64,000 nucleotides of DNA from a candidate division WWE3 bacterium. Its GTDB lineage: Bacteria > Patescibacteriota > WWE3 > UBA101185 > UBA10185. Of the stretch, positions 1 through 64,000 are shown piece by piece. A model generated the notes under the pieces. That model worked only from the letters and a program-made list of their open reading frames with translations, made no database searches and had not been told where the DNA came from. Location of the stretch: the NCBI GenBank assembly GCA_052035175.1, contig JBPOHV010000001.1, positions 366,773 through 430,772 of the forward strand, in the 5' to 3' direction. Each line of letters starts with the position of its first letter. The stretch's first letter is position 1. The position numbers and the translations under genes were made by a program.

Positions 1-166
1 AAAAAAGAAGCAAAAGATTTGTTAAAACAAATACGGCCTTAACCTTATAATTCATTTAAAAGCTGCTTTGCTTTTTCTTTTGTTTTCTTTAAATAACCGT
101 CTGGGTCGTTTAATCCCAAAGTCATATCACAATACTGTTGTGCCAATAAATACCTTTTGTGGAATA

Positions 167-234
167 TTGGTATCGCAGTGCGAACCTACTGGTATCGCAC
201 TATCTACTGATAGTGCGTAGCTTACTGCTATAAT
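167..234 (+). promoter_or_regulatory. Promoter region with repeated GGTATCGCA(CTAT) motifs and TATAAT -10
   Basis: GGTATCGCAGTGCGA (168-182), GGTATCGCACTATC-TACT-GATAGTGCG perfect 9-bp palindrome (191-216), TATAAT at 229-234, 7 nt before ATG 241. Confidence 0.5.
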
Positions 235-240
235 TCAGGT

Positions 241-1392
241 ATGAAGATCTTATACGCTTTGAACTCGTCTCAGCCGGGAGGAATGGAGCACCATGTTTTA
301 GACTTGGTAGAAAGTATGGTCAACTTGGGGCATACAGTTTATGTATGGTTGCCAGAGGGTCCTCTAGTTTCAGACTTCGAAAAGTTGGGTGCAAAAGTGA
401 CATTAAAATACATAAAATATGAATGCGATTTTGCATATATTAGTGCTTTGATCAAATTTATAAAAGAAAATAAAGTAGAAGTTGTACATGGTCACGAAAT
501 AAAAGCAGTCATGAATGCATTGTTTGCTGCATGGCTTGCCGGTGTAAAAGCTAGAGTAGGGCATACACATACGCCAATTTCAGAATGGAATTTGACAGGT
601 CTATTAGGTATAAAAAAGTATGTGAATTTATTTTTTTATTTTATTTTTATAAACCTGTTTGTTTCATGCGAGATTGCATTGACTCCATCACGCAAAGAAA
701 TAAAAAAGAAAGAGGGTATTAGTACAAATAAGTTAGTAGTAATTCCCAATTGTGTGCGTATGTCTAAATTTGCATATTCATCTGAGCAACGTAGTTCTTT
801 TCGTAATGAAATTTTGACTAAATATGAAATGCCGTTGGATGCGATTGTTTTTGGCAATGTCAGTAGGATCAGCGAAGAAAAAGGGCATAAGATTTTGATT
901 GATGCTTTTGATGATTTTTGTAGTCGTGTAGCACATTCTGATAAGTATTATTTGCTGCTAGCTGGAGGTGGGCCTTTGGAAGCTGATTTAAAAGCGTATA
1001 TAAAAACCAAAAAGTTTTGTGCTCGTATGATCGTTACAGGTAGATTTGAAGCAGAACTTAATGCCAAATTTTTTGCTACATTCGATTTGTTTGTGCATCC
1101 GACCTTGGCAGAAGGGTTTGGAATAGTTATCATTGAGGCAATGTCTGCATGTATTCCTATAATTTGTTCAGATTTACCAGTACTCAAAGAAGTAGCTCAA
1201 GATCATGTGATGTATTTCAAAAAAGGAGATTCTCAAGATCTAAGTGAGAAATTATTTGACTTTACTATGCATGAACAGTTGTATAAATCAAAAACATCCT
1301 CAGCATATGATTTGGTAAAAAATAACTATACTTTAGAGTTGTTTGCACAAAATTATCAAAATTTGTATAAAAGACTTTTGACAAACCAATGA
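241..1392 (+). CDS. GT4-family glycosyltransferase
   Basis: C-terminal motif EGFGIVIIEAMSACIPIICSDLP, typical of GT-B GT1/GT4 retaining glycosyltransferases. N-terminal Glyco_trans_4-like region (VVHGHE). Internal hydrophobic insertion KKYVNLFFYFIFINLF. Confidence 0.8.
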   Translation: MKILYALNSSQPGGMEHHVLDLVESMVNLGHTVYVWLPEGPLVSDFEKLGAKVTLKYIKYECDFAYISALIKFIKENKVEVVHGHEIKAVMNALFAAWLAGVKARVGHTHTPISEWNLTGLLGIKKYVNLFFYFIFINLFVSCEIALTPSRKEIKKKEGISTNKLVVIPNCVRMSKFAYSSEQRSSFRNEILTKYEMPLDAIVFGNVSRISEEKGHKILIDAFDDFCSRVAHSDKYYLLLAGGGPLEADLKAYIKTKKFCARMIVTGRFEAELNAKFFATFDLFVHPTLAEGFGIVIIEAMSACIPIICSDLPVLKEVAQDHVMYFKKGDSQDLSEKLFDFTMHEQLYKSKTSSAYDLVKNNYTLELFAQNYQNLYKRLLTNQ

Positions 1393-4232
1393 TTGAACTT
1401 GTTGCACTTTTAGGAATCTTTATATGCTCATTATTTCTGATATATTACAGGTTTGAACTTTCAGTATATATTTTATTGGTTTTATCACTTTTATTACACA
1501 AAGAACTTTTTAGTTTTTATAGTTGGGATCTTTTGCCAATACGCGCGTTCATGGGAGCTTTAATTTGCGCGGGTGGTCTTAGAACATTCAATTATCTTAA
1601 AACTCATGATTTTAAGCCAACTAGTTTATTTCAATTTTTCAAAGACCCTTTTATTTTCTTTGTTTCTTTGCTTTGGTTAGTGCGTGGGGTTTCATTAGTA
1701 TTTTCAATGAACTTAAAGGCTAGTATTTTGTTATTTGTATTTTTCACTGGCGTTTGTACGTTATTGATTTGGTTTTATTTGGCTTTTAAAACAAAAAAAG
1801 ATGCAGTTTTGAAATACTTACACTTTTATGTGTTTCTAGTTTTTTTGCTCACGTTATTTGGTTATTTTCAAGTTTTTTTGTATTACAAGACCGGCATAAT
1901 AATTGGCGCGTTATGGAATATCCCAGATAATTTGCCACGCGTAGGTTCAACTTTTTGGGATGTAAATCATTATGCTGCATTATTGGGGACATTATTGCCA
2001 GTTGTAACAATATTCACAGTTACATCTAAATCTTGGAAAATGCGTTTGTTTAATGGTTTTATGGCTGTATCGATGTTAGGCGCTTACCTTTTGACTAATT
2101 CACGTTCTGGCTGGATTATAGGAGCTTTTTCATTTTTATTCTTTGTTATTTTCTTAGTAGTTAAAAAGATAGGGTACAAAGGTATCGCCTATGTTTTTAT
2201 TACTCTATTGCTCATAGCATTGCCTTTTTTGTATCAATACAATCAAAAGGATTCAAAATTTCGTGCAGATATACGTCAGTATTTTCATTATCGGTTAGAT
2301 TCTTTTGATTCACATTTCCTGTTGTTAACAGGTGCTTATCAAGTTTTTGAAGAGTATCCAATATTAGGTGGCGGTTATGGTAGTTTTTTTGAACACTTTA
2401 GTAAAACTAAAATTGCACCTGAATATTTTGGAAGAGACCCTGCTGCTTTAAATACGCGCGTACCTGCTCACACAATTTGGGGTGAACTTTTGGCTGATAC
2501 TGGAATCATAGGTTTAAATGCATTCATCCTTTTATTTGGAGTTTTAATAATAGTTCCATTTTTTGTTGGTTGGACAGAAAAAAGCTTTGAACTGTCTTTA
2601 CTACCCTTTGCTCTAGCTTCGACTATTATAGGTTGGCTGATTGGCGGTATCTTTTATTCGTATAATTCAGAATTTTTTTGGCTAGTTATAAGTTTGTTTT
2701 TTGTTTACGCTGTGTCATCACTGCAAGTTCATAATAAATGGAGATCTTTATTTGATTTCGTATTTACAAATGCAAAACTGCCGTTGATTGTTTTGTCGAC
2801 TCTGGCTGCTTTGCTTATATTTGTAGGGTTGGGAAGTAATCAGCTGATTCCTTGGGATGAAGCTATTTATGCAAAAGTTGCAAAAAATATGGTAACTAGT
2901 GGTGATTGGTTATCATTGCATTGGGATATGAAAGCATTGTGGTTTGAGAAACCACCATTATATATGTGGTTATCAGCTATGCTTATGTCGGTTTTTGGAT
3001 TTAGTTCTATAGTACCTAGATTACCATCGGCTATCTTTGGATTTTTATTGATAATTGTTACATATAAGTTTGCTTCAAAAATGTTCAATCGCACTGCTGG
3101 CTATATAGCTGGTCTTAGCCTATTAACAAATGTAGCAATACTTTATTATTCGCGTGCTTCTATGCTAGATGTGACTGCAACTTTCTTTATGACATCTGCG
3201 CTCTTTTTTTATGCAAAAGCAAGAAGTAAGTATTTATTTACAGATTCAACAAAAGAAGCTTTAAGTAACTGGGTATTAGCAGGACTATTTATAGGCATTG
3301 GAGCAATGGTAAAGGGAGTAGTTGGTTTATTGCCTTTGTTATGTATTGGTGTATTTGAAATATTTTTATTAGTAACTGAGCAAATTGATCTGAAAAGTTT
3401 TATAAAGAATTATTTTGTAATGTTCTCTGCAAGTTTGCTTACGTTTTTACCATGGCACCTATATATGTACTATTTGTACGGACCAATCTTTTTACAGAAT
3501 TATATTGGTTACCATGTGCTTGATCGTGCCACAAAATCGATTGAGGATAAAGGAAAACCACTATGGTGGTATTTGGAGGTTATGAAAGTTTTCATGCGCG
3601 TCTGGTTTGTGGCTTTGATACCTGCTGGTGTATACGCTACTTTTAAGTGTATTAAGTTATCAAATAAACATGTATTTTTAAGTGTTTCATCACTTGTTAT
3701 TTTACTTTTCTTTTCTGTTGCAACTTCAAAATTAGTTTGGTATATAATTCCAATTTACCCGCTGTTAGGTATTATTATTGGTGAGTTTGTAGATTGGGTG
3801 TACACCAAACTTACTTGGGTTTATGAATTTTCTGAGTATCGTTTGGTAAAAATACTTGCTTTGTATTTTATAACAGTTTTTGTTTTGAGTTATTTATTTT
3901 TTGTTAGAAGTATGGTTTATACTTCTGATACTACAGGTTCTCAAGCCAGATTGCTTATGGCAAAAGATGCGTTCTTTGGTATGGAACAAAAAGTTTTTGT
4001 CGATCGTATAGAGTTGCCTTTAGTTATGTATTATACAGATGGTCCATTTGAAATTTATGATATCGAAGTTACTAAAGGTAGATACCCATTTATTTCTCCT
4101 ACGGAAAAGTTAGTACTACTCACAAAGAAAGGCCGTTATTCTCCCACTTTACCAAATAGAAATTCTGAGGCAATTGTATATAAAGAAGATGGTGACTACG
4201 TGCTTTGGTATTTTAAGCCAGAGAGTTTATAG
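1389..4232 (+). CDS. Polytopic membrane protein: O-antigen ligase/polymerase-like domain fused to a GT-C (PMT/ArnT-like) glycosyltransferase domain
   Basis: 947 aa with many TM helices. N-terminal half has a Wzy_C-like signature (LTNSRSGWIIGAF). C-terminal half has LIPWDEAIYAKVAKNMVTSGDWLSLHWDM...FEKPPLYMW, typical of ArnT/PMT GT39/GT83 enzymes. Start overlaps the stop of the upstream GT (ATGA). Confidence 0.65.
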   Translation: MIELVALLGIFICSLFLIYYRFELSVYILLVLSLLLHKELFSFYSWDLLPIRAFMGALICAGGLRTFNYLKTHDFKPTSLFQFFKDPFIFFVSLLWLVRGVSLVFSMNLKASILLFVFFTGVCTLLIWFYLAFKTKKDAVLKYLHFYVFLVFLLTLFGYFQVFLYYKTGIIIGALWNIPDNLPRVGSTFWDVNHYAALLGTLLPVVTIFTVTSKSWKMRLFNGFMAVSMLGAYLLTNSRSGWIIGAFSFLFFVIFLVVKKIGYKGIAYVFITLLLIALPFLYQYNQKDSKFRADIRQYFHYRLDSFDSHFLLLTGAYQVFEEYPILGGGYGSFFEHFSKTKIAPEYFGRDPAALNTRVPAHTIWGELLADTGIIGLNAFILLFGVLIIVPFFVGWTEKSFELSLLPFALASTIIGWLIGGIFYSYNSEFFWLVISLFFVYAVSSLQVHNKWRSLFDFVFTNAKLPLIVLSTLAALLIFVGLGSNQLIPWDEAIYAKVAKNMVTSGDWLSLHWDMKALWFEKPPLYMWLSAMLMSVFGFSSIVPRLPSAIFGFLLIIVTYKFASKMFNRTAGYIAGLSLLTNVAILYYSRASMLDVTATFFMTSALFFYAKARSKYLFTDSTKEALSNWVLAGLFIGIGAMVKGVVGLLPLLCIGVFEIFLLVTEQIDLKSFIKNYFVMFSASLLTFLPWHLYMYYLYGPIFLQNYIGYHVLDRATKSIEDKGKPLWWYLEVMKVFMRVWFVALIPAGVYATFKCIKLSNKHVFLSVSSLVILLFFSVATSKLVWYIIPIYPLLGIIIGEFVDWVYTKLTWVYEFSEYRLVKILALYFITVFVLSYLFFVRSMVYTSDTTGSQARLLMAKDAFFGMEQKVFVDRIELPLVMYYTDGPFEIYDIEVTKGRYPFISPTEKLVLLTKKGRYSPTLPNRNSEAIVYKEDGDYVLWYFKPESL

Positions 4233-4234
4233 CA

Positions 4235-5104
4235 ATGACGCTAGAAGAAAAAACACAGAAATTTTTGGACTTTCTCAAATTCGAGTTTCCTCTTGATTAC
4301 GAAAATATATTGGCATCTTTGTCTCAGACTTATCCTACAACTTTCAGAATCAATACACTCAAATATGAACCAGATCATGTTTTGTCTTTATTGGAAGACG
4401 ATGGTTTTGTTGTCGAGAACGCAGATTTAGAAAATAGCTATATCGTGAAGTCAAATCGATTTGAAAAGCCGCTGTCATATAGTTATTTGTTTGAGAAACA
4501 ATATGTATATATTCAAAGCTTATCTAGCATGCTACCAGTTAGTTCATTGGCACCGCAGAAAGGTGAGCATATTTTAGATTTATGCGCTGCGCCTGGTAGT
4601 AAAACTTTGCAGATTGCATCACTTACAAATAATGCTGCGAGTGTTGTAGCCGTTGACAACAACAAAACCCGCTTTTACAGATTACAAGCTTTATTGAACT
4701 CATATGACGCAAGAAATATTAGTTTTATATGTGCAAATGGTGCACTTTTATACAAAACTCACCCAGCATATCAAGGCTATTTTGATAGAGTATTGCTAGA
4801 TGCGCCGTGTTCTAATGAAGGTAACATAACTTTTACAGATATGCGCACTGTTAATTATTGGCACCCACGTTTACCCAAAAAGTTATCAAAGCTACAAAAG
4901 AGTTTGCTTTATTCTGCATTAATGCTTTTGCGTCCAGGAGGGACTATGGTTTATTCGACTTGCACTTTGAATACACTAGAAAATGAAGAGGTTGTAAACT
5001 GGGCATTGGACAAGTTCAAAAATCTAAGTCTAGTCGAATCCAAAAGGATTTTACCTAACGGCTTATACAAAGGTTTTTATTATGCGAAGTTAATACTGAT
5101 ATGA
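4235..5104 (+). CDS. RsmB/Sun (NOL1/NOP2) family rRNA cytosine-C5 methyltransferase
   Basis: SAM-binding motif DLCAAPGSKT and catalytic-region motif LLDAPCSNEG. Confidence 0.75.
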   Translation: MTLEEKTQKFLDFLKFEFPLDYENILASLSQTYPTTFRINTLKYEPDHVLSLLEDDGFVVENADLENSYIVKSNRFEKPLSYSYLFEKQYVYIQSLSSMLPVSSLAPQKGEHILDLCAAPGSKTLQIASLTNNAASVVAVDNNKTRFYRLQALLNSYDARNISFICANGALLYKTHPAYQGYFDRVLLDAPCSNEGNITFTDMRTVNYWHPRLPKKLSKLQKSLLYSALMLLRPGGTMVYSTCTLNTLENEEVVNWALDKFKNLSLVESKRILPNGLYKGFYYAKLILI

Positions 5105-5114
5105 CATCTCTGTA

Positions 5115-5206
5115 GATATGTCTACCTGCGGTATAGCACTATGTGCTAACCTTGCTGGTATAGCACTATTTGCTTATCATACTGATATGTCTACCTGCGG
5201 TATAAT
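5115..5206 (+). promoter_or_regulatory. Promoter region of the ABC-F gene with the same GGTATAGCACTAT motif and direct repeats
   Basis: GATATGTCTACCTGCGGTATA duplicated (5115-5135 and 5183-5203). GGTATAGCACTAT duplicated (5130-5142 and 5157-5169). TATAAT at 5201-5206. Confidence 0.5.
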
Positions 5207-5212
5207 CAGCGC

Positions 5213-6655
5213 ATGATAATAGTCAAAGGGCTTGAAATAAAGTTTGGCGAGCGCTTAATTTTACAAAATGCCAACTTTTTCTTGGGAAACGGGAAGAAGA
5301 TAGGTGTTGTGGGTAAAAATGGATGTGGTAAGTCGACTTTATTTAGAGTTCTTACTAACAATGAAATATATACAGATGGTCATATAGACATTCAACACGA
5401 AATTATTGGGTATATTCCTCAAGAATTTACGTTTCCTGATGAAATGGTGGGGGAGTATTTAGAAAAGTTTTTAGAATCTACGTGGGATTTTTACAAAATA
5501 GAAATGTATGCCGAACAAGTAGAGTTCACGAACTTTGATATATATCAGCCGCTTAACACGCTAAGCGAAGGTCAGAAAATGAAAGTTAAGTTAATAGAAA
5601 CAATGTTGAAAGATGCGACGACACTTTTCATTGATGAACCAACAAATCATTTGGATATCGAAGGTATTATGTGGTTTGAAAATTATGTCAAAAGTCTAAA
5701 TACTACTGTCGTAATGATTTCACATGATAGATCATTTCTAAACCATACCGTAGATGAAATCTGGGAAATTGATAAATTTGAACTTTTTCAATTTGTAGGA
5801 GATTACGATAATTACAAAGAACAAAAGCTTAAGCTTATAGATAAGTGGAATCAAGAATACGTAATGTTTCTCAAGAAAAAAGCACAGCTAGAAGTGTTGC
5901 TTGAGAATGTTCGTAAAATTAAAGATGGTAAAAAGCGTGGTCGAGCAGTACAAGCTGCAAAAGCAAGAATCGATCGAGAATTGAATTCTGATAAAAAAGA
6001 AAAGTATGTATCCAAAAAAGTTAGCTTGATGGAGTTCAATACTGAAGCTCATCAAAAGAAATTGATGCTTGGTGTAGAGAATTTAGAAAAGAAATATGGT
6101 GAAAAATTAATATTCAAAGACTTAAGTTTTGAACTGCGTGGTACAGATAAGCTCTGGTTGCTTGGTCCAAATGGTGCGGGTAAATCTACTTTGGTAAAAA
6201 TAATTATGGGAGAAGAGCCTATTACAAACGGAAACGTGAAGCTTGGTTACAATGTGAAAATCGGGTATTTCTCTCAAGTGCAAAAGCAGTTGAATCTAGA
6301 AAATGTCGCTCTCGAAGAATTTATTGCAAAGACCAAGTGTTTTCATGCAGAAGCTTATGGTTATCTCAAAAAGTTTTTATTTGATAAAAATGCTTTGAAA
6401 AAGCAAGTAAAGTTTTTTAGCCCTGGCGAACGCGCGAGATTTGCTTTTTCTATTTTTGCTTACTTTGACTATGATTTATTGATTTTGGACGAACCTGATA
6501 ATCATTTGGATATCGAGACAAAAGAGGTAATGGAAACAAGCTTGCGCGAATTTAAAGGAGCAGTATTACTAGTTTCGCACGATAGATATTTTGTAGAAAG
6601 TGTAGGTGTTGATCAAGTACTGAATCTTAAAGAAGGTGTGATTAGTTACTATTGA
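5213..6655 (+). CDS. ABC-F family ATPase (two tandem ABC domains, no TMD; EttA/Uup-like translation factor)
   Basis: Two Walker A motifs (GKNGCGKSTL and GPNGAGKSTL), LSEGQK/FSPGER signature motifs, and a charged linker between the domains. Confidence 0.85.
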   Translation: MIIVKGLEIKFGERLILQNANFFLGNGKKIGVVGKNGCGKSTLFRVLTNNEIYTDGHIDIQHEIIGYIPQEFTFPDEMVGEYLEKFLESTWDFYKIEMYAEQVEFTNFDIYQPLNTLSEGQKMKVKLIETMLKDATTLFIDEPTNHLDIEGIMWFENYVKSLNTTVVMISHDRSFLNHTVDEIWEIDKFELFQFVGDYDNYKEQKLKLIDKWNQEYVMFLKKKAQLEVLLENVRKIKDGKKRGRAVQAAKARIDRELNSDKKEKYVSKKVSLMEFNTEAHQKKLMLGVENLEKKYGEKLIFKDLSFELRGTDKLWLLGPNGAGKSTLVKIIMGEEPITNGNVKLGYNVKIGYFSQVQKQLNLENVALEEFIAKTKCFHAEAYGYLKKFLFDKNALKKQVKFFSPGERARFAFSIFAYFDYDLLILDEPDNHLDIETKEVMETSLREFKGAVLLVSHDRYFVESVGVDQVLNLKEGVISYY

Positions 6656-6679
6656 TGCTTCTTCTGTTAAAATTTTCTT

Positions 6680-7102
6680 ATGTCTACTTTTAAAAGGTTT
6701 GGAGAGCAGCATAAAAGAGAAAATCCATATGACGGCATTGTTTTACTAGTTGGTGTCGATTTAAAAAACAAAGACTATTTTGATATTACATATAAACATG
6801 CCGAGGCATTGGGCAAACATGATTTATATAGTAATGATAGGAATCCAGATGAAACAGAAACTGCAGATGTTCTTAGAGAGAAGGTAATACAAACATATGA
6901 AGAGCTTGGTATATACTCTAGGCAAAATAATAGGTGGCATCAGATAACAGCTCAAAGACACGATGATATAGCAGCTTGGTTAATTATTTTTAATAAGATC
7001 AGCCTACCTCCATTGGTAAACATAAATACATATACAGGACTTACTGCTGCTGTTAATTATATTGACCCTACTTTGAGAAAAAGACCTCCGTGGTTAAGAT
7101 AA
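6680..7102 (+). CDS. hypothetical protein
   Basis: 140-aa ORF filling the gap between ABC-F and the flippase. No recognisable motif. Confidence 0.4.
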   Translation: MSTFKRFGEQHKRENPYDGIVLLVGVDLKNKDYFDITYKHAEALGKHDLYSNDRNPDETETADVLREKVIQTYEELGIYSRQNNRWHQITAQRHDDIAAWLIIFNKISLPPLVNINTYTGLTAAVNYIDPTLRKRPPWLR

Positions 7103-7105
7103 GGT

Positions 7106-8302
7106 TTAGGCTTTGTTGCCAATATACGATAATGTTATACACACAGCACTCACTGCAGCAATCAATTGAGCCCAGGCAATTCCATATAGTCCATACATGT
7201 TGCCTAATACAAACGTACATATAAGCACTACAGTTAATTTGGTAAGACTGATTTTCAATAACTTATCAGTTTTATCTTCGACAAAAAAATAATTTTCCAT
7301 AAAAGAATGTATAGCTGTTAGTGCGTAAGCAAAAATTAATACACTTACTATTCCAATACTTTGATCAAATTTGTCCCCGAAAGCGATTTGTAAAAAGAAG
7401 TGAGACACAAATATTGCTAACACTGCTAATATCAAAATCAGCCCCGCAATAATTCCAGTTTCTATATAGTCGTATTTTAATTTATCTTTTTTGCGCAAAG
7501 AATTTTTTGGCAGTAAGACTGTAAATACAGAAATAGACGCAAGCGAAAAGATCGCAGACATTTTGTCAGCAATCGAATAAATACCTACAGAAAAATTCCC
7601 ACCAAAATATTTTGCGCTTATATTTGAAATATTAGATAAACTTTCGCTGATCATTTGAGATGTACCAGCAGGAAATGCTAATAATAGATAACTTCTGACA
7701 TTAGAAAAATTAAATCTGAGTTTTTTATATTCAGGTGGTAAAAACCAAATTAACGCGATACTTGGTAATACTGATAAAGCAAATACAGCAATATACGTAG
7801 TTGCCTGTACATTAGAAATCAAATTAAGAAAAATGAATAATCCAAATGTACCTTTTATAATAGCTGGAATAAAATTTGTAATGATAAGCAACCAGTACTT
7901 CTCGTATTTTTGAAATATTGAATACAGCGAGAAATTCAGCATATAAAAGAAAACTCCGAGTATAAATATTAAAAGAGTTTTTAAATCAAAAGAATAAACT
8001 TTCGAAATGATTAAAGATATGGGTAGCGTAATTAGAGATAAGAGCACTTTTGTAGAGAAGAATGCAGAGATTAGTTCTTGAGAAGTTTCTATTTTTAAGG
8101 CTTTTGTTACGTATATATTATTTGTTCCAAAGTCGGTGAACTTGGCCACAAAAACCAATAAAGACGTGACGAGCATGTAAAATCCAAATTCGTTTACAGG
8201 CAATTTTGCAGCCCCAGCTGATATGAGTATTAAAGCAAGCAGTGAATTGACCAAGTGCCCAATTCCTACAAAAGCGATAATAGGTAATGACTTTTTTATC
8301 AT
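7106..8302 (-). CDS. Polysaccharide biosynthesis flippase (Wzx/MOP superfamily-like)
   Basis: 398 aa, about 12 predicted TM helices. Sits in the glycosyltransferase cluster. Composition typical of oligosaccharide-unit flippases. Confidence 0.65.
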   Translation of the reverse strand: MIKKSLPIIAFVGIGHLVNSLLALILISAGAAKLPVNEFGFYMLVTSLLVFVAKFTDFGTNNIYVTKALKIETSQELISAFFSTKVLLSLITLPISLIISKVYSFDLKTLLIFILGVFFYMLNFSLYSIFQKYEKYWLLIITNFIPAIIKGTFGLFIFLNLISNVQATTYIAVFALSVLPSIALIWFLPPEYKKLRFNFSNVRSYLLLAFPAGTSQMISESLSNISNISAKYFGGNFSVGIYSIADKMSAIFSLASISVFTVLLPKNSLRKKDKLKYDYIETGIIAGLILILAVLAIFVSHFFLQIAFGDKFDQSIGIVSVLIFAYALTAIHSFMENYFFVEDKTDKLLKISLTKLTVVLICTFVLGNMYGLYGIAWAQLIAAVSAVCITLSYIGNKA

Positions 8303-8338
8303 AGTTTTCGAGTTATGTACTCCTGATATAATAGCATC

Positions 8339-9499
8339 ATGTCAAGACGCATTGGTATAGATGCTAGGTTTTATGGTAAAGCTGGGCCAGGAAGATACAC
8401 AAAGAACATAGTTCAGCATTTGGAAAAAGTTGATACACAAAACGAATATCTAATCTTTTTAACAAAAGAAGGGTATGACATGTATACACCCAAAAATGCT
8501 AATTTTCACAAAGTGCTAGCAGATTATCATTGGTATTCATTTGAAGAACAATTTGGGTTTCTTTGGTTATTATTAAAAAGCAAGCTAGATCTGTATTATG
8601 TTCCACATTTTAATATTCCAGTGTTATACCCAGGAAAAATAATAACAGCTATCCCAGATATGACGATGCATAAATTTAGCACAGAGAAAGGTACTACTCT
8701 GCCTATTTGGTATTTTAGACTTAAAAAATACGTATACAAAGCTGTGTTTTGGTGGGCAGTATTTAGATCGCAAAAAGTTATCGTGCCTTCGCAAACTGTT
8801 TTGAATGACTTTCTGTCTAATCTAAATTTTTCAAATGATAAATATGTTTTGGTCTTAGAAGGAGTTGATCCAGATTTGTTACATATTGATGTAGATGTAG
8901 AAAAAGTTTTGGCTAAGTATCGAGTTACAAAACCCTTTATTTTATATGTAAGTAGTATGTATGAGCATAAGAATGTGCCAGGCTTGATAGAAATGTTTAA
9001 GCTATTGGTTGAAAAATATGGTTATAAAGGTAATTTTGTACTCGTAAGTAAAAAAGATAAATTTTCACAAAGAGTTTATCAACAAATAAAAGCTATGGGA
9101 TATCAAGATAAAATCTTATTTCCTGCATTTAGAGTTGATTCAGATCAAGATATTGTAGTTTCTGATAGCGAAGTTGTTGCGTTTCGTAGATCTGCAGATT
9201 TGTATGTGTTCGCATCTTTTACCGAAGGTTTTAGTTTGACTGCTTTAGAAGGTATGGTAGAAGGCTTACCAGCAGTGCTTTCTGATATTGATTGTCATCG
9301 AGAAATTTATGAAGATTCCGTTTTGTATTGTGATCCTCATAATCCAAGTGATATAGCAGAAAAAGTGAATACTATGCTGACAGATAAATCATTGTTTGAT
9401 GAATATAAGAAAAGAGGGTATGAGCAAATAAAGAAATACGATTGGCTAAAAACTGCAGAGATCACTTTAGATGTTTTTAAGTCATCATTGGAGATTTAA
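8339..9499 (+). CDS. GT4-family glycosyltransferase
   Basis: Motif FTEGFSLTALEGMVEGLPAVLSD (E-x7-E GT4 signature). Confidence 0.8.
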   Translation: MSRRIGIDARFYGKAGPGRYTKNIVQHLEKVDTQNEYLIFLTKEGYDMYTPKNANFHKVLADYHWYSFEEQFGFLWLLLKSKLDLYYVPHFNIPVLYPGKIITAIPDMTMHKFSTEKGTTLPIWYFRLKKYVYKAVFWWAVFRSQKVIVPSQTVLNDFLSNLNFSNDKYVLVLEGVDPDLLHIDVDVEKVLAKYRVTKPFILYVSSMYEHKNVPGLIEMFKLLVEKYGYKGNFVLVSKKDKFSQRVYQQIKAMGYQDKILFPAFRVDSDQDIVVSDSEVVAFRRSADLYVFASFTEGFSLTALEGMVEGLPAVLSDIDCHREIYEDSVLYCDPHNPSDIAEKVNTMLTDKSLFDEYKKRGYEQIKKYDWLKTAEITLDVFKSSLEI

Positions 9500-10623
9500 T
9501 CTGTAGTAAAAACTTCTAAAAACTTTTTTGCTGTTTGGTTCCATGAATACTTTTTTGCGATTTCTTGTGCACGTTGTAAAGCCATTGGTTGTGACAAAGC
9601 TTCATGAATGCCTTGGCTAATATTGTTGATATCAAGTGGATTTACATAAACAGGATATTCTTCGCCAATTTCATTGAACGCAGGAATATTAGAAACAATA
9701 GCTTTTGTTCCGCAAGAAATCGCTTCTAACAAGGGCAAACCAAAACCTTCATCTAAAGAACAATTTATAAAAGCTTCAGCGCCGCTATACAGTGCAGGTC
9801 TGTCTTCATCGGGAATACGCCCAATATAAATTACTTTGTCTTTATTAGCGTTCATGCTATTTACAGACTCATCATATTCCCAGCCAAGCTTCCCAGCGAT
9901 TACCAATTTTATCTCAGGTATCGATTTAACTGCTTCGACCATTCGAGGAACATTTTTACGTGGTTGAATCGTTGATAAAAAGAATAAGTATTTGCCGTTG
10001 ATATTATACTTGTTTCGTATAGTATCGATTTCACTTTCATTTCGTTTATAAAATTCTTCACCCACAGCTTCTGGAATTACATCTATTTTTGATTTATTTA
10101 TAAAAAGATAATTAATTTCAGTTTTCACTTTGTTAGAAGGTACTATTATTTTGTGAGATGTAAGTAATGTCCACCACAATACAAATGGGTGAAGTAATTT
10201 ATGTATAGGTTTTTTGGAATACTGGTTATTTATTTTGTATTCAAATCCATGAAGCATGCACACAGTTTTTTGAAAAAACCTAGAGATTGAAGGTACTGTG
10301 TGAAATGGAGTAAAAAAAACATCGACTCGGTTAGTCATCAATTCTAGTAACAAACTTATTTGTGTCCATGAAATTAACTTTGGTAAGACTTTGTATGTAA
10401 TATTATTTTTGTTTGTAAATAATTTGGTGATTAAGTCTTTATTTGGTTCATTTTCAAAATACACAATATAGTCATTAGTTTTGTCTATCTCAGAAAGTTT
10501 TGTATACAAGTGAAGTGCAAATTGCTCTGGGCCAGCTAGTCCTGAGCGTGTCAACATTTGTCCGTTTAAACCTATTTTCATGCTTTGATTATATCTTTTA
10601 ATTATATCTTTGTATCGATGCAT
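9496..10623 (-). CDS. GT4-family glycosyltransferase
   Basis: Motif LDEGFGLPLLEAISCGTKAIVSN. The likely true start is the internal MKIGLNGQ (near 10581), which would shorten the N-terminus by 14 aa. Confidence 0.8.
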   Translation of the reverse strand: MHRYKDIIKRYNQSMKIGLNGQMLTRSGLAGPEQFALHLYTKLSEIDKTNDYIVYFENEPNKDLITKLFTNKNNITYKVLPKLISWTQISLLLELMTNRVDVFFTPFHTVPSISRFFQKTVCMLHGFEYKINNQYSKKPIHKLLHPFVLWWTLLTSHKIIVPSNKVKTEINYLFINKSKIDVIPEAVGEEFYKRNESEIDTIRNKYNINGKYLFFLSTIQPRKNVPRMVEAVKSIPEIKLVIAGKLGWEYDESVNSMNANKDKVIYIGRIPDEDRPALYSGAEAFINCSLDEGFGLPLLEAISCGTKAIVSNIPAFNEIGEEYPVYVNPLDINNISQGIHEALSQPMALQRAQEIAKKYSWNQTAKKFLEVFTTD

Positions 10624-10658
10624 CTACTATTGACTAACGCAGATTGTAATATTATACT

Positions 10659-10913
10659 ATGTTTATGTTTGCAGATTTATTAAATACACTGCAATTTTTA
10701 GGTCTTACACCAGAGAATCTTATACCATTACTATTAGTGTTTATTATAATGGATAGACGAATAGATAATAAGTTGACTATGCAGTTGGACACGATACGTC
10801 ACGACTTACGTGATATAAAAAATAAAATCAATATTTTAGAAAGGGCAGTCGTTGAGATTCAAGTTGTTCTAGTGAATGCAGGGCATAAATTGACTCAACT
10901 ATTGCATAGTTAA
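10659..10913 (+). CDS. small hypothetical protein (possible membrane peptide)
   Basis: 84-aa ORF between divergent glycosyltransferase genes. Hydrophobic N-terminus. No homology recognised. Confidence 0.25.
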   Translation: MFMFADLLNTLQFLGLTPENLIPLLLVFIIMDRRIDNKLTMQLDTIRHDLRDIKNKINILERAVVEIQVVLVNAGHKLTQLLHS

Positions 10914-10914
10914 T

Positions 10915-12024
10915 TTGCGCTTAGCTATTGTTTGTGATGATCTTATTCAAAAAGGTGGGCAAGAACGCTTGGTTATAGAAGCTTGTAAGATTTGGTCTAA
11001 TCCTGTTTTATATACAAGCGTTGCATCTGAGTATTGGAAAGCCAAATGTAAAAATGAAGGAATAACTCTGAAAGTTTCATTTTTGCAAAAATTTCCATTT
11101 ATTCAAAACTTGTATAGGTATTATTCATTATTTCTATTACATGTACTTGCAATTGAATCTTTTGATTTATCCAAATACGATGTGGTTTTAAGTATTTCAT
11201 CTAGGTATGCACACCATGCAAAAACAAAGCCTGGTGCTGTACATATATGCTATATGAATTCTCCTGGACGCATGTTTTGGGAGCCTTTTACTTATTTTGA
11301 AAACGAGAAAGTCTTTCGTACTAATTTTGCAAAAAGTTTGTTGCACCCATTTTTGTCTTATTTTCGAATGATCGACTATATAGCTGCGCAGAAAGTTGAC
11401 TATTTTGTAGCTAATGCAAAAACACCTTATGCTCGTATAAAAAAGTATTACCACAGAGACGCAGCTATTATTTATCCTCCTGTTGATATTTCATCTGATG
11501 CGCTTGTTAACGCTAAATCTGAAAGGTATTTTTTGATCATAAGCAGGTTGGTTGCTTGGAAACATATAGATATAGCCATAGGTGCTTGCAATAAGCTTGG
11601 TATAAGGTTGAAAATTTTGGGTGATGGCCCTGATAAATCTCGGTTAATGAGTATGGCTGGTAAAACTATTGAATTTCTGGGTTATGTAAGTGATGAAAAA
11701 AAGTTTGAAATCGTATCAAAATGTAGTGCACTTATAAATACACAAGCTGAAGATTTTGGTTTGGTACCTGTTGAAGTTATGTCTCACGGAAAACCTGTTA
11801 TCGCTTATGCAAAAGGTGGTGCACTCGAAACAGTATTACCTGGTAAGACTGGAGATTTTTTTTATTCTCAAACAGTCGATGCATTAATAGCCTGTTTAAA
11901 AGATTTTGATGAGACGGCTTATTCACCAAGCGATTGTCGAGCTCAAGCAGAGATTTTTCACAAAAAAGTCTTTGTGTCTAAGCTAAAACGTTTCGTAGAA
12001 AAAAAAGTACTTTTTGAGCAATAA
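10915..12024 (+). CDS. GT4-family glycosyltransferase
   Basis: TTG start. Begins MRLAIVCDDL and carries the motif EDFGLVPVEVMSHGKPVIA. Confidence 0.75.
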   Translation: MRLAIVCDDLIQKGGQERLVIEACKIWSNPVLYTSVASEYWKAKCKNEGITLKVSFLQKFPFIQNLYRYYSLFLLHVLAIESFDLSKYDVVLSISSRYAHHAKTKPGAVHICYMNSPGRMFWEPFTYFENEKVFRTNFAKSLLHPFLSYFRMIDYIAAQKVDYFVANAKTPYARIKKYYHRDAAIIYPPVDISSDALVNAKSERYFLIISRLVAWKHIDIAIGACNKLGIRLKILGDGPDKSRLMSMAGKTIEFLGYVSDEKKFEIVSKCSALINTQAEDFGLVPVEVMSHGKPVIAYAKGGALETVLPGKTGDFFYSQTVDALIACLKDFDETAYSPSDCRAQAEIFHKKVFVSKLKRFVEKKVLFEQ

Positions 12025-12700
12025 GGTTGAGTATGATGTATACTTAGGGCAAATTTCTCTTGATATGAGTTTTTACGACTTGGGTAAAAGATTAATAGAT
12101 ATTTTGGGTGGTATTGTAGGACTTATTATTTTTGCGCCGTTTATGGCCCTCATAGCTTTTTGGATTAAACTTGTTTCACCAGAAGGTCCAGTTTTCGCAG
12201 ATATACCTTATAGAGTTGGTAAAGATGGTAATTTATTTAGAATGTATAAATTTCGATCTATGATTCCTAATGCACAGAATTGGCTTAATGAACATCCAGA
12301 ATGGCTTGAAAAATATAAAGCAAATAGTTATAAGCTTGATCCTGATCCTCGACTTATAAAAGGTGCAAAATTTATACGCAAAAGTAGTGTCGACGAGCTG
12401 CCTCAGTTTTTAAATGTTTTATTAGGTAATATGAGTTTGGTTGGTCCACGTGCATATATGGATTTTGAATTACAGCAACAATTAGAGAAGTTTCCTGATG
12501 CAAAAGCAAATGTTGATCTTTTAATACGCGTAAAACCAGGTATTACAGGTCCTTGGCAGGTAGGTGGGAGATCGGAGATTAGTTTTGTAGAGAGAGTAAA
12601 AATTGATGCAGACTATGCACAGCGCCGCTCTTTGTTGTATGACATTATGATACTGCTAAAAACCCCATTTGCTGTTTTATCGCAAAAAGGGTCGTATTAG
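12014..12700 (+). CDS. Initiating phosphoglycosyl transferase (bacterial sugar transferase family, PglC/WbaP C-terminal domain type)
   Basis: One N-terminal TM helix followed by DELPQFLNVLLGNMSLVGPRA, the hallmark of the Bac_transf family. TTG start overlapping the upstream GT. Confidence 0.8.
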   Translation: MSNKVEYDVYLGQISLDMSFYDLGKRLIDILGGIVGLIIFAPFMALIAFWIKLVSPEGPVFADIPYRVGKDGNLFRMYKFRSMIPNAQNWLNEHPEWLEKYKANSYKLDPDPRLIKGAKFIRKSSVDELPQFLNVLLGNMSLVGPRAYMDFELQQQLEKFPDAKANVDLLIRVKPGITGPWQVGGRSEISFVERVKIDADYAQRRSLLYDIMILLKTPFAVLSQKGSY

Positions 12701-12734
12701 CCTTAAGGCGTATTTATGTAGTATATTAGATATT

Positions 12735-14702
12735 ATGCAAAACGAACCAATAAAAAATAATTTTAATAAGGATTTGAATATGAAATTTAATAAAGATATA
12801 AACCTTAAGTCAAAACCAAATAATTTGGTAAAAGGCTTGGGCGTCACAGGAGTTATATTATTTGTACTTTTATTTGTTTTTGGTCTTGTTATGTATCAGT
12901 TTATTGTACGCCCAGCTTTTGCTTTGATGACGGTTACAAACGAGCTTAAAAAAGATTCACGAGATCTTGTAGATGCGTTTGGATCTAGAGATTTGGTTAG
13001 ACTTGGTGAAGTTATAGATGAAACTCAGTCAGATTTAGAAAAAGTCCGCCGTGAGCGCGATGCAAAGTTTGGTTGGGCAAAAGATGTAAAAGCTTTTAAA
13101 TTAAATGAATTTTATTCCGATTCTGATCGATTTATAAATGCAGGTAATTATGCTTTGGCAGTTATTACAGAAATGTCAAAAGTTATCACGCCTTTTGCAG
13201 ATGCAGCAGGTTTGAAAGTCGACCCAAGTCAAGCACCTCCGTCTACTGAGGGTGGGCTTATGGAAGCATTTCAAACTTGGGTTTCTTTGATGCCTCAAGT
13301 AGCAAATAATATGGATGGCGTTATAGCACTTGTTCAGAAGGTTGGCGAAGAGCTAGAGCCAGTAAATGTTGATAAATATCCAAAAGAGTTTCGTGGCATT
13401 CGCGTACGTGAGAATATCTCTTTGGCAAAAAATGTGTTGACTCAGTCAAAAGATTACGCTCCTGATATAAAACAAGCTTTGACAATTGTTCCAGAACTTT
13501 TGGGTGTAGGTTCTACACAAGATAAACGTTATCTGATAATTTTCCAAAATGATAAAGAAATACGCCCAACAGGTGGTTTTTGGACTTATTTCGCAACATT
13601 TAAATTAAGAAACGGTTTGTTGCAATCTGACTTCACTTCATACAATTTTTATACTCTTGATGAGATTATAAATATTATTGACGCAACCTATGATTTCCCC
13701 GATGCACCAAAAGCATATGCTAAATATCTAAAAGTTGAGCGTTGGTTTGCGAGAGATTCAAATTCTTCTCCAGATCTACCAACTTCACTTGAAAATTTGT
13801 CATTTTATTATAATTTAGCTGCAAAGCTTGACCCTGCTACTATAAAACCAGTTGATGGCATCATTACTATCGATACGACAGTTTTACGAGAATTGTTGGA
13901 AATCACTGGCCCTGCAACTGTTAATGGTGTGACGTACACTAGTGAAAATGCAGTCTTGGAACTCGAAAAGATTGCTTCTTTAGCTTTGGCAGAGCAGGCA
14001 AACCGCAAGAGAGTTTTGGGAGACTTGATGGAATCAATGTTGATCAATGTTTTTGAGTCAGACAAAAACCTTTGGTCAAAAATCATAGAAAAGGGTGTAG
14101 ATTTGGCGGCACGCAAACATATTACAGGCTATAGCTACGATATTAATGCTCAAAAGCTCTTGGAGAAATATAATTTGGCAGGTCGCATTTGGGATACTGT
14201 TCCTGGTGACTATTCTATGGTTGTACAAACAAACCTTGGTGGCGATAAAACGAACTGGTTTGTTACTAAACAAGTCGATCATTCATTGGATCAAAAAGAT
14301 GGTAAGTGGATGGATACAGTTAAGATTACGTATAACTATAAACAACCTTCTGCAGACTTTGGGCCTTTTATAAAAAGATTTAGAGATTGGGTCAGAGTTT
14401 ATGCTCCAGCCAATTCACAATTGATTTCGGTTGAAGGTTCTGAAGATACTGAAGTTAATATGCAGGATCAAGAACGAAACAAAGTTTGGTTTTCAGGCTA
14501 TTTAGAATTGGGTCCAGATGAAACTAAATCTATTACTTTCAAGTACTATTTACCAGATGGCATCATCAAAGATGACAAATATTTGTTGGCTTTACAAAAG
14601 CAATCTGGCATTCTTGAAGAAAAGCATACTATTAGTATAAACGGTAAACTAGTAAAAGAACTGATGTTATCAAAAGATACTAATGTATCGATCGATTTGT
14701 GA
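12735..14702 (+). CDS. Large membrane-anchored extracytoplasmic protein (resembles DUF4012-type proteins of cell-envelope polysaccharide loci)
   Basis: Single N-terminal TM (GVTGVILFVLLFVFGLVMYQFIV), then about 600 aa of soluble domain. Start moved to ATG 12735, downstream of the overlapping upstream gene. The DUF4012 resemblance is from recollection and unverified. Confidence 0.45.
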   Translation: MQNEPIKNNFNKDLNMKFNKDINLKSKPNNLVKGLGVTGVILFVLLFVFGLVMYQFIVRPAFALMTVTNELKKDSRDLVDAFGSRDLVRLGEVIDETQSDLEKVRRERDAKFGWAKDVKAFKLNEFYSDSDRFINAGNYALAVITEMSKVITPFADAAGLKVDPSQAPPSTEGGLMEAFQTWVSLMPQVANNMDGVIALVQKVGEELEPVNVDKYPKEFRGIRVRENISLAKNVLTQSKDYAPDIKQALTIVPELLGVGSTQDKRYLIIFQNDKEIRPTGGFWTYFATFKLRNGLLQSDFTSYNFYTLDEIINIIDATYDFPDAPKAYAKYLKVERWFARDSNSSPDLPTSLENLSFYYNLAAKLDPATIKPVDGIITIDTTVLRELLEITGPATVNGVTYTSENAVLELEKIASLALAEQANRKRVLGDLMESMLINVFESDKNLWSKIIEKGVDLAARKHITGYSYDINAQKLLEKYNLAGRIWDTVPGDYSMVVQTNLGGDKTNWFVTKQVDHSLDQKDGKWMDTVKITYNYKQPSADFGPFIKRFRDWVRVYAPANSQLISVEGSEDTEVNMQDQERNKVWFSGYLELGPDETKSITFKYYLPDGIIKDDKYLLALQKQSGILEEKHTISINGKLVKELMLSKDTNVSIDL

Positions 14703-15325
14703 ATAAGAAAAAAACTGAAGCTATAGTTTTGAAGCATTCTAATTATAGCGATCTCGACCAAATATACACATTGTTTACAAAAGATTTTGGCCTTGTTAGG
14801 TGCCGTGCTTTTGGTGTACGTAAAATTACCTCAAAACGAGTCGGTAGTCTTGATACATTAAATTTGATTTCAATCTCTTATACAGAAAAAAATGGGTTTA
14901 ATACGGTAGATGAGGTATTGGTGCTAGATACATTTGCAGAAATTAAATCAAATCAAGACAAGATCTTTAAATCGTATTATTTAGTTGAACTTATACTCAA
15001 AGCTTTACAAGAAGAACACCCAGAACCAGTTATTTATGCTTTATTTAAAAAAATGTTACTTGGTGTAGCAAAATACGAAGATTTTGATGTATATATAAGC
15101 TTTTTTGAAATAAGGCTTTTGACAGAATTGGGTTACGATTTGCCATTGGACGACCCGCAAAAATTACAAACCACACCTCAAGTTTTGGACATTTTGCGAT
15201 CGTTGTATGCTGGCAAAATGACGAAAGAAGCTTATAAGGCACATAAACCTGAGATTGATAGAATTATAAAGTCTTTTGTAAAGCTGAATGTTTCTCCATG
15301 GTTTAAATCTTTATCTTTAGTGTAA
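14699..15325 (+). CDS. recO: DNA repair protein RecO
   Basis: N-terminal OB-fold segment EAIVLKHSNYSDLDQIYTLFTKDFGLVRCRAFGVRK is characteristic of RecO. GTG start overlapping the upstream stop. Confidence 0.7.
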   Translation: MNKKKTEAIVLKHSNYSDLDQIYTLFTKDFGLVRCRAFGVRKITSKRVGSLDTLNLISISYTEKNGFNTVDEVLVLDTFAEIKSNQDKIFKSYYLVELILKALQEEHPEPVIYALFKKMLLGVAKYEDFDVYISFFEIRLLTELGYDLPLDDPQKLQTTPQVLDILRSLYAGKMTKEAYKAHKPEIDRIIKSFVKLNVSPWFKSLSLV

Positions 15326-15345
15326 AAAGTGAAACAATAGTTTAC

Positions 15346-16797
15346 ATGAGAATGCCTGTTATTAATAAAATAAAAAAACCTTATTTGTTTTTGAGCACCT
15401 TTTTATTACTACTTATATTTCTGGGTGTGTATTTGATCTTACCTGATCAAGTAAATATGTTAATGGCCAATCGTTATGAAGGCTATACCAAGATTGGTAA
15501 TGTCCAAATGCCTATTCTTGTTGAACGTAAAAACTATTTAGAAACTACAGAAGGTGAGTTAGTGCTTGCATCTTATGAATACACTTATACAGGCACACGA
15601 CCAACCCGCCCAAATCTCAAAGTTGTAATACCACAAAAGCTAGCTATTAGTAGACATGGAGATTATGGCATTTTAAGCGATACTTCAAATATATGGATGT
15701 ATAACTATTCTACAAAAGAAAAATCCTTGCTCGCTTTTCCAACCAATCTAAAGGTATACGATAATGTATTACGCATTACTTCATCTAAACTATCTGATTC
15801 ATCGGCGTTAGTTGTTTTTGAAGGTCCATATAATGCAGAGCGTACAGGCTCGCTATATGAGGGTTATGTTTTGGATTTTTCAACAAAACAATTTACAAGC
15901 TTATCAAGTATTGATTGTCCTGGTATTTACTGCTTACCTTCTGCAATGCCTTTAAATGATCAATATGCAATACTTAAGCGTGGTTATGGCGATGGTTGTG
16001 GGGGTGGGGGATCTTTGGCTTTGTTCAATTTGAAGACTTACCAAGAAACTTTTATCACAGATTATGATAATTCTTGTGTTTCTACTGATAGTGCTTTTGT
16101 AGACATTTTTAACGGCAAGTTACTGATGAACACAACAAAATTTATTGCGATGAGTGAATATGATGGTGAAGATAAACTTTCCAGTATTTATAGTCTCGAC
16201 CCATTTACCAAAGAAAAACAAGTACTTTTGACTGACGATCAAATTCCTGCGGATGCTAGGTCAATTAGAGTGGTTGACAACACTACTCTTATATTAAATA
16301 AATCGTATTCTGATGAGTACTATGTATACGATACGGCTGTTGGCAGTCTGATAGAAACTACATTTGCTAAAACTCCATATCAGACTTCAGAAATGCAGGC
16401 GCCATACCTTACATTGGATACAGATATAGAGCTTGGTGAGTTTGTTGGTGCCGAAAAACTTACAAGAGGTCAAGCTGGTCACGATGGTATAAAGCTGAAA
16501 TATTCTAGCAATAAAGAAATAGAGTATATATCACCAGATCGTTGGTCAGAAATGTATTTAACACAAAATCCAGTACCTGAAGCACTCAAAGAATGTGGTT
16601 TTTATTCTTTTTATTTCTCAAATGTTCAGTTTGAAAAGAATAGTATTAGTTGGGTGGTAAAGCCATTATTCAACACTAGCCGGTTGAAGGTAGGTTGTAG
16701 TGCTCCTCAGTATGACTTTTTGTCAGTTATAGCAGATTTGAACACTGGGGATGTTTATTATAAGGTAGGTCATCCCAAAGCTAAGACTGTAAATTAG
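15346..16797 (+). CDS. hypothetical secreted/membrane-anchored protein (possible beta-propeller-like)
   Basis: N-terminal TM/signal (LFLSTFLLLLIFLGVYLIL), Gly-rich GDGCGGGG segment, beta-rich composition. Confidence 0.45.
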   Translation: MRMPVINKIKKPYLFLSTFLLLLIFLGVYLILPDQVNMLMANRYEGYTKIGNVQMPILVERKNYLETTEGELVLASYEYTYTGTRPTRPNLKVVIPQKLAISRHGDYGILSDTSNIWMYNYSTKEKSLLAFPTNLKVYDNVLRITSSKLSDSSALVVFEGPYNAERTGSLYEGYVLDFSTKQFTSLSSIDCPGIYCLPSAMPLNDQYAILKRGYGDGCGGGGSLALFNLKTYQETFITDYDNSCVSTDSAFVDIFNGKLLMNTTKFIAMSEYDGEDKLSSIYSLDPFTKEKQVLLTDDQIPADARSIRVVDNTTLILNKSYSDEYYVYDTAVGSLIETTFAKTPYQTSEMQAPYLTLDTDIELGEFVGAEKLTRGQAGHDGIKLKYSSNKEIEYISPDRWSEMYLTQNPVPEALKECGFYSFYFSNVQFEKNSISWVVKPLFNTSRLKVGCSAPQYDFLSVIADLNTGDVYYKVGHPKAKTVN

Positions 16798-16807
16798 GCT
16801 TTTTCCG

Positions 16808-18190
16808 TTGTATACTCGTTTTATGTCGCCCGATAAGCAACAAAAGATAATATCCTTGGCCAAACGCAGAGGGTTTGTATTTCCTTCTAGTGAGATTTAT
16901 GGTGGGTTGGCGAATACTTATGATTTTGGGCCTTTGGGTTCACTTTTGACTAAAAATATTCAAGCTTCTTGGTGGAGGTTTTTTGTCACTAAAAGAAAAA
17001 ATATCCATGGTATGGATTCGAGCATTTTGATGAGTCCAAAAGTATGGGAGGCTTCTGGTCATACCGTACGTTTTAACGATGCGCTTATAGATTGTAAATC
17101 TTGTAAGTTAAGAACACGCGCAGACCATTTAATAGAAGATAATCTCCAAAACATCAAAGTCGAAGGCCAAAGCATGGAAGCTTTGGAAAAGATTATTTTT
17201 GACAACAAGCTCAAATGTCCAAATTGTGGAGAAATCAACTGGACAAAGCCTCGCAAATTCAATCTTTTATTCGAAACAAATATAGGTATTGTCGAAGATT
17301 CTCAATCTTTAGCTTATTTACGTGGTGAGATTGCTCAAGGCATGTTTGTTAACTTTAAAAATGTTCTCGACAGCATGAGACCAAGATTGCCGTTTGGGTT
17401 AGCTCAATCTGGTAAAGCTTTTAGAAATGAAATAACAAAAGGCAATTTTATTTTTAGAGTTTTAGAATTTTATTTGGCTGAGTTTGAATATTTTATAGAT
17501 CCAGAAAAGCAAAATTGGGAAGAAGTATTTGAATATTGGAAAAAAGAAATGCATGCTTGGGCATTAAGCTTGGGTCTTGATGAAAAGGCGTTATCTTGGA
17601 GAACCCACACAGATGATGAAAGATCGCATTATTCAACTCGGACCGAAGATTTGGAATACGAATTCCCTTTTGGACGAAAAGAGCTTTTTGGTTTGGCTTA
17701 TCGCACAGATTTTGATTTAAAGAATCATACAGAAAAATCAGGCGTCGATCTAAGATATACTGACCCAGATGATCCTACAAGAAAATTTATCCCATATGTT
17801 ATCGAACCAACTTTTGGTATCAACCGAGTAGTACTTGCTGTGCTTGCACAATCTTTTACTGAGGGTGATGACAGGATCTACTTAAAATTACCCAAGGATT
17901 TAGCTCCTTATAAAGTTGCGGTATTTCCTTTGGTAAGAAATAAAGAAGAATTAGTAAAAAAGGCAGATGAAGTTTATTCTGCTTTATTAGAGAAGGGGGT
18001 AAGCACTGCTTGGGATGATCGAGGAAATATTGGTAAGCGTTATTTCGCTCAAGATGAAATAGGTACTCCTTATTGCGTGACTGTCGATTATCAAACGTTG
18101 GAAGATGGGACTGTAACTATCAGAGACCGCGATACTATGAAGCAAGACAGAATTAAGATTGAAGAGATTAGTTCGATTGTTAGCAATTAA
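16808..18190 (+). CDS. glyQS: Glycyl-tRNA synthetase (alpha2 dimeric, GlyQS type)
   Basis: N-terminus KIISLAKRRGFVFPSSEIYGGLANTYDFGPLG, class II motifs, C-terminal anticodon-binding domain. Confidence 0.9.
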   Translation: MYTRFMSPDKQQKIISLAKRRGFVFPSSEIYGGLANTYDFGPLGSLLTKNIQASWWRFFVTKRKNIHGMDSSILMSPKVWEASGHTVRFNDALIDCKSCKLRTRADHLIEDNLQNIKVEGQSMEALEKIIFDNKLKCPNCGEINWTKPRKFNLLFETNIGIVEDSQSLAYLRGEIAQGMFVNFKNVLDSMRPRLPFGLAQSGKAFRNEITKGNFIFRVLEFYLAEFEYFIDPEKQNWEEVFEYWKKEMHAWALSLGLDEKALSWRTHTDDERSHYSTRTEDLEYEFPFGRKELFGLAYRTDFDLKNHTEKSGVDLRYTDPDDPTRKFIPYVIEPTFGINRVVLAVLAQSFTEGDDRIYLKLPKDLAPYKVAVFPLVRNKEELVKKADEVYSALLEKGVSTAWDDRGNIGKRYFAQDEIGTPYCVTVDYQTLEDGTVTIRDRDTMKQDRIKIEEISSIVSN

Positions 18191-19149
18191 GATTTTATGT
18201 CTCTTTTGAACTTTACAGTTGGTAGTTTTTGTTCCTTCTCTGGTTTAGCAAAATTTGGTTTTCGCAAATCACCCATCATTATGTCATCTGCTAACCCCTT
18301 CAGATCTAAAGAAAGAGCTTTGGCTTCTGCTTCTTCCTCAGATAGGCAGATATTTGCTGATGATAGAACTTTAAATTGCTTTTTACCCAATATGTCGTAC
18401 AACACTTTGAGCGCTTTTAAATCACCTGTAAGCATGCCTATTTGTAATTCTTTGAGTTGATCCATATATGAAACATTTCGAATAGCAGCGACTTTAGATA
18501 TTATCTTGTCTATTATGTAGCACTCGTGTTTATAACCTATTCCTGTAAGCACTTCTAAATCTGCTAGATTTTTGTATTTATGAGCATACTTTACTATCAT
18601 TGCGTGGTTGCTTATTTCTGTTAAAGCTTCGTTAAGAGCTTTAAAAGAACTTGTCGGCGTTTTATACCCAGCTCTTTCTTCTACAGGGTTGTATAGCGTT
18701 TGAGAAGGTGATCTATGTAATCCCACTTGTTTATACGCTGACTTGTGTACCATTTCATGATTAAGTCTAATTTTCTCTTTTGGTGTCAACTTGCTATGCA
18801 TTTTTTTAGCTAAAAATAATTGACCTTTATATGGGTTAATCCCAGCTGAGCATTGTCCACCTTCAACGTTATGTTTTTCAAAAGTTTTCATTGGCAAGAA
18901 ATGGGTTCGTGCAATCGTATCTTTGAGCCTGTTTGCAACTAGAGCTTCGAGTCCTAAATCAGCAGCCCATTCTAGTTGCATACTCACTAAATCTTTAATT
19001 ACTTCTATATCGTTTTCTTGTTTTTCTATTTCGCCATCAAAGCTTTCTTCGTAGTTAATTCTAACCTTAGTGCCTTCAGGTGTCCTTGGCGTGCCATACT
19101 CTCGTATTAGAAATCTAACATCTACTAGAGGTTCTTGTGTTTCAATCAT
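18187..19149 (-). CDS. hypothetical protein with HExxH motif (possible zinc metallopeptidase)
   Basis: 320 aa containing RLNHEMVHKSAY (HEMVH). No other recognisable domain. Confidence 0.45.
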   Translation of the reverse strand: MIETQEPLVDVRFLIREYGTPRTPEGTKVRINYEESFDGEIEKQENDIEVIKDLVSMQLEWAADLGLEALVANRLKDTIARTHFLPMKTFEKHNVEGGQCSAGINPYKGQLFLAKKMHSKLTPKEKIRLNHEMVHKSAYKQVGLHRSPSQTLYNPVEERAGYKTPTSSFKALNEALTEISNHAMIVKYAHKYKNLADLEVLTGIGYKHECYIIDKIISKVAAIRNVSYMDQLKELQIGMLTGDLKALKVLYDILGKKQFKVLSSANICLSEEEAEAKALSLDLKGLADDIMMGDLRKPNFAKPEKEQKLPTVKFKRDIKS

Positions 19150-19174
19150 TTCTTTTATTATACATAGATTTTTA

Positions 19175-19194
19175 GGGCTAAGCCCGGCTTAGCC
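19175..19194. repeat. GC-rich palindromic element GGGCTAAGCC-CGG-CTTAGCC
   Basis: Near-perfect 9-bp inverted repeat in AT-rich intergenic DNA. Member of a five-copy family. Confidence 0.7.
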
Positions 19195-19204
19195 TTTTTG
19201 TTTG

Positions 19205-19786
19205 TTAATGTTTTCGAGCTATAAAGTTATAAAAATGCCAGTGTTTATCTTCGCCACTAGCAGTTGATCCATCAAACTCACGTTCGGTTAGCTTTATTAT
19301 ATGCAGTGGCTCCAACAAACTTTCTGCTCTTTCGCGTGTAACAAATGTCAACTCTGTATCTTTTCTGTTCCACGAAGCATTTACACCAAAAAATTGACCC
19401 GTAAAAACACCCTGAGGTTTTAGTGCTAGTTGTATATTAGCTATCAACGCATCAAAGTTATCTGGTTTTTCAAATGGTAAAGACCATTGGGCTGTCACTA
19501 AATCGAATGTGTTTGGTGTGAATTCAAATTCGTCAAATTTTCTTTGAAATACAAGCAATCTTGCGTCTTGAATTTGTGTTTTATACTTTATAATTATTGG
19601 GTTTTTCTCGACTGCGCATACTAAATTGAAACCGCTATCTAGTAAATACTTAGAATCTCTTAGTGTTCCAGCGCCAAGATCCAAGGCAGTATCGCGTACT
19701 TTTACATAATTTACTGCTTCAACTAAAAGCTTGTTTGGTGGTTCTTGTTCTGTTTTTTCATAATATTCATTTGGTGTTATTGCCAT
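19205..19786 (-). CDS. Class I SAM-dependent methyltransferase (TehB-like small-molecule MTase)
   Basis: Motif I LDLGAGTLRDSKYLL, acidic post-I residue, 193 aa. Bracketed by GC-rich palindromic repeats. Confidence 0.7.
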   Translation of the reverse strand: MAITPNEYYEKTEQEPPNKLLVEAVNYVKVRDTALDLGAGTLRDSKYLLDSGFNLVCAVEKNPIIIKYKTQIQDARLLVFQRKFDEFEFTPNTFDLVTAQWSLPFEKPDNFDALIANIQLALKPQGVFTGQFFGVNASWNRKDTELTFVTRERAESLLEPLHIIKLTEREFDGSTASGEDKHWHFYNFIARKH

Positions 19787-19796
19787 GTTTTTTAAA

Positions 19797-19817
19797 AGGC
19801 TAAGCCGGGCCTAGCCC
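19797..19817. repeat. GC-rich palindromic element AGGCTAAGCC-GGG-CCTAGCCC
   Basis: Same family. Lies on the other side of the methyltransferase gene. Confidence 0.7.
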
Positions 19818-20122
19818 TTATACCGATACTTCTCGATATCAATATTAAAATCTTCATCTACGATTATACCTTCTTCAAGAAGTCTTTCTTTTTGGTCTAG
19901 TGCGTTATAGTGTGAACCTTTGATGCTTATGCGTCCGGAATTATTTATTATTCTCCACCAAGGTACTTCGGTTTTACCTTCTAGTTTGTTTAATATCCAC
20001 CCAACTTGGCGCGCAGCACGAGGTGAGTCTGCCAATAACGCAACTTGCCCATAGCTAGCGACTGTGCCAAAGGGAATTGAATTTACTATTTGAATTACTT
20101 TTTGTTTAAACGAAATCTGCAT
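19811..20122 (-). CDS. atl: Alkyltransferase-like protein (ATL; MGMT DNA-binding domain with Cys->Trp)
   Basis: 103 aa: SYGQVALLADSPRAARQVGWILN...VPWWRIINNSGRI. Corresponds to the PCHRV motif of O6-alkylguanine methyltransferases with Trp replacing the acceptor Cys, as in E. coli YbaZ/Atl (PWHRV). Confidence 0.75.
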   Translation of the reverse strand: MQISFKQKVIQIVNSIPFGTVASYGQVALLADSPRAARQVGWILNKLEGKTEVPWWRIINNSGRISIKGSHYNALDQKERLLEEGIIVDEDFNIDIEKYRYKG

Positions 20123-20184
20123 GATTAATTATATCCCACAACCGCAATACATTCGGGTTTTGTTTGTCTTGACTGTGGAACTCA

Positions 20185-20225
20185 AATGGTAGATATTGGA
20201 TATTACATGGTGACTATTGGTGAAA
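20185..20225 (+). promoter_or_regulatory. Putative MraZ operator: four TGG(T/A) direct repeats at 10-11 bp spacing upstream of mraZ
   Basis: TGGTAGATAT TGGATATTACA TGGTGACTAT TGGTGAAAT. The nearest TTGACT is at 20169-20174; exact promoter placement is unclear. Confidence 0.45.
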
Positions 20226-20245
20226 TTTTAGTAGGGCAATAAAAT

Positions 20246-20656
20246 ATGAAAATGTTTTTGGGGGAATATAACCCAAATATTACAGAAGGCTCGCGAATAG
20301 CCCTACCAAAAAAAATCAGAGAGCAGGTCAGTGGTGATGTAGTCATTATGTCTAAAGGCTTTGAAAAGTGTATACACATCTACGATCGAGAAGATTGGAC
20401 AGTGCAAGCACAAAAGCAAATTGAAAATTTAAAAAACACGAGCAAAGTAAGCGATCTAGAAAGGTATTTATTTGCTTCAGCCGTAGAGGTAGCAATAGAC
20501 GCGCAAGGTAGAGTAGTCGTACCTCAACAGTTACTCGATTATGCTGGCGCAAAAAAGAATCTTGCTGTTGTTGGTGTAGGTGATCGCGTTGAAGTTTGGG
20601 ATAAAGAAACATGGTCAGCTTACTACGAAAAAATTTCTGCCAAATTGTCGGAATAG
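20246..20656 (+). CDS. mraZ: Transcriptional regulator MraZ
   Basis: Starts MFLGEYNPNI...IALPKKIRE. Two MraZ repeats. Precedes rsmH. Confidence 0.85.
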   Translation: MKMFLGEYNPNITEGSRIALPKKIREQVSGDVVIMSKGFEKCIHIYDREDWTVQAQKQIENLKNTSKVSDLERYLFASAVEVAIDAQGRVVVPQQLLDYAGAKKNLAVVGVGDRVEVWDKETWSAYYEKISAKLSE

Positions 20657-20659
20657 CTT

Positions 20660-21553
20660 ATGGATTATCATAAGCCAGTATTATTGGCAGAAAGTCTAGG
20701 GTTTCTCCAGGTGTCTCCAGGAGACTCCTTTATAGATGCAACGCTTGGTGATGCAGGACATACAATTGAAATTTTGAAATTGGGTGGAAAAGTTTGGGGT
20801 TTTGATGTAGATGCAGAAGCTCTGCAAAGAGCTACGGCAAGAATCGAAAGCCTTGGTTTAAGTAAAAACTTTGTAGGTGTTAACGAGAACTTTAAAAATA
20901 TAGATGCTATTGCTACTCAAATGAACATTGGTCTCGTAAATGGGATCATATTTGACCTTGGGTATAGCTCATATCAGTTGGATGATGCACAGATGGGTTT
21001 GACCTTTTTGCAAGATCAGCCACTGGATATGCGCTTGGACAAAAAGAATTTGAGCGTCACGGCTGCTGATTTGGTAAATATGTTACCTGAAAAGCAACTG
21101 AGTTCCTTGATAAGGGGCTTTTCTGATGAAAAATTTGCAAACAAGATTGCGCATGCAATAGTTGAACGTCGTAAGGTGGAGAAGCTGCAGACAACAATGC
21201 AACTAAAAAGACTCATTGAGTCTGCGACTTCTCCAGGTTATGAGCACGGTCGTATTAATCCAGCTACGCGGACTTTTCAAGCTCTGCGCATCGCTGTAAA
21301 TGACGAACTAGGTAATCTGGAAACGTCACTGCCTCGGGCTGCGCGATTGTTACTGCCTGGCGGAAGAATGTTGGTTATAAGCTTTCATTCTTTGGAGGAC
21401 AAAGTGGTCAAAGATTTTGGTCACTCCGCGCAGCCCATGATAAATATTGTGACCAAAAAACCGGTCGTAGCTACAGAGACCGAAGTACGTGAAAATAATC
21501 GCTCTCGTAGTGCAAAATTACGAGTTTTTGAAAAAACAAATGAAAAATATTAA
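20660..21553 (+). CDS. rsmH: 16S rRNA m4C1402 methyltransferase RsmH
   Basis: HKPVLLAESL...FIDATLGDAGHT and FHSLEDKVVK motifs. Confidence 0.9.
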   Translation: MDYHKPVLLAESLGFLQVSPGDSFIDATLGDAGHTIEILKLGGKVWGFDVDAEALQRATARIESLGLSKNFVGVNENFKNIDAIATQMNIGLVNGIIFDLGYSSYQLDDAQMGLTFLQDQPLDMRLDKKNLSVTAADLVNMLPEKQLSSLIRGFSDEKFANKIAHAIVERRKVEKLQTTMQLKRLIESATSPGYEHGRINPATRTFQALRIAVNDELGNLETSLPRAARLLLPGGRMLVISFHSLEDKVVKDFGHSAQPMINIVTKKPVVATETEVRENNRSRSAKLRVFEKTNEKY

Positions 21554-21875
21554 ATTTAAATCGCGAATATCTTCAGAATCTAAATACCCCAAAGTATTTG
21601 TGTTTTCACTTGGCTTTTTTATTCTGAGCCTAACTTTGCAAGTAATCTTCTCAAATTTTATTGCAGTTAAGTCTTCACAACTTACCGAACAATATGCAAA
21701 GAAAACAGCTTTAGAAAAAGAAATAGCTGCAATGGAATATCAAGATTCAGTTTTGTCTTCGCTTAGTAATGTAGAAGAAAGGGCTTTAGCCTTGGGATTT
21801 TCGACATTTAATCAAAACGTTATAGCTTTAAACATTTCTTTGCCCAATACTTTGGCTTCTGCTGGCCTAAGATGA
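21540..21875 (+). CDS. ftsL: Cell division protein FtsL-like (small bitopic membrane protein)
   Basis: Sits between rsmH and ftsI. Single TM (VFVFSLGFFILSLTLQVIF) followed by a coiled-coil region. Start set at ATG 21540, overlapping the rsmH stop. Confidence 0.5.
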   Translation: MKNIKFKSRISSESKYPKVFVFSLGFFILSLTLQVIFSNFIAVKSSQLTEQYAKKTALEKEIAAMEYQDSVLSSLSNVEERALALGFSTFNQNVIALNISLPNTLASAGLR

Positions 21876-23659
21876 TCAGAAAACTTTCCGATAAAAACAA
21901 CTTAAATGCGTGTGATTCTAGAATTAATTTATTTTTGTATGTAAGTATTTTTGGCTTTTTTATTCTTTTTTTGCGTTTAGTTTATATACAGATTATTTTA
22001 CATAAAGATCTCGAAGCAGAAGCATTGGATCAACATTGGGCTTTGCAGGATATTCCAGCAAAACGTGGAAGTATTATTACAAGTGATGGTTATACTTTGG
22101 CTGGAACACAAACGCATTACTTACTCTACGCTGAACCAAAAACAATACAAGATCGTGAAGCTGTAGTAAAAGCTTTGACTGCAAATCTGAGTGAGTATAG
22201 AAAAGATGTAAAGCTAGAAATTTCATTAGAAGAATATTTTGAAACTAAAATAAATAGAGCATTGTCGCAAGATCTGTTATGGGTAGCTTTAGAACACAAT
22301 ATTACGCCTTCACAAAAAGTAGAACTAGAAAATCTTAATATAAAAGGTCTTGGTTTTGTAGAAGAACCAGTAAGATATTATCCAGAAGGCTCGATGGCTT
22401 CTCATGTGCTTGGTTTTGTTGCTAGCGACGAACGCGGCGAGAAAAAAGGGTATTTTGGTATCGAAGGTAAATTGGATCAAGAGCTGAAAGGCAAACCGGG
22501 TAAAATTTTACAAGAAAAAGATGCCTTGGGGTTACCAATTTTAACTGGTGGTTATGAAAAGAGTTCTTCTATTGCAGGTCGAGATATAGTTTTAACTTTA
22601 AATAGATCTATACAATATATGGTAGAGAAGCGATTGAAAGAAAGTGTAGAAAAGTATGATGCAGTTTCTGGGACAGTCATAGTAATGGACCCCTTTTCAG
22701 GAAATATATTGGCTATGGCAAATTATCCAAACTATATGCCTGATGACTTTTTATCTCATGAAGAAGTTTTAGAAGATTCTCCTCATCGAAAAAATATAGA
22801 AAAGCGGAATCTGGCTATTTCTGATACGTATGAACCTGGATCGGTTATAAAGCCAATAACAGTGTCAACTGCTCTGGATAAGGGTTTGGTAACACCTTTG
22901 TCTACGTTTAATGATGAAGGGCCAGTTAAGTATTCTGATTATGTCATCGACAATTGGGACGGCAAACATCATGGAGTACAAAATATTATTCAGCTTCTTC
23001 AAAAATCAAATAATATTGGCGCAGCTTGGGTGGGAAGTTTGGTAGGCGCTAAAGATTTGTATGACTCTTTTAAAAAATTTGGTCTAGATGAAAAAACTGG
23101 TATAGAGCTTGAAGGAGAAGATTCTGGTGTATTTCGTGATCCAAAAATATGGACTGACATAGATATTGCTACAGTTGCTTTTGGTCAAGGTATGTCATCT
23201 ACGCCATTGCAAGTTTTGAATGCGTTTAATGTGGTAGCCAATGGTGGTTATTTGGTGCAACCTAGAATTGTTCATAAAATACTAGATGGTGATAAAGAAA
23301 TTGTTACATCTGTAAAGCAAATTCGTCAGGTTATTTCGGAACAAACTTCTGTACAAATGATTGATCTATTGACTCAAGCCGCCGAAGGCGGCGAGGCAAA
23401 GTATTTTGTTCTCAAAAATTATAAGGTTGCTGGCAAAACTGGGACTGCGCAAATCCCTTTTGAAGGTAAATACGACCCTACAAAGACAAATGCTACTTTT
23501 GTGGGATTTCTACCTACATCAAAGAAGTTTTCAATGTTAGTAAAACTTCAAGAACCTAGAGCAAGTATTTATGCAGCCGAAACTGCCGCACCATTGTGGA
23601 TGAGTATTGCTTCAGATTTGATTAATTATTATGGACTTCCTCCTGATTCGACTCAGTAG
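21872..23659 (+). CDS. ftsI: Peptidoglycan D,D-transpeptidase FtsI / class B PBP
   Basis: N-terminal TM, SXXK (SVIKP), SXN (KSNNIG) and KTGT (AGKTGTA) motifs. Confidence 0.85.
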   Translation: MIRKLSDKNNLNACDSRINLFLYVSIFGFFILFLRLVYIQIILHKDLEAEALDQHWALQDIPAKRGSIITSDGYTLAGTQTHYLLYAEPKTIQDREAVVKALTANLSEYRKDVKLEISLEEYFETKINRALSQDLLWVALEHNITPSQKVELENLNIKGLGFVEEPVRYYPEGSMASHVLGFVASDERGEKKGYFGIEGKLDQELKGKPGKILQEKDALGLPILTGGYEKSSSIAGRDIVLTLNRSIQYMVEKRLKESVEKYDAVSGTVIVMDPFSGNILAMANYPNYMPDDFLSHEEVLEDSPHRKNIEKRNLAISDTYEPGSVIKPITVSTALDKGLVTPLSTFNDEGPVKYSDYVIDNWDGKHHGVQNIIQLLQKSNNIGAAWVGSLVGAKDLYDSFKKFGLDEKTGIELEGEDSGVFRDPKIWTDIDIATVAFGQGMSSTPLQVLNAFNVVANGGYLVQPRIVHKILDGDKEIVTSVKQIRQVISEQTSVQMIDLLTQAAEGGEAKYFVLKNYKVAGKTGTAQIPFEGKYDPTKTNATFVGFLPTSKKFSMLVKLQEPRASIYAAETAAPLWMSIASDLINYYGLPPDSTQ

Positions 23660-24659
23660 TTGGCAGCGGTTGTGGTATGTTATTTAAATAATCGCTTAAT
23701 TCTTTTGAAAATTTAGTAAATCCATCTGGCTGTTCATCTAATACCCACGCACCACCATAGTTTTCCATTGGTGGATTAAAGACATAGTCACCATCTAGGA
23801 AAAATGACTGAATTTCATATTTATCTTTGTCTTTATAAAAATCCCATAGGTATTTTGCATCATCAAGCTGTAAGTTAGTGTCCATCTTATTGGTAGTGAC
23901 CATTGTTAATGCTTTCTCAACATTCATAGGATTAAACAAGCTTTGTGGTTGGACGACTGCCTGGAGCATCCCTTTTAAAATAAGATGCTGGCGTTTCATA
24001 CGCATCCAATCGCTACCCTCCCCGTTATTGCCTTTGCGTGATCTTGCATAAATCAATGCCTTTTCACCAGTTAAAACCGTAGGTCCTTGTATAAAATTAA
24101 TGGTTTGATAACCATGTGTTGCGTCGACAGGGTATTGTGTATCTGTAAATGATGTTTCTACAGTAACAGGCACCCCTCCCATAGAGTCTACTATCCAGGA
24201 GAAATCTGCAAAATCAGTCAGGACAAATTTTTGTGGTCGTATTCCTGTAAACTTTTCAAAAGCGTCTTGCATACCTATAAAGTCTTCGGCTACATATACG
24301 GCATTGATCCTACCGCTGTGGTACCACAGATCTCGTGGCACTGATACCATAGCGACTTTATTAGTTTTTTTATTTACTATCAGCGAAATCATTATATCTG
24401 TGCGATATGCTGTTTCTTCACGACTGCGACGATCTATACCGAGCAAAAGTATATTTATAATATCGTTGTTAGCGAGTTCTGAGTTTGGCTTGGGTTGTAT
24501 TGGCGTTTTTAGCTCGTCAACGGCTGCTACTAGTTTATTAGCAAATGGGCTAATGATTTCGGCAGTGGCGTTTTGCTGAGTTTGTTTAACATATATCCAA
24601 GTACCACCTAATATAAGCGTCACGATAAGAAGCGCGATCAGTAGTGTTTTTAAACCCAT
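23622..24659 (-). CDS. LytR-CpsA-Psr (LCP) family cell-wall glycopolymer phosphotransferase
   Basis: N-terminal TM and LLLGIDRRSREETAYRTDIMISLIVNKKTNKVAMVSVPRDLW, the LCP core. Convergent 38-bp overlap with ftsI. Confidence 0.85.
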   Translation of the reverse strand: MGLKTLLIALLIVTLILGGTWIYVKQTQQNATAEIISPFANKLVAAVDELKTPIQPKPNSELANNDIINILLLGIDRRSREETAYRTDIMISLIVNKKTNKVAMVSVPRDLWYHSGRINAVYVAEDFIGMQDAFEKFTGIRPQKFVLTDFADFSWIVDSMGGVPVTVETSFTDTQYPVDATHGYQTINFIQGPTVLTGEKALIYARSRKGNNGEGSDWMRMKRQHLILKGMLQAVVQPQSLFNPMNVEKALTMVTTNKMDTNLQLDDAKYLWDFYKDKDKYEIQSFFLDGDYVFNPPMENYGGAWVLDEQPDGFTKFSKELSDYLNNIPQPLPTTESNQEEVHNN

Positions 24660-24838
24660 TTAAAAATTGTACGCCACCTCTGTGTAGTCCAACAAGTGCG
24701 AAGTCTAACTCCTAACTTAGCAGTCACTATTTGGTCACATAGTAGGGACATGGTAACAGAGCCTATAGTATATGATAAATTTAACAATTTAACTTAGTCA
24801 GCCTTTATAGGCTGACTTAAAACTATAGGAGAAATCTC

Positions 24839-25087
24839 ATGCTATCTGAAATCGCAACAAAAATGCTCCGGAGCGGAAATCCACTCCAAATGACTACAGC
24901 TGTCATTCTCGTAATGGATGAGCTGTATAGCGCATTGCGCGACCTGCAGAAAAAGGAACACCTTTCAAGTAAAGTTCTTTTGGGATTTGCAAAGCAGCAA
25001 TTGCAGATTGCAGACGCCCTTGGATTTACTGTCCACAGTTGTCGTGTCACTCCCTTAGAAGCATCGGATCCCGTATCCGAACAATAA
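24839..25087 (+). CDS. small hypothetical protein (82 aa) with strong SD
   Basis: AGGAG 7 nt upstream of the ATG. GC-richer than its surroundings. Preceded by the hairpin GTCAGCCTTTATAGGCTGAC. Confidence 0.35.
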   Translation: MLSEIATKMLRSGNPLQMTTAVILVMDELYSALRDLQKKEHLSSKVLLGFAKQQLQIADALGFTVHSCRVTPLEASDPVSEQ

Positions 25088-25640
25088 ACTGTTTGAGCTG
25101 CCTATACGACAGCTTAGCAAGGTATTAACATACAGTTAGTCCGATAAGTTTACTTATCAGATTTTCCGAAACCTTGCCATTTCAAAATGACTTACCGCGT
25201 ACCTCGGATCTGTCCTTGATAGGGACAGTCCTTTGAATCATATGTACCTCTTTTAGTTAGTAAAGAAAATATTTTTCTGGTCTTAATATTGTTATTTACA
25301 CTAATTAACCTTAACGATTATTCGGAAGATCTGTTCTGTATTCTCATAAACTGTTATGTTGTTTTCTAGGCGGTATAAGAATTATTCATAAGCTTTATCG
25401 TCATCAACTTGTTTAGGTATTTAGCTTTTTTGTTAGTTTGCAGCTTGTTTTATCTGCATCTACATATGTACTTGTAAAACTATGGGCATAATGCCTATTT
25501 ATAAGAATTTCCATAGATATCACATATCGATTTAGATTTACAAAAGGTACAGATCTATAGAAGTACAGTACTTGGTGAGGACAGATCCCTTAGCAGAATC
25601 CCCTCTTGCATGGGGGAAAGCATTTGTGTACCATCTATGT

Positions 25641-26048
25641 ATGCCAGGTGGAAAAAAAATATTAATAGTAGAAGACGATGTGAATTTTTATAACTTAGTT
25701 CGTACAGCTCTTGAACTTAAGGGCTATAACATAGTACATGTTTCAAACGGTATGGAAGCTGTATCTCGTATAAGAGAAGAAATGCCAGACTTAGTTCTCT
25801 TGGATATTGTTATGCCAGGAGCAAGTGGTCTAGACATTTTACAAGAATTGAAAGGTACAGATGATACTAAAGGTTTGAAAGTTGTAATGCTTACAAACTT
25901 TGGAACTGATGAAAATGTTAATAGAGCGATGGGATTAGGAGCAGAAGACTATTTTATGAAATATAACGTAGTGCCCACGGAACTTCCAGATAAAATAGCG
26001 ACATATTTGGGAGAGGTACCGTCTTCTGGAGTATCAGTAACGAACTAA
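25641..26048 (+). CDS. Single-domain response regulator (receiver only, CheY-like)
   Basis: KKILIVEDD...LLDIVMPGASGL...KVVMLTNFG receiver motifs with no output domain. Start chosen at internal ATG 25641. Confidence 0.8.
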   Translation: MPGGKKILIVEDDVNFYNLVRTALELKGYNIVHVSNGMEAVSRIREEMPDLVLLDIVMPGASGLDILQELKGTDDTKGLKVVMLTNFGTDENVNRAMGLGAEDYFMKYNVVPTELPDKIATYLGEVPSSGVSVTN

Positions 26049-26057
26049 AAACAACGA

Positions 26058-26846
26058 ATGGATTTCATAACTGCCTTATTGACAATACAGACGTTAGTCA
26101 TTGGATTGCTTATATTCGTAATTGTGTTCGTTTTGAATCATCCTTCATATAAAAACTATAAAAAACACGATCGCGAACGTGATCAATTTATTGCCATGCT
26201 TGTACATGAGTTGCGCTCACCTTTGTCTATCATTCGAGGTTCTTGTGACCTTTTGGTTAAAGAGGCATACAATCTTTCTCAAGATCAAATTAAAAACATG
26301 CTTAATCAGTTAGGTGATTCTGCAAAGTTGATGCTAGATATTGTGAACGATCTACTTGATGTATCCAAAATTGAGTCTGGAAAATTCGAAATTTTGAAAG
26401 AAGCTGGTGATCTAAATAATATTATAAAAGAAGAAGCTGGTTATTTTTCTGTTTTAGCCGATAAGAAAAGCATTAAACTTAATGTTTTTCTAGATTCGAG
26501 TATTTCATCGTGTAAATTTGATACAGAGCGTTTAAAACAAGTAATGAACAATCTTTTATCAAATGCTATCAAGTTTACAGATACTGAAGGTGTAGTTATT
26601 GTTAGTAGTAAAAAAGTTGGGTCTTCTGCCCGCATAGAAGTAGCTGATACTGGTATTGGCGTACCTCCAGAACAAAAAGTAAAACTGTTTCACAAATTTT
26701 CTCAAATACCCAATGGCACACATGAGAAAGGTACCGGTTTGGGGCTTGTTGTAGCCAAAGGGATTGTCGAGGCACATGGTGGGAAGATTTGGGTTGAAGA
26801 CAACCAACCAAAGGGCTCTAAGTTTGTTTTTACACTTCCCTTATAA
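26058..26846 (+). CDS. Sensor histidine kinase (membrane anchor + HisKA + HATPase_c, no sensor domain)
   Basis: H-box LVHELRSPLSII; N, G1 and G2 boxes (NLLSNAIKFT, DTGIGV, GTGLGL). Confidence 0.85.
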   Translation: MDFITALLTIQTLVIGLLIFVIVFVLNHPSYKNYKKHDRERDQFIAMLVHELRSPLSIIRGSCDLLVKEAYNLSQDQIKNMLNQLGDSAKLMLDIVNDLLDVSKIESGKFEILKEAGDLNNIIKEEAGYFSVLADKKSIKLNVFLDSSISSCKFDTERLKQVMNNLLSNAIKFTDTEGVVIVSSKKVGSSARIEVADTGIGVPPEQKVKLFHKFSQIPNGTHEKGTGLGLVVAKGIVEAHGGKIWVEDNQPKGSKFVFTLPL

Positions 26847-26912
26847 TACATTCACAAATTTTAATAGATATTCTGCTAGACAATATAACTTAATTGCTAG
26901 TATCATCTACGT

Positions 26913-29171
26913 ATGAATAAAAAGACTGCCCATGTACTTTGGTTCGAACATATTCGAAAAACTGATATCCCACTCGTCGGGGGTAAAGGTGCAAATTTAG
27001 GCGAGATGTACCATGCTGGTATACCAGTACCAAATGGTTTTGTTGTAACTGCTAAAGCTTATTTTGACTTTCTGAAAACTACATCATTGCGAAAAAAAAT
27101 ATTGTCTGAAATATCAGGACTTGATGTCAACGACTCAAAAAAGTTGCAACAAGCTTCAAAGAATATCAAGACAGCTATTTTGGCGGCAAAAATGCCTGAA
27201 TCTTTGGAAGAAGAGATAAAAGCGCATTATCATGAATTATCAGGCGAGTACGATAAATTTGTTGCAGTTAGATCTTCTGCTACTGCGGAAGATTTACCCG
27301 ATGCGTCATTTGCAGGTCAACAAGAAACATATTTGAATATTAAGTCGGGTGTTGAAGTTGTAAAAAATGTTCAAAAATGCTGGGCTTCTTTATTTGAATC
27401 TCGTGCAATTTTTTATCGTACAGAAAAAGGATTTAGCCATTTTAAAATTGGTATAGCAGTTCCTGTACAATTGATGGTGCAGTCAGAAGTCTCTGGCATA
27501 ATGTTTACAGTCAACCCGCTAACAAATAGCCGTTCTGAGATTTCGATAGAGGCTGCTTATGGTTTGGGTCAACCAATAGTTTCTGGTGAGTTAACGCCAG
27601 ATCAATATTTGGTCAGTAAAAATACATGGGATATTTCGTATAAACATGTTGTTCCTCAAACATGGCAATTTGTCGGTACAAAAAAAGCTCCTGTTTCAAA
27701 AAAATATCAAAAAGAACAAAAGCTTGATGATAAGTTGATAGTACAATTAGCAAAGCTTGGGAAAAAAGTTGAAGATCACTACAATCACCCGCAAGATATG
27801 GAATGGGGACTTGAAAACAACAAATTATATGTTGTGCAAGCTCGCCCTGTTACTACACTAAATATTCCTACGCAAAGACATTTCTATGCATTAGATCCAT
27901 CAAAAGTTGGCAATCTATTATTAGAAGGTTTGTCTGCATCTCCTGGAATTGCGTCTGGTCCAGTTAGAATTATTAAAAACGCTAGCCAAATAAATGAAGT
28001 TTTAGATGGTGAGGTTTTAGTAGCTTCTATGACTAATCCCGACTATGTTCCCGCTATGAAGCGTGCACGCGCTATAGTTACTGACCTTGGAGGCAAAACA
28101 AGTCATGCTGCCATAGTAAGTAGAGAGTTGGGCGTACCAGCGGTAGTAGGAACTGAACAAGCTACAAAAGTACTACGTACTGGTGAAGTAATAACAATTG
28201 ATGGCTCGACTGGAAGAGTATACGAAGGAGATATTACTATTGAAGATAAAAATGCCGAAAAAGGCATGGATACAAGTACACTAAAAACAGCTACAAAAGT
28301 ATACGTTAACTTAGCAGAACCAGAATTAGCTGCTATTCAAGCTGCAAAGAATGTAGACGGTGTTGGTTTACTGCGAGCAGAATTTATAATTGCAAATATT
28401 GGTACGCATCCAAAAAAATACATCAAAGATGGGAAGTCAAAAGAATTCACAGATAAATTGGCCGAAGGTCTAGCCGAGTTTGCTAGAGAATTTAACCCGC
28501 GTCCGGTTGTATATCGTTTTACCGATTTTAAAACCAACGAATATGCTTCATTAAAAGGCGGGAGTGAATTTGAACATGAAGAACCAAATCCATTGATTGG
28601 TTACAGAGGTACTGGGCGTTATCTAGAAGACCCAGATGTTTTTAGATTAGAAATTGAAGCAATCAAACATGTACGAAATAAATTGGGGTACAAAAATCTT
28701 TGGGTAATGTTGCCTTTTGTTCGCACTATCACACAATTGCGAGAAGCAAAGAAGCTCATGGCGGCACATGGTTTGCGCAGAGGTGGGTTGTTTAAAGTAT
28801 GGATGATGGTAGAAATACCCTCCAATGTTTTAATGCTTGATGAATTTTTGAACGAAGGCATTGATGGTGTTTCTATAGGTACAAATGATTTAACCATGTT
28901 GATTTTGGGTGTAGATAGAGACAACCCACAAGTTGCTCATATATACAACGAACTCGATCCTGCCGTTTTGATGGCGCTGGAAAAAATAGTTACTACTTGC
29001 AGAAAACGCAAGGTAACGTGCTCTATGTGCGGTCAGGCTCCATCTCAGTATCCTGAGCTTGTTAAAATGTTGGTTGAGTGGGGAATAACTTCTATGTCTG
29101 TTTCACCAGACGTTATAGATAAAACTAGAGCTGTTGTTTATGAAATGGAAAAGAAAGTTAAACGCAAATAA
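26913..29171 (+). CDS. ppsA: Phosphoenolpyruvate synthase (pyruvate, water dikinase)
   Basis: N-terminus VLWFEHIRKTDIPLVGGKGANLGEM...PVPNGF closely matches the PpsA N-terminus. Phosphohistidine domain GGKTSHAAIVSRELGVPAVVG. C-terminal PEP-utilising TIM barrel. Confidence 0.9.
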   Translation: MNKKTAHVLWFEHIRKTDIPLVGGKGANLGEMYHAGIPVPNGFVVTAKAYFDFLKTTSLRKKILSEISGLDVNDSKKLQQASKNIKTAILAAKMPESLEEEIKAHYHELSGEYDKFVAVRSSATAEDLPDASFAGQQETYLNIKSGVEVVKNVQKCWASLFESRAIFYRTEKGFSHFKIGIAVPVQLMVQSEVSGIMFTVNPLTNSRSEISIEAAYGLGQPIVSGELTPDQYLVSKNTWDISYKHVVPQTWQFVGTKKAPVSKKYQKEQKLDDKLIVQLAKLGKKVEDHYNHPQDMEWGLENNKLYVVQARPVTTLNIPTQRHFYALDPSKVGNLLLEGLSASPGIASGPVRIIKNASQINEVLDGEVLVASMTNPDYVPAMKRARAIVTDLGGKTSHAAIVSRELGVPAVVGTEQATKVLRTGEVITIDGSTGRVYEGDITIEDKNAEKGMDTSTLKTATKVYVNLAEPELAAIQAAKNVDGVGLLRAEFIIANIGTHPKKYIKDGKSKEFTDKLAEGLAEFAREFNPRPVVYRFTDFKTNEYASLKGGSEFEHEEPNPLIGYRGTGRYLEDPDVFRLEIEAIKHVRNKLGYKNLWVMLPFVRTITQLREAKKLMAAHGLRRGGLFKVWMMVEIPSNVLMLDEFLNEGIDGVSIGTNDLTMLILGVDRDNPQVAHIYNELDPAVLMALEKIVTTCRKRKVTCSMCGQAPSQYPELVKMLVEWGITSMSVSPDVIDKTRAVVYEMEKKVKRK

Positions 29172-29183
29172 AACTTTCATTTT

Positions 29184-30419
29184 ATGCCCAAAATTGAATC
29201 AATAACATGTCACAAGATATTGAATAGTCGCGGTGATTGGACAATTTCTACAAAAGTTACACTAGACAACGGTGCATTTGGTGAACAAACAATTCCTGAA
29301 GGAGCTTCAAAGGGTGAGCACGAAGCCGCTTTCATTCCTGTAGAAAAAGCTATTGATGTAGTTTCTACTGCTTTAAACGATGCTATGTATGGCAAAGATC
29401 CATTTGATCAAAAAGGTATCGATGATTATTTAATTCGATTAGATGGAACCAAAAACAAGTCTCATTTAGGCGGAAACAGTATTTTGTCTGTTTCATTGGC
29501 AACAGCTAGGGCGTGCGCAATGTCTGAAGAACAAGAGCTTTATATGTATTTGGCCAAAGTTTTTGACAATAAGCTTTTGGATAACGACAATGTAACTTTT
29601 CCAACTCCGATTTTTAATATTCTCAATGGCGGTAAACACGCGCATAATAATCTGTCATTTCAAGAATTTATGGTGATTCCAGCGATGAAGTATTCTTATG
29701 ATAAAGCATTGCAAATTGGTGTCGACGTCTACCATTTGTTACAAAAATTGTTGATTAAGTATAACTTAGATACTGATGTCGGTGATGAAGGGGGTTTTGC
29801 TCCAAATGGTTTAAATGTTACTACTGCGCTCGATTACATCAAATTGGCTGCGATGCAAAAATATACGCCAGGTAAAGACGTTTTTTTTGGGATGGATATC
29901 GCTGCTGAATCTTTTTATGATAAAGATACAAAGCATTATGTCTTAAAAGAAGAAAGTGCCCATTTGCCCGGCGATTTGCTTTTGGCAAAATATATAGAGC
30001 TTTTGAATAAGTATGAAATCATTTATCTAGAAGACCCGTTTTATGAAAATGACTTGGATATGTGGAAAAAAGCGATGCATGCGCTTGATCACAAATTATT
30101 TGTGTGCGGTGATGACCTTGTTGTGACTAATCCAGTCTTTTTACAAAAAATTATTCAGCGCAAGCTTGCGAATTGTGTCATCGTCAAACCGAATCAAGTT
30201 GGCACTTTGTCAGAGACCTTTGAATTTATAAAGAATGCACAAGCTGCAAATATGAGTATTGTTGTATCTCATCGCAGTGGAGATACTGGTGAAGATACTT
30301 TTATTGCAGATCTTGCAGTAGCCGTGGGTGCTCAATTTATGAAGTCAGGTGCCCCTGTGCGCGGTGAGCGCGTGGTCAAATACAACAGGCTGTTAGATAT
30401 TTACAACGATTTTCATTGA
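29184..30419 (+). CDS. eno: Enolase
   Basis: IESITCHKILNSRGDWTISTKVTLDNGAFGEQTIPEGASKGEHEA and SHRSGDTGEDTFIADLAV motifs. Confidence 0.95.
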   Translation: MPKIESITCHKILNSRGDWTISTKVTLDNGAFGEQTIPEGASKGEHEAAFIPVEKAIDVVSTALNDAMYGKDPFDQKGIDDYLIRLDGTKNKSHLGGNSILSVSLATARACAMSEEQELYMYLAKVFDNKLLDNDNVTFPTPIFNILNGGKHAHNNLSFQEFMVIPAMKYSYDKALQIGVDVYHLLQKLLIKYNLDTDVGDEGGFAPNGLNVTTALDYIKLAAMQKYTPGKDVFFGMDIAAESFYDKDTKHYVLKEESAHLPGDLLLAKYIELLNKYEIIYLEDPFYENDLDMWKKAMHALDHKLFVCGDDLVVTNPVFLQKIIQRKLANCVIVKPNQVGTLSETFEFIKNAQAANMSIVVSHRSGDTGEDTFIADLAVAVGAQFMKSGAPVRGERVVKYNRLLDIYNDFH

Positions 30420-30497
30420 AGAGTTTCTACTTTTGCAGTCTTGTTGTTTCCAGCTTTTACCTGTTCTATCTGATATGGTTCTGTGTCTATTAATTTA

Positions 30498-31181
30498 TCA
30501 AATTTCATATGCTAAATAGTCTTGTCCTAATGGGGTCTCTACTGTTGCGGTTTCATCGTCAGACAAATGCTCGAAATAACGTCTGAAGCCTCTTATAGAA
30601 TTTCCATGGCATGAAACAGCTACATTGACTTTTGTATTTTTCATAAGTGGAACGATTTCATCGCAAAATTCTGCTACACGTTGGCATACGGCTTCGATAC
30701 TCTCGCCATCTTTTACAGCATATGTAAAAGAGCGTCTGATCATTTCTAATTTATCTGGGTCTTCTAAATAAAATTCTAGTTTACTTTTACCTTGCAATTC
30801 ACCATAGCTTCTTTCTCTTATTCTTTTATCTGTATTAATTTCGAGCGTCCAGGCATGTTCATTTTGAGATATTGCATGTTTCATAGTATCTATAGCCCGC
30901 GATTGAGGTGAAGAGATTAGCATATCTATTTTTTTATTAGATAATTTTGGAGCTAGTACTAAAGCTTGGTCTATACCTTTTTTAGTCAATCCTGGTTCAC
31001 GCCAACCGCTAAAAATAAAGTTTGCGTTGTCTTCGGTTTGGCCGTGTCTAAATATATAAAGAATTGGACGATTAGAAGACTCAAATTTTGGAAGCGGTTC
31101 TACATGTCTATAGCTCAAATAATCTATGGCTTTATCGACTGTTTCTTTTCCATATTTCTCGTAAAATGGCATTAGATCCAT
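30498..31181 (-). CDS. gpmA: Histidine phosphatase family protein, probably 2,3-BPG-dependent phosphoglycerate mutase
   Basis: LYIFRHGQTEDNANFIFSGW (RHG catalytic motif and the FxGW of dPGM). Adjacent to eno and pps. Confidence 0.65.
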   Translation of the reverse strand: MDLMPFYEKYGKETVDKAIDYLSYRHVEPLPKFESSNRPILYIFRHGQTEDNANFIFSGWREPGLTKKGIDQALVLAPKLSNKKIDMLISSPQSRAIDTMKHAISQNEHAWTLEINTDKRIRERSYGELQGKSKLEFYLEDPDKLEMIRRSFTYAVKDGESIEAVCQRVAEFCDEIVPLMKNTKVNVAVSCHGNSIRGFRRYFEHLSDDETATVETPLGQDYLAYEI

Positions 31182-31209
31182 GCATATATGGTATCATTTC
31201 TTTTATATT

Positions 31210-31890
31210 ATGAGCATTATTGGTCAAGTAATAAGCTTTTTGGAAATTTTATCTCTAAAAGTACCTGTTTTAATTTTTGTATTTATAGGTGGTTTACTCG
31301 AAGAAATCGTCGCTCCAATTCCTTCTCCTTTGGTCATGTCGGCTACGGGAACTTTAATAAATACACAGCAAAAGGGTGTACTCTTTCTTTTACTCGCCGG
31401 TCTAGTTGGTAGTGTAGCCAAAACTATTGGTTGCTGGTTTTGGTACGTTTTAGCAGATAAAGGTGAAGATTTTATACTTTCTAGGTTTGGTAAATATATA
31501 GGCTTTAGCCATAAAGAAGTAGAATCAATTGGTAAACATTTTAAAAACAGCGAAAATGATTTTTTGATACTACTGTTAACGCGTGCAATTCCACTTATGC
31601 CTACAACACCTGTCTCTGTTGTCGCGGGCATAATTAAGCTTGATATGAAGAAGTATTTATTAGCTAGCTTTGCAGGTAATTTTATAAGAAATATGATGTT
31701 TTTGTACATCGGTTATGTCGGAGGAGAAGCTTACAAAGATTTACTCAATGGTTTAAGCAATATAGAATCGTTAGTGCAAATTATAATCGGTTTGATTTTA
31801 GTAGGTTTTGTAGGTTATGTGTATTGGAAGAGAAATAAGACCAGTGATCCTATTCAAGATTTTTTCAACAAGTTTGTAAAGAAAAAATAA
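31210..31890 (+). CDS. DedA/SNARE-associated (VTT domain) membrane protein
   Basis: Multi-TM protein with EEIVAPIPSP...LLAGLVGS...WFWY pattern typical of the DedA family. Start placed at ATG 31210. Confidence 0.65.
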   Translation: MSIIGQVISFLEILSLKVPVLIFVFIGGLLEEIVAPIPSPLVMSATGTLINTQQKGVLFLLLAGLVGSVAKTIGCWFWYVLADKGEDFILSRFGKYIGFSHKEVESIGKHFKNSENDFLILLLTRAIPLMPTTPVSVVAGIIKLDMKKYLLASFAGNFIRNMMFLYIGYVGGEAYKDLLNGLSNIESLVQIIIGLILVGFVGYVYWKRNKTSDPIQDFFNKFVKKK

Positions 31891-31905
31891 CTTGTGAAGA
31901 AGTAA

Positions 31906-32535
31906 TTAAGAATATCTTCTAACAACTCCAGTTACTTTACCTTGTACTTGTAAATTTTCAGCGTCTACATATATAGGTGCCATATTTTTGTTTGCGGGTT
32001 GCAACCTAATTTGACCATTTTTTTCTCTATAAAAAGTTTTGAGCGTAGCAAAGTTGTTATCGATCAAAGCTACTACTATATCGCCATCGTTGGCGGTTTC
32101 TTGTTGTTGTATAACAACATGATCTCCATCAAAGATACCCATATCAATCATGGAGTCACCTCTGACTTGTAACACATAACTTCTTCGATTTTTTGAAACC
32201 ATGTCGCTAGAGACCAAAACTGTTTCATATTGGTTTTCGTTTGCTTCAATAGGTTCTCCAGCTGCAATGAATCCCATTAGTGGAAGCTCTATCGAGTTAA
32301 GCGACGCGTTGTAAGACATGTCTGTAATTTCTATACCTCTTACAGCGCCATCATAGCGTTTGATAACGCCTTTCTTTTCTAAGGTTTGTAGGTGTTCGTG
32401 GACTGTAGCTAAGGAAGAAAGGCTCATAGCATCTGCGATTTCTCGAAGAGTAGGGGAGCTGTTGTTAACTTGTATATACTGAGAAATGTATTCTATTATT
32501 TGTTTTTGTTTTTTATATAAAGTTATAGGACTCAT
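31906..32535 (-). CDS. lexA: LexA repressor
   Basis: N-terminal wHTH (SPTLREIADAMSLSSLATVHEHLQTLEKKGVI) plus the S24 autopeptidase domain (Ser in VRGDSMIDMGIFDGD, Lys in ATLKTF). Confidence 0.9.
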   Translation of the reverse strand: MSPITLYKKQKQIIEYISQYIQVNNSSPTLREIADAMSLSSLATVHEHLQTLEKKGVIKRYDGAVRGIEITDMSYNASLNSIELPLMGFIAAGEPIEANENQYETVLVSSDMVSKNRRSYVLQVRGDSMIDMGIFDGDHVVIQQQETANDGDIVVALIDNNFATLKTFYREKNGQIRLQPANKNMAPIYVDAENLQVQGKVTGVVRRYS

Positions 32536-32547
32536 ATGTTATTAGAG

Positions 32548-32573
32548 TACCGAAAGTAACCCGAATATGTCAA
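32548..32573 (-). promoter_or_regulatory. lexA promoter with candidate SOS operator (ATATTCGGGTTAC-TTTCGG) between -35 TTGACA and the -10
   Basis: Minus-strand reading: TTGACATATTCGGGTTACTTTCGGTACTCTAAT...ATG. The TTCGGG core is shared with the uvrB and uvrA regions. Confidence 0.5.
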
Positions 32574-32588
32574 GGGGGAATTTTATAT

Positions 32589-32612
32589 AGGGCTAAGCCT
32601 GGTTAAACCCTA
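32589..32612. repeat. GC-rich palindromic element GGGCTAAGCC-TGG-TTAAACCC
   Basis: Same family as 19175 and 19797. Left boundary of the GC-rich cassette. Confidence 0.65.
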
Positions 32613-32687
32613 TATTAGTCTGATACAAATTGTACTATAATTGTACTATTTGGCTGTTTTGGCTTATAATTGCTTTAGCAATCTTCT

Positions 32688-32707
32688 GGGATGCGGAGGC
32701 GTCAAGG
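32688..32707. repeat. Left arm of 20-bp inverted repeat flanking the small secreted-protein ORF
   Basis: GGGATGCGGAGGCGTCAAGG. Its partner is CAAGGATGCCTCCGCATCCCC at 33058-33078 (18 of 20 complementary). Confidence 0.65.
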
Positions 32708-32722
32708 AAAAGGAGGTTTGAT

Positions 32723-33046
32723 ATGAAATTCATTAAGGGTGCAGTTTTTGCACTCTTTTTAATTCTCATAGCTGGGATGGCGGTGCAAGCCGCTGCCCAG
32801 CCTGCACGCGATAGCGTGCAAATCACACTCGCCAGCGGTGTCGCTGGTGAGATCACTGAAAAAACTGTGAGCTGCGGAAAAGTGCAGCTTACTTTTTTTT
32901 CAGACAATACACTTTTCGCCCCTGGAGTACGGGGCGAAAGAGGAAAGCTGATTTTCGAAGGGGGAATTGAACTTACGGTCACCGTCCAAAACTTGGACGG
33001 TGGTATAAAGTACACTGCGACCTCAGTCGGGTGTACTTTTAATTAA
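32723..33046 (+). CDS. Small secreted protein (signal peptide, two Cys), GC-rich cassette gene
   Basis: Strong RBS AAGGAGG 6 nt upstream of the ATG. Signal peptide MKFIKGAVFALFLILIAGMAVQAAAQ. The ORF is flanked by a 20-bp inverted repeat. Confidence 0.5.
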   Translation: MKFIKGAVFALFLILIAGMAVQAAAQPARDSVQITLASGVAGEITEKTVSCGKVQLTFFSDNTLFAPGVRGERGKLIFEGGIELTVTVQNLDGGIKYTATSVGCTFN

Positions 33047-33057
33047 GTTTCAAATCA

Positions 33058-33078
33058 CAAGGATGCCTCCGCATCCCC
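33058..33078. repeat. Right arm of the inverted repeat flanking the small secreted-protein ORF
   Basis: See 32688-32707. Confidence 0.65.
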
Positions 33079-33091
33079 CTTCGTACTAATA

Positions 33092-33111
33092 GGGTTTAAC
33101 CAGGTTTAACC
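33092..33111. repeat. GC-rich palindromic element GGGTTTAACC-AGG-TTTAACC (reverse orientation of 32589 copy)
   Basis: Near reverse-complement of 32591-32610. Confidence 0.6.
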
Positions 33112-33190
33112 TTTTAATCTTATTATCCAATTTATGCTAATCATTGCTACTAGCGTATGCTATTAGAAGTAAACATAGGTAGTTGTGCGA

Positions 33191-33213
33191 CAGGCTTAGC
33201 CTGGCCTAGCCCT
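33191..33213. repeat. GC-rich palindromic element AGGCTTAGCC-TGG-CCTAGCCC
   Basis: Same family. Right boundary, just upstream of uvrB. Confidence 0.65.
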
Positions 33214-33227
33214 TAGGTCATATGTTA

Positions 33228-33250
33228 GAATGTTCGGGATATGTTCGATA
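33228..33250 (+). promoter_or_regulatory. Candidate SOS operator at uvrB: GAATGTTCGGGATATGTTCGATA, overlapping -10 TAGAAT and the start codon
   Basis: TTCGGG core plus a second GTTCG half 11 bp downstream. TAGAAT at 33226-33231. Confidence 0.45.
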
Positions 33251-35316
33251 TTTTTTCATCTTATTCACCAACAGGAGATCAGCCAACGGCAATAGACCAG
33301 CTTACTAAAGGAGTACTTGGTGGTGTTAAAAACCAAACATTATTAGGAGTAACCGGTAGCGGTAAAACATTTACAATAGCAAACGTTATAAAAAATGTTT
33401 CAAAACCTACACTTATACTTTCACACAATAAAACTTTGGCTGCACAGCTTTATCAAGAGTTCAGAGAATTTTTTCCGAATAATGCAGTTGAATACTTTGT
33501 AAGCTATTATGACTATTATCAGCCAGAAAGTTATATCCCATCTACAGATACTTATATAGAAAAAGACGCAGATATAAACGACATGATTGATCGACTTAGG
33601 CTGTCTGCGACTACATCGTTGATGACGCGCAAAGACGTTATTGTAATTTCTTCAGTTTCTTGCATTTATAATCTTGGTTCACCTGCAGAATATTCAAAAA
33701 TGGCTATCGAAGTACGTAAAGGTATGAAGATACGTGCTGTCGATTTACTCAAAAGACTTTCACAAATATATTACGAACGTAATGAGTTTGAGTTTAAGCG
33801 CGGTACATATCGTGTGCGCGGTGATGTCATAGATATATTTCCAGCATATGTAGAGTATGCAGTGCGGTTGGAAATATTTGATGATATTTTGGTAAATGCT
33901 TCATTCTTTGATCCTTTGACTGGTGACGCGTTAAATACTGTAGGTGCTCCAAGTACAAGACAAGGCAGCCATACTCGGTCTGTTACTCAGGATGAAAAAG
34001 ATTATGCTCTGCATCGTTTGAATGAAAGTGGGCTTATTTTAATATATCCAGCCAAACACTATATTGCTGCAGAAGATAGGCGAGAATCGGCAATTGAACA
34101 AATTAAATCTGATTTAGCTTTACGCTTACAAGACTTGAAGCAGCAAGGAAGAAGCATCGAAGCTTATCGCCTTGAGCAAAGAACAAATTATGATTTGGAA
34201 ATGATGGAAGAAATAGGTTACTGCAAAGGCATTGAAAACTATTCTAGATATTTCGACGGACGAAACCCTGGTGATACACCTTATTCTTTGTTGGAGTTCT
34301 TTCCAAAAGATTATTTGTTAGTAATAGATGAGTCACATATAACTGTACCTCAAGTAAGAGGTATGTATAACGGTGATCGTTCGCGTAAGCAAACACTTAT
34401 AGATTATGGGTTTAGACTGCCATCGGCTTTGGATAACAGGCCACTAAACTTCACAGAATTTATGTCAAAGCTCAATCAAGCTATATATATAAGCGCGACT
34501 CCTTCAGAATGGGAGTTGAGTATGTCTGCAGGACATGTAGCTGAGCAATTGATTAGGCCAACAGGTATAGTTGACCCGGAAGTTACTATTTTGCCAACTC
34601 AAAATCAGATACACGATTTGTTAGATCGCATTAAAGCAAAAGTTGCAAATAATCAAAGAGTTTTGGTGACTACTTTGACTAAAAAAATGTCTGAAGAGTT
34701 GGCATCTTTTTTGACTGAAAAAGGTATTAAGGTTACTTATTTGCATTCTGATGTAGAAACTTTGGAACGGACAAATATTTTGGATGATTTGCGAAAAGGT
34801 GAGTATGACGTTTTGGTAGGCATAAACCTTTTGCGCGAAGGTTTGGATTTACCAGAAGTTTCTTTGGTAGCAATTTTGGATGCTGATAAAGAAGGCTTCT
34901 TGAGATCTGATACTTCCTTGATTCAAACTATGGGACGTGCGGCGCGCCACTTGCAAGGCGAAGTCGTGATGTATGCTGATAGTGTAACTGGCAGTATGCA
35001 GCGTGCGCTCGACGAAGTGGCGCGCCGCCGTGAAATCCAAAGAGCATACAACGAAAAACACCATATATCTCCAACTCAAATCTTCAAACCAATACGCCAA
35101 AAGTTAATCGATGAATATGTCGAGGAAATTGTTAATAAAGCTAAGAAATTTGAGACCGATGTAGATTATAAATCTATGCCACCAAAAGAAGTAAATAAAG
35201 AGGTAAAACGCATGGAAGCCGAAATGAAACTTGAAGCCGAGAATTTAAACTTTGAACGCGCAGCTGCTTTGCGAGATAAAATAAGAGAAATTAAAGGCTA
35301 TTTATCCAAGCAATAG
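33241..35316 (+). CDS. uvrB: Excinuclease ABC subunit B
   Basis: N-terminus SPTGDQPTAIDQL, Walker A GVTGSGKT, helicase motifs, C-terminal UVR domain (AENLNFERAAALRDKI). Confidence 0.95.
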   Translation: MFDIFSSYSPTGDQPTAIDQLTKGVLGGVKNQTLLGVTGSGKTFTIANVIKNVSKPTLILSHNKTLAAQLYQEFREFFPNNAVEYFVSYYDYYQPESYIPSTDTYIEKDADINDMIDRLRLSATTSLMTRKDVIVISSVSCIYNLGSPAEYSKMAIEVRKGMKIRAVDLLKRLSQIYYERNEFEFKRGTYRVRGDVIDIFPAYVEYAVRLEIFDDILVNASFFDPLTGDALNTVGAPSTRQGSHTRSVTQDEKDYALHRLNESGLILIYPAKHYIAAEDRRESAIEQIKSDLALRLQDLKQQGRSIEAYRLEQRTNYDLEMMEEIGYCKGIENYSRYFDGRNPGDTPYSLLEFFPKDYLLVIDESHITVPQVRGMYNGDRSRKQTLIDYGFRLPSALDNRPLNFTEFMSKLNQAIYISATPSEWELSMSAGHVAEQLIRPTGIVDPEVTILPTQNQIHDLLDRIKAKVANNQRVLVTTLTKKMSEELASFLTEKGIKVTYLHSDVETLERTNILDDLRKGEYDVLVGINLLREGLDLPEVSLVAILDADKEGFLRSDTSLIQTMGRAARHLQGEVVMYADSVTGSMQRALDEVARRREIQRAYNEKHHISPTQIFKPIRQKLIDEYVEEIVNKAKKFETDVDYKSMPPKEVNKEVKRMEAEMKLEAENLNFERAAALRDKIREIKGYLSKQ

Positions 35317-35337
35317 TATTATTAGTATAATAATCAT

Positions 35338-36741
35338 ATGCCTAACCACACAAAGTATGGTGATCTTTTTGGAGATAGTATGCCGGCAGAGGCGCATAGA
35401 CCTGCCAGATATTATTTTGCGCATGGTCAGCCGGTAGAGCGTTGGGAGGCTGAGCTGTTGGTTACTCCAGAAGTTCTAGATATTACGCAGAAGTTAGCTG
35501 GTGATGGCTCTGCAGTTTTAGCTGGAGGTACTGGCTTATATGCTACCTATGGCGGAAATATTCATAAAAGAGATTACGATATTACAGTTGCTGATTTACC
35601 TTTAACTGCCAACTCCACATTAGCATCATTAGGTTATGCGTATGTTTCTGGTGATTATGCTCAGCGATACAAAAAGGGGAATGTAACAATAGATATATTA
35701 AGTGCTAAACGTGTAGCTGATGCTAGTATACATGAGTTAACTAGCTTAAAATCCCAGTTACTTCAATTATCACTGCCAGGGGATGTAATGTCTAAAGCAC
35801 TTGAGCAAATTGTACGTTCAGAAAAGCTGTTGCTATCCAATGTGCTCGAATATCAAATGCGTGCGAATTGTTTTTTCAATATCGAGTTATTGGGGTATGG
35901 AGTTGATAATGCAGGGGCTATTTCTGTATTTGATGCAGGGCACATCCTTCAGGATCCAAATGAGATACACAGCTTGGATCATGCTTATAAAGCTGGCACG
36001 TTGCCGCATGCTCCTAGATACACCGTAAATACGTATTCAACGCGTAATACATTCACACAATTAATTACTGCTACAGCTGGTTCTGAACACCCACTAATGT
36101 TCACCTCAGATATGATTATGTGGTACCTAGAGAATTATGGTAGAAGCATGAGTAAATGTGCAAAAAATGATGCATCTCTTCCTTACAGTCAGTCGGCGTA
36201 TATCGACTATACTACTATTATAGATCTTGTTTTAAAAGGTGACGCACCATTTAAAGTTTCTAAGGATCTTTTAGATAAATTGCAAACTCGAGGTTTTTCA
36301 TCTTTAGAGAGTTTTGTACGTGCAAATATATGTCGCCATTTTGTGCAAGCTTTTATTTATAACCCAGAAAAGGCTATAGAGTTTTTATTTACTGAAGGGG
36401 ATATTGTTGCACCAGCACTTATGCCTAGTGTAGCATTAGGTGAAGGTGATCATAGAAGGACTACACGTGTAAGCATGTTGAGTTTGGCGGAAAAGGCCTT
36501 TCCTAAAAAGAAAGTTTGGGCGAGAGTTCCTGAATTTAGCTCCTCGCATCATCTTCAAACTGAAAAGTATGTACACTTACCGCAAAGTGTAGAACAGGCA
36601 CTGGCATTTTTATTGGTTGGGTTAAATGCAGGTGATTCTGTTGATGAGCTTTTAGCTTATTGGGCATCGATTGAAGGATTTAAAATGAATATAGATAAAA
36701 CTGAAATTGAAAAAGCTATGGTAGCTTTTAAAAAGTTATAA
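35338..36741 (+). CDS. hypothetical protein, possible nucleotidyltransferase-fold domain
   Basis: Segment LAGGTGLYATYGGNIHKRDYDITVAD fits the minimal pol-beta NTase pattern [GS]-x(9-13)-DhDhhh. The remaining ~380 aa have no recognisable motif. Locally GC-richer. Confidence 0.45.
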   Translation: MPNHTKYGDLFGDSMPAEAHRPARYYFAHGQPVERWEAELLVTPEVLDITQKLAGDGSAVLAGGTGLYATYGGNIHKRDYDITVADLPLTANSTLASLGYAYVSGDYAQRYKKGNVTIDILSAKRVADASIHELTSLKSQLLQLSLPGDVMSKALEQIVRSEKLLLSNVLEYQMRANCFFNIELLGYGVDNAGAISVFDAGHILQDPNEIHSLDHAYKAGTLPHAPRYTVNTYSTRNTFTQLITATAGSEHPLMFTSDMIMWYLENYGRSMSKCAKNDASLPYSQSAYIDYTTIIDLVLKGDAPFKVSKDLLDKLQTRGFSSLESFVRANICRHFVQAFIYNPEKAIEFLFTEGDIVAPALMPSVALGEGDHRRTTRVSMLSLAEKAFPKKKVWARVPEFSSSHHLQTEKYVHLPQSVEQALAFLLVGLNAGDSVDELLAYWASIEGFKMNIDKTEIEKAMVAFKKL

Positions 36742-36743
36742 TT

Positions 36744-37982
36744 ATGAAGCCTGTAGTATCTAATGCTTTACTCGAGCGTTTTTCTACTATGCTTATCGAT
36801 CAGGCTAGAGATTTGGATACCAGTATCACAACTTTTCGTGGTAGTTGGGTAACCTCTATTTTGATGTATTTAGCCAGAGAGCGCCGACATACGTATCTTA
36901 AGAATGCACAGGTAATTTTGCCTATCAGTGTTAAAAGCTTATATACAGATAAGAATGCAACGTTTGGTAATACATATAATTATTACAAAGAATTCTATAA
37001 AAATTTGACTATATCAACTCACACTGACTTAGAGAGTTTAATTTATGCACTTACGCATGGCGCTGATTACAAAGTTACGATATTGGCTAACGGGTTTGGT
37101 ACTCTTTTACAAACTAACAACACACATTTCAGTGCAGCAATCGCTTTAAGAGAGTTGAAAAAAATAAATCCTAAAAATGTGAGCTTTATCTTTGTTAATA
37201 CTGTAGAAATTTATCCTACCGATATACAACAAATCCCTGGATTGATGTCTAGCTTCTTACAAAACATGCGTTGGCAGCAAGACTTTGTTATTGATAAGGA
37301 AAGTGTAGCTAATATTTTATGTAATGAAACAGGTAAGCGAGAGTATGAAGAGAACGATTTATTAATATCAAAAGTATTTGAATACGCATATAATGATCCT
37401 TCTGTAGTGCAAATCATAGGAAAAAATCTATTAATTGACGCAGACTTTGAGAGGCAACTTTTGTCTGCTGGTAGCATTGCTGACCTATATGAAGTGATAG
37501 GTAAAGATAAGCTTGATTCACGTTATCGCCAGATTTTGAGCAGCCTAAAAAAAGAATCAAGGCAAAGTTTGCAGTATTATCTTGAATCTGACAATTCTGC
37601 GCATTTACCGACGATTTACTTGTTAAAAACAAATTTACTTGTTAGGAGTCATGATAGCTATAAGGCAATGAACCCTCTTTTTGATCACTATTTAAAGTCT
37701 GTAGACTTTCACTCAGCAGACATTTATGAATCAAGCGTTGATAAGCTAACGCGTGCATTAACTGGTCAAGAGCAGCAACTCTTTAATCTGTTACAAGTTA
37801 AACATGGCAAATTTGCTACCAAAGACGAAATCGCTCAAACTATTTGGGGAGATACTTGGCAAGATGTGTATAGTGACTGGGCAATTGATAAGCTTGTCTC
37901 TACACTACGCAAAAAACTTGTAGACAATAATTATGAAAAGACAATAAAAGCAGTGAGAAACAAAGGTATTATGTTAGTTTGA
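36744..37982 (+). CDS. hypothetical protein with C-terminal OmpR/PhoB-type winged-helix DNA-binding domain
   Basis: C-terminus LTGQEQQLFNLL...TKDEIAQTIWGD...LVSTLRKKL...KAVRNKGIMLV matches the Trans_reg_C pattern. The N-terminal ~320 aa are unknown. Confidence 0.5.
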   Translation: MKPVVSNALLERFSTMLIDQARDLDTSITTFRGSWVTSILMYLARERRHTYLKNAQVILPISVKSLYTDKNATFGNTYNYYKEFYKNLTISTHTDLESLIYALTHGADYKVTILANGFGTLLQTNNTHFSAAIALRELKKINPKNVSFIFVNTVEIYPTDIQQIPGLMSSFLQNMRWQQDFVIDKESVANILCNETGKREYEENDLLISKVFEYAYNDPSVVQIIGKNLLIDADFERQLLSAGSIADLYEVIGKDKLDSRYRQILSSLKKESRQSLQYYLESDNSAHLPTIYLLKTNLLVRSHDSYKAMNPLFDHYLKSVDFHSADIYESSVDKLTRALTGQEQQLFNLLQVKHGKFATKDEIAQTIWGDTWQDVYSDWAIDKLVSTLRKKLVDNNYEKTIKAVRNKGIMLV

Positions 37983-38034
37983 ACTTGGTTAGCTAAAAAA
38001 TCCTAGTAAGAAAAGAAATACACCTGCATCTATC

Positions 38035-38058
38035 AAGCAGGTTTTTATAATAAAGTCG
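38035..38058 (+). terminator. Rho-independent terminator
   Basis: CCTGC-ATCTATCAA-GCAGG followed by TTTTTAT, directly after the 36744..37982 gene. Confidence 0.6.
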
Positions 38059-38167
38059 CTAAAATGTTTATTGGCTTCAAGCTATTTACTCATTTTCGCT
38101 CAGCCGCCACGCCTTGCTATAGGATAACATCTTTTCTAATAATCTTATGTTCAAAAGGAGTTAGCAA

Positions 38168-38467
38168 ATGAAAACCGGCTGGTTTTTTGCAATAATCTTC
38201 GCAGTAGTGGCTTTAATCATAGCGACACATCTAGCTTATCAACAGCCATATCTGCAAACCCTGGATCTTTATCCGGGGTCTCACGTCAAATTAAATAATG
38301 TGGATTTTTTCATGGATGAAGAAACTGGTTTTTCTGCTTCGGCTTCATGCTTGGGATCTCTGAAGCTTTATGGTGACCAGAAAGATCATTATGGATTTAC
38401 GTGTAACAACATCGACTTTGATGTTGTGTACAGCGAATCTGTAACAAAGATTTCTTGGGCTCCCTAG
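38168..38467 (+). CDS. small membrane-anchored protein (island gene 1)
   Basis: RBS AAAGGAG 7 nt upstream of the ATG. N-terminal TM WFFAIIFAVVALIIATHLAY. 99 aa. Confidence 0.4.
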   Translation: MKTGWFFAIIFAVVALIIATHLAYQQPYLQTLDLYPGSHVKLNNVDFFMDEETGFSASASCLGSLKLYGDQKDHYGFTCNNIDFDVVYSESVTKISWAP

Positions 38468-38473
38468 GAAAAG

Positions 38474-38542
38474 AGCGGGTTTGGACTCGTAGATACAGAT
38501 TAGCTTTGGCTAGTTTTTGTTTACGGTCCGACCCGCTTTTTT
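38474..38542 (+). terminator. Long-loop rho-independent terminator
   Basis: AGCGGGT...(inner GGAC..GTCC stem)...ACCCGC followed by TTTTTT. Confidence 0.5.
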
Positions 38543-38778
38543 AGTTGTGTTAGTAAGCATTTTTCTACTCAGTTTTACTCAAGCCGATATAACCTATAGC
38601 TCGTATCATATCTTCATACAATTGAATAGAACTTTGACATCCAAATACTTTTCACTAGAACTCTAGAAGGAGGCTTTTTAGGCTTAACTGCGCTGTCGAG
38701 CTTATAAAGCCTTCTTTTATGAGAAGGTTCCCCAATGTGGGGAAATGCTAATAATCGCCGCAGTTGTGGCCAAGTCAA

Positions 38779-39076
38779 GGAGCTTGATATGTCTCGAATC
38801 AATGAACTTTTCACAAATCCAGTTGTAACCTTTTTGTGGTTTTTAATCCCGACCGGGGTACTCTGGTTCTTTGGGGTTGTGGCCCTTGGTATGGGTAGCA
38901 GTCTTGGAGATCTCTTGTTCGGAGCTGTCTTTGGCGGCGCCGTAACTGCATTCTTTTTTACAGTGTCTATGGAGGCGAAAAGTCGTGGGGAGCCCGGTTG
39001 GTTTTACACCTTCTTGATCTTTGGGCTCATTTCCATTGCAATTCCCATCACTGCTTTCATTAAAGCAGCTTATTAG
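38779..39076 (+). CDS. small 3-TM membrane protein (island gene 2)
   Basis: RBS AAGGAG 7 nt upstream of ATG 38779. Hydrophobic throughout. Preceded by the hairpin TTCCCCAATGTGGGGAA. Confidence 0.45.
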
Positions 39077-39085
39077 GCTGTACCT

Positions 39086-39148
39086 AGGTGGGCGAGGTGC
39101 TCATGGATAAAGATCTTAAGATCTCACACCATGGCACCTCGCTCACTA
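39086..39148 (+). repeat. Structured hairpin repeat, copy 1 (GGTGGGCGAGGTGC...GCACCTCGCTCAC)
   Basis: Imperfect stem of about 17 bp with a roughly 22-nt loop containing the GATCTTAAGATC palindrome. Homologous to 39999-40059, with compensatory substitutions between the copies. Confidence 0.7.
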
Positions 39149-39264
39149 AATCAATTACTAGAAAAAAGTTTGTACTAGATTTCAAAAAATGAAAGTTAGT
39201 ATGAGCTTTCTTCTGGAAAAATCTAGATGAAAGGTATTATGTTGCGTTGAGTAAGGAGTTAGTA

Positions 39265-39972
39265 ATGTCTCAGAAAATCTTGTCTTTTGGTCTCGCCCTG
39301 TTCGTGGCCTTTATGGCCGCTTGCAGCGGAGGTGGAGAACCGCAGTCTAGTGTAGTAGTAACTGCATATGATTGCAAAGGCGATGTCTTGGATCTCCAAA
39401 ATCGAGACCAGTTTATCCTAAACGGTCAAGAAGTTTTATTTGCGGATCAAGGATTCGCAAATTATCAATTTCTTGACACAGACTGGAACCAGCTCGCTGC
39501 TGGTCCAGATAAAGTTCCGTCAGATTCAATTCATTTAGATGATGAAAAAGTCTCGTTGGCCGGATCTGACTGGAAAATCACAAACATAGGTACCACTGTA
39601 GAGGGGAAAAGCAGAATATGCTTTGAGGAATGGAACGTGAATTACATTCCTCCAACAGTGACGCCAACGCCAACCCCGGTTGGGGAAATTGGTCTGGCGC
39701 TAACCCCAACTCCAGCTTATTCCTGTCCCCAAGGCGAATTCAACTATGTTGAAATCGAAGCTGGGAATCCCCATTACTCTTCTCTTGATGGTGATACCAC
39801 TGTGGTTATCGAAAAAAATACAAGTGGTTTTTCCATTGAGGTGGTCGGAGAGTTTTACGTCAGTGGAGACGTAAGTATTGGTTATGGAGAAGAAGCCATA
39901 ATTGGCGATTACCGATTCCACATCATTCGTGGTTATGAGGACGCATTATGTGTCCTTGTGACTCCTCCTTAA
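39265..39972 (+). CDS. Putative lipoprotein (island gene 3)
   Basis: RBS AAGGAGTTAGTA then ATG. Signal plus lipobox-like FVAFMAAC|SGG. Pro/Thr linker PPTVTPTPTPVGEIGLALTPTP. Confidence 0.5.
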   Translation: MSQKILSFGLALFVAFMAACSGGGEPQSSVVVTAYDCKGDVLDLQNRDQFILNGQEVLFADQGFANYQFLDTDWNQLAAGPDKVPSDSIHLDDEKVSLAGSDWKITNIGTTVEGKSRICFEEWNVNYIPPTVTPTPTPVGEIGLALTPTPAYSCPQGEFNYVEIEAGNPHYSSLDGDTTVVIEKNTSGFSIEVVGEFYVSGDVSIGYGEEAIIGDYRFHIIRGYEDALCVLVTPP

Positions 39973-39998
39973 CCTAAGGAGTAAAACTAAGGAAATCA

Positions 39999-40059
39999 AG
40001 GTGGGCGAGATGCTCGTGAAGAAGATCGCATGATCAGATATCACGGCATCCGCCCACTA
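39999..40059 (+). repeat. Structured hairpin repeat, copy 2 (GGTGGGCGAGATGC...GCATCCGCCCAC)
   Basis: Same architecture as 39086-39148. The GGTGC/GCACC to GATGC/GCATC and CATGG/CCATG to CGTG/CACG changes keep the pairing intact. Confidence 0.7.
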
Positions 40060-40153
40060 AACCAAGAAGAAAGTTTCTATCAGCCTTTGGATCTCTGAAA
40101 GCAAAGATTGGTAGAAGCCTTCTGCTAAGAAGGTAAACCACAAGGAGGCAGTA

Positions 40154-40603
40154 ATGTTTTTTGTAGCGATATTGCGTAAGTTTTGGTGGATCTTGCCTGT
40201 GGCAATGGTGATTATGTTAATCGCTATGGCTATGGGAGTAGGAGATCCCGCTCCGGTTTTACCAGAGACAGAAACACCCGCCAATGAAGTTAGTGCATTA
40301 TGTACTGATTTCTTCGGCTGGTCCGTTGTGGATAGTACTGACTTTGTCAGCGCTGAATATGTGAATGGCGACATTTACGTAGAGTGGACCAATAGTGGTC
40401 CGAATCCACGCATTATGGGGGTGAACTTTTATGGCTGGATCGTCAAAGATCCACAGCCTGGTGTACATCTGGAAATTCCTCAGGGTATTCTGCTCCTCAG
40501 TGACGATGGACAAATATTGTCCATCTTACCTACAGGGCAGGATCCAGTGGTGATTGAAATAGGCACAACCTGCCTGCAAAAGCCACTGCCTACCAGAGGA
40601 TAA
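40154..40603 (+). CDS. small exported protein (island gene 4)
   Basis: RBS AAGGAGG 5 nt upstream of the ATG. N-terminal TM/signal WWILPVAMVIMLIAMAMG. 149 aa. Confidence 0.45.
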   Translation: MFFVAILRKFWWILPVAMVIMLIAMAMGVGDPAPVLPETETPANEVSALCTDFFGWSVVDSTDFVSAEYVNGDIYVEWTNSGPNPRIMGVNFYGWIVKDPQPGVHLEIPQGILLLSDDGQILSILPTGQDPVVIEIGTTCLQKPLPTRG

Positions 40604-40606
40604 ATT

Positions 40607-40671
40607 GAGCGGTAGATCGCTGTAGATAGTCCAAATCAGGACGCAATCTCTACGCGATCTACCGCTTTTTC
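40607..40671 (+). terminator. Rho-independent terminator with large structured loop
   Basis: GAGCGGTAGATCGC...GCGATCTACCGC followed by TTTTTC. Perfect 13-bp stem. Confidence 0.65.
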
Positions 40672-40786
40672 AGTTTTATACTAATGACTCATCAAATGAT
40701 ACTAGTTCTGCTTAACTCAGTTTCACTCATGCCCTCATACCTCATAGTGCTAGTATGCCGCTATTAATCTGATTAAAGGAGATGCC

Positions 40787-40990
40787 ATGTTAGTACTAAC
40801 TAAGAATACCGAACTTACCTTGTTTGGTATAAAAATTACGTTTGTAAATAACAGTTTGGATTTTTCAGCTGCATCCGAACTGGATGTTTTGTATGTCCCA
40901 GATTCCAATCCAAGAATTGTAAATGTTTGTTATCGGAATCGATCAATTTTTGTTGTGCAGCTACACGACATGCTTATTATTTCATGGTAG
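40787..40990 (+). CDS. small hypothetical protein (island gene 5, 67 aa)
   Basis: RBS AAAGGAG 5 nt upstream of the ATG. No TM helix. Confidence 0.3.
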   Translation: MLVLTKNTELTLFGIKITFVNNSLDFSAASELDVLYVPDSNPRIVNVCYRNRSIFVVQLHDMLIISW

Positions 40991-41048
40991 TTACCTTCAA
41001 TACCCAACAGTTTGGCATAAAGACCAAACTACAAATAAGGAGAATCTG

Positions 41049-41303
41049 ATGAAACGCTTTATGAAAAACCCGTTGATAACCTGGCTCGTACTTCTTGTTT
41101 TACTAACACCATTTTGGTGGTTAGCAAATGGAGGGGGCCGTGAGATAGATCTACCGCTAGCTCTGTCGGGGGTTAATGCATACATATTAATGTATGCATT
41201 GATTACTCGTGAAAAGGGTGACGCGCTCTTTTTGTCATTAGTCTATGCCGTTGCAGGACTTGTGATGCTAGGGTTTTCTTGTTATCTGATTATTATAGGG
41301 TAG
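41049..41303 (+). CDS. small 2-3 TM membrane protein (island gene 6)
   Basis: RBS AAGGAG 6 nt upstream of ATG 41049. Begins MKRFMKNPLITWLVLLVLLTPFWW. Confidence 0.4.
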   Translation: MKRFMKNPLITWLVLLVLLTPFWWLANGGGREIDLPLALSGVNAYILMYALITREKGDALFLSLVYAVAGLVMLGFSCYLIIIG

Positions 41304-41310
41304 AAAGAAA

Positions 41311-41373
41311 AAGGCGGTAGGTTTGCTGAGTACATTAATCAATGATTGATGCGCTCGCGATCTACCGCTTTTT
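41311..41373. terminator. Bidirectional rho-independent terminator sharing its 3' arm with the 40607-40671 terminator
   Basis: GAAAAAGGCGGTAG...GCGATCTACCGC followed by TTTTTC. Sits between convergent genes. The 18-nt 3' arm is identical to the 40654-40671 arm. Confidence 0.6.
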
Positions 41374-41379
41374 CTTTTC

Positions 41380-42783
41380 TTATTTATAGTAATCGTTTAA
41401 TTGACTATATGGCACTATCTTCATATCTGGGTTTTGTGTTAGCAAGTCTTTTTGTAACTGCAGATCTAACGTATCATCTCTGAATATCACAGCTTTTATA
41501 TCTTTACTAGAAACATGCATATTTCTTGGTTGTTTCGTATAACCTTTACTTGGATGCAACACGCCTTCTACGTATACACCATTGCCCTTCATTGCGCCTG
41601 CTTCAGGCGTTCCTGGTAAATATGTATAGCTCATGTGTTTTTCTATTTCAAATACTTCTCGGAATGCATGTACCATTCTTGCATCAACAAGTGAAAGCAT
41701 TTTGATTAAAGTTCCATCTGCAAATTCATGTCGTCCTATTGGTTCTCCTCGATCACCATATGTATATTCAACTCTTAAGGCTAGTGCTTCGTTGAAATGA
41801 ACAAAGATAGGTCTTTTTTTGCCCCATTCGTAGCGCTCGCCAGTTTTTTTTGAAATAAGTGCCCCGTACAATACAGAGTAAGGTTCGTTATTAACGGTTG
41901 CTTCTAATTGGGCTGGTGCGGTTGCATTCGAAAAAATAATAGTGTCGTATATTTCTAGTATCTGTTGTTCTAGTTCGTCTACTTGCATTGTGTCTATTAA
42001 TTCCGCTGCTTGAGAGTCCACTATCTCAATAGGTGAATCGCCAAGAGTGTGTTTTAATAATTCAATTGCTTCCCTCTGTTCGTTGGAATCAGCAATATTG
42101 TTGTATATTGTTTCTACCGCTTTTTCTATTTCGAGTTTTATTTTGTTTTGTATTTTTTCGCGTGTTAAAAACTTGCCAACTTTTTCAATAACTGCTATAG
42201 CCGCATTTTCACTTGTTTGCTTATTAATAGCAGTAGTTATGTTTTTTTCTGTAAATAGTGGTTCTTCTTGTATATTCTCAACTAGATGTATAAACTGAAT
42301 AACGGTTTGATTAGGCGCAGAAAAGTTTTCTAAGAAAAGTTCGTTTTTAGCCTCATCACAATCAACATCAGCGATGTTTACGCCTTTAACCTGTATTTGT
42401 ACACCACTCTCAGACTTAACCAGGCTATATTCATCTGGTAATCTTTTTTTTAATATTTCGATATCAGTATTTAATTTGGCAAATAGTATGGAGTGATCGC
42501 TTGCATTTGTTTTAAAAGAAATAGACATGAGTTCATTATCAGGAGTTTCCATTCTTATACTAGGTCCTGCTCCTAGTGTATCGATATATACTTTACACGC
42601 TTTAACCAAAGTGTCTGCGTGTGCAGTTTCATCTTCTATTACTTGTGTAAAATTCGCATACCTAGCAATTTTTTTGGTGTATGTTTCTAATAGTTCCAAC
42701 TTTAAATTTTCTTGGCTTGTTTGAACCTCATCAGCAGTGTTTTCAATATGAACTTCTTTTTCACTGGTTATATCATCAAGCAT
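41380..42783 (-). CDS. hypothetical protein (467 aa, acidic N-terminal half)
   Basis: Long ORF with no recognisable catalytic motif. Co-directional with the upstream 94-aa gene and separated from it by 8 bp. Confidence 0.5.
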   Translation of the reverse strand: MLDDITSEKEVHIENTADEVQTSQENLKLELLETYTKKIARYANFTQVIEDETAHADTLVKACKVYIDTLGAGPSIRMETPDNELMSISFKTNASDHSILFAKLNTDIEILKKRLPDEYSLVKSESGVQIQVKGVNIADVDCDEAKNELFLENFSAPNQTVIQFIHLVENIQEEPLFTEKNITTAINKQTSENAAIAVIEKVGKFLTREKIQNKIKLEIEKAVETIYNNIADSNEQREAIELLKHTLGDSPIEIVDSQAAELIDTMQVDELEQQILEIYDTIIFSNATAPAQLEATVNNEPYSVLYGALISKKTGERYEWGKKRPIFVHFNEALALRVEYTYGDRGEPIGRHEFADGTLIKMLSLVDARMVHAFREVFEIEKHMSYTYLPGTPEAGAMKGNGVYVEGVLHPSKGYTKQPRNMHVSSKDIKAVIFRDDTLDLQLQKDLLTQNPDMKIVPYSQLNDYYK

Positions 42784-42790
42784 GTAAGGT

Positions 42791-43075
42791 TTATGCTTCT
42801 CCTTGTACTAGTTTTCTCCAGTCAGTTTTTGATGGAGCAGCCGTTGGGGTTGCTTGTTTTTCATCTTTAGTGGGCTCTTCTGTTAAACCTTCAAGTTTTA
42901 TGTCAGCTGCTTCTGCTGTTTCGGCTTGGACTTCTGGTGTTCCTTGACGCATCATAGCTGCTATTCTGTTCATCGTTTTTGAGGTAATTATCGTTTCTGG
43001 TTGTTTTTCATTTGGTGTTTCATTTGTACCTGTAACTTCCGAAAGTCTTTCTAATGGCATATATTTTCCTTTCAA
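42791..43075 (-). CDS. small acidic hypothetical protein (94 aa)
   Basis: First gene of the putative two-gene operon. Low-complexity Glu/Thr/Ala/Pro-rich sequence. Confidence 0.4.
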   Translation of the reverse strand: MKGKYMPLERLSEVTGTNETPNEKQPETIITSKTMNRIAAMMRQGTPEVQAETAEAADIKLEGLTEEPTKDEKQATPTAAPSKTDWRKLVQGEA

Positions 43076-43135
43076 TTTAATATATGTAAATATGATATTC
43101 TATTTTGGTGACTTCTTCTATGAGTGAAACTGACT

Positions 43136-43155
43136 TCACAAACCCGAACATATAC
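43136..43155. promoter_or_regulatory. Candidate SOS operator (CCCGAACATAT / ATATGTTCGGGTTTG) in the uvrA divergent intergenic region
   Basis: Same ATGTTCGGGTT core as lexA and uvrB. About 65 bp upstream of the minus-strand 94-aa gene and about 120 bp upstream of uvrA. Confidence 0.4.
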
Positions 43156-43266
43156 CGTATACTGTTTTGGTCACATTTATTGCGGCAGCATTCTTTTCGT
43201 CACTAAGTCCTCGCTTTGCTGCGGAATGGTTCCTCAATAATGTTGCCGCTAATAAATTTAACTAAT

Positions 43267-46200
43267 ATGAACAAACCAAACAATTCAGCCTTAACACATA
43301 TAATCGTCAAAGGTGCTCGCCAGCACAATTTGAAAAATATCGACCTAGAAATTCCAAAAAATAAAATGGTCATATTCACAGGAGTTTCTGGTAGTGGTAA
43401 GTCATCTATGGCAATGGATACTATTTATGCAGAAGGTCAAAGACGTTATGTAGAAAGTTTGAGTTCATACGCACGCCAATTCTTGGGAGTTATGGATAAG
43501 CCCGACGTCGATAGTATCGAAGGTTTATCCCCAGCAATTGCGATCGATCAAAAAACTACTTCAAAAAACCCTCGCTCTACAGTAGGCACTATTACAGAAG
43601 TTTATGATTTCATGCGTTTACTTTATGCAAGAGTGGGGCATCCGCATTGTCCAAATTGCGGACGCGAAGTCCAACGACAGTCGTCTGAAGAAATTGTAAA
43701 TCAAATATTTTCATTAGCTGAAAGTGATACAAATTTTAAATCTGAGCGTGGTTCGCGTTTTATTATTTATTCACCTATAGTTAGAGATCGAAAAGGTGAG
43801 TTTTCTTCGCTTTTTGATAATTTAAAAAAGCAAGGCGTAGTGCGTGCGCGCATTGATGGCAAAGTTTATGAACTCTCTGAGCAACTTACTTTAATTAAAA
43901 CAAATAAACATACTATAGACGCATTTTTATCAAGACATATTATAAGCAAAAAAAGACTGGCAGACGATGAAAAGAATATACGTTCTACTATCTTTCAAAG
44001 TATCGAAACTGCTTTACGCATGAGTAACGGCCTGGCGTTGGTTTCGTTTATCAAAGATAAAGACTTTGATTTTTCTGAAAATCCCAAAGAAGTCGAAGAT
44101 CACTTATTTTCAGAAAACTTTGCTTGTCCATTTTGCAATATATCTTTGCCAGATATAGAACCACGAAGTTTTTCTTTTAATTCTCCTCATGGTGCATGCG
44201 CCGAGTGCGATGGTTTGGGCACAAAGTTGGTTATAGATGAATCCACAGTTTTAAATAAATCTTTAACAATTAAAGAAGGCGCAATATTACCTTGGAATAA
44301 ATTGTTTGAGCACAATTCGTGGACGCAACTTGTTATTGACGCAGTCGCAAAAGAGCACAATATACCTTTGAATATCGAAGTTTCCAAAATGACAAAAGAA
44401 CATATGGATATTGTTTTGTATGGTACTGGTGATGTGAAGCATAAGATCAATTACACAAACAAAGAAGGTGACATGCACAATTTTAATGCTAGATATGAAG
44501 GAGTTATTCCAAATTTATTACGCAGACACAAAGAAACTCAATCTGACTATGTACGAAACGAAATTGAAAAGTATATGGTTTTGTATCCGTGCAGTGTGTG
44601 TAACGGTGACAGACTAAATAAGCATGCGCTTTCTGTAGTTATAGATTCACAAAATATTGCGCAGATCTCGAATTTATCAATAGAACACGCCGTCACTTGG
44701 TTTAATGAAATTACCACAAAGTTTAATTTACGCGAGCAAACTATAGCCGAGCCCATAATGAAAGAAATTAATTACCGTATGAAGTTTTTGCTAGACGTTG
44801 GTCTGGGATATTTAACTTTGAGTAGAGCTTCTAGCCATTTATCTGGTGGAGAAGCTCAACGCATACGGTTAGCTTCGCAAATTGGTTCTGGTTTATCTGG
44901 TGTTTTATATGTTTTAGACGAGCCATCTATTGGACTACATCAAAGAGATCAGGGCAAGCTGATCAAAACTTTGCACCATTTAAGAGATTTGGGAAATACT
45001 GTTTTGGTAGTAGAACACGATGAAGAAACAATGTTACAAAGTGATTATATTTTTGATTTTGGTCCAGGCGCGGGTGAACATGGTGGAAAAGTTATTGCCG
45101 AGGGTACGCCAGCACAACTGATGAAAGATGCAAATTCACTGACTGGAAAGTATTTATCAAGGCGCTTGGTCGTGGGTCAAACTGATGTAATATCAAAGAA
45201 AAAAAGTAAAAAGAAATTTGAATTTGATGATGGTTTTATAGACGCAGAAATTTCTGTAAAAGATGTAAAAGGAAGATCACTATCTATCATTGGGGCTTCA
45301 GGTCGTAACTTAAAAAATATTGATGTAGAGATTCCATTAGGAAAGCTCGTTTGTGTAACAGGTGTATCTGGAAGCGGTAAGTCTACATTGATTATGGATA
45401 CATTACATAGAGCTTTGCGCCAAAGATTTGCTTTAAAAAATGAAGAGCGACCAGAGCCATTTAGAGATATGACAGGGTTGGAACATATCGATAAAGTAAT
45501 CGCAATTGATCAAACGCCAATTGGTCGTACACCAAAATCTAATCCAGCAACTTATACAAAAGTATTTGATTTGATACGCGAGTTATTTGCACAAACTCAA
45601 GACTCTAAAATCCGTGGTTACAAAGCAGGACGATTTAGTTTTAATGTAAAAGGTGGTAGGTGTGAAGCTTGCAGTGGTGAAGGCCAAGTCAAAATTGAAA
45701 TGCAATTTATGCCAGATGTTTATATTAATTGCGAAGTATGTGAAGGCAAAAGATATAACAAAGAAGCTTTGGAAATACATTTTAGAGGCAAAAATATCGC
45801 AGATGTTTTGGATATGACTATTGAAGAGGCATTAGAGTTTTTTGCAAATCATGAAAATATTAGAAGAAAAATACAAGTGTTATACGATGTAGGTTTGAGT
45901 TATATAAGACTTGGTCAACCAGCTCCAACGTTATCTGGAGGAGAAGCTCAAAGAGTTAAGTTAGCTTTAGAGTTGGCAAAAAGATCTTTTGGTTCGACTT
46001 TGTACATTTTGGATGAACCTACTACCGGTCTACATTTTGCTGATCTCGAAAATTTGATAACTATTATGAAAATATTGACTCGTCGCGGTAATACTGTGTT
46101 AGTTATAGAACATAATTTGGATATAATCGCCAATAGCGATTGGATTATCGATCTCGGTCCCGAAGGCGGAGATAAAGGTGGTGAACTAGTTTTTTCAGGT

Positions 46201-46284
46201 GACTTAAAAGCATTGCTAAGTTGTAAATACTCACATACAGCAACAGCCCTACGAGAAATACAACAAAAACCTTTGACGCAATAA
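43267..46284 (+). CDS. uvrA: Excinuclease ABC subunit A
   Basis: Two ABC ATPase modules (GVSGSGKSS and GVSGSGKSTL), zinc-finger Cys clusters (CPNCGRE, CPFCN, CEACSGEG, CEVCEGKRYN), C-terminal SHTATALREI. Start set at ATG 43267. Confidence 0.95.
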   Translation: MNKPNNSALTHIIVKGARQHNLKNIDLEIPKNKMVIFTGVSGSGKSSMAMDTIYAEGQRRYVESLSSYARQFLGVMDKPDVDSIEGLSPAIAIDQKTTSKNPRSTVGTITEVYDFMRLLYARVGHPHCPNCGREVQRQSSEEIVNQIFSLAESDTNFKSERGSRFIIYSPIVRDRKGEFSSLFDNLKKQGVVRARIDGKVYELSEQLTLIKTNKHTIDAFLSRHIISKKRLADDEKNIRSTIFQSIETALRMSNGLALVSFIKDKDFDFSENPKEVEDHLFSENFACPFCNISLPDIEPRSFSFNSPHGACAECDGLGTKLVIDESTVLNKSLTIKEGAILPWNKLFEHNSWTQLVIDAVAKEHNIPLNIEVSKMTKEHMDIVLYGTGDVKHKINYTNKEGDMHNFNARYEGVIPNLLRRHKETQSDYVRNEIEKYMVLYPCSVCNGDRLNKHALSVVIDSQNIAQISNLSIEHAVTWFNEITTKFNLREQTIAEPIMKEINYRMKFLLDVGLGYLTLSRASSHLSGGEAQRIRLASQIGSGLSGVLYVLDEPSIGLHQRDQGKLIKTLHHLRDLGNTVLVVEHDEETMLQSDYIFDFGPGAGEHGGKVIAEGTPAQLMKDANSLTGKYLSRRLVVGQTDVISKKKSKKKFEFDDGFIDAEISVKDVKGRSLSIIGASGRNLKNIDVEIPLGKLVCVTGVSGSGKSTLIMDTLHRALRQRFALKNEERPEPFRDMTGLEHIDKVIAIDQTPIGRTPKSNPATYTKVFDLIRELFAQTQDSKIRGYKAGRFSFNVKGGRCEACSGEGQVKIEMQFMPDVYINCEVCEGKRYNKEALEIHFRGKNIADVLDMTIEEALEFFANHENIRRKIQVLYDVGLSYIRLGQPAPTLSGGEAQRVKLALELAKRSFGSTLYILDEPTTGLHFADLENLITIMKILTRRGNTVLVIEHNLDIIANSDWIIDLGPEGGDKGGELVFSGDLKALLSCKYSHTATALREIQQKPLTQ

Positions 46285-48100
46285 ATAGCGTATTTGATTC
46301 ATTGTCGATGATTTTTGGTATTTTTTGTTGAGTGATTATAAAAGGAATTTCTAGTGGTGTATCATTTGCATCTTTAAATTCGATTTTTGTGGTATCTCGA
46401 TCGAAATACACTTTAATCTTTCTATTTGGTTTCAAAATCGAGACTGTGCTGTTTGCAGTTTGTATATTGTATAAAAATGTACCGCCTTCATTTGTGAGTA
46501 TGTATGCTTTACGACCTTTAAATATCTGATACAAATTCAAGTTTGGTGTGTTGTATATTTTCAGTTTATTATCAAACTTATCTTCTATATTATTTTGTGC
46601 AAATTCGACTTCTACTAGCTTTTTGGCGATAGGTGCATCTTTTTCTGGTGAGTTTATATTAGTATTTCTGTACCCACCAGCAGGAATAGGCCATTGAGAA
46701 TCAATACCTTTTGTTACAAAAGCAAAATGATTTGTATCTAGTTTTGTAAAATAGTCTATCCCAGCGGTTTTTCCCCACGTAGGATCAACAGAAACCCACC
46801 CGTAAGTTGGATCGTAAAACTCGGGCCACGCGTGTAACAAATCGATTCCAGAAAGGTTAATTGATAAAGGTTTATTTTCTATGTCTGTTGTAAATGCATA
46901 TCCGTTTAATTCTCGAGAAGGTATACCCATAGCTCTAGTTATTGCTATAAAGGCGTCGGTAAATTCCATGCATACATTTGGTGAATCTTGTGTAAGCGCA
47001 GTTTTTGCTCCATGGCGTTCTACAGTTTCTCTCGAATTTATTTCAAAGTCATAATCTAGCGTATGTACAACATAGTCATAAGCTTTTTTTGCATTTTGTG
47101 CAACCGACACATTTTCGTCTTTAAGTTGCGCAGCTATTTCTTGAATTTGTTGTGAATCACTTTCCCAAAAGGGTTGGGCGTTTGTATATTTTTTTACTAA
47201 TTCATCAGGTAAATCCGCAAAATTTTTGCTAGCATTCAAATCTATTTGCTTGCTAAATAGCCTAGCAGATCCAAGTGCTTTTACTTCTATAGCTTGGCTC
47301 GGCTTTAGAATATAACGAGCGATATAATTGTTATCTTCGTCAAAATATACAAAGTAAGGTTCTGGAGTAATAGACGCATAGCTTACTTGCTGTACATTTT
47401 TTTTGTCAAAAGGTAGAGCAATCTCAAATGTTTGAGGTATTTTAGCCTGATTTTGTAATTCGTATGTAAGGTTGAAATTTAAATCTTGATGTAAACCAAA
47501 TGCGGCCGTGATGCCTGTATTTTGCACTTTTTCTTTTGAAAATGTATATATGTATACATTACCGTCATCTTTAGTCGTATCAGGAATTGGTGAAATAAAA
47601 ATGTTTGGGCCTATTTCTTTTGGTACAGCGATTGTTATATTGTACCTGCTGGCAGCGGTAGTTATCTCGGCTTTTGGTATATTTATATTCCAAATATTCC
47701 CAACTTTTTTTGCAATGTCTTTAGTTTTATACGTTACCGTAAATCTATTTTGTTTACCTTCGCCAATTATTTGTTTGTTGAGTTGCGCGCTTATGCTTGT
47801 GTTGTCGTCTGTTTTTTCTACATTTGTTTTCATTTGACCTTCCAAGTCGTGGCCGTAGACATCATACACGCTCAATTTTTTTATCAGTAGTGAGTAACTC
47901 GTTGCGACAACATCTTTTTGTAAATTTGTGAGTGTGACGGTTTGATCTACTTGTGTTTCACCGATCGATGTTATGTTATAAGTGAGATCGTATTCTACAA
48001 TAAACTGATTATCTGCTTTTACAACCAAAGCTATAAGGCTTATCATCAAAGCTGTGGGGAGTAAGGCGAATTGCAATAATTTTATAAGTCTTCCAAACAC
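46145..48100 (-). CDS. Large exported transglutaminase-like (Cys-His-Asp) superfamily protein with N- and C-terminal TM anchors
   Basis: CMEFTDAFIAITRAMGIPSRELNGYAF and LLHAWPEFYDPTYGWVSVDPTWG match the transglutaminase core. The 3' end overlaps the uvrA 3' end convergently by 140 bp. Confidence 0.7.
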   Translation of the reverse strand: MFGRLIKLLQFALLPTALMISLIALVVKADNQFIVEYDLTYNITSIGETQVDQTVTLTNLQKDVVATSYSLLIKKLSVYDVYGHDLEGQMKTNVEKTDDNTSISAQLNKQIIGEGKQNRFTVTYKTKDIAKKVGNIWNINIPKAEITTAASRYNITIAVPKEIGPNIFISPIPDTTKDDGNVYIYTFSKEKVQNTGITAAFGLHQDLNFNLTYELQNQAKIPQTFEIALPFDKKNVQQVSYASITPEPYFVYFDEDNNYIARYILKPSQAIEVKALGSARLFSKQIDLNASKNFADLPDELVKKYTNAQPFWESDSQQIQEIAAQLKDENVSVAQNAKKAYDYVVHTLDYDFEINSRETVERHGAKTALTQDSPNVCMEFTDAFIAITRAMGIPSRELNGYAFTTDIENKPLSINLSGIDLLHAWPEFYDPTYGWVSVDPTWGKTAGIDYFTKLDTNHFAFVTKGIDSQWPIPAGGYRNTNINSPEKDAPIAKKLVEVEFAQNNIEDKFDNKLKIYNTPNLNLYQIFKGRKAYILTNEGGTFLYNIQTANSTVSILKPNRKIKVYFDRDTTKIEFKDANDTPLEIPFIITQQKIPKIIDNESNTLFIASKVFVVFLVGLLLYVSIYNLAMLLSHLKKLVHHLYLRLRDRDR

Positions 48101-48121
48101 GTAAGTGTATTATATAACATT

Positions 48122-49510
48122 ATGAAGCTAAAGCTTGCTATAGGATTCGAAAATATAAAAGACCAAATTCCGCATAACCCTGGCGTATATAGATATTATG
48201 ATGCTTCTGATCAAATAATTTATATTGGTAAAGCCAAGAATTTACGTCATAGAGTAGGAAGCTACTTTTCTACTAAGCTTATGTCTGGTAGTAAAACGCA
48301 AGCTTTGGTATCGAATATCGCTAGCATGGACTTCATTATCACAGCTTCTGAGTTTGAAGCCATTATCTTAGAAGCTCAACTTATTCGAGATATCATGCCA
48401 AAATACAATATAACTCTCAAAGACGACAAAACGAATTTATATCTTGTAATTAGGAAAGAAAGTTTTGATATAAGTGGAAAAAAGGTTAATGTTCCAAAAG
48501 TGTTATTGGTACGTAAAACTTTGATTTTGCCAACAGACATTGTGTTTGGCCCATATACAAATTCTGATACTGCCAGACTCATATACAAGTCGACACGCAA
48601 AATCTTTGGTTTCCGTGATTGTAATACACTCAAGTTTAATAGGTACAAAAGACTAAAGCGACCATGTTTATATGGTTATATTGGGATGTGTCTTGCACCA
48701 TGTACAAAAAATGACAACGCATCTTTGCAAACATATACAACATCAATCTCAAAGGTAAAAAAACTACTTTCGTCCGGTGCAAAGCCTATAATCAATTCTT
48801 TGAGATCTGCTATGTTGGCTAGCTCAAAAAACCATGATTATGAAGAGGCAGCACAAATTCGAGATACGTTAAAAAAGCTAGAAAGTATTATTGTTGATTT
48901 TAAAACACCTGATAGATATATTGAAAATCCACATTTGACAGAAGATATTGCAGATAAAGCTTTGTCAGAACTTGTTAGAGTTTTACCAAATTTAGATAAA
49001 TTACCACAGCGTATAGAATGTTATGACATAGCGAATATTTCTGGTAAAGAGGCGGTTGGGGCAATGGTAACAGCAATAAATGGAGTAGTTGATAAACGTG
49101 AGTATAAGAGATTTAGAATAAAACTAAAAAACACTCCAGATGATTTTGCTATGATGCGTGAGGTAATAACGCGTAGACTTAAGCACGAATTAACAGACTC
49201 CAAATTAATTGCATGGGGCAGACCGGATTTGTTAGTAATAGATGGTGGAAAAGGTCAAGTTTCTGCCGCCTTAGAGGTACTAGCAACGTTAAATTATTTT
49301 GTACCTGTTGTAGGATTGGCCAAAAAGTTTGAGACACTGGTATATAAAGATCTTGTAACGAATGAATTTGTCGAGATAAAGGTAGCAGAAGCAAACTATG
49401 GTTTATCTTTGCTTATCAGGTTGCGTGATGAAGCACATAGGTTTGGGCAAGCTTACCACCATAAACTACGCTTAAGAAATATTACTAACAAAAAATTCAA
49501 AAGCACATAA
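48122..49510 (+). CDS. uvrC: Excinuclease ABC subunit C (short form)
   Basis: GIY-YIG module PGVYRYYDASDQIIYIGKAKNLRHRV, UVR domain (EEAAQIRDTLKKLE), RNase H-like endonuclease region. 462 aa, apparently lacking the C-terminal (HhH)2. Confidence 0.8.
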   Translation: MKLKLAIGFENIKDQIPHNPGVYRYYDASDQIIYIGKAKNLRHRVGSYFSTKLMSGSKTQALVSNIASMDFIITASEFEAIILEAQLIRDIMPKYNITLKDDKTNLYLVIRKESFDISGKKVNVPKVLLVRKTLILPTDIVFGPYTNSDTARLIYKSTRKIFGFRDCNTLKFNRYKRLKRPCLYGYIGMCLAPCTKNDNASLQTYTTSISKVKKLLSSGAKPIINSLRSAMLASSKNHDYEEAAQIRDTLKKLESIIVDFKTPDRYIENPHLTEDIADKALSELVRVLPNLDKLPQRIECYDIANISGKEAVGAMVTAINGVVDKREYKRFRIKLKNTPDDFAMMREVITRRLKHELTDSKLIAWGRPDLLVIDGGKGQVSAALEVLATLNYFVPVVGLAKKFETLVYKDLVTNEFVEIKVAEANYGLSLLIRLRDEAHRFGQAYHHKLRLRNITNKKFKST

Positions 49511-49520
49511 ACGAAGTTAA

Positions 49521-49946
49521 ATGTATAATTTACATATGCTCAAGTCGTTCTTAAGATCTGTTTTTTTCACTTACGTGTCGTTTTATGTGGTGAATGGTAT
49601 TTTGAATGTCTTGACTTTGGATATTAGAGAATACATCATTTTTATCTTAGGTTTATCTTTGTTCCATTTGTCAGTTAAATCTGTTTTGAACCTTGTAGGT
49701 TTGCCCTCGGCAGGAATTAGTCTGTTTATTATAAAAGTAGTTTTAGTATTTGTTTTACTTATGTTGTTTGTATCTTTTGTTCCCAATTTTTTCATAAAAG
49801 CATCGACGATATCAGGCATTGTGTTTTTTGGTTATATAGTCCCAGATTTATATATGACTAATATTTGGGCTACTGTAGCAATGTCATTATTGAGCACATC
49901 GCTATTTGGCTTTTTTGACTGGATGTGCCATACTTCAGGCAAATGA
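49521..49946 (+). CDS. hypothetical small membrane protein
   Basis: 141 aa with four hydrophobic segments. No motif recognised. Confidence 0.4.
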   Translation: MYNLHMLKSFLRSVFFTYVSFYVVNGILNVLTLDIREYIIFILGLSLFHLSVKSVLNLVGLPSAGISLFIIKVVLVFVLLMLFVSFVPNFFIKASTISGIVFFGYIVPDLYMTNIWATVAMSLLSTSLFGFFDWMCHTSGK

Positions 49947-50161
49947 TAGGTTTTTTGAAGATATTACAAATAGTTATAGCACTTCTTTTGATAGTACTTG
50001 TGCTTATACAATCAAAAGAAACTGGCTTGAATAAATATGTTGGCAATGCCTTTTCATTTTATTCGGCAAAACGAGGTGTAGAAAAGTTTATATTTATACT
50101 TACGAATGTTTTGGTATTTCTTTTCGCGATTAATTCCCTTTTGATTTTGTATTTTTCATAA
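49943..50161 (+). CDS. secG: Preprotein translocase subunit SecG-like
   Basis: 72 aa, two TM helices, LIQSKETGLNKYVGNAFSFYSAKRG resembles the SecG LLQxGKG...FG core. ATG overlaps the upstream stop. Confidence 0.5.
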   Translation: MIGFLKILQIVIALLLIVLVLIQSKETGLNKYVGNAFSFYSAKRGVEKFIFILTNVLVFLFAINSLLILYFS

Positions 50162-50163
50162 AT

Positions 50164-51420
50164 ATGTCTGACGTAGTTGTATTTGAAGATAAACAACCAC
50201 TGCTTGGTGAGGTTGAAATTGAGGCTTCGGGAATCTCGGCTATAAATATTATCGCTGCTTCACTTTTCTTGGATAGAGAAATTATCTTATCGAACATACC
50301 AAATGTGTCCATTGTTCAGCATGCTTTAGATGTGATTATAGCTTTGGGTGCAAAAGTTGCCTGGATAGACGACAAAAGCTTGTTGATAAACGGTTCAAAT
50401 ATAAATGCAAATTGTCCTTCTGGTGACCCACGTGTAGTTATTTTGCTGTTGCCTGTACTTTTATCAAAATTTGGTAAAGTTGTTTTGCAAAGCGAGGCTT
50501 TGGTTGACTATATTGGTAAGTATGAAGGCATTAAGAATACTCTTGATAAATTTAATGTTTTAATAACTAAAGATGACAATTCGTATGAAGTCAGCTATAC
50601 GCCACTGACCGAGTCACTTTTTGTAATAAAAGAAGAAGATTACTTGGGCACAGTTTTGGCAGCATTATTTTCTTGTCTTAATAAACAAACAGACATCGAA
50701 CTAAATTTTTCTGTAAATGATCCTGAAATTGAGGACTTGATACAATTCTTGACTTCTTGCGGTTACAAGATAGATATGCAATCTACAGCTAACCTGCATA
50801 TAAATGGTTTTGATGATACTTTACTGCAAAAATATAAGTTGGCTAGTGATATCAATTTAATTGTGTTTTTTTCTTTAGCAGCATTAATGTCTGAAGGAAA
50901 CATTTTGATACGAAATGTAGCGCGCAGTTATCTAACATCTTTTTTGAGTTTCTTGACCAAAACTGGTTCATTATTTGATTTGTCAGGAAATAATTTGAAA
51001 GTTTGGGCGGGCACGAAAGTTTTGACTGGCGCAGACATTTATATAGGTAATTATCCTAACTTAATTAAAGACTGGTTACCAATGCTGTTAGTTTATTTAT
51101 CGACTATTGCTGAACCAAGCACTATCCGTATTGATGCAAAAGAAAATTTACACGTTATAGGTAATTTGGACCATTTGGGGATAAATGTTGACGTAGAAGA
51201 ATCAAATGGTGTTAATACTCTTACCTTGTCTGGGCATAGTGCCTTTAAGTCTGGTAAATTTTATGCAGAAGGCGTGCCTGATTGTTTGGCGTTGTTATTG
51301 TATGGTTTGGCTTCTACAGCTAAATTTGAATTTGGAAATCCCAAACTTTTAGAAACTTATTACAAAAATTTATACGAAAAACTTATAATGTTAGGAAGTA
51401 ATCTGATTTATAAATCATGA
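50164..51420 (+). CDS. murA: MurA-like (EPSP-synthase fold) protein; canonical catalytic residues not evident
   Basis: N-terminus LLGEVEIEASGISAINIIAASLFLDREIILSNIPNVSIVQHALDVIIALGAKV aligns with the MurA N-terminus. No counterpart of E. coli K22 (GAKN) or the C115 loop (GGCxIGxRP) could be found by eye. Confidence 0.65.
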   Translation: MSDVVVFEDKQPLLGEVEIEASGISAINIIAASLFLDREIILSNIPNVSIVQHALDVIIALGAKVAWIDDKSLLINGSNINANCPSGDPRVVILLLPVLLSKFGKVVLQSEALVDYIGKYEGIKNTLDKFNVLITKDDNSYEVSYTPLTESLFVIKEEDYLGTVLAALFSCLNKQTDIELNFSVNDPEIEDLIQFLTSCGYKIDMQSTANLHINGFDDTLLQKYKLASDINLIVFFSLAALMSEGNILIRNVARSYLTSFLSFLTKTGSLFDLSGNNLKVWAGTKVLTGADIYIGNYPNLIKDWLPMLLVYLSTIAEPSTIRIDAKENLHVIGNLDHLGINVDVEESNGVNTLTLSGHSAFKSGKFYAEGVPDCLALLLYGLASTAKFEFGNPKLLETYYKNLYEKLIMLGSNLIYKS

Positions 51421-52589
51421 TGCATAATTCTGCCCATTACACTCGCAAATTCTTATTAACACTTAGCAGTTTAGTTATTTTTGGTTTGATCTTTATTTAC
51501 AATTCGACGATTGTATCTTCACAGCAAATATATGGAGTCCCTTATAGATTTGTAATCTTACAATTGTTGTGGACGATTCTAGGTTTGGGTGCTTTTATGA
51601 TTTTTTATAAGTTTGACTATTCAAAATTATCGTCGTTTTCTACTTTTCTTTATATGTTGAGTATAGTGTTTTTGTGTATAACGGCTTTTGTGAGTATGAT
51701 TGGTAATTTACGCAATTCCTGTGATGCTTTTATTCCTTTTGTCCCATGTATAAATGGGGCTTATCGATGGTTTTATATAAATCCTTCGCCTTTGCCAAAA
51801 ATACCATTTGTAGGTGTTTTGGGTTTTCAACCAGTAGAGTTGGCGAAATTAGCTTTGGTTTTGTGTCTTACATTTAGATTAAAAAAAGCTATACATTCAA
51901 AACAACAAGACAAAGATCCATTTTTTGTGTATCTAATATTGACAGGTTTAACAAGCGCTTTGGTTTATCTACAACCAAATATGTCGTCGGCAATACTATT
52001 ATTTGGTATAGGAACAGCTATTTATATTGTGTCACAAGCCCCGCTACAAAAATTGTTTATATTAATACCAGTTTTGACGTTAGTTTTTATACTTTTAGTA
52101 TTTGGCTCTTCTTATCGTAGGCAGCGCTTACTCACTTATACTAACAATGATGCATCAGTTGATAGTGGTTATCATATTAAGCAAATTAAAATAGCTTTGG
52201 GATCAGGTGGATTATTTGGGGTTGGCTTTGGACAATCTCGTCAGAAGTATCAATATGTTCCAGAGATAGCTTCAGATTCTATATTTGCAATCATTGGTGA
52301 GGAACTTGGTCTTATTGGTACGTGTAGTGTTTTATTTGGGTTTCTGTTGCTTTTGTATTTTGGTGTCCTCATAGCAAAGAGTTCTATCGACTATGAAGGT
52401 AAGTTGATAAGCGTTGGAATCTTGTCGTGGATTACATTGCAGTTGTTTATAAATGTTTCTGCGATGCTCGAAATAATTCCATTAACTGGTGTTCCTATAC
52501 CATTTATTTCATATGGCGGTAGTTCTACAGTTTTTATTATGGCGGGTGCTGGGTTGCTTGCTTCTGTCGGGAAGAAAAGCCAGGTATAA
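51417..52589 (+). CDS. ftsW: SEDS-family peptidoglycan polymerase FtsW
   Basis: 10-TM SEDS pattern ending PLTGVPIPFISYGGSST. Position between murA and murG. Confidence 0.85.
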   Translation: MMHNSAHYTRKFLLTLSSLVIFGLIFIYNSTIVSSQQIYGVPYRFVILQLLWTILGLGAFMIFYKFDYSKLSSFSTFLYMLSIVFLCITAFVSMIGNLRNSCDAFIPFVPCINGAYRWFYINPSPLPKIPFVGVLGFQPVELAKLALVLCLTFRLKKAIHSKQQDKDPFFVYLILTGLTSALVYLQPNMSSAILLFGIGTAIYIVSQAPLQKLFILIPVLTLVFILLVFGSSYRRQRLLTYTNNDASVDSGYHIKQIKIALGSGGLFGVGFGQSRQKYQYVPEIASDSIFAIIGEELGLIGTCSVLFGFLLLLYFGVLIAKSSIDYEGKLISVGILSWITLQLFINVSAMLEIIPLTGVPIPFISYGGSSTVFIMAGAGLLASVGKKSQV

Positions 52590-52598
52590 TCTATTTTA

Positions 52599-53708
52599 AT
52601 GAAAATAGTAATAACTGGGGGTCATCATAGTTCTGCGTTACCTGTAATTGAAGAGCTTAAAAATACATTAAAAGTATGTGAATTTTTTTGGATTGGTCAC
52701 AAATATTCTTTGTTACACGATAAAAATCCAACATTAGAGTATATCGAAATTTCTCAACTAAATATTCCTTTTTATGATTTGGCAGTGGGTAAAGTTTATG
52801 GAAAAGCTAAGTTAGTAGCGTTATATAAACAGTTGGTATCTTGCATTAAGGCTTTTATTTTATTAAAAAAAATAGCTCCCGATGTAATCTTGTCATTCGG
52901 TGGATACATCGCTGTACCAGTTGCGTGTGCAGGATGGTTATTGCGTATACCTATAGTTACACACGAACAAACCATGGTAAGTGGCTATGCAAACAGATTA
53001 ATTGCTTTTTTTGCTAGTAAGATTTTATTATCGTTTGAATCTTCTCTACAGTTTTATAAAAAGTCGCCCAAAGTTATAGTTACAGGTTTACCTTTGCGAA
53101 AGGCAATTTTTGAACCTGGTACAAATAATTTAGAACTTAACACAAATTTACCTACAATTTATGTGACAGGTGGTAAGTCTGGTTCACACAAGCTAAACGT
53201 TGCGGTTGGTTTGATACTTCCTGAATTATTGAAAATAGCTAATGTTATACATCAAGTGGGGGATTACTCAGAGACGCGTGACTTTGAAGAAATGACAAGT
53301 ATATATAACACTTTAGTCACGAAAAATTTGCCAAATAACTTGCCTGGTAAATATATAATACGAAAATTTGTTTTGGAAAATGAAATTGGAGAAGTTTTTT
53401 CAAAAAGTAGTTTGGTCGTAAGTAGAGCAGGAGCTCATATTGTAAGTGAATTGCTTACGCTTGGTAAATCGTCGATTCTTGTGCCAATCCCATGGGTTTC
53501 ACACAATGAACAAAATTTAAATGCTCAATTGTTGGTGTCTCATGGTTTAGGAATTATTTACCCAGAAACGCAATTGTCAAACTCTGATCTACTTTTACAA
53601 ACAATCTTGAAGCAACTGCAAACTGTTTCTAATAATCAGAAAGTTATTAATTATGATAGTCCAGCAAAAAAGATTGCCCAAGAGACAATCAAAATATCCA
53701 AGCAATAA
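52599..53708 (+). CDS. murG: Undecaprenyl-PP-MurNAc-pentapeptide GlcNAc transferase MurG
   Basis: MKIVITGGHHSSALPVIEEL..., GT28 N- and C-domains, SRAGAHIVSELLTLGKSSILVP. Confidence 0.85.
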   Translation: MKIVITGGHHSSALPVIEELKNTLKVCEFFWIGHKYSLLHDKNPTLEYIEISQLNIPFYDLAVGKVYGKAKLVALYKQLVSCIKAFILLKKIAPDVILSFGGYIAVPVACAGWLLRIPIVTHEQTMVSGYANRLIAFFASKILLSFESSLQFYKKSPKVIVTGLPLRKAIFEPGTNNLELNTNLPTIYVTGGKSGSHKLNVAVGLILPELLKIANVIHQVGDYSETRDFEEMTSIYNTLVTKNLPNNLPGKYIIRKFVLENEIGEVFSKSSLVVSRAGAHIVSELLTLGKSSILVPIPWVSHNEQNLNAQLLVSHGLGIIYPETQLSNSDLLLQTILKQLQTVSNNQKVINYDSPAKKIAQETIKISKQ

Positions 53709-54498
53709 AGAAAGTTTTTTGTCAAAAGGTAAAAACTTTTTTTCAAAATCTTTTTTCAAAGATCGCAGACTTAAAAAGCTGGTAATCAAAACCTTAAAAA
53801 TATTAATTGCATTTAGTGCTGTAAGTAGTGTCGCTTATTTATTTATTATGACAAAGACATTTACTATCAGCGATGTAAAGTTTGTCGGTACCGGTGAATT
53901 TGTAAATTCGACAGACGTCAAAGCTGTAGCTGCAAATAATGCTTTCGGTAAAAATATATTTTTGTATTCATCTCAGAGCTTAGCGACGACTTTAAAGTCA
54001 TCATTCCTTGGTGCAAAAGATTTTGCGGTTACCAAAGTTTTACCCAATACTTTGGTGATTCATATAACTCAAAGAGTTCCGATAGCTGTTTTGGATACTC
54101 CTGATCTGACAAAGCATTTTCTTGTAGATGATGAGGGTTATGTTTTGGGTGAGATTACCGATAAAGACTATAGCGATCTTCCTAGACTGACGTATTTTGA
54201 AGATTTAAATGTAGGTGTTTTTATAAACAAAAGTGTTGTGCCAAAATATATGCAGCTTTTAGCAGAGCTAAAAGCTGCAGAAGTAAAAATAAGTAGCATA
54301 AGCATGTATAATGACTACACCGAGTTCTATACAGAAAACGGAGTTCAAGTGTTGTTGCCAAGCGAAAAGGTAAATAAAAAGTATATATTTTCGATAAAAG
54401 CTGTGATATCCAAAGCTTTAGAGCTAGGAAAAGTTTTACAGAAGATTGATTTACGATACGAAAAAGTAATAGTATTATTTAATACAGAAAAGCTATAA
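53653..54498 (+). CDS. ftsQ: Cell division protein FtsQ/DivIB-like
   Basis: Basic N-terminus, single TM (LKILIAFSAVSSVAYLFI), then FTISDVKFVGTGEF (POTRA-like). Sits between murG and ftsA. Start uncertain; overlaps murG by 56 nt. Confidence 0.6.
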   Translation: MIVQQKRLPKRQSKYPSNKESFLSKGKNFFSKSFFKDRRLKKLVIKTLKILIAFSAVSSVAYLFIMTKTFTISDVKFVGTGEFVNSTDVKAVAANNAFGKNIFLYSSQSLATTLKSSFLGAKDFAVTKVLPNTLVIHITQRVPIAVLDTPDLTKHFLVDDEGYVLGEITDKDYSDLPRLTYFEDLNVGVFINKSVVPKYMQLLAELKAAEVKISSISMYNDYTEFYTENGVQVLLPSEKVNKKYIFSIKAVISKALELGKVLQKIDLRYEKVIVLFNTEKL

Positions 54499-54507
54499 TC
54501 ATACATT

Positions 54508-55764
54508 ATGCCCAAAGAAAAAATAATTACAGGAATTGATATAGGGTCAACCAAAATCAGCACAACAATTGCTACTGTAGATGAAAAAAAGGTATCTGTA
54601 ATAGGTGTTTCTGGTGATGTACCGTCCAAAGGTATAAACCGAGGTATCGTTGTAGATATTGATAGTGCTGTTGAATCTATATCAGCAAGCTTAGAGCGCG
54701 CCGAACGTATGGCCGGTGTATCTGTTTCAAGCGCTTTTGTTACTTTAAACGGAAGTCATATAGAAACTCAGAATTCTCACGGTGTTGTAGCTGTAACTCC
54801 TGGCAAAAGTTCAGAGATCACAAGTGTTGATGTACAACGAGTTACTGAAGCCGCACAGGCTATATCTTTGGCATCAAATAGAGAGCTAGTTCATGTTATC
54901 CCGCGCGATTTTGAAGTAGATTCTCAAGCTGGTATTAAAGATCCTGTTGGTATGGCTGGAAATCGTTTGGAAGTAGAAACAAACATCATTCATGGATCTT
55001 CTACAACAATGCGCAATATTATTAAATGTGTGAATCAACTAAACGTAGAAGTTGCAGATTTAGTATATGTAGGCATTGCAAACGCCGAAGCAGTTCTCAC
55101 AGACACAGAAAAAGAATTGGGAACGCTTTTGGTTGATATCGGCGGTGGTACTACATCAATAATTGCTTATCTAGATGGAAGTCCTATTTATTCTGCCGTG
55201 TTTCCTTTGGGCGGTAAACTAATTACGAGTGATCTTGCTATTGGTTTGCGCGCACGTTTGCCCGAAGCAGAGAAAATCAAATTAAAACTCAGCATGGAAT
55301 ATATTCATTCAGCCAAAACAAATGAGACAAACCGACACGATGAAGAATTTGATATATCTGAGTTTGGTTTAGAAACTGTAAGTGTTCCAAAAAAGCTTTT
55401 ATATAAAATTATTGATGCACGAGTCGAAGAAATTTTTAGATTGATTGCATTAGATATTAATAAAGCCAAATTAGAGCGCAGATTACCAGCCGGTTTAGTA
55501 ATTACAGGTGGTGGTGCTTTAACTGCTGGTGTTGATAAAGTTGCAAAAGATATTTTAAAAACGCCAGTGCGCATAGGATATCCAAGAGGAGTTACTGGAC
55601 TAATTGATGAAATACAAGGGCCATCATCGTCTGCATGTGTAGGTGCATTACTTTATGGTACACATACACATCAGAGTAGCCTATTGTCATTTGAAGATAA
55701 GAAAGGTAAGATGTCTGTAAATTTTAAGAACTTTTTTGAACGCGTAAAGTCTTTTCTGCCCTAG
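54508..55764 (+). CDS. ftsA: Cell division protein FtsA
   Basis: IITGIDIGSTKIS... actin-fold motifs (DIGGGTT, VITGGGA). Confidence 0.9.
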   Translation: MPKEKIITGIDIGSTKISTTIATVDEKKVSVIGVSGDVPSKGINRGIVVDIDSAVESISASLERAERMAGVSVSSAFVTLNGSHIETQNSHGVVAVTPGKSSEITSVDVQRVTEAAQAISLASNRELVHVIPRDFEVDSQAGIKDPVGMAGNRLEVETNIIHGSSTTMRNIIKCVNQLNVEVADLVYVGIANAEAVLTDTEKELGTLLVDIGGGTTSIIAYLDGSPIYSAVFPLGGKLITSDLAIGLRARLPEAEKIKLKLSMEYIHSAKTNETNRHDEEFDISEFGLETVSVPKKLLYKIIDARVEEIFRLIALDINKAKLERRLPAGLVITGGGALTAGVDKVAKDILKTPVRIGYPRGVTGLIDEIQGPSSSACVGALLYGTHTHQSSLLSFEDKKGKMSVNFKNFFERVKSFLP

Positions 55765-55782
55765 ACAAATCCGCAATAAAAG

Positions 55783-56907
55783 ATGCAAGTAAAACCTGAA
55801 ATCGAAAGATTTGCAAAAATAAGAGTCGTTGGAGTTGGTGGAGCTGGTGGTAATGCAATTAATACCATGATTGATGCTCAACAAATCCAAGGTGTCGAAT
55901 TTATTGCAATTAATACAGACGCACAAGATCTCTCAATAAATAAAGCTTATATAAAAGTTCCTATTGGACATGAGATAACTGGTGGACTTGGTGCAGGAGC
56001 GAATCCAGAAGTTGGGCGTAGAGCTGCCGAAGAGTCAAAAGAATTAATTAAAGCCAACTTAGAAGGTGCAGACATGATTTTTATTGCTGCGGGTATGGGT
56101 GGTGGCACCGGTACTGGTGCAGCACCATTGGTAGCAAGCATTGCAAAAGAACTCGGTGCATTAACTGTTGGCGTTGTAACAAAACCATTTAACTTTGAAG
56201 GCGCACAAAGATTGGCAAACGCTGAGCGTGGCATCGAATCACTTCGCAAAGAGGTTGATGCGCTTATTGTTATTCCAAATCAAAAATTATTAGAAGTTGC
56301 TGATAAAAGCTTGCCAGTCGTAGACGCTTTTAAATTGTCAGATAGTATCTTAACTCAGGGTGTACAAGGTATATCAGATCTTATAGTTATGCCAGGTCTT
56401 ATGAATGTAGATTTTGCCGATGTTCGTACTATTATGAAAGACGCAGGTTCTGCGCTCATGGGTATAGGAATAGGTACAGGTGAAAATCGTGCTGAAATCG
56501 CAGCAAAAGCCGCTATATCATCTCCATTGCTAGAACAATCTATCGAAGGAGCAACAGGAATATTGTTTAATGTTGTTGGTGGTGCTGACATGACTTTGCA
56601 AGAGTTTGATCAAGCATCTAGCATTATTTCACAATCTGCCAGCCCGGATGCAAATATAATTGCTGGTACATCGATCGATCCAAACTTAAAAGATCAAATA
56701 AAAGTTACTGTGATTGCAACTGGTTTTGATACCGATGATATTCGTTCTCAACTTGGTATGAAAGTAAGTACTCAAGAAAGACGATCGTTTGATACTTTGC
56801 CTCAAAACGATGCTGCGCAAGACAGTAATCCTTATATTCCAACAGACGAAAATAACGATGATAAATACGAAGGTAAATACGATATTCCAACTTTTCTTCG
56901 TGAATAG
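55783..56907 (+). CDS. ftsZ: Cell division protein FtsZ
   Basis: [17 protein letters not shown], tubulin signature GGGTGTG, T7 loop NVDFAD, C-terminal peptide DIPTFLR. Confidence 0.95.
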
Positions 56908-56995
56908 ATCTCGATTTAACTCCTTTTTAAATTTCTTATCACTAAGCCAAAACTGAGTTATCCACAATTGCAGTGACAACAAAAACCGGCGAAGC

Positions 56996-57038
56996 TACAA
57001 TTTGCATTACATTGTATACACGTTACAAATATGTAAAC
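56996..57038 (+). promoter_or_regulatory. Two adjacent inverted repeats upstream of nrdJ (TACAAT-N9-ATTGTA; TTACA-N4-TGTAA)
   Basis: Seen directly in the sequence. Resemblance to NrdR boxes is weak. Confidence 0.3.
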
Positions 57039-57144
57039 ATTCATATATCGATTCTCTAAAAAAATAATATTAAGTTAAAAAATCTTTGAGCTGCAACAAA
57101 CTTCTAGCAGTGGATGGTTGCTGCCGTTTAAAGTCGACTGCTCT

Positions 57145-59598
57145 ATGAACGTAGATGAAAATTCTTCTGATAAGAATTCTGTTGCCGTAGCAAACTTAAG
57201 AAAAAACGAACATATAGACTTAAGTGAAAATTCTCGTGTAATTTTAGAAAAAAGATATTTGCGTAAAAATCCAGATGGTACCCCTGCCGAAACAATCGAG
57301 CAAATGTTTGAACGTATTTCGAGAGCAGTGGCTGAACCCGACATTACATACAGAGATGTAAATACAACGTTCATCGAATTTTATAATTTACTGACTTCCA
57401 AAAAATTTTTTCCAAACTCACCAACATTTACTGGTGCGGGTACTCCATTGGGACAGTTGGCTGCGTGTTTTGTTTTACCTATTGCCGACGATTTGGGAAA
57501 ACAATCTGACGGTATTTTTACAACTCTGAGAAATGCGTCACTTATTCAGCAGTCTGGTGGGGGAAATGGTTTTTCTTTTACAAAAATTCGCCCGAAAGGT
57601 TCTTACATTTCTAGTAGTAGTGGAAAAGCAACTGGTCCGGTAGGGTTTATGTCTGTTTACGACAAAGCTTTTGGTGAAGTAGCTCAAGGTGGTGTTCGAC
57701 GTGGTGCTAATATGGGTGTTTTACGCGTTGACCACCCGGATGTTCGTGATTTTATAAAATGCAAATCTTCTGAAGGCCAAATTTCAAACTTTAATATATC
57801 TGTAGCAATTACAGACAAATTTATGAAAGCCGTAAAAGACGATACTACTTATGATTTGATAGATCCGCATTCGAGCAAAGTTGTAGAAACTCCCAGAGCG
57901 CGCGAGATTTTCGATATGATCGTCGAGTATGCTTATAAAAATGGCGAACCTGGTGTTTTATTCATCGATGCTGCTAATCGAACAAATCCTGTACCACATT
58001 TATATGAACTTATGGCAACAAATCCTTGTGGTGAGCAATGGCTTGGGCCATATGAAAATTGTTGTTTGGGATCTATAAATCTAGCCGAGCATATCTCAGA
58101 TCATAAAATGGATTGGGAGGCTTTGAAAGAAACTACAATATTATCTACAAGATTTTTGGATAATGTCGTAAGCGCAAATAAATACGTTCCTGCGGTTCCT
58201 CAATTGAAAGAAGCTGCAGATAATGCGCGCCGTATCGGGCTTGGAATTATGGGATTGGCCGATGCAATGTATGCACTGGGGATTAAATATGGAAGTGATG
58301 CAGGCCAAGAGTTTTCTGCTCAAGTTATGGAGTTTGTCAGATACCACTCTATGTTAGTTTCTATAGATTTGGCTAAAGAACGTGGCCCATTCTTAAAAAT
58401 AAAGGGTAGTATATATGATCCTCAAAATGTGACTTGGAGACCACCAACCCCTATAAAGTCTTTTACTTCTGATTTTGGCAGACCTTTAATTGATTGGAAT
58501 ACTGTCATGTCTGGTTTGCGCACACATGGTATTCGAAATGCTGCTCAGACAACAGTTGCACCTACAGGAACGATATCAACCGTAGCAGGTGTAGAGGGTT
58601 ATGGGTGTGAGCCAGCTTTTGCATTGGCTTACTACAGAAATGTTTATCAAGCCGCAGGGGACACTGGGAAAATGACTTTGACTTATGTAAGCCCTTTATT
58701 TATTGAGGCTTTGGATAAAGCTAATATAATCGGAGACGTAAGAAAAAGAATAATTGACGAAGTCTTAGAAAAAGGCACATGCCAACAAATTATAGGGCTA
58801 CCTCAATCAATCAAAGACGTGTTTGTTGTTTCTGCTGATATATCTCCAGAAGAACATATTATGACGCAAGCATCGATACAGGCCTTTGTTGATAACTCTA
58901 TATCAAAGACTTGCAATTTTCCCGCTGAAGCAACAAAAGAAGATGTCGCAAAAGCTTACATGTTGGGTTGGGAGTTAGGTTGCAAAGGGTTAACTGTATA
59001 TGTTACAGGTTCTCGCCAAGAAGTTGTCTTGGAAACAAAAGAAACGAAACTAGCTAAGTCTGGCGATACAGGTACTGTAGTCGTATCAGAAAACAGCATT
59101 GTTGAATTTGATCGCGGTCGAAAGTTGGTTGGTGCAACTTATAAAGTAAAAACACCACAAGGAAAAGCCTTTGTTACAATAAATAAGACAGATAACGGTG
59201 AGCCAGTTGAAATTTTTGTGAATGTCGGAAAAGCTGGTACAGACGTAGCAGCTTTGTCTGAGGCATTGGGTAGATTATTATCTGGCTGGTTGCGTTCTTC
59301 GACTGATAAAACACATACTGTCAAAGACATTATTGTCCAACTTATAGGTATTGGTGGTGCAAGTAGCGTTGGCTTTGGTAAAAGTCGGGTAAGTTCGGTA
59401 CCAGACGCTGTTGCAAAACTATTAGCCGAAGAATTTATGATCGAGGTAAAAATGAATGGAAGCAATGTAGTAGAAAAAGACAAACCTCAAGTTTCTGTTT
59501 TTTCTCATGTCGATATGTGCCCAGACTGTGGAAATACATCTTTGATCATGGAAGAAGGTTGTGAAAAATGTTATACATGTGGCTTTAGCAAATGCTGA
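57145..59598 (+). CDS. nrdJ: Class II (adenosylcobalamin-dependent) ribonucleotide reductase NrdJ
   Basis: [10 protein letters not shown]..., active-site region [22 protein letters not shown]-terminal Cys cluster CPDCGNTS...CEKCYTCG. Start set at ATG 57145 (the track ORF begins at a TTG). Confidence 0.9.
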
Positions 59599-59643
59599 GT
59601 TCTAAGTGTAGATGATACATTTGTTGCGTGGTAACATTTCACA

Positions 59644-59805
59644 ATGTCGCGCTTAACAAAATATCTTTTACTTTTTGTTTTGGTAGTATCAGTAGGTGTT
59701 AGTTTGGTTACATATTTGGTTTATAGAGCTGTGCAAACAGATAACTTTTTCGTGGCGCAAACTGCGCAGGTGTCTGTTTTGTCTGCTGAAAGTATTTCAG
59801 AGTGA
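59644..59805 (+). CDS. small membrane protein candidate (53 aa, below the ORF-track cutoff)
   Basis: ATG 59644 to TGA 59803-59805, read directly from the sequence. One TM (YLLLFVLVVSVGVSLVTYLVY). Fills the nrdJ-ileS gap. Confidence 0.25.
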   Translation: MSRLTKYLLLFVLVVSVGVSLVTYLVYRAVQTDNFFVAQTAQVSVLSAESISE

Positions 59806-59846
59806 GATGTGTTTCAAATTTGTAACTTTTTTGATACTATTCCCAC

Positions 59847-62741
59847 ATGTCTGATACACATACTGAGAAAACTATTCCTCAATTAGAAGAGGAAATGCTG
59901 GCTTATTGGAAAGAGAATACTATTTTCGAGAAGTCTGTTTCTCAGCGCCCTTCTGATAACTCATATGTTTTTTATGATGGACCTCCATTTATTTCCGGTT
60001 TACCACATTATGGTCATTTCTTAGCTTCAATCGCAAAAGATATAGTTCCCAGGTATTGGACTATGCGAGGTAAGCGCGTAGAAAGAGTATGGGGGTGGGA
60101 TGCCCATGGTTTAACCGTTGAAAATAAAGTTCAAAAAGAACTGGGTATCAAAGATCGTCGTGAAATAGAAAACTTTGGGTTGAGTAAATTTACTGAAGCT
60201 TGTTACAAATATACATCTGCAACATCAGCAGAATGGCCATGGTATATAGAACGTATTGGTCGCTGGGTCGACATGGAGCACGCATATAAGACTATAGACA
60301 CCTCATATATGGAGTCTGTTATGTGGGCATTTAAGCAGCTTTATGATAAGAAATTAATTTATGAAGGTATGCGTACATCTTTATATTGCACTACATGCGG
60401 CACGCCTGTTTCGAATTTTGAAGTTGCCATGGATGATACTTATAAAGAAGTTGAGGATCCCGCAGTTACAATCAAATTCAAAATAAGTACACAAGGTAGG
60501 TTTGAAAATATGTTTGTACTAGCATGGACTACTACGCCATGGACGTTGCCTTCAAATAGAGCTTTGGTTTTAGACAAATCTGCTGATTATGCTTTGGTTG
60601 AATATGACATGGCGACTTATATTCTAGCTGTTTCTCGAGTAGCAGAAATCTTCAAAGATAAACAATATAATGTAATTGATAAAGTAAAAGGTGCCGATTT
60701 AGTTGGTCTTGCTTATGAACCTTTGTATAAGATTTATGCAAACAATGACAATGATTTCAAAATTTACCATTTTGACAATATGGTAAGCGCCGATGAAGGT
60801 ACTGGAGTTGTACATAGTGCTCCAGGATTTGGTGCTATAGATACACAAATGGGATTTGAAAGCGGACTCACTTTGATGACATCTATAGACGACGAAGGTA
60901 AGTTTACGCAAGGTAATAATGAAGCTAATCCATATTTTGGACTTTATTACAGTAAAGCAAATCCATTAATAACATATGATCTAGAGAAAAGGGGATTGTT
61001 ATTTGAAAATTCCAAAATACTTCACAGATTTCCATATCACGATAGATGCAATACGCTTTTGATTCAAAGAGCGCAGCACTCTTGGTTTTTACGAGAAACA
61101 GAAATGACTAAAGCTTTGTTAGACAATGCAGAACCCATAAAGTGGGTTCCAGATCATTTGAAAAATGGATTATTTAAATATGTTATCGAATCGGCACCAG
61201 ATTGGTGTATTTCACGCAACCGTTACTGGGCGACTCCAATGCCCGTATGGGAAAGCGCAGATGGAGATCGGTTAGTATTGGGAAGTATAAAAGAAATCGA
61301 AGAGTTGTCTGGTCAAAAAGTAAAAGATCTGCACAGACCTTATATAGATGAAATAGTTATACATAAAGATGGCAAAGAATATAAACGCAGAGTAGAAGTA
61401 CTAGACTCTTGGTTTGAAGCAGGTTCAATGCCGTTTGCACAATGGCATTATCCTTTTGAAAATAAAGAAAAGTTTGAACAAAACTTTCCAGGCGATTACA
61501 TCGTAGAGTATATAGCTCAAACTCGTGCGTGGTTTAGAGTGTTACATGTTATTTCTGTAGGTGTTTTTGATACTCACGCTTTTAAGAATGTAGTTTGTAC
61601 AGGTGTTTTAGCTGGTAATGACGGTCGTAAAATGAGTAAAACCTATGGTAATTACACAGATCCAAAAGAAGTTTTACAAACCGTAGGCGGAGACGCAGTG
61701 AGACTATACTTTATGAATTCTCCTCTACTTACAGGAGGCGGCACCAATTTTGATTTTGACGCGATGAAAGTAAAATCTAGAAATGTTATAAATCCTTTGT
61801 TAAATTCTTTGAAATTTTTTATGATGTATACGCCAAAAGACAATTGGCAACCAGACCTTGAAAAATTATCAGAAAATGTTTTAGACAAATGGATAATGAT
61901 ACGGCTAAACGAAACAATAAAAGGCTTTTCCGATAATATGGAAAATTATTTGATTGCTGATGCCGTTCAATACATAGAAGACTTTGTAGATGATTTATCT
62001 CGATGGTATGTACGCCGATCACGAGAACGTATAACTTCGGGTGATAATGATGCTCTAAATACTTTGTTTACAGTTTTATACAAGTTTTCACTTGCTTCTG
62101 CTCCTACAATACCGTTTTTATCAGAAAGAATATATCAATCTTTAAAATCGTACGTACCTTCTGCTAAAGAATCGGTGCATTTAGAAGATTATCCGCAGTA
62201 CGATGCAGATTTATTAACTGACGAATCTAATATTTTAGTAAAAATGAAAAATACCAGGGATGTGGTTTCAATAATTCTGGCTATGAGGTCATCTGCAAAT
62301 GTAAATCTAAAGGTACGTCAACCATTACAAAATGCATTTGTAGTATTTGACGAGACAGTAAAAGCAAATGAGTACGGTCTTTTTGTAGATATAGTTCAAG
62401 ACGAAGTAAATATTAAAGAAGTAAGTATACTAGATAAAGTGCCTGTCAGCGTTGATACAAATGTGTTTGCTTCTATGCAACTAGATGCAAATAGCGTTGT
62501 CTATTTAAACAAAGAAATCACCGAAGACTTGCGTCTAGAAGGTATGGCACGTGATTTTATAAGGGCTATCCAAGATTTGCGTAAAACAAAAGGTTACAAT
62601 ATAAGCGACAATATCGATGTTACATATCCTGATACTGAAGAGTACAAAAAACTTATGGACATGTTTGGTCCATTTATCAAGTCTAAGGTGACTGCACGTA
62701 ATTTTGTGCCAAGTACTTCTCTCGATGTACTAAAGATTTAA
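59847..62741 (+). CDS. ileS: Isoleucyl-tRNA synthetase
   Basis: HIGH-type motif PHYGH; WGWDAHGLTVE (matches IleRS GWDCHGLPIE rather than ValRS); WTTTPWTLPSN; KMSKS-type GRKMSKTYGN. Confidence 0.9.
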   Translation: MSDTHTEKTIPQLEEEMLAYWKENTIFEKSVSQRPSDNSYVFYDGPPFISGLPHYGHFLASIAKDIVPRYWTMRGKRVERVWGWDAHGLTVENKVQKELGIKDRREIENFGLSKFTEACYKYTSATSAEWPWYIERIGRWVDMEHAYKTIDTSYMESVMWAFKQLYDKKLIYEGMRTSLYCTTCGTPVSNFEVAMDDTYKEVEDPAVTIKFKISTQGRFENMFVLAWTTTPWTLPSNRALVLDKSADYALVEYDMATYILAVSRVAEIFKDKQYNVIDKVKGADLVGLAYEPLYKIYANNDNDFKIYHFDNMVSADEGTGVVHSAPGFGAIDTQMGFESGLTLMTSIDDEGKFTQGNNEANPYFGLYYSKANPLITYDLEKRGLLFENSKILHRFPYHDRCNTLLIQRAQHSWFLRETEMTKALLDNAEPIKWVPDHLKNGLFKYVIESAPDWCISRNRYWATPMPVWESADGDRLVLGSIKEIEELSGQKVKDLHRPYIDEIVIHKDGKEYKRRVEVLDSWFEAGSMPFAQWHYPFENKEKFEQNFPGDYIVEYIAQTRAWFRVLHVISVGVFDTHAFKNVVCTGVLAGNDGRKMSKTYGNYTDPKEVLQTVGGDAVRLYFMNSPLLTGGGTNFDFDAMKVKSRNVINPLLNSLKFFMMYTPKDNWQPDLEKLSENVLDKWIMIRLNETIKGFSDNMENYLIADAVQYIEDFVDDLSRWYVRRSRERITSGDNDALNTLFTVLYKFSLASAPTIPFLSERIYQSLKSYVPSAKESVHLEDYPQYDADLLTDESNILVKMKNTRDVVSIILAMRSSANVNLKVRQPLQNAFVVFDETVKANEYGLFVDIVQDEVNIKEVSILDKVPVSVDTNVFASMQLDANSVVYLNKEITEDLRLEGMARDFIRAIQDLRKTKGYNISDNIDVTYPDTEEYKKLMDMFGPFIKSKVTARNFVPSTSLDVLKI

Positions 62742-63799
62742 TGCTCAAAAAAATTAATTTTGTATTTTGTATTGTTCCTATATTGATCTTTGCCATGAGT
62801 GCTTTGACAATGTATTCAGTGGGGAATACTTTGTTGAAACAGCATATACTCGTGTTTTGTATTGGGTATATTTTGTTTTTTGCTATTTCACTCGTTGATA
62901 TTGAGGTTTTACGATACTATTGGCAGTATTTATACATCTTTATCGTTGCAACTTTGGGTGTAACCCACATACTAGGAACTATTAAGCTTGGTGCCGCAAG
63001 ATGGATTAATTTAGGATTATTTACTGTTCAGCCTTCAGAGTTTGCAAAAGCTGTTACAATTTTATCTTTGGCTTCATTTTTATCTTTTAGTAAAGAAGGT
63101 ATTTCAAACTATAAAACCTTTTTAAAATTTATTTTGTTGGTTATCTTTATTGCGGCTTTTGTAATATTTCAACCTGACCTTGGTACAGCGTTGATTGTAT
63201 TATTTGCTTCATTAGGTATAGGGGTTATAGCAGGTGTTAATCGTAACTATATATTGTTTTTTGTTTTATCTTTGGGTATTTTGTCTTATCCTGTATGGAC
63301 GTCACTATATACTTATCAGCAGCAACGTATCTTGGTATTTATTGATCCTACAATTGATAGTTTAGGCGCAGGTTACAATGTTTTACAATCAATTATTGCA
63401 GTGGGGTCGGGTGGTGTATTTGGTAAAGGTTTGGGGAATGGGACTCAAGCAATGCTCAACTATTTACCGATTTATTGGACAGATTTTATGTTTGCTGCAT
63501 TTGCAGAAGAATGGGGGCTTATTGGAATTATTGTTTTCCTAGCTTTATACGTGATTTTGCTATTATCAATATTGTTTGTAGCGTATAAAGTCGATACGAC
63601 ATTTGCATTGATGATTAGTATAGGTGTGTTTTGTGTTTTTTTTGCTCAATTTGTAATAAATGTAGGGATGAACTTGGGAGTGATGCCAGTGACAGGTATT
63701 CCTTTACCTTTTATGTCATACGGAGGTAGTTCTATGGTTGTGTCATTTATATTATTGGGTATGCTTCATAGCGTCTGGATCTACCAGACAAAAAATTAA
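62741..63799 (+). CDS. rodA: SEDS-family protein RodA-like (second SEDS paralog)
   Basis: Multi-TM protein ending PVTGIPLPFMSYGGSSMV. ATGA overlap with ileS. Confidence 0.8.
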   Translation: MLKKINFVFCIVPILIFAMSALTMYSVGNTLLKQHILVFCIGYILFFAISLVDIEVLRYYWQYLYIFIVATLGVTHILGTIKLGAARWINLGLFTVQPSEFAKAVTILSLASFLSFSKEGISNYKTFLKFILLVIFIAAFVIFQPDLGTALIVLFASLGIGVIAGVNRNYILFFVLSLGILSYPVWTSLYTYQQQRILVFIDPTIDSLGAGYNVLQSIIAVGSGGVFGKGLGNGTQAMLNYLPIYWTDFMFAAFAEEWGLIGIIVFLALYVILLLSILFVAYKVDTTFALMISIGVFCVFFAQFVINVGMNLGVMPVTGIPLPFMSYGGSSMVVSFILLGMLHSVWIYQTKN

Positions 63800-63858
63800 T
63801 AATATAGTATATTTAATTTAGAATTTAGTATCTAAATTTTCTTTATTGAGAAATAATT

Positions 63859-64000
63859 ATGCAAGAAATATCATTATCACTTAATAACAATGTTTTAAAG
63901 CTTACAGTTTTACATAAAGGTGCTTATAAAAAGATTTCTGCGCATGTTCCATCGGATATATGTGAGGGGAGCAAGATACTAGATCAAGATGGGTTCAATA
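63859..64000 (+). CDS. partial ORF (5' fragment), unknown function
   Basis: ATG 63859, MQEISLSLNNNVLKL..., runs off the end of the window. Confidence 0.2.
   Translation, partial: MQEISLSLNNNVLKLTVLHKGAYKKISAHVPSDICEGSKILDQDGFN

Follow-up and report, generated by a model that had tools for sequence, protein, structure and literature searches.

The window analysed here, by which we mean the whole 64-kb stretch of DNA, is a housekeeping stretch of low GC content (~35%), encoding glycosyltransferases, RecO, MraZ–MraW–FtsI, enolase, LexA, UvrB, UvrA and UvrC, along with MurG–FtsQAZ, ribonucleotide reductase and IleS. The best relatives of its UvrB protein (63–71% identity) are found in Saccharibacteria, WWE3 and other Patescibacteria MAGs, which makes the host a CPR bacterium. 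The order lexA–uvrB–(spacer)–uvrA is syntenic in relatives, with a spacer of 1.3–6.5 kb; here it measures 7.9 kb and forms a variable island (35317..43215) encoding nine proteins, with a GC content of ~41% at 38–42 kb. A tblastn search of these nine proteins against the uvrB–uvrA spacers of the relatives gave no matches, and searches against Pfam, PHROGs, PADLOC and NCBIfam returned nothing save one winged-helix (wHTH) domain. That the island stems from a phage or a defence system was considered and rejected, there being no PHROG relatives (one wHTH match excepted), no PADLOC relatives and no relatives on viral contigs. A Logan contig of 46.7 kb is identical to the window.

Between 38 and 42 kb the island has five small genes, each of them on the + strand, whose products are predicted to be membrane, secreted or lipoproteins. 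Gene p99 occupies positions 38168–38467 and is followed by p113 (38735..39076), which encodes a small multi-pass membrane protein for which no homologue was found, and whose true start is likely to be 38789, where AAGGAG precedes it. The next gene, p235 (39265..39972), encodes a predicted lipoprotein with a …FMAAC lipobox and had no full-length homologue among 5.8 billion proteins, while p149 (40154..40603), with an N-terminal TM segment, has exactly one homologue, P0013, at 85% identity. Further on lies p84 (41049–41303). Downstream of every small gene in the island lies a long hairpin (58–78 nt), a feature which the housekeeping spacers of the window mostly lack. No protein similarity was detected among the island genes, and it is only their spacers that are paralogous.

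A pair of paralogous hairpins flanking p235

Two of these hairpins, A1 downstream of p113 and A2 downstream of p235, were singled out in the original prediction as a two-copy family with common ends, and both elements are present as described. Their start, AGGTGGGCGAG, is found at just two places in the 64 kb, 39086 and 39999, against a chance expectation of 0.09 (matches with at most one mismatch counted), and their end, CACTAAAYCAA, finishes at 39154 in A1 and at 40065 in A2. Hairpin A1 (39086..39154, + strand) contains a stem-loop at 39087–39147, and its paralogue A2 (39999..40065, + strand) one at 40000–40058; they score 96.1 and 86.5 bits, respectively, with a covariance model (CM) built from the two copies. 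The end points first proposed, 39148 and 40059, suit the end of the stem, but the tail named with them runs 6 nt further. The claim that each copy lies 10–25 nt past a stop codon holds for A1, which begins 10 nt past the TAG of the upstream ORF (39074–39076), and has to be stretched a little for A2, which begins 27 nt past the TAA at 39970–39972. In position and orientation relative to the stop codons the two copies are alike. Read-through or recoding of these stops was considered and rejected, the stops being TAG and TAA and the frame closing 3 codons behind p235.

The architecture of A1 is a helix of 14 bp, a U bulge, 5 bp, a 4x4 internal loop, a further 5 bp and a UUAA loop, and A2 is built in the same way with an additional bulged A. 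Common to both copies, then, are a basal stem of 13–14 bp, an internal loop of 4x4/5, an apical stem of 4–5 bp (GAUC/GAUC) and a tetraloop, followed by a conserved single-stranded tail, AAATCAA in A1 and AAACCAA in A2; the predicted double-stranded RNA is a coaxial helix of 19–20 bp plus the apical stem. Both copies fold far better than shuffled controls, as the original prediction required of them: A1 at −40.3 kcal/mol (z −9.9) and A2 at −34.5 kcal/mol (z −7.1), with none of 200 shuffles folding as well in either case. On the opposite strands, and as RNA or DNA, the folding energies are about equal, such that neither strand nor molecule is separable by energy. No T-run lies 3' of either stem, the tails reading ACTAAATCAATTAC and ACTAAACCAAGAAG, and no tRNA-like element was found. 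Clustering of Dam sites was looked at and dismissed, GATC being observed 213 times against 209 expected.

Homology between the two copies extends past the hairpins for about 25 nt in the 3' direction, on the + strand. The extension of the A1 repeat unit (39155..39174) consists of TTACTA followed by GAAAAAAGTTTGTA, and that of the A2 unit (40066..40079) of GAAGAAAGTTTCTA, the common segment GAARAAAGTTTSTA lying at 39161–39174 and 40066–40079. Gene duplication was rejected as the source of the repeat, as the island proteins have no mutual similarity; an intergenic module may instead have been duplicated or recombined without the genes beside it.

A full-sensitivity CM search of the 64-kb window recovered A1 and A2 only, so that the family is indeed two-copy at this scale, and the next-best matches (E 0.4–2) were the island's three neighbouring terminator hairpins. 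No copy was recovered by CM search of 8 related uvrB loci, of 72 unrelated loci (1.27 Mb) or of the surroundings of distant homologues of the island wHTH protein. A pattern with the exact ends gave no matches among GTDB representative genomes and a single chance match in JGI metagenomes, on a GC-rich contig without a hairpin; a looser pattern gave 26 chance matches in IMG/VR, none of them homologous. At present the A-type hairpin family is restricted to one CPR lineage.

Among repeated hairpins, REP/BIME, Correia and ERIC repeats affect mRNA stability when co-transcribed. Like REP/BIME elements and hairpin-forming MITEs, A1 and A2 are repeated extragenic imperfect palindromes that share the orientation of the genes, but at 61 nt they fall between REP (20–40 nt) and MITE (100–150 nt or more) lengths, and they occur as two adjacent copies with no REP head, terminal inverted repeats (TIRs) or target-site duplication (TSD), and with no RAYT among the proteins of the window. 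Where REPs have a head tetranucleotide these hairpins start AGGTGGG, and the many dispersed copies of REPs contrast with two found in 64 kb at full sensitivity; the flanks, GTACCT/TTACTA and AAATCA/GAAGAA, contain no duplication of the MITE type.

Compensatory change and a third copy in a related strain

The common structure of A1 and A2 comprises 24 pairs, three of which (columns 12/52, 18/47 and 21/44) are altered on both sides between the two copies, as G-C/A-U exchanges. A fourth pair has exchanged G-C for G-U, and a fifth gives way to the bulged A. Divergence is about twofold higher in unpaired columns (8/21) than in paired ones (9/48), and the copies share a perfectly conserved 5' basal arm and tail, which hints at sequence-specific recognition, something superfluous for a pure barrier. 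As the shuffle control of the covariation tool is powerless with two sequences, we used a simulation of our own, in which the 8 observed stem substitutions were placed randomly with the observed transition bias kept; three or more compensated pairs arose with a probability of 7.5e-4, and one or fewer broken pairs with a probability of 0.02. The compensatory arm changes reported in the original prediction thus withstand a chance model. Some indication of the strand involved may come from G-U pairs, found on the sense strand at 2/62 in all three copies (the third being described below) and at 6/58 in A1; on the other strand these are A-C mismatches, which, for two columns only, would weakly favour folding of the sense strand.

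An opportunity to follow the structure between strains was provided by the sole homologue of p149, which led to a contig of 1,492 bp (L115) in an NCBI metagenome assembly. This contig is 91% identical to window positions 39637–40679, conserves only the C-terminal half of p235, and carries an orthologue of A2 at its positions 654–721 (CM 80.5 bits) that folds at −32.7 kcal/mol (z −6.7). Relative to A2, its 5' arm has AGT in place of GAG, its 3' arm has one additional base and its loop is TCAA in place of GCAT. As a consequence pair 9/55 has passed from G-C to A-U, the base bulged in A2 is paired again, as G-C (10/54), and 11/53 has newly become a U-C mismatch. The original prediction would have been damaged by extra copies with non-compensated stem changes, and this one keeps the stem with one uncompensated mismatch. 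In the three-sequence alignment of A1, A2 and the L115 copy, of which two are near-identical, double changes are seen in 5 of the 24 pairs and 94% of cells are paired, and shifting the partners by 1–3 columns lowers pairing to 25–48% for these three sequences. The hairpin diverges by 10–13% between the strains, and local synonymous divergence is 0.08 at the C-terminus of p235 and 0.25 in p149; with the divergence near the local synonymous rate and the fold kept, the sequence would appear to drift roughly neutrally while pairing is retained. Conservation of the structure of A1 and A2 is in this way supported by the comparison of paralogues and orthologue, and the family is a real one in the sense first proposed, with pairing kept rather than sequence.

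Whether selection is what keeps the pairing is a separate matter. The original prediction read the covariation as selection on the stem, and the retention of pairing stands, but templated mutation between the arms of a palindrome can also produce compensation and might itself maintain a stem. A1 and A2 might then be a functionless duplicated palindrome, an old terminator or a REP/MITE-like element, whose arms are matched by mutation of the template-switch or gene-conversion type. That there are just two adjacent copies, with homology reaching into the spacer, agrees with this, as do the symmetry of folding between the strands and the GAG to AGT change in L115, which, with its matching change in the other arm, looks templated. 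However, the U bulge (column 16) and the 4x4 internal loop are present in all three copies and have not been ‘corrected’, the new U-C mismatch and the bulged A persist, both copies are placed and oriented alike relative to stop codons, and no TIR/TSD, RAYT or dispersed copies were found, and we judge a neutral palindrome to be unlikely.

The L115 contig is informative for the flanks too. The 26 nt preceding the hairpin are identical in the two strains, and the spacer 3' of A2 is ~97% conserved over its first ~75 nt, with changes mostly near the RBS. This conservation, and the placement of the AGGTGGGCGAG arm, the CACTAAAYCAA tail and GAARAAAGTTTSTA on the side of the downstream gene, could be taken to mean that A1 and A2 are 5'-leader elements of the downstream genes, serving as a protein-binding site or an attenuator-like switch. 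Set against this, the start codons are 88–110 nt away and the RBS is untouched, there is neither an alternative (antiterminator) fold nor a U-tract, and Rfam gave no matches at the gathering threshold and, at E<=10, only sub-threshold chance matches of the miRNA type. A small ORF within the hairpin (SD-like AGGUGG with GUG/AUG at column 12) fails as well, its length varying among the three copies (29, 7 and 29 codons) and the frames differing. A leader function of this kind seems to us highly improbable.

Neighbouring terminators and a gene-sized indel

Other hairpins of the island do carry U-tracts. H0 (38469..38546, + strand; −43.5 kcal/mol), after p99, is weakly B-like and ends in UUUUUU; B1 (40606..40676, + strand; −36.8 kcal/mol, z −7.0), after p149, is followed by UUUUU; and B2 (41309..41378, + strand; MFE −39.2 kcal/mol), a paralogue of B1 after p84, is identical to it over 19/19 nt of the 3' arm and T-run (40653–40671 and 41356–41374). 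A further long hairpin of the island, H1, lies at 38664–38719. Ending in U5–6, H0, B1 and B2 are taken as terminators of canonical type with unusually long stems, and B2, with an A-run and a U-run on its flanks, looks bidirectional; a simple terminator scan missed these three, their loops being large. When single arms were aligned locally and judged against shuffles, A1 proved related to A2 and B1 to B2 (each p < 0.003), and a single superfamily of A and B hairpins was rejected, the A versus B alignment not being significant against shuffles.

A canonical intrinsic terminator has a U-rich tract of ~7–9 nt directly 3' of its stem. A1 and A2 are GC-rich hairpins soon after a gene, and they match the size and architecture class of H0, B1 and B2, but their stems are followed by ACUAAAUCAAUUAC and ACUAAACCAAGAAG, with no U-rich tract, and their sequences do not significantly resemble those of the B family. 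The view that they are not simple terminators is borne out by these neighbours: because canonical U-tract terminators are used in the same island, the missing U-tract of A1 and A2 is meaningful. They might still be true terminators lacking a U-tract, partial or helped by a factor (NusG, NusA or Rho), in which case each small gene could be its own unit. Such a reading draws on the GC-rich hairpins 10–27 nt past stop codons, on the hairpins of similar size and architecture that follow all the other small genes of the island, and on CPR transcription being unstudied. We nevertheless hold it to be rather unlikely, considering that canonical U-tract terminators stand a few hundred bases away and that no sigma-70-like site scored in either A spacer, with the caveat that this lineage's promoters are uncharacterised. 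The bacterial RNA polymerases tested so far do not terminate at hairpins without a U-tract, a requirement that extends to the polymerase of a lineage formerly credited with U-less termination (PMC3993855).

The B pair also marks the boundaries of a gene-sized difference between the strains. L115 passes directly from 40679 to 41355 and lacks 676 bp with p84, the junction falling inside the arm common to B1 and B2; the missing segment (40680..41354, + strand) has the B1/B2 repeat at both ends. The interior of the L115 B hairpin differs by ~30%, with unchanged architecture and sense-strand G-U pairs, and hairpins of the B type thus appear to evolve like those of the A type, holding their architecture while the interior diverges.

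Considering that related hairpins separate unrelated orphan genes, and that B1 and B2 exactly bound this indel within a common 19-nt arm, A1 and A2 might be DNA-level joints of a cassette-like island, whose modules are gained and lost through a hairpin-recognising recombinase or plain repeat recombination. The uvrB–uvrA spacer is hypervariable among relatives, and modules of 600–900 bp with hairpins of 58–75 nt resemble integron arrays. As in attC/CALIN arrays, imperfect hairpins (57–141 nt for attC) lie 3' of small co-oriented unrelated ORFs, hairpin interiors vary and, for the B pair, a one-module indel occurs at the hairpin. The resemblance does not extend to the attC layout: there are no RYYYAAC/GTTRRRY (R''/R') boxes, the top strand having the ends AGGTGGG…/…CACTAAAYCAA and the bottom strand TTGRTTTAGTG…/…CCCACCT, and in place of paired boxes with an unpaired central spacer and extrahelical bases, the basal stem of A1 and A2 is continuous for 13–14 bp with one bulge. 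Three of the hairpins, moreover, are plain terminators. Near CALINs the integron integrase is absent; here the 64-kb window encodes no integrase, transposase, reverse transcriptase, tyrosine recombinase or Y1 transposase. The other break in homology with L115, at 39637 and the one near A1 and A2, is inside p235 and off any hairpin, and there is no sign of island genes moving between genomes. B1 and B2 look like ordinary terminators, and a direct repeat of 19 nt adjoining a palindrome suffices for spontaneous deletion. We accordingly rate A1 and A2 as DNA joints improbable, and would regard as more doubtful still the broader proposal of a cassette system, jointed at the A and B pairs, in this surface-protein island of a CPR bacterium, in which modules the size of a gene would be exchanged at folded hairpins by a recombination mechanism unrelated to attC/IntI, with the 676-bp indel as one event.

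A proposed role between cistrons

Most likely, A1 and A2 are real elements of a known kind, namely gene-end or intercistronic mRNA stem-loops. Given that hairpins without a U-tract are non-terminating in tested systems, the simplest layout of the region is one of three units, p99–H0, p113–A1–p235–A2–p149–B1 and p84–B2. The suggestion in the original prediction that the hairpins segment the island operon fits this layout. Our leading reading, put forward tentatively and at somewhat less than even confidence, is that A1 and A2 are sense-strand intercistronic RNA stem-loops within the p113–p235–p149 unit, acting as exonuclease barriers or processing sites. Transcription would run from p113 through A1, p235, A2 and p149 to end at terminator B1, RNA polymerase reading through A1 and A2 for want of a U-tract. 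In the transcript, stems of ~24 bp would halt exonucleases moving 3'-to-5', or alternatively the stems may be cut by a double-strand-specific (RNase III-type) enzyme, or cleavage may fall in the adjacent A-rich single strand, and each upstream cistron would end in a stable 3' terminus and decay at a rate of its own. That the genes are co-transcribed, that the hairpins fold as RNA and that they serve as barriers or processing sites are all things that we infer.

The closest precedents are protective intercistronic stem-loops. Dar and Sorek (2018; PMC5927463) describe such elements, through which cistrons of one operon decay differentially, e.g. the malE–malF REP hairpin and the menB/menC hairpins, and consecutive U-tract-less protective hairpins inside operons are documented at malE–malF and menBCE (PMC5927463). 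In being stable, free of a U-tract and just past a stop codon between co-oriented cistrons, A1 and A2 have the layout of this class, in which there may be more than one hairpin per operon and structure is conserved among related strains. They differ from it in that their stems, of ~24 bp over 61 nt, exceed most known examples in length and in that they are paralogous, with conserved tails, in an uncultured CPR host.

For processing, the comparison is with RNase III sites, such as R1.1 of phage T7 early mRNA, which are processing hairpins between cistrons. In outline A1 and A2 resemble such sites, being irregular hairpins of ~60 nt between cistrons, with an internal loop and a predicted helix of about two turns, which would be long enough for RNase III. 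The window has no rnc gene; a distant CPR contig (L112) was the one place where it was seen.

To our knowledge, almost nothing is known of how CPR/Patescibacteria end, process and stabilise their transcripts. Against this background A1 and A2 offer a clean, statistically backed example of gene-end hairpins that evolve with their structure preserved, and the occurrence of hairpins with and without U-tracts side by side in one island provides concrete targets for mapping 3' ends in uncultured organisms. The hairpin repeats tied to a gene-sized indel show, in addition, how single genes can be gained or lost by an island of surface-protein genes when the genome is a reduced one. Should A1 and A2 be merely mRNA barriers, they would extend a known class in a routine way, and their main use, a modest one, lies in giving access to the architecture of transcripts and the dynamics of islands among CPR bacteria.

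Strain differences around the B1 and B2 terminators

The terminator hairpins B1 (40606-40676) and B2 (41309-41378), which follow the small island genes p149 and p84 respectively, are identical over the 19 nt that make up the 3' arm and the T-run. The 676 bp between them, carrying p84, are missing from L115, a metagenome contig of a related strain, where a single counterpart of the two hairpins is found at 1266-1345 and the junction of the indel falls within the 19-nt repeat that B1 and B2 have in common. The p84 segment is therefore an indel of gene size with hairpin repeats at both of its borders. In its interior the L115 hairpin has diverged by about 30%, with the architecture unchanged.

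A second difference between these strains lies inside p235, the gene for a predicted lipoprotein. From the IPPTVTPTPTP linker onwards, its C-terminal half has approximately 97% DNA identity between the window and L115, whereas the N-terminal halves are entirely dissimilar as DNA (window 39265-39636 against L115 1-292). The gene p235 is a mosaic between strains.

Upstream parts of the island

A 19-nt block, ACTCAGTTTYACTCAWGCC, occurs at 38567-38585 and 40715-40733, the copies matching at 17 of 19 positions. These lie about 20 nt past the end of H0, the terminator-type hairpin after p99, and about 40 nt past the end of B1, i.e. downstream of terminators and where the second and third of the proposed transcription units begin. 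The block is a candidate promoter or operator; −35 and −10 elements were sought for it and none was convincing. A further imperfect palindrome of 56 nt, H1 (38664-38719), sits directly upstream of p113 and is preceded by a possible signal-peptide-like ORF of 49 aa (38517-38666). The start of p113 itself is probably at 38789 (AAGGAG-N6-ATG) instead of 38735.

Structured elements elsewhere in the window

A GC-rich 19-nt dyad, GGCTWAGCC-N-GGYYWARCC, is present four times in the window (19176-19194, 19798-19816, 32591-32609 and 33193-33211), always in intergenic DNA, by a methyltransferase/ogt pair and at either side of the lexA–uvrB spacer; the 9-mer GGCTWAGCC was seen five times against an expectation of about 0.1, roughly estimated from base frequencies. 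The dyad is not conserved in the lexA–uvrB spacers of relatives, and may therefore be specific to this genome, as an operator or a small repeat, and not an SOS box shared by the whole lineage. Within this spacer (32536-33240), an ORF for a small secreted protein (32723-33046) lies between GGGATGCGGAGGC at 32688 and GCCTCCGCATCCC at 33065, the arms of a long-range inverted repeat that is itself nested within the dyad motif further out. The ORF is dense in hairpins (32771-32860 folds at −53.9 kcal/mol) and contains, within the reading frame, a terminator-like hairpin with T8 at 32856-32903; the region may be a module that was inserted or can invert, or else the apparent ORF may in fact be a structured RNA.

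Inside uvrB, an inverted repeat with perfectly matching 14-nt arms of G and C alone, GCGGCGCGCCACTT/AAGTGGCGCGCCGC, 62 nt apart, lies in a region (34939-35028) of −47.9 kcal/mol; strong structure is likewise seen at the corresponding place in the uvrB of a relative (L007 4521-4610). The motif TGGTATMGCACTAT is common to two long spacer hairpins, at 190-203 (hairpin 130-220) upstream of a glycosyltransferase gene and at 5156-5169 (hairpin 5105-5212) between rsmB-like and ABC-F genes. The 912 bp at 24660-25571 hold no ORF of at least 90 aa and gave no Rfam matches; two strong hairpin regions are found there on the minus strand (24851-24940 and 25091-25180).

The uvrB–uvrA spacer in this CPR lineage

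The overlapping genes p467a and p412 occupy 35338-37982, p412 having an OmpR-type winged helix at its C-terminus without a receiver domain and p467a encoding an unknown protein. This layout recurs on another CPR contig (L111 2000-4341) as an overlapping pair of 405 and 375 aa, in which the p412 homologue, the member compared, is about 30% identical, suggesting that p467a/p412 may be a conserved two-gene module. Across the window, where it lies at 35317-43215, and the related loci L004-L010, the uvrB–uvrA spacer ranges from 1.3 to 7.9 kb and no gene is common between genomes, with lexA, uvrB and uvrA remaining syntenic throughout; the uvrB–uvrA spacer is a hypervariable hot spot of this CPR lineage.

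Follow-up and report, generated by a model that had tools for sequence, protein, structure and literature searches.

The stretch of DNA analysed here (the window) is 64,000 nt long and comes from a candidate division WWE3 bacterium. Between the repair genes uvrB and uvrA, on the strand opposite to uvrA, it carries two genes for acidic proteins, here called T89 and T467. The features of this region are:

31906..32535, minus strand: LexA
33241..35316, plus strand: UvrB
41302..41380, both strands: bidirectional intrinsic terminator hairpin (79 nt, -29.5 kcal/mol, z = -6.4 against shuffles)
41380..42783, minus strand: T467, a 467-aa acidic ORF (pI 4.9), soluble, conserved only over residues ~295-467
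42791..43060, minus strand: T89, an 89-aa acidic ORF (pI 4.7), rich in E, T, A, P and K and predicted to be disordered
43067..43070, minus strand: Shine-Dalgarno-like AGGA, 6 nt 5' of the T89 ATG, as read from the sequence
43102..43097, minus strand: TAGAAT, best candidate -10 of the T89-T467 operon, proposed from sequence, with no good -35
43132..43151, minus strand: LexA-type operator GTTCGGgtttgTGAAG, with a good first half-site and, in place of the second, the complement of the uvrA -35
43143..43151, minus strand: element ATGTTCGGG
43135..43163, plus strand: uvrA promoter, with -35 TTCACA (43135-43140), a 17-nt spacer and -10 TATACT (43158-43163); 10/12 matches
43267..46284, plus strand: uvrA (NCBIfam UvrA equivalog, 1389 bits)
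48122-49510: UvrC

T89 and T467 form a genuine operon that is unique to this lineage. The original prediction had recognised the arrangement, a small minus-strand ORF followed by one of 467 aa, with a spacing of 8 nt; the sequence gives 7 nt from the T89 stop codon to the T467 ATG. Because this gap is so short and T467 has no well-placed ribosome-binding site, the two genes are probably translationally coupled. The small ORF had been read as a 94-aa acidic protein (42791-43075), the version that results from an upstream TTG at 43075. An acidic ORF does exist here, but its start has to be corrected to the ATG at 43060, which is preceded by the AGGA and is also where public gene calls begin the ORF in this very sequence (89 aa).

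The codon usage of both genes is native-like, and their in-frame coding scores are like those of uvrA and uvrB. For T467, simple arithmetic indicates that an open frame of 467 codons is not due to chance, the stop codon frequency in sequence of 36% GC being ~0.07 per codon. A length of 89 codons is not significant by itself, and many chance ORFs of ~90 codons are found in the window. Although length is uninformative in its case, T89 is a genuine gene, because none of the window's 55 spurious ORFs with 70-130 codons reaches its in-frame coding score of 0.43 (the highest has 0.26); the GC content of its three codon positions is also periodic (0.54/0.47/0.20).

At the 3' end of the operon, the proposed bidirectional terminator is borne out. 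The hairpin has an A-run before it and a U-run after it, and should therefore be able to terminate not only T89-T467, whose transcription would stop here, but also the convergent plus-strand ORF that ends at 41303 and has this terminator in common with the operon. The 3' arm of the hairpin recurs as an exact repeat at 40653-40671. A search of Rfam over positions 40500-43600 gave nothing credible.

At the 5' end the picture is less sharp. No full promoter that would fit the T89 ATG emerged from a consensus scan. The operon, which would be transcribed divergently from uvrA, probably has a weak promoter of its own within 43061-43133, with TAGAAT as its -10. A weak alternative, GTGACC-16-TATGTT at 43174-43147, has 8/12 matches and falls below the threshold of the scan. 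The sequence TCAGTTTCACTCAT, considered as a regulatory element upstream of both T89 and a 67-aa ORF (40787), is no more than a lead, as such a match is within chance for a region of this size.

T467 has a net charge of -26 and a GC3 of 0.25, and its N-terminus, judged by eye from the translation, has no hydrophobic stretch that would hint at a signal peptide or membrane segment. The protein is extremely rare. It matches itself alone among 5.8 billion clusters, and has just two relatives, both distant, among ~15 billion proteins; these emerged when 1.84 billion representatives were searched exhaustively with phmmer. One (P0002) is 458 aa long and 27% identical to T467 over residues 162-466 (E 1e-14), the other (P0003) is 479 aa long (E 1e-4), and all three proteins are singleton clusters. 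No further members were added by a word-indexed search with T467, the three-sequence profile and P0002, by profile-guided scans of the JGI metagenomes and IMG/VR, by tblastn against phages and plasmids, or by a profile search of all ORFs of 164 loci.

The alignment of the three sequences shows T467 to be intact, with no loss of length compared with its homologs. The N-terminal two-thirds are variable, whereas the C-terminal part is conserved and contains the invariant residues Y306, A308, L309, G315, E316, Y318, H329, A335, R337, G343, D344, G402, E406 and G407. Since invariant E, H, R, D and E residues are found within it, we infer from this alignment that the C-terminal domain of ~170 aa is a functional, possibly enzymatic, module. 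AlphaFold2 models of T467 were unusable, with a mean pLDDT of 34 whether a single sequence or the three-sequence alignment was supplied.

The statement that the 467-aa protein has no recognisable domain holds. Neither T467 nor T89 has a significant match in Pfam, NCBIfam, PHROGs, PADLOC or the sequences of the PDB (phmmer), and no homology to a housekeeping family emerged from these searches. The best matches below significance were DUF2095 (E 0.061, below its cut-off), phrog_10946 (E 0.012, function unknown) and a PDB sequence (E 0.35). The three-sequence profile had zero matches among PDB sequences, and no family could be assigned to the C-terminal domain alone in Pfam at E <= 10. T89 has no Pfam match even at E <= 0.1; its GRAVY is -0.89, and the charge-hydropathy boundary places it with disordered proteins. 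The window contains another 467-aa ORF, located after uvrB, but it and T467 are not paralogs (BLASTP E > 7).

The genomic setting of the operon is a conserved repair cluster with a variable interior. In all 41 related loci in which both gene ends are visible, uvrB and uvrA are neighbours on the same strand, and the gap between them varies between -18 nt, an 18-nt overlap, and 5135 nt (5.1 kb). At one extreme are two loci (L007, gap 14 nt; L013, 18-nt overlap) that carry no cargo. Another (L005, gap 2.6 kb) has a gene for a class A PBP, and L085, loci of the L086 type and L094 (3.1-5.1 kb) contain a class A PBP and different orphans. The window has the largest gap, 7.9 kb, filled by nine ORFs including T89 and T467; these have no homologs in any of 85 related loci, and the window contains no ortholog of the PBP. 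The acidic orphans of the relatives' slots were considered as remote homologs of T467, T89 and the other 467-aa ORF, and were rejected (phmmer; hhalign probabilities <= 0.2%). As the cargo differs between relatives and the gaps are variable, T89-T467 is one item of lineage-specific cargo in a slot of high turnover.

A GC-rich island next to the operon had also been predicted, and this stands: the segment from 38.0 to 41.3 kb has a GC content of 41-43% versus ~35%, and its five small membrane or lipoprotein-like ORFs (38168-41303) look foreign, with a GC3 of 0.39-0.47. Unlike these adjoining ORFs, T467 and T89 (GC3 0.25 and 0.20) have no atypical composition that would be a sign of recent acquisition. 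Their native codon usage suggests long residence, or an origin within the lineage.

The original prediction had placed the operon under an SOS-like operator, with a TTCGGG candidate at 43143-43151. As a LexA-type half-site this candidate is genuine. The exact sequence ATRTTCGGG occurs three times in the 64 kb, only at the promoters of lexA, uvrB and uvrA. TTCGGG alone had to be rejected as a definition of the operator, since it is not enriched (10 found versus 12 expected). The site at the lexA promoter is a direct repeat, ATTCGGgttacTTTCGG, as is that at the uvrB promoter, GTTCGGgatatGTTCGA. Relatives have the same element in the same places: the lexA site of L085 is TTGACAcATTCGGgtactATTCGGtact, and the uvrB site of the relatives is GTTTGGgttttGTTTGG, just 5' of the -10. 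Both here and in the relatives, the lexA and uvrB sites are thus direct repeats of the form RTTYGG-N5-RTTYGK with a period of 11 bp.

A weight matrix was built solely from the lexA-promoter sites of the relatives. Its four best sites in the window are:

lexA promoter: score 20.0
uvrB promoter: score 19.7
20149-20168: score 17.9, 26 nt 5' of an ATL/MGMT-like gene that is divergent from mraZ
43132-43151, between uvrA and T89: score 15.2 (best null scores: mean 14.6, maximum 17.8)

By this measure the element at 43132-43151 is a real LexA-type site, in the form of a half-site only and with a borderline score. Two genes of unknown function directly downstream of uvrB are probably SOS-controlled.

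A LexA motif for the SOS network of Patescibacteria was reportedly described by Sanchez-Osuna et al. in 2017 (Environ Microbiol 19:3465). Direct-repeat LexA boxes are found in Alphaproteobacteria, where the box is GTTC-N7-GTTC (PMC8565304). The lexA and uvrB sites described here have an equal 11-bp period and the same TTC core as these boxes, but the host belongs to the Patescibacteria and the half-site is extended by GG.

Although the element is close to T89, its position and history tie it to uvrA. It had been put ~65 bp upstream of the 94-aa ORF; the exact distance is 68 nt for the TTG start and 83 nt for the ATG of T89. The true start of uvrA is most likely the ATG at 43267 and not the TTG at 43216, because the NCBIfam alignment of UvrA begins at residue 27 of the TTG-started ORF, and, in the ATG-started protein, alignment with the UvrA proteins of relatives sets in at residue 6-7. 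The uvrA promoter encloses the LexA-type operator, which lies over its -35 and spacer, where a repressor site is classically found. Measured from T89, the operator box is 71 nt from the ATG and ~30 nt upstream of the best -10. With TAGAAT as this -10, the operator would span about -42 to -61, not one of the classic positions for repression.

The comparison with relatives points the same way. Six closer relatives without the operon (L085-L088, L102 and L094; UvrA 65-69% identical) have kept CTTCACAAACCCGAAC-N4-ACCGTA, and in them the operator is preserved to the base. Their uvrA promoter reads CTTCACAAACCCGAAC-tttt-ACCGTAaAAT, that of the window CTTCACAAACCCGAAC-atat-ACCGTATACT. The CCCGAA/TTCGGG core is also present at the uvrA promoters of three more loci (L005, L011 and L006). 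In the six relatives, T89 and T467 are absent and the upstream neighbour of uvrA is a co-directional gene for a class A PBP or an orphan, so that the site there can serve only uvrA. Similarity between the window and these relatives ends at the uvrA -35 (window ~43134), and the T89 side of the intergenic region is therefore lineage-specific. We conclude from promoter position and from this comparison that the operator belongs to uvrA, ancestrally as well as positionally. In spirit, the comparative evidence favours an operator that acts on uvrA only, and the proposed control of the operon by this site is not supported: the box is part of the core promoter of uvrA, and it is conserved where there is no operon.

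The T467 family provides a further argument. P0002 is surrounded by cupin, DUF4256, glyoxalase and PAS genes, and P0003 by sugar-phosphate enzymes and unknowns; neither locus contains uvrA or a small same-strand ORF upstream, and upstream of neither gene is there a convincing LexA-type box (best matrix score 9.6). The 85 related loci contain no orthologs, and the box is conserved together with uvrA instead. The damage-inducible function that had been deduced from operator and placement is thus left largely unsupported, the operator being assigned to the uvrA promoter.

Taken together, these data are best accommodated, in our view with somewhat better than even confidence, by a real and coupled operon that is promoted independently or constitutively, in which the C-terminus of T467 is functional and T89 accessory, and next to which the LexA half-site regulates uvrA. 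A recombinationally variable slot would have arisen within what was ancestrally a lexA / uvrB-uvrA-(transglutaminase)-uvrC repair cluster in this Patescibacteria lineage. The insertion seems to have ended directly at the uvrA -35, which would explain why the operator is so close to the operon. The element at 43132-43151 would be the ancestral uvrA operator, where LexA bound over the -35 and spacer would block RNA polymerase at uvrA. T467 is predicted to be a cytoplasmic acidic protein; its N-terminal two-thirds would be variable, coiled-coil and helical, and its C-terminus would form a conserved alpha/beta domain of ~170 aa. T89, as part of this whole reading and at the same level of confidence, would be an accessory peptide, disordered and acidic, with which the family can dispense.

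Some observations do not fit this reading so easily. If the alternative promoter GTGACC-16-TATGTT were used, the operator would lie over its -10, oriented as at uvrB. Only ~5 nt lie between the edge of the box and the -35 expected for the TAGAAT promoter, and steric co-repression of back-to-back promoters is therefore possible. In addition, the native composition means that the genes may be long-term residents that have been selected at this site. Incidental SOS co-regulation of the operon promoter is accordingly possible, albeit rather unlikely; strong SOS control of T89-T467 is probably absent.

True membership of the SOS regulon, with LexA at 43132-43151 repressing both divergent promoters and the operon encoding a damage-induced repair modulator or stress effector, is likewise rather unlikely. 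It draws on a real LexA-type element that has the same orientation relative to T89 as at lexA and uvrB, on the location of the operon in a lexA-uvrB-uvrA-uvrC cluster, on its native codon usage, and on the conceivable TATGTT -10 overlapping the box. Against this, the box belongs to the core promoter of uvrA and has been kept by relatives without the operon, is a borderline half-site, and would lie at about -42 to -61 from the best T89 promoter; the loci of the two homologs have neither uvrA nor a box. The ATL-like gene and mraZ are another divergent pair with a box in common, and a common intergenic region alone does not imply regulon membership.

Two known SOS systems help to place the arrangement. 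The divergent uvrA and ssb genes of E. coli have one SOS box between them. The locus described here is alike in that a LexA-type box lies over the uvrA core promoter and the divergent neighbour uses the same intergenic region. It differs in that the neighbour is an orphan pair and not ssb, that lexA and uvrB of this genome bear stronger boxes than uvrA, and that the box is of the direct-repeat type, present as a half-site only and, judging from the relatives, older than the neighbour. DinI (81 aa) is a small acidic modulator that is SOS-induced. T89 is likewise small, acidic and near a LexA box, but has no Pfam match, is predicted to be disordered and has no orthologs.

A bolder version of the SOS interpretation would make T89-T467 a LexA-co-regulated, damage-inducible module of one Patescibacteria lineage, in which the T467 C-terminus has a new fold, either enzymatic or for DNA transactions, that works together with nucleotide excision repair. 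The uvrB-uvrA slot would then be a place where acidic proteins that evolve fast are taken up time and again for the SOS response (T467, T89, the 467-aa ORF after uvrB, and the 326-aa and ~247-aa orphans of relatives). We regard this as improbable.

A toxin-antitoxin or anti-phage defence-like module, carried as slot cargo and made up of a small acidic neutraliser and a large effector, is equally doubtful. The type II pair HipB (88 aa) and HipA (440 aa) is an example of a toxin-antitoxin system with a large toxin, and T89-T467 is similar to it in gene order and sizes, a small ORF being followed 7 nt on by a protein of ~450 aa. The high cargo turnover of the slot, the adjoining segment of foreign composition and the extremely patchy distribution of the T467 family would suit such a module as well. 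T89 and T467, however, contain no HipA, HipB or other toxin or antitoxin domain, and T89 lacks a helix-turn-helix or any other recognisable DNA-binding domain. Neither protein has a match in PADLOC, PHROGs, Pfam or NCBIfam, or in collections of phages and plasmids; the presumed toxin, T467, is strongly acidic too, and the codon usage of the pair is native and not foreign. The homologs of T467 stand alone with no small partner, a misfit for an obligate toxin that needs neutralising.

That T89 is a translated leader or a spurious ORF and T467 the sole real gene, even possibly a decaying remnant, is very improbable: T89 is low in complexity, predicted to be disordered, without homologs and missing from P0002 and P0003, and ORFs of its size do arise by chance, but its coding score and GC periodicity, the AGGA before its ATG and the tight spacing to T467 all argue for a gene, and T467 is full length.

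Under the preferred reading, of a coupled operon promoted independently of the uvrA operator, T89-T467 is a lineage-restricted hypothetical operon of a kind that is abundant in CPR genomes and forms part of their "dark matter". Were the operon induced by DNA damage, T467 would found a new family of repair-associated proteins, but current evidence gives no such indication. The locus is an example of an operator common to divergent genes that needs to be assigned by comparison before a regulon is extended. It also documents for this clade a direct-repeat LexA box, RTTYGG-N5-RTTYGK, that controls a small regulon of lexA, uvrB, an ATL-like gene and, by way of a conserved half-site, uvrA, and it identifies the junction of uvrB and uvrA as a hot spot of cargo turnover.

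Two uncharacterized genes lie downstream of uvrB:

35338-36741, plus strand: a second 467-aa orphan, 21 nt after uvrB
36744-37982, plus strand: a 412-aa protein, 2 nt after the second 467-aa orphan

No terminator was detected for the gene run from uvrB through these two ORFs, and both are probably co-transcribed with uvrB from the LexA-controlled uvrB promoter. Because of this probable co-transcription, they are better candidates for damage-inducible genes of uncharacterized function than the operon originally singled out, which consists of T89 (an 89-aa acidic ORF) and T467 (a 467-aa ORF). Codon usage is native in both genes, and the 412-aa protein has an OmpR/PhoB-type winged-helix domain (Trans_reg_C) at its C-terminal end.

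A GC-richer segment (38168-41303; 41-43% GC, GC3 0.39-0.47) contains five small ORFs, each with a hydrophobic N-terminal segment; one of them (39247-39972) has a lipoprotein-like LAAC motif. No homologs of these ORFs were found among 85 related loci. Two short strings recur in or near the segment:

40653-40671 and 41356-41374: 19-nt exact repeat, CGCGATCTACCGCTTTTTC
43120-43133 (minus strand) and 40717-40730 (plus strand): identical 14-nt string, TCAGTTTCACTCAT

The 19-nt repeat forms the 3' arm in each of two terminator-like hairpins: one follows a 149-aa ORF, and T467 shares the other as its terminator. Between the two copies of the repeat lie the ORFs at 40787-41303, and this stretch may have been inserted or duplicated later. 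Both T89 and the 67-aa ORF at 40787 have the 14-nt string 57-60 nt ahead of their start codons; statistically the two-copy match is at chance level, and the equal spacing is curious. On the T89 side, the string and the complement of the uvrA -35 element together give GTGAA-N6-TTCAC.

On the uvrA side, the transcript leader contains a hairpin with an 18-bp stem (-28 kcal/mol, z = -3.2):

43164-43266: uvrA leader, hairpin stem 43175-43192 / 43239-43257

Relatives have no such leader, their uvrA ATG lying ~12 nt past the -10. The hairpin has the look of a palindromic element that was inserted, or else of a regulatory leader specific to this lineage. At its 3' end, uvrA overlaps a convergent transglutaminase-like gene by ~140 nt in the window (46145-46284) and by ~92 nt in the related locus L005 (12855-12946); this arrangement is conserved between the two.

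Repeats also surround lexA, uvrB and the ATL/MGMT-like gene:

19176-19194, 19798-19809, 32591-32602 and 33193-33204: palindromic repeat containing GGCTWAGCC
32586-32613 / 33089-33116: 28-nt inverted repeat
32688-32703 / 33062-33077: 16-nt inverted repeat

The palindromic repeat occurs five times in the window versus 0.26 expected, and every copy is intergenic and close to one of these three genes. Between lexA and uvrB, the two inverted repeats flank an orphan ORF that is GC-rich (32630-33046), and this arrangement points to a small inserted element.

A further LexA-type site was found at the ATL/MGMT-like gene:

20149-20168: strong LexA-type direct-repeat box, score 17.9
19811-20122, minus strand: ATL/MGMT-like gene, 103 aa, PF01035
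20246-20656, plus strand: mraZ, divergent from the ATL/MGMT-like gene

The active-site PCHR of the encoded protein is replaced by PWWR, and mraZ and the dcw cluster lie on the other side of the box. The position of this strong box, 26 nt upstream of the gene, suggests that an alkyltransferase-like protein is under SOS control in this CPR genome.

Follow-up and report, generated by a model that had tools for sequence, protein, structure and literature searches.

Peptidoglycan synthesis is committed by the reaction of MurA, the enzyme that fosfomycin targets and whose presence is taken as a universal sign that a bacterium makes a cell wall. In its active site, Arg397 binds the phosphate of PEP and Asp305 acts as the general base, and an Asp at position 115 is a natural variant whose enzymes are active. 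In Pseudomonas aeruginosa, MurA has an essential, catalysis-independent role in which it activates LpxC by binding, and the C117S substitution leaves this activity in place (PMC12444477, a review). Tannerella forsythia synthesizes peptidoglycan without MurA and MurB, through MurNAc salvage by the AmgK/MurU route (PMC7670621). For WWE3, the complete genome RAAC2 was described as having no complete identifiable peptidoglycan pathway, and LpxC and LPS synthesis were reported absent from such candidate-phylum genomes, the complete WWE3 genome included (PMC3812714).

We analyzed a MurA-like gene located in a cell-wall and division gene cluster within a 64-kb stretch of WWE3 (Katanobacteria) DNA, referred to here as the window (Table 1). 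In related genomes the corresponding region reads uvrA, a transglutaminase-like gene, uvrC, a membrane ORF, secG, murA, mraY, ftsW, murG, ftsQAZ and RNR, an arrangement shared by L002-L006, L008 and some 45 GTDB genomes. The window follows this order from uvrC through the membrane ORF, secG and murA to ftsW, murG and ftsQAZ, with mraY absent, and the secG-murA adjacency is also found in the relatives. Since gene order is conserved, the MurA-like gene is the positional orthologue of the WWE3 operonic murA, occupying the place that murA held ancestrally in WWE3/Katanobacteria, and is no additional paralogue. Promoter and terminator scans returned no more sites than shuffled sequence, so the operon boundaries were drawn from gene spacing only, and an Rfam scan of the window returned no RNA family.

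Table 1. Positions in the window of the MurA-like gene, its mapped active-site codons and the adjoining genes.
Feature	Position	Strand	Description	Basis
secG	49943..50161	+	72 aa; stop codon 2 nt before the ATG of the MurA-like gene	tblastn with L002 SecG, 49% identity
MurA-like ORF	50164..51420	+	418 aa, ATG start; 3/10 core catalytic residues	predicted MurA/EPSP-synthase fold
Codons G23-I24	50230..50235	+	at the positions of E. coli MurA K22/N23	all five MAFFT alignments and phmmer
Residues 109-122 (QSEALVDYIGKYEG)	50488..50529	+	replace the mobile Cys115 loop LPGG[C/D]xIGxRP	alignments; predicted helix 111-119
D303	51070..51072	+	equivalent of the catalytic base D305, retained	alignments
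G370-V371-P372	51271..51279	+	in place of D369-L370-R371	alignments
T398	51355..51357	+	in place of R397	alignments
ATGA overlap	51417..51420	+	stop of the MurA-like gene and start of ftsW; junction with mraY in relatives	sequence
ftsW	51417..52589	+		Pfam FTSW_RODA_SPOVE; 54% identity to L002 FtsW
murG	52599..53708	+	all family motifs intact	profile, tblastn and motif checks
ftsQ, ftsA, ftsZ	53653..56907	+		

The MurG, FtsW, FtsI and RodA genes in the window are intact, and the pathway that they serve is still needed. By contrast with the relatives, where mraY adjoins murA, tblastn with their MraY proteins found no match anywhere in the 64-kb window and no MraY motif was detected; mraY is likewise missing from the slot in L041, L043 and L049. 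No murB was found in the window, and window-wide motif scans for Mur-ligase P-loops, MraY, MurB, Ddl, NTP-transferases (MurU-like) and APH kinases (AmgK-like) were all negative. A search for a second, canonical murA had been proposed in the preliminary description of this DNA; within the 64-kb window, to which the search was confined, none was found, and tblastn with an approximate E. coli MurA sequence returned only the MurA-like ORF itself.

The ORF matched Pfam EPSP_synthase at 59 bits, and the TIGR01072 murA profile aligned with it from end to end (residues 7-414 on profile positions 6-414) without large indels. Its scores were nevertheless below the curated cut-offs for MurA, at 141.1 bits against 392.7 for TIGR01072 and 132 against 297 for the NCBI subfamily NF006873, and the EPSP synthase profile (AroA, TIGR01356) gave a partial match only, at 33 bits against 287.25. 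The TIGR01072 scores were graded, from canonical WWE3 controls above the cut-off (P0150, 413; P0002, 435) through degenerate relatives (212-377) to the present protein (141). AlphaFold2 yielded a model with a pLDDT of 90.3 and a pTM of 0.91, a confidence that derives partly from the alignment of true MurA proteins. The predicted structure is a two-domain inside-out alpha/beta barrel typical of the EPSP-synthase/MurA fold; its top Foldseek matches were all MurA structures (TM 0.82-0.87), and the 45 best PDB matches, whose E values reached 1e-36, were to MurA or NikO. These models indicate a full-length MurA homologue predicted to retain the MurA fold, as the preliminary description had claimed, with the same two domains as E. 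coli MurA (1UAE) and C. difficile MurA (6Q0A) and collinear with them over the full length at about 21% identity to the E. coli enzyme.

We mapped the active site with five independent MAFFT alignments and a phmmer alignment to C. difficile MurA, which agreed outside the Cys115 loop. Only three of the ten core catalytic residues are kept (R91, D305 and, possibly, position 115 as Asp), and seven are lost (K22, N23, R120, R331, D369, R371 and R397). In place of the GAKN motif, residues 21-27 read ASGISAI, with G23 and I24 under Lys22 and Asn23 in all alignments. Where MurA has the PGG[C/D]xIGxRP loop, the protein reads SEALVDYIGKYEG, a segment without Cys that AlphaFold2 predicted to be helical over residues 111-119. 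Within residues 109-122 the register is ambiguous for D115 and K119: the Cys115 column is occupied by D115 in three of the five alignments and by V114 in the other two, and the R120 column by a gap, G118 or K119 depending on the alignment, so that a [C/D]115 mobile loop carrying Arg120 is absent. R91 is kept as R90, and the equivalents of D231 and D305 are also retained, whereas R232 is I230, R331 is a gap or N328, D369 is G370, R371 is P372 and R397 is likewise replaced (Table 1).

At the same columns, 47 of the 80 nearest cluster representatives and the proteins of 21 canonical genome loci scored 10/10, and K22, N23, R120, R331, R371 and R397 were invariant in every canonical sequence examined. 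Because canonical controls reach 10/10 in these columns, the loss is genuine and cannot be put down to alignment by eye, and the possible Asp115 does not rescue the site, since K22, R120 and R397 are absent. The preliminary description had read ASGISAI in place of GAKNAA, which every alignment supports at K22, and had seen no Cys115/Arg120 loop; the motif, the Cys and R120 are indeed missing, although an Asp may occupy position 115. The profile mapping that it had proposed thus found K22, R120 and R397 lost, D305 kept and an Asp under C115 in three of five alignments. Its reservation that the protein might be too divergent for alignment by eye can be set aside, as the profile and the multiple alignments place the gaps where they had been suspected. 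Of its wording "non-catalytic MurA paralog", the first part is sustained by the evidence (7/10 residues gone, 141 bits, fold and frame kept), and the second gives way to the positional orthology indicated by gene order.

The loss of catalytic residues extends to other WWE3 bacteria. We compared 56 full-length related proteins drawn from representative genomes and found catalytic residues missing in 35; within these 35, C/D115 is kept in 2, R397 in 2, R120 in 13, D305 in 26 and R91 in 32, a pattern suggesting that C115 and R397 were the first to be lost. The slot holds a fully canonical MurA in L011 (the same contig as L008/P0150), L015, L033, L037 and L044, and a degenerate one in many others. 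The dN/dS values of the degenerate relatives were 0.02-0.15, equal to those of MraY, FtsW, MurG and UvrC, and strongly degenerate pairs also remained low (L035-L036, 0.116; L010-L014, 0.071). Such proteins were not described in the literature that we searched on MurA pseudoenzymes, inactive MurA paralogues and MurA in CPR/Patescibacteria. The protein in the window represents the extreme of this loss, which many ultra-small WWE3 (Katanobacteria) bacteria share.

Comparison with these families places the protein more closely. The WWE3 operonic murA genes, canonical (P0150/L011) or degenerate (P0135/L002; L030, which is RAAC2_WWE3_1, CP006914.1, and has Arg at position 115 and Cys at 397), occupy the same slot with the same flanks and have in common with the present protein the trend toward catalytic loss and the local motifs LLINGSxIN and NxLKVW. 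However, identity to them is 24-30%, where about 50% would be expected from the neighboring genes; K22, N23, R331, D369 and R371, kept in most relatives, are lost, as are an insertion of ~22 residues (after E. coli residue ~350) and the motifs RFGKA and DLNRMGA. The lineage signature is [FY]RFGKA, and genome contigs were scanned with the pattern [GAP][PA]L[LV][FY]RFGKA; the present protein reads SKFGKV and is therefore not matched. Strongly degenerate WWE3 proteins (L012, L035/L036, P0182, P0183, P0197) keep 0-2 of the ten catalytic residues and resemble it in their preserved fold-defining residues and accelerated divergence (ratios of MurA identity to that of neighboring genes, 0.55-0.68), with purifying selection wherever a pair exists. 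Nevertheless, they are at most 25-29% identical to it and lie apart from it in neighbor trees, and the two are probably independent events. Membership in an "x-Ile" group (L010, L014, L029, L032, L034), in which K22/N23 are also lost, was rejected because neighbor-joining trees did not place the protein there, so this likeness is probably convergent. In contrast to the murB-linked "MurA2" type, which keeps K22, C115, R120 and R397 and carries R331G, R371Q and G398R, the protein has no signature residue of that type and is 22% identical to the MurA2 encoded at L009:8700-10025.

From this evidence, we consider the MurA-like protein to be a folded, selection-kept, non-catalytic descendant of the WWE3 operonic MurA that would not work as a UDP-GlcNAc enolpyruvyl transferase, a reading to which we assign a probability of roughly 0.55. 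The ancestors of the source genome may already have had a MurA with altered catalysis or none, given that C115 and R397, and often R120, have been lost in many related species with the protein apparently still under strong purifying selection. The source genome would then have lost the remaining substrate-binding residues, and mraY would also have left the operon. The protein may act by binding and not by catalysis, possibly as a partner or regulator of the downstream membrane steps of cell-wall synthesis (FtsW, MurG and a MraY encoded elsewhere), with UDP-MurNAc coming from another enzyme or from salvage. This putative partner role is read from gene order only. The MurA-LpxC pair of P. aeruginosa offers a precedent for a binding function of the MurA fold by analogy only, as MurA there is also a working enzyme. 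Tannerella salvage shows that a cell can do without MurA catalysis and still depend on its lipid-II genes, although Tannerella has no murA gene at all and the window has no amgK- or murU-like motif.

A broader and more tentative version of this reading, which we hold to be possible but clearly less probable, is that proteins with the MurA fold but no catalytic activity form a widespread family in WWE3/Katanobacteria that has so far gone undescribed. Over hundreds of millions of years the lipid-II/division operon would have retained them to bind or regulate MraY, MurG or FtsW, or to sense UDP-sugars, with MurNAc or UDP-MurNAc supplied by MurA2 or by hosts. Of this family the protein in the window would be the most derived, no longer binding nucleotide sugars at all.

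Alternatively, the gene may be a decaying relic without function that has not yet been broken, in which MurA activity became dispensable through a second enzyme or MurNAc salvage and selection was relaxed. Its identity to L002 is 24-26%, compared with 54% for FtsW, 47% for MurG, 46% for UvrC and 67-70% for FtsA, FtsZ and RNR, so that its divergence is about twice that of the neighboring genes, a gene-specific acceleration that counts for the non-catalytic reading as well. The ratio to the mean identity of FtsW, MurG and FtsZ is 0.44, against 0.80-0.91 for most relatives, which is the highest relative divergence among the slot genes. It is also a singleton: an exhaustive phmmer search of 1.84 billion cluster representatives found no relative above 32% identity, and a word-index homologue search recovered, apart from the protein itself, only four canonical MurA sequences, which were 21-25% identical to it. 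The loss of the family motifs and the insertion, together with the deletion of the neighboring mraY, points the same way, although mraY loss was rejected as the cause of the acceleration, since L041 and L043 also lack mraY in the slot and have a normal relative rate (0.82). Conserved columns were kept in 5 of 16 active-site positions and in 29 of 55 others (Fisher p = 0.16). This difference is not significant, and the decay is thus one of the whole protein and not of the active site alone; active-site-specific decay was rejected on this ground, and the result also fits a general relaxation of constraint.

Against a relic stand the 418-codon frame, intact in a gene of 33% GC, and 300 neutral-drift simulations, not one of which kept an open frame, even when amino-acid divergence was as low as 20%. 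The start and stop remain tightly coupled to secG and ftsW, and the reading frame is held open by selection. The end-to-end profile alignment and the confident fold prediction argue in the same direction, as does the purifying selection on equally degenerate relatives such as L035-L036, and genomes of such small size seldom keep useless genes of 1.25 kb. Purifying selection on the protein itself would be an extrapolation from its relatives, none above the 32% bound, and from its open frame. We therefore regard a relic as unlikely.

Equally unlikely, in our estimate, is a neofunctionalized enzyme, still a transferase, of enolpyruvyl or of some other group, but with another nucleotide sugar or acceptor as its substrate. 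The fold is kept along with the catalytic base D303 and R90, the simulations indicate that selection maintains the protein, and new charged residues, K119 and K302, lie near the old site. The superfamily has also diversified before, as NikO among the Foldseek matches illustrates, and bryophyte MurA is reported to make EPSP (PMC11588093). However, the residues that hold the PEP phosphate and carboxylate in both MurA and EPSP synthase (K22, R120, R331, R371 and R397) have all disappeared and nothing obvious takes their place, the segment at the mobile loop is predicted to be helical, and there are no conserved relatives that could define a new active-site motif.

Least probable of all is a working MurA whose active site was rewired beyond recognition in a fast-evolving genome: its place in the cell-wall/division operon, the single murA in the 64-kb window, the intact downstream lipid-II genes and an Asp that can align with Cys115, as in active Asp115 MurA (C115D structures 3v4t and 6q0a), are outweighed by the ordinary tree branch lengths of the source genome and the 67-70% identity of its FtsZ, FtsA and RNR to those of relatives, by the absence of K22, N23 and all four Arg other than R91 at positions invariant in every canonical sequence, by the choice of C115, R120, R91 and D305 as mutant targets among solved MurA structures, and by the TIGR01072 score of 141 against 392.7.

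If the operonic WWE3 "murA" cannot catalyze, pathway reconstructions that count such genes as MurA would be wrong, and these ultra-small, probably host-dependent bacteria would have to obtain muramic acid otherwise, which bears on their host dependence. The MurA fold would then have a conserved non-catalytic function in the cell-wall and division machinery that is open to experimental study, for which the protein in the window is the clearest test case because almost no active site is left. Several of the degenerate forms still clear the NF006873 cut-off (297 bits) and would be annotated as MurA.

The MurA-like protein encoded ahead of ftsW is a genuine MurA-fold protein. It aligns end to end with TIGR01072, the NCBIfam murA equivalog (residues 7-414 on profile positions 6-414), with a score of only 141 bits, below the curated cut-off of 392.7, and it reaches 132 bits on the broader NF006873 model against a cut-off of 297. 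MurA enzymes are its top solved relatives (E about 1e-16). An AlphaFold2 model built from 47 homologues was confident (pLDDT 90.3, pTM 0.91), and its top Foldseek matches in the PDB were all MurA structures, at TM 0.82-0.87 and E values as low as 1e-36; NikO and EPSP synthases came next. The full-length profile alignment, the solved relatives and the predicted structure thus confirm the MurA/EPSP-synthase fold recognized in the preliminary description.

MurA enzymology involves K22, N23, R91, C115 (Asp in some species), R120, D305, R331, D369, R371 and R397. These residues were mapped in five MAFFT alignments, each with a different sequence set; the E. coli reference behaved as a normal MurA in every one. 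All five alignments agreed in placing K22 at G23, N23 at I24, R91 at R90, R232 at I230, D305 at D303, R331 at a gap or N328, D369 at G370, R371 at P372 and R397 at T398, and a phmmer alignment with C. difficile MurA matched this mapping. In place of the Gly-rich loop PGG[C/D]xIGxRP the protein has SEALVDYIGKYEG, a segment predicted by AlphaFold2 to be helical. The Cys115 column holds D115 in three of the five alignments and V114 in two, and none of the five contains an Arg120 equivalent. The protein therefore keeps 3/10 core residues, compared with 10/10 in 47 of the 80 nearest cluster representatives and in 21 genome-derived relatives, bearing out the earlier impression that the canonical Lys/Cys loop is missing. 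Solved structures matched by the protein include mutants of C115, R120, R91 and D305. Retention of active-site columns (5/16) did not differ significantly from that of other conserved columns (29/55; p = 0.16), whereas this contrast was significant in other degenerate proteins (p between 1e-4 and 0.02).

Features of the window
Feature	Position	Strand	Remarks
Adjacent ORF pair	35338-37982		467 aa without Pfam match; 412 aa with only a C-terminal Trans_reg_C (winged-helix) match
467-aa ORF	41383-42783	minus	No Pfam match; inside the GC-rich stretch
uvrA	43216-46284	+	Upstream of MurA-like gene
Transglutaminase-like gene	46145-48100	minus	Upstream of MurA-like gene, opposite strand
uvrC, small membrane ORF			Upstream of MurA-like gene
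secG, 72 aa	49943..50161	+	Stop 2 nt ahead of MurA-like start
MurA-like ORF, 418 aa	50164..51420	+	Pfam EPSP_synthase, 59 bits
ftsW, murG, ftsQ, ftsA, ftsZ, class II ribonucleotide reductase (RNR), ileS, rodA			Downstream of MurA-like gene
mraZ, rsmH, ftsI			27 kb upstream of MurA-like gene

The gene is tightly packed between its neighbours. secG, which is shorter than the ORF-listing threshold, shares an ATGA overlap with the 141-aa membrane ORF before it, and the MurA-like TGA overlaps the ftsW ATG (51417-51420). FtsW has homologues in the thousands, the best 50-56% identical and labelled WWE3 or Patescibacteria. Relatives' contigs found through FtsW share the window's gene order and, in all close syntenic relatives, carry two additional genes: mraY, which separates the EPSP-synthase-family gene from ftsW, and a cob(I)alamin adenosyltransferase gene, which separates RNR from ileS (window about 59600-59850). 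With relatives' proteins as tblastn queries, all neighbours except these two were found in the window. This shared order identifies the protein as the positional orthologue of the WWE3 operonic murA rather than an additional paralogue. No MraY match or motif was found within the whole 64-kb window; mraY is gone from this operon, as it is from the slot in relatives L041, L043 and L049.

The excess divergence is specific to the MurA-like gene. Between the window and relative L002, other proteins are 42-70% identical (UvrC 46%, FtsW 54%, MurG 47%, FtsA 70%, FtsZ 70%, RNR 67%), compared with 24% for the MurA-like protein. Between L002 and L008, a pair about as distant as the window is from either, MurA-like identity is 50% at an FtsZ identity of 67%. 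MurA-like identity divided by the mean identity of FtsW, MurG and FtsZ was 0.80-0.91 across 35 genomes, save the window (0.44), L035 (0.55), L036 (0.58) and L012 (0.68), exactly those whose proteins have at most three canonical residues. Rough neighbour-joining trees of flanking proteins placed the window within WWE3, on an isolated branch of ordinary length.

Slot genes were surveyed with a profile search, by searching 1.84 billion representatives exhaustively and by scanning GTDB species representatives. Fully canonical genes were found in all Microgenomates retrieved and in WWE3 loci L011 (same contig as L008/P0150), L015, L031, L033, L037, L042 and L044. Of 56 full-length cases, 35 had a degenerate gene, including the complete genomes MEWB01000001.1 and CP006914.1 (RAAC2_WWE3_1, L030; K22R, C115R, R397C). 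The order of loss in these 35 proteins is telling: C/D115 (2/35), R397 (2/35), R120 (13/35) and K22 (15/35, with Arg in 11 more) were kept less often than R91 (32/35), D305 (26/35, with Glu in 6 more), R331 (23/35) and D369 (23/35). In the exhaustive search, 26 of the 80 nearest representatives kept at most 4/10 residues. Loss patterns are mosaic and trees interleave canonical and degenerate genomes, suggesting several independent losses, alongside one large clade degenerate in every member. A small residue for K22 with Ile for N23 (motif x-I-S-A) is common to the window protein (50230-50235) and L010, L014, L029, L032 and L034, genomes that fall apart in neighbour-joining trees, suggesting convergence. 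Types L002, L010 and L030 score 318-358 bits on NF006873, above its cut-off despite their degeneracy, so automatic annotation will call them UDP-N-acetylglucosamine 1-carboxyvinyltransferase.

Cys occupies position 397 in seven of the 35 (L030, L040, L066, L018, L022, L025, L026), and Arg position 115 in L030 and L040. Cys and Arg may have exchanged roles between these positions, in which case some chemistry could be preserved.

The degenerate relatives are clearly maintained by selection, since dN/dS between related genomes is 0.02-0.15, indistinguishable from the values for MraY, FtsW, MurG and UvrC across those pairs (L002-L003: slot protein 0.055, MraY 0.054, FtsW 0.098; slot protein in L010-L014, 0.071, and L035-L036, 0.116). 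Among the 1.84 billion representatives, none was closer than 32% to the window protein, and dN/dS was thus taken from relatives only. In neutral-drift simulations of the window gene, the frame stayed open in 0/300 replicates at 20% amino-acid divergence (mean 7 stop codons). The actual excess divergence is far larger, and the frame is therefore protected by selection; a functionless relic is less likely.

The window MurG has every family motif intact, and FtsW, FtsI and RodA are also encoded, indicating that lipid II is still made and UDP-MurNAc needed. Within the 64-kb window, tblastn found no second murA, and motif scans found no MurB, Ddl, Mur ligase, MurU-like or AmgK-like signatures. Kantor et al. 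2013 report that, among four complete candidate-phylum genomes, only that of WWE3 lacked a complete identifiable peptidoglycan pathway (PMC3812714). A related CPR lineage whose FtsI is 50% identical to that of the window (L009, L071, L074) carries both a degenerate MurA-like gene after ftsI and a distinct 'MurA2' adjoining murB; this co-occurrence shows that substitution by a second type of enzyme does happen. In the MurA2 family (L009:8700-10025; metagenome loci L070-L096), murB usually comes next downstream, K22, N23, R91, C115, R120, D305 and R397 are invariant, and R331G, R371Q and G398R are always present, as is R232F, apart from two loci with V or P there. At least one WWE3 genome, L029, combines a degenerate slot gene with Mur ligases next to mraY. 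MurNAc salvage can wholly substitute for MurA and MurB, as in Tannerella (PMC7670621).

The window protein has kept the fold and orthologous position and lost catalytic and substrate-binding residues, with gene-specific divergence and a selected frame. We infer that it has abandoned enolpyruvate transfer and would act through binding; alongside these losses, a neofunctionalised enzyme and a rewired MurA are less likely readings. The gene is closely coupled to mraY in related genomes and, in the window, to ftsW, which suggests that a binding partner may act in one of the membrane steps of making the wall. P. aeruginosa MurA has a documented role of this kind, an essential, catalysis-independent activation of LpxC by binding that persists in the catalytically dead C117S mutant (PMC12444477); for the window protein this would be an analogy. 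Full-text literature searches turned up no account of a MurA homologue without catalysis, whether in CPR bacteria or in other organisms. Both the MurA family and its fold are familiar; what appears to be new is a conserved lineage, catalytically degenerate and encoded in the division operon, of which the window protein is the most extreme member.

Elsewhere in the window, positions 38000-42800 have a GC content of 0.41-0.42, against 0.33-0.36 in the remainder, and contain several small membrane-like ORFs; this stretch may be foreign DNA. As listed, uvrA and the transglutaminase-like gene converge with a 3' overlap of about 140 nt (46145-46284), and the corresponding genes of L008 overlap too.
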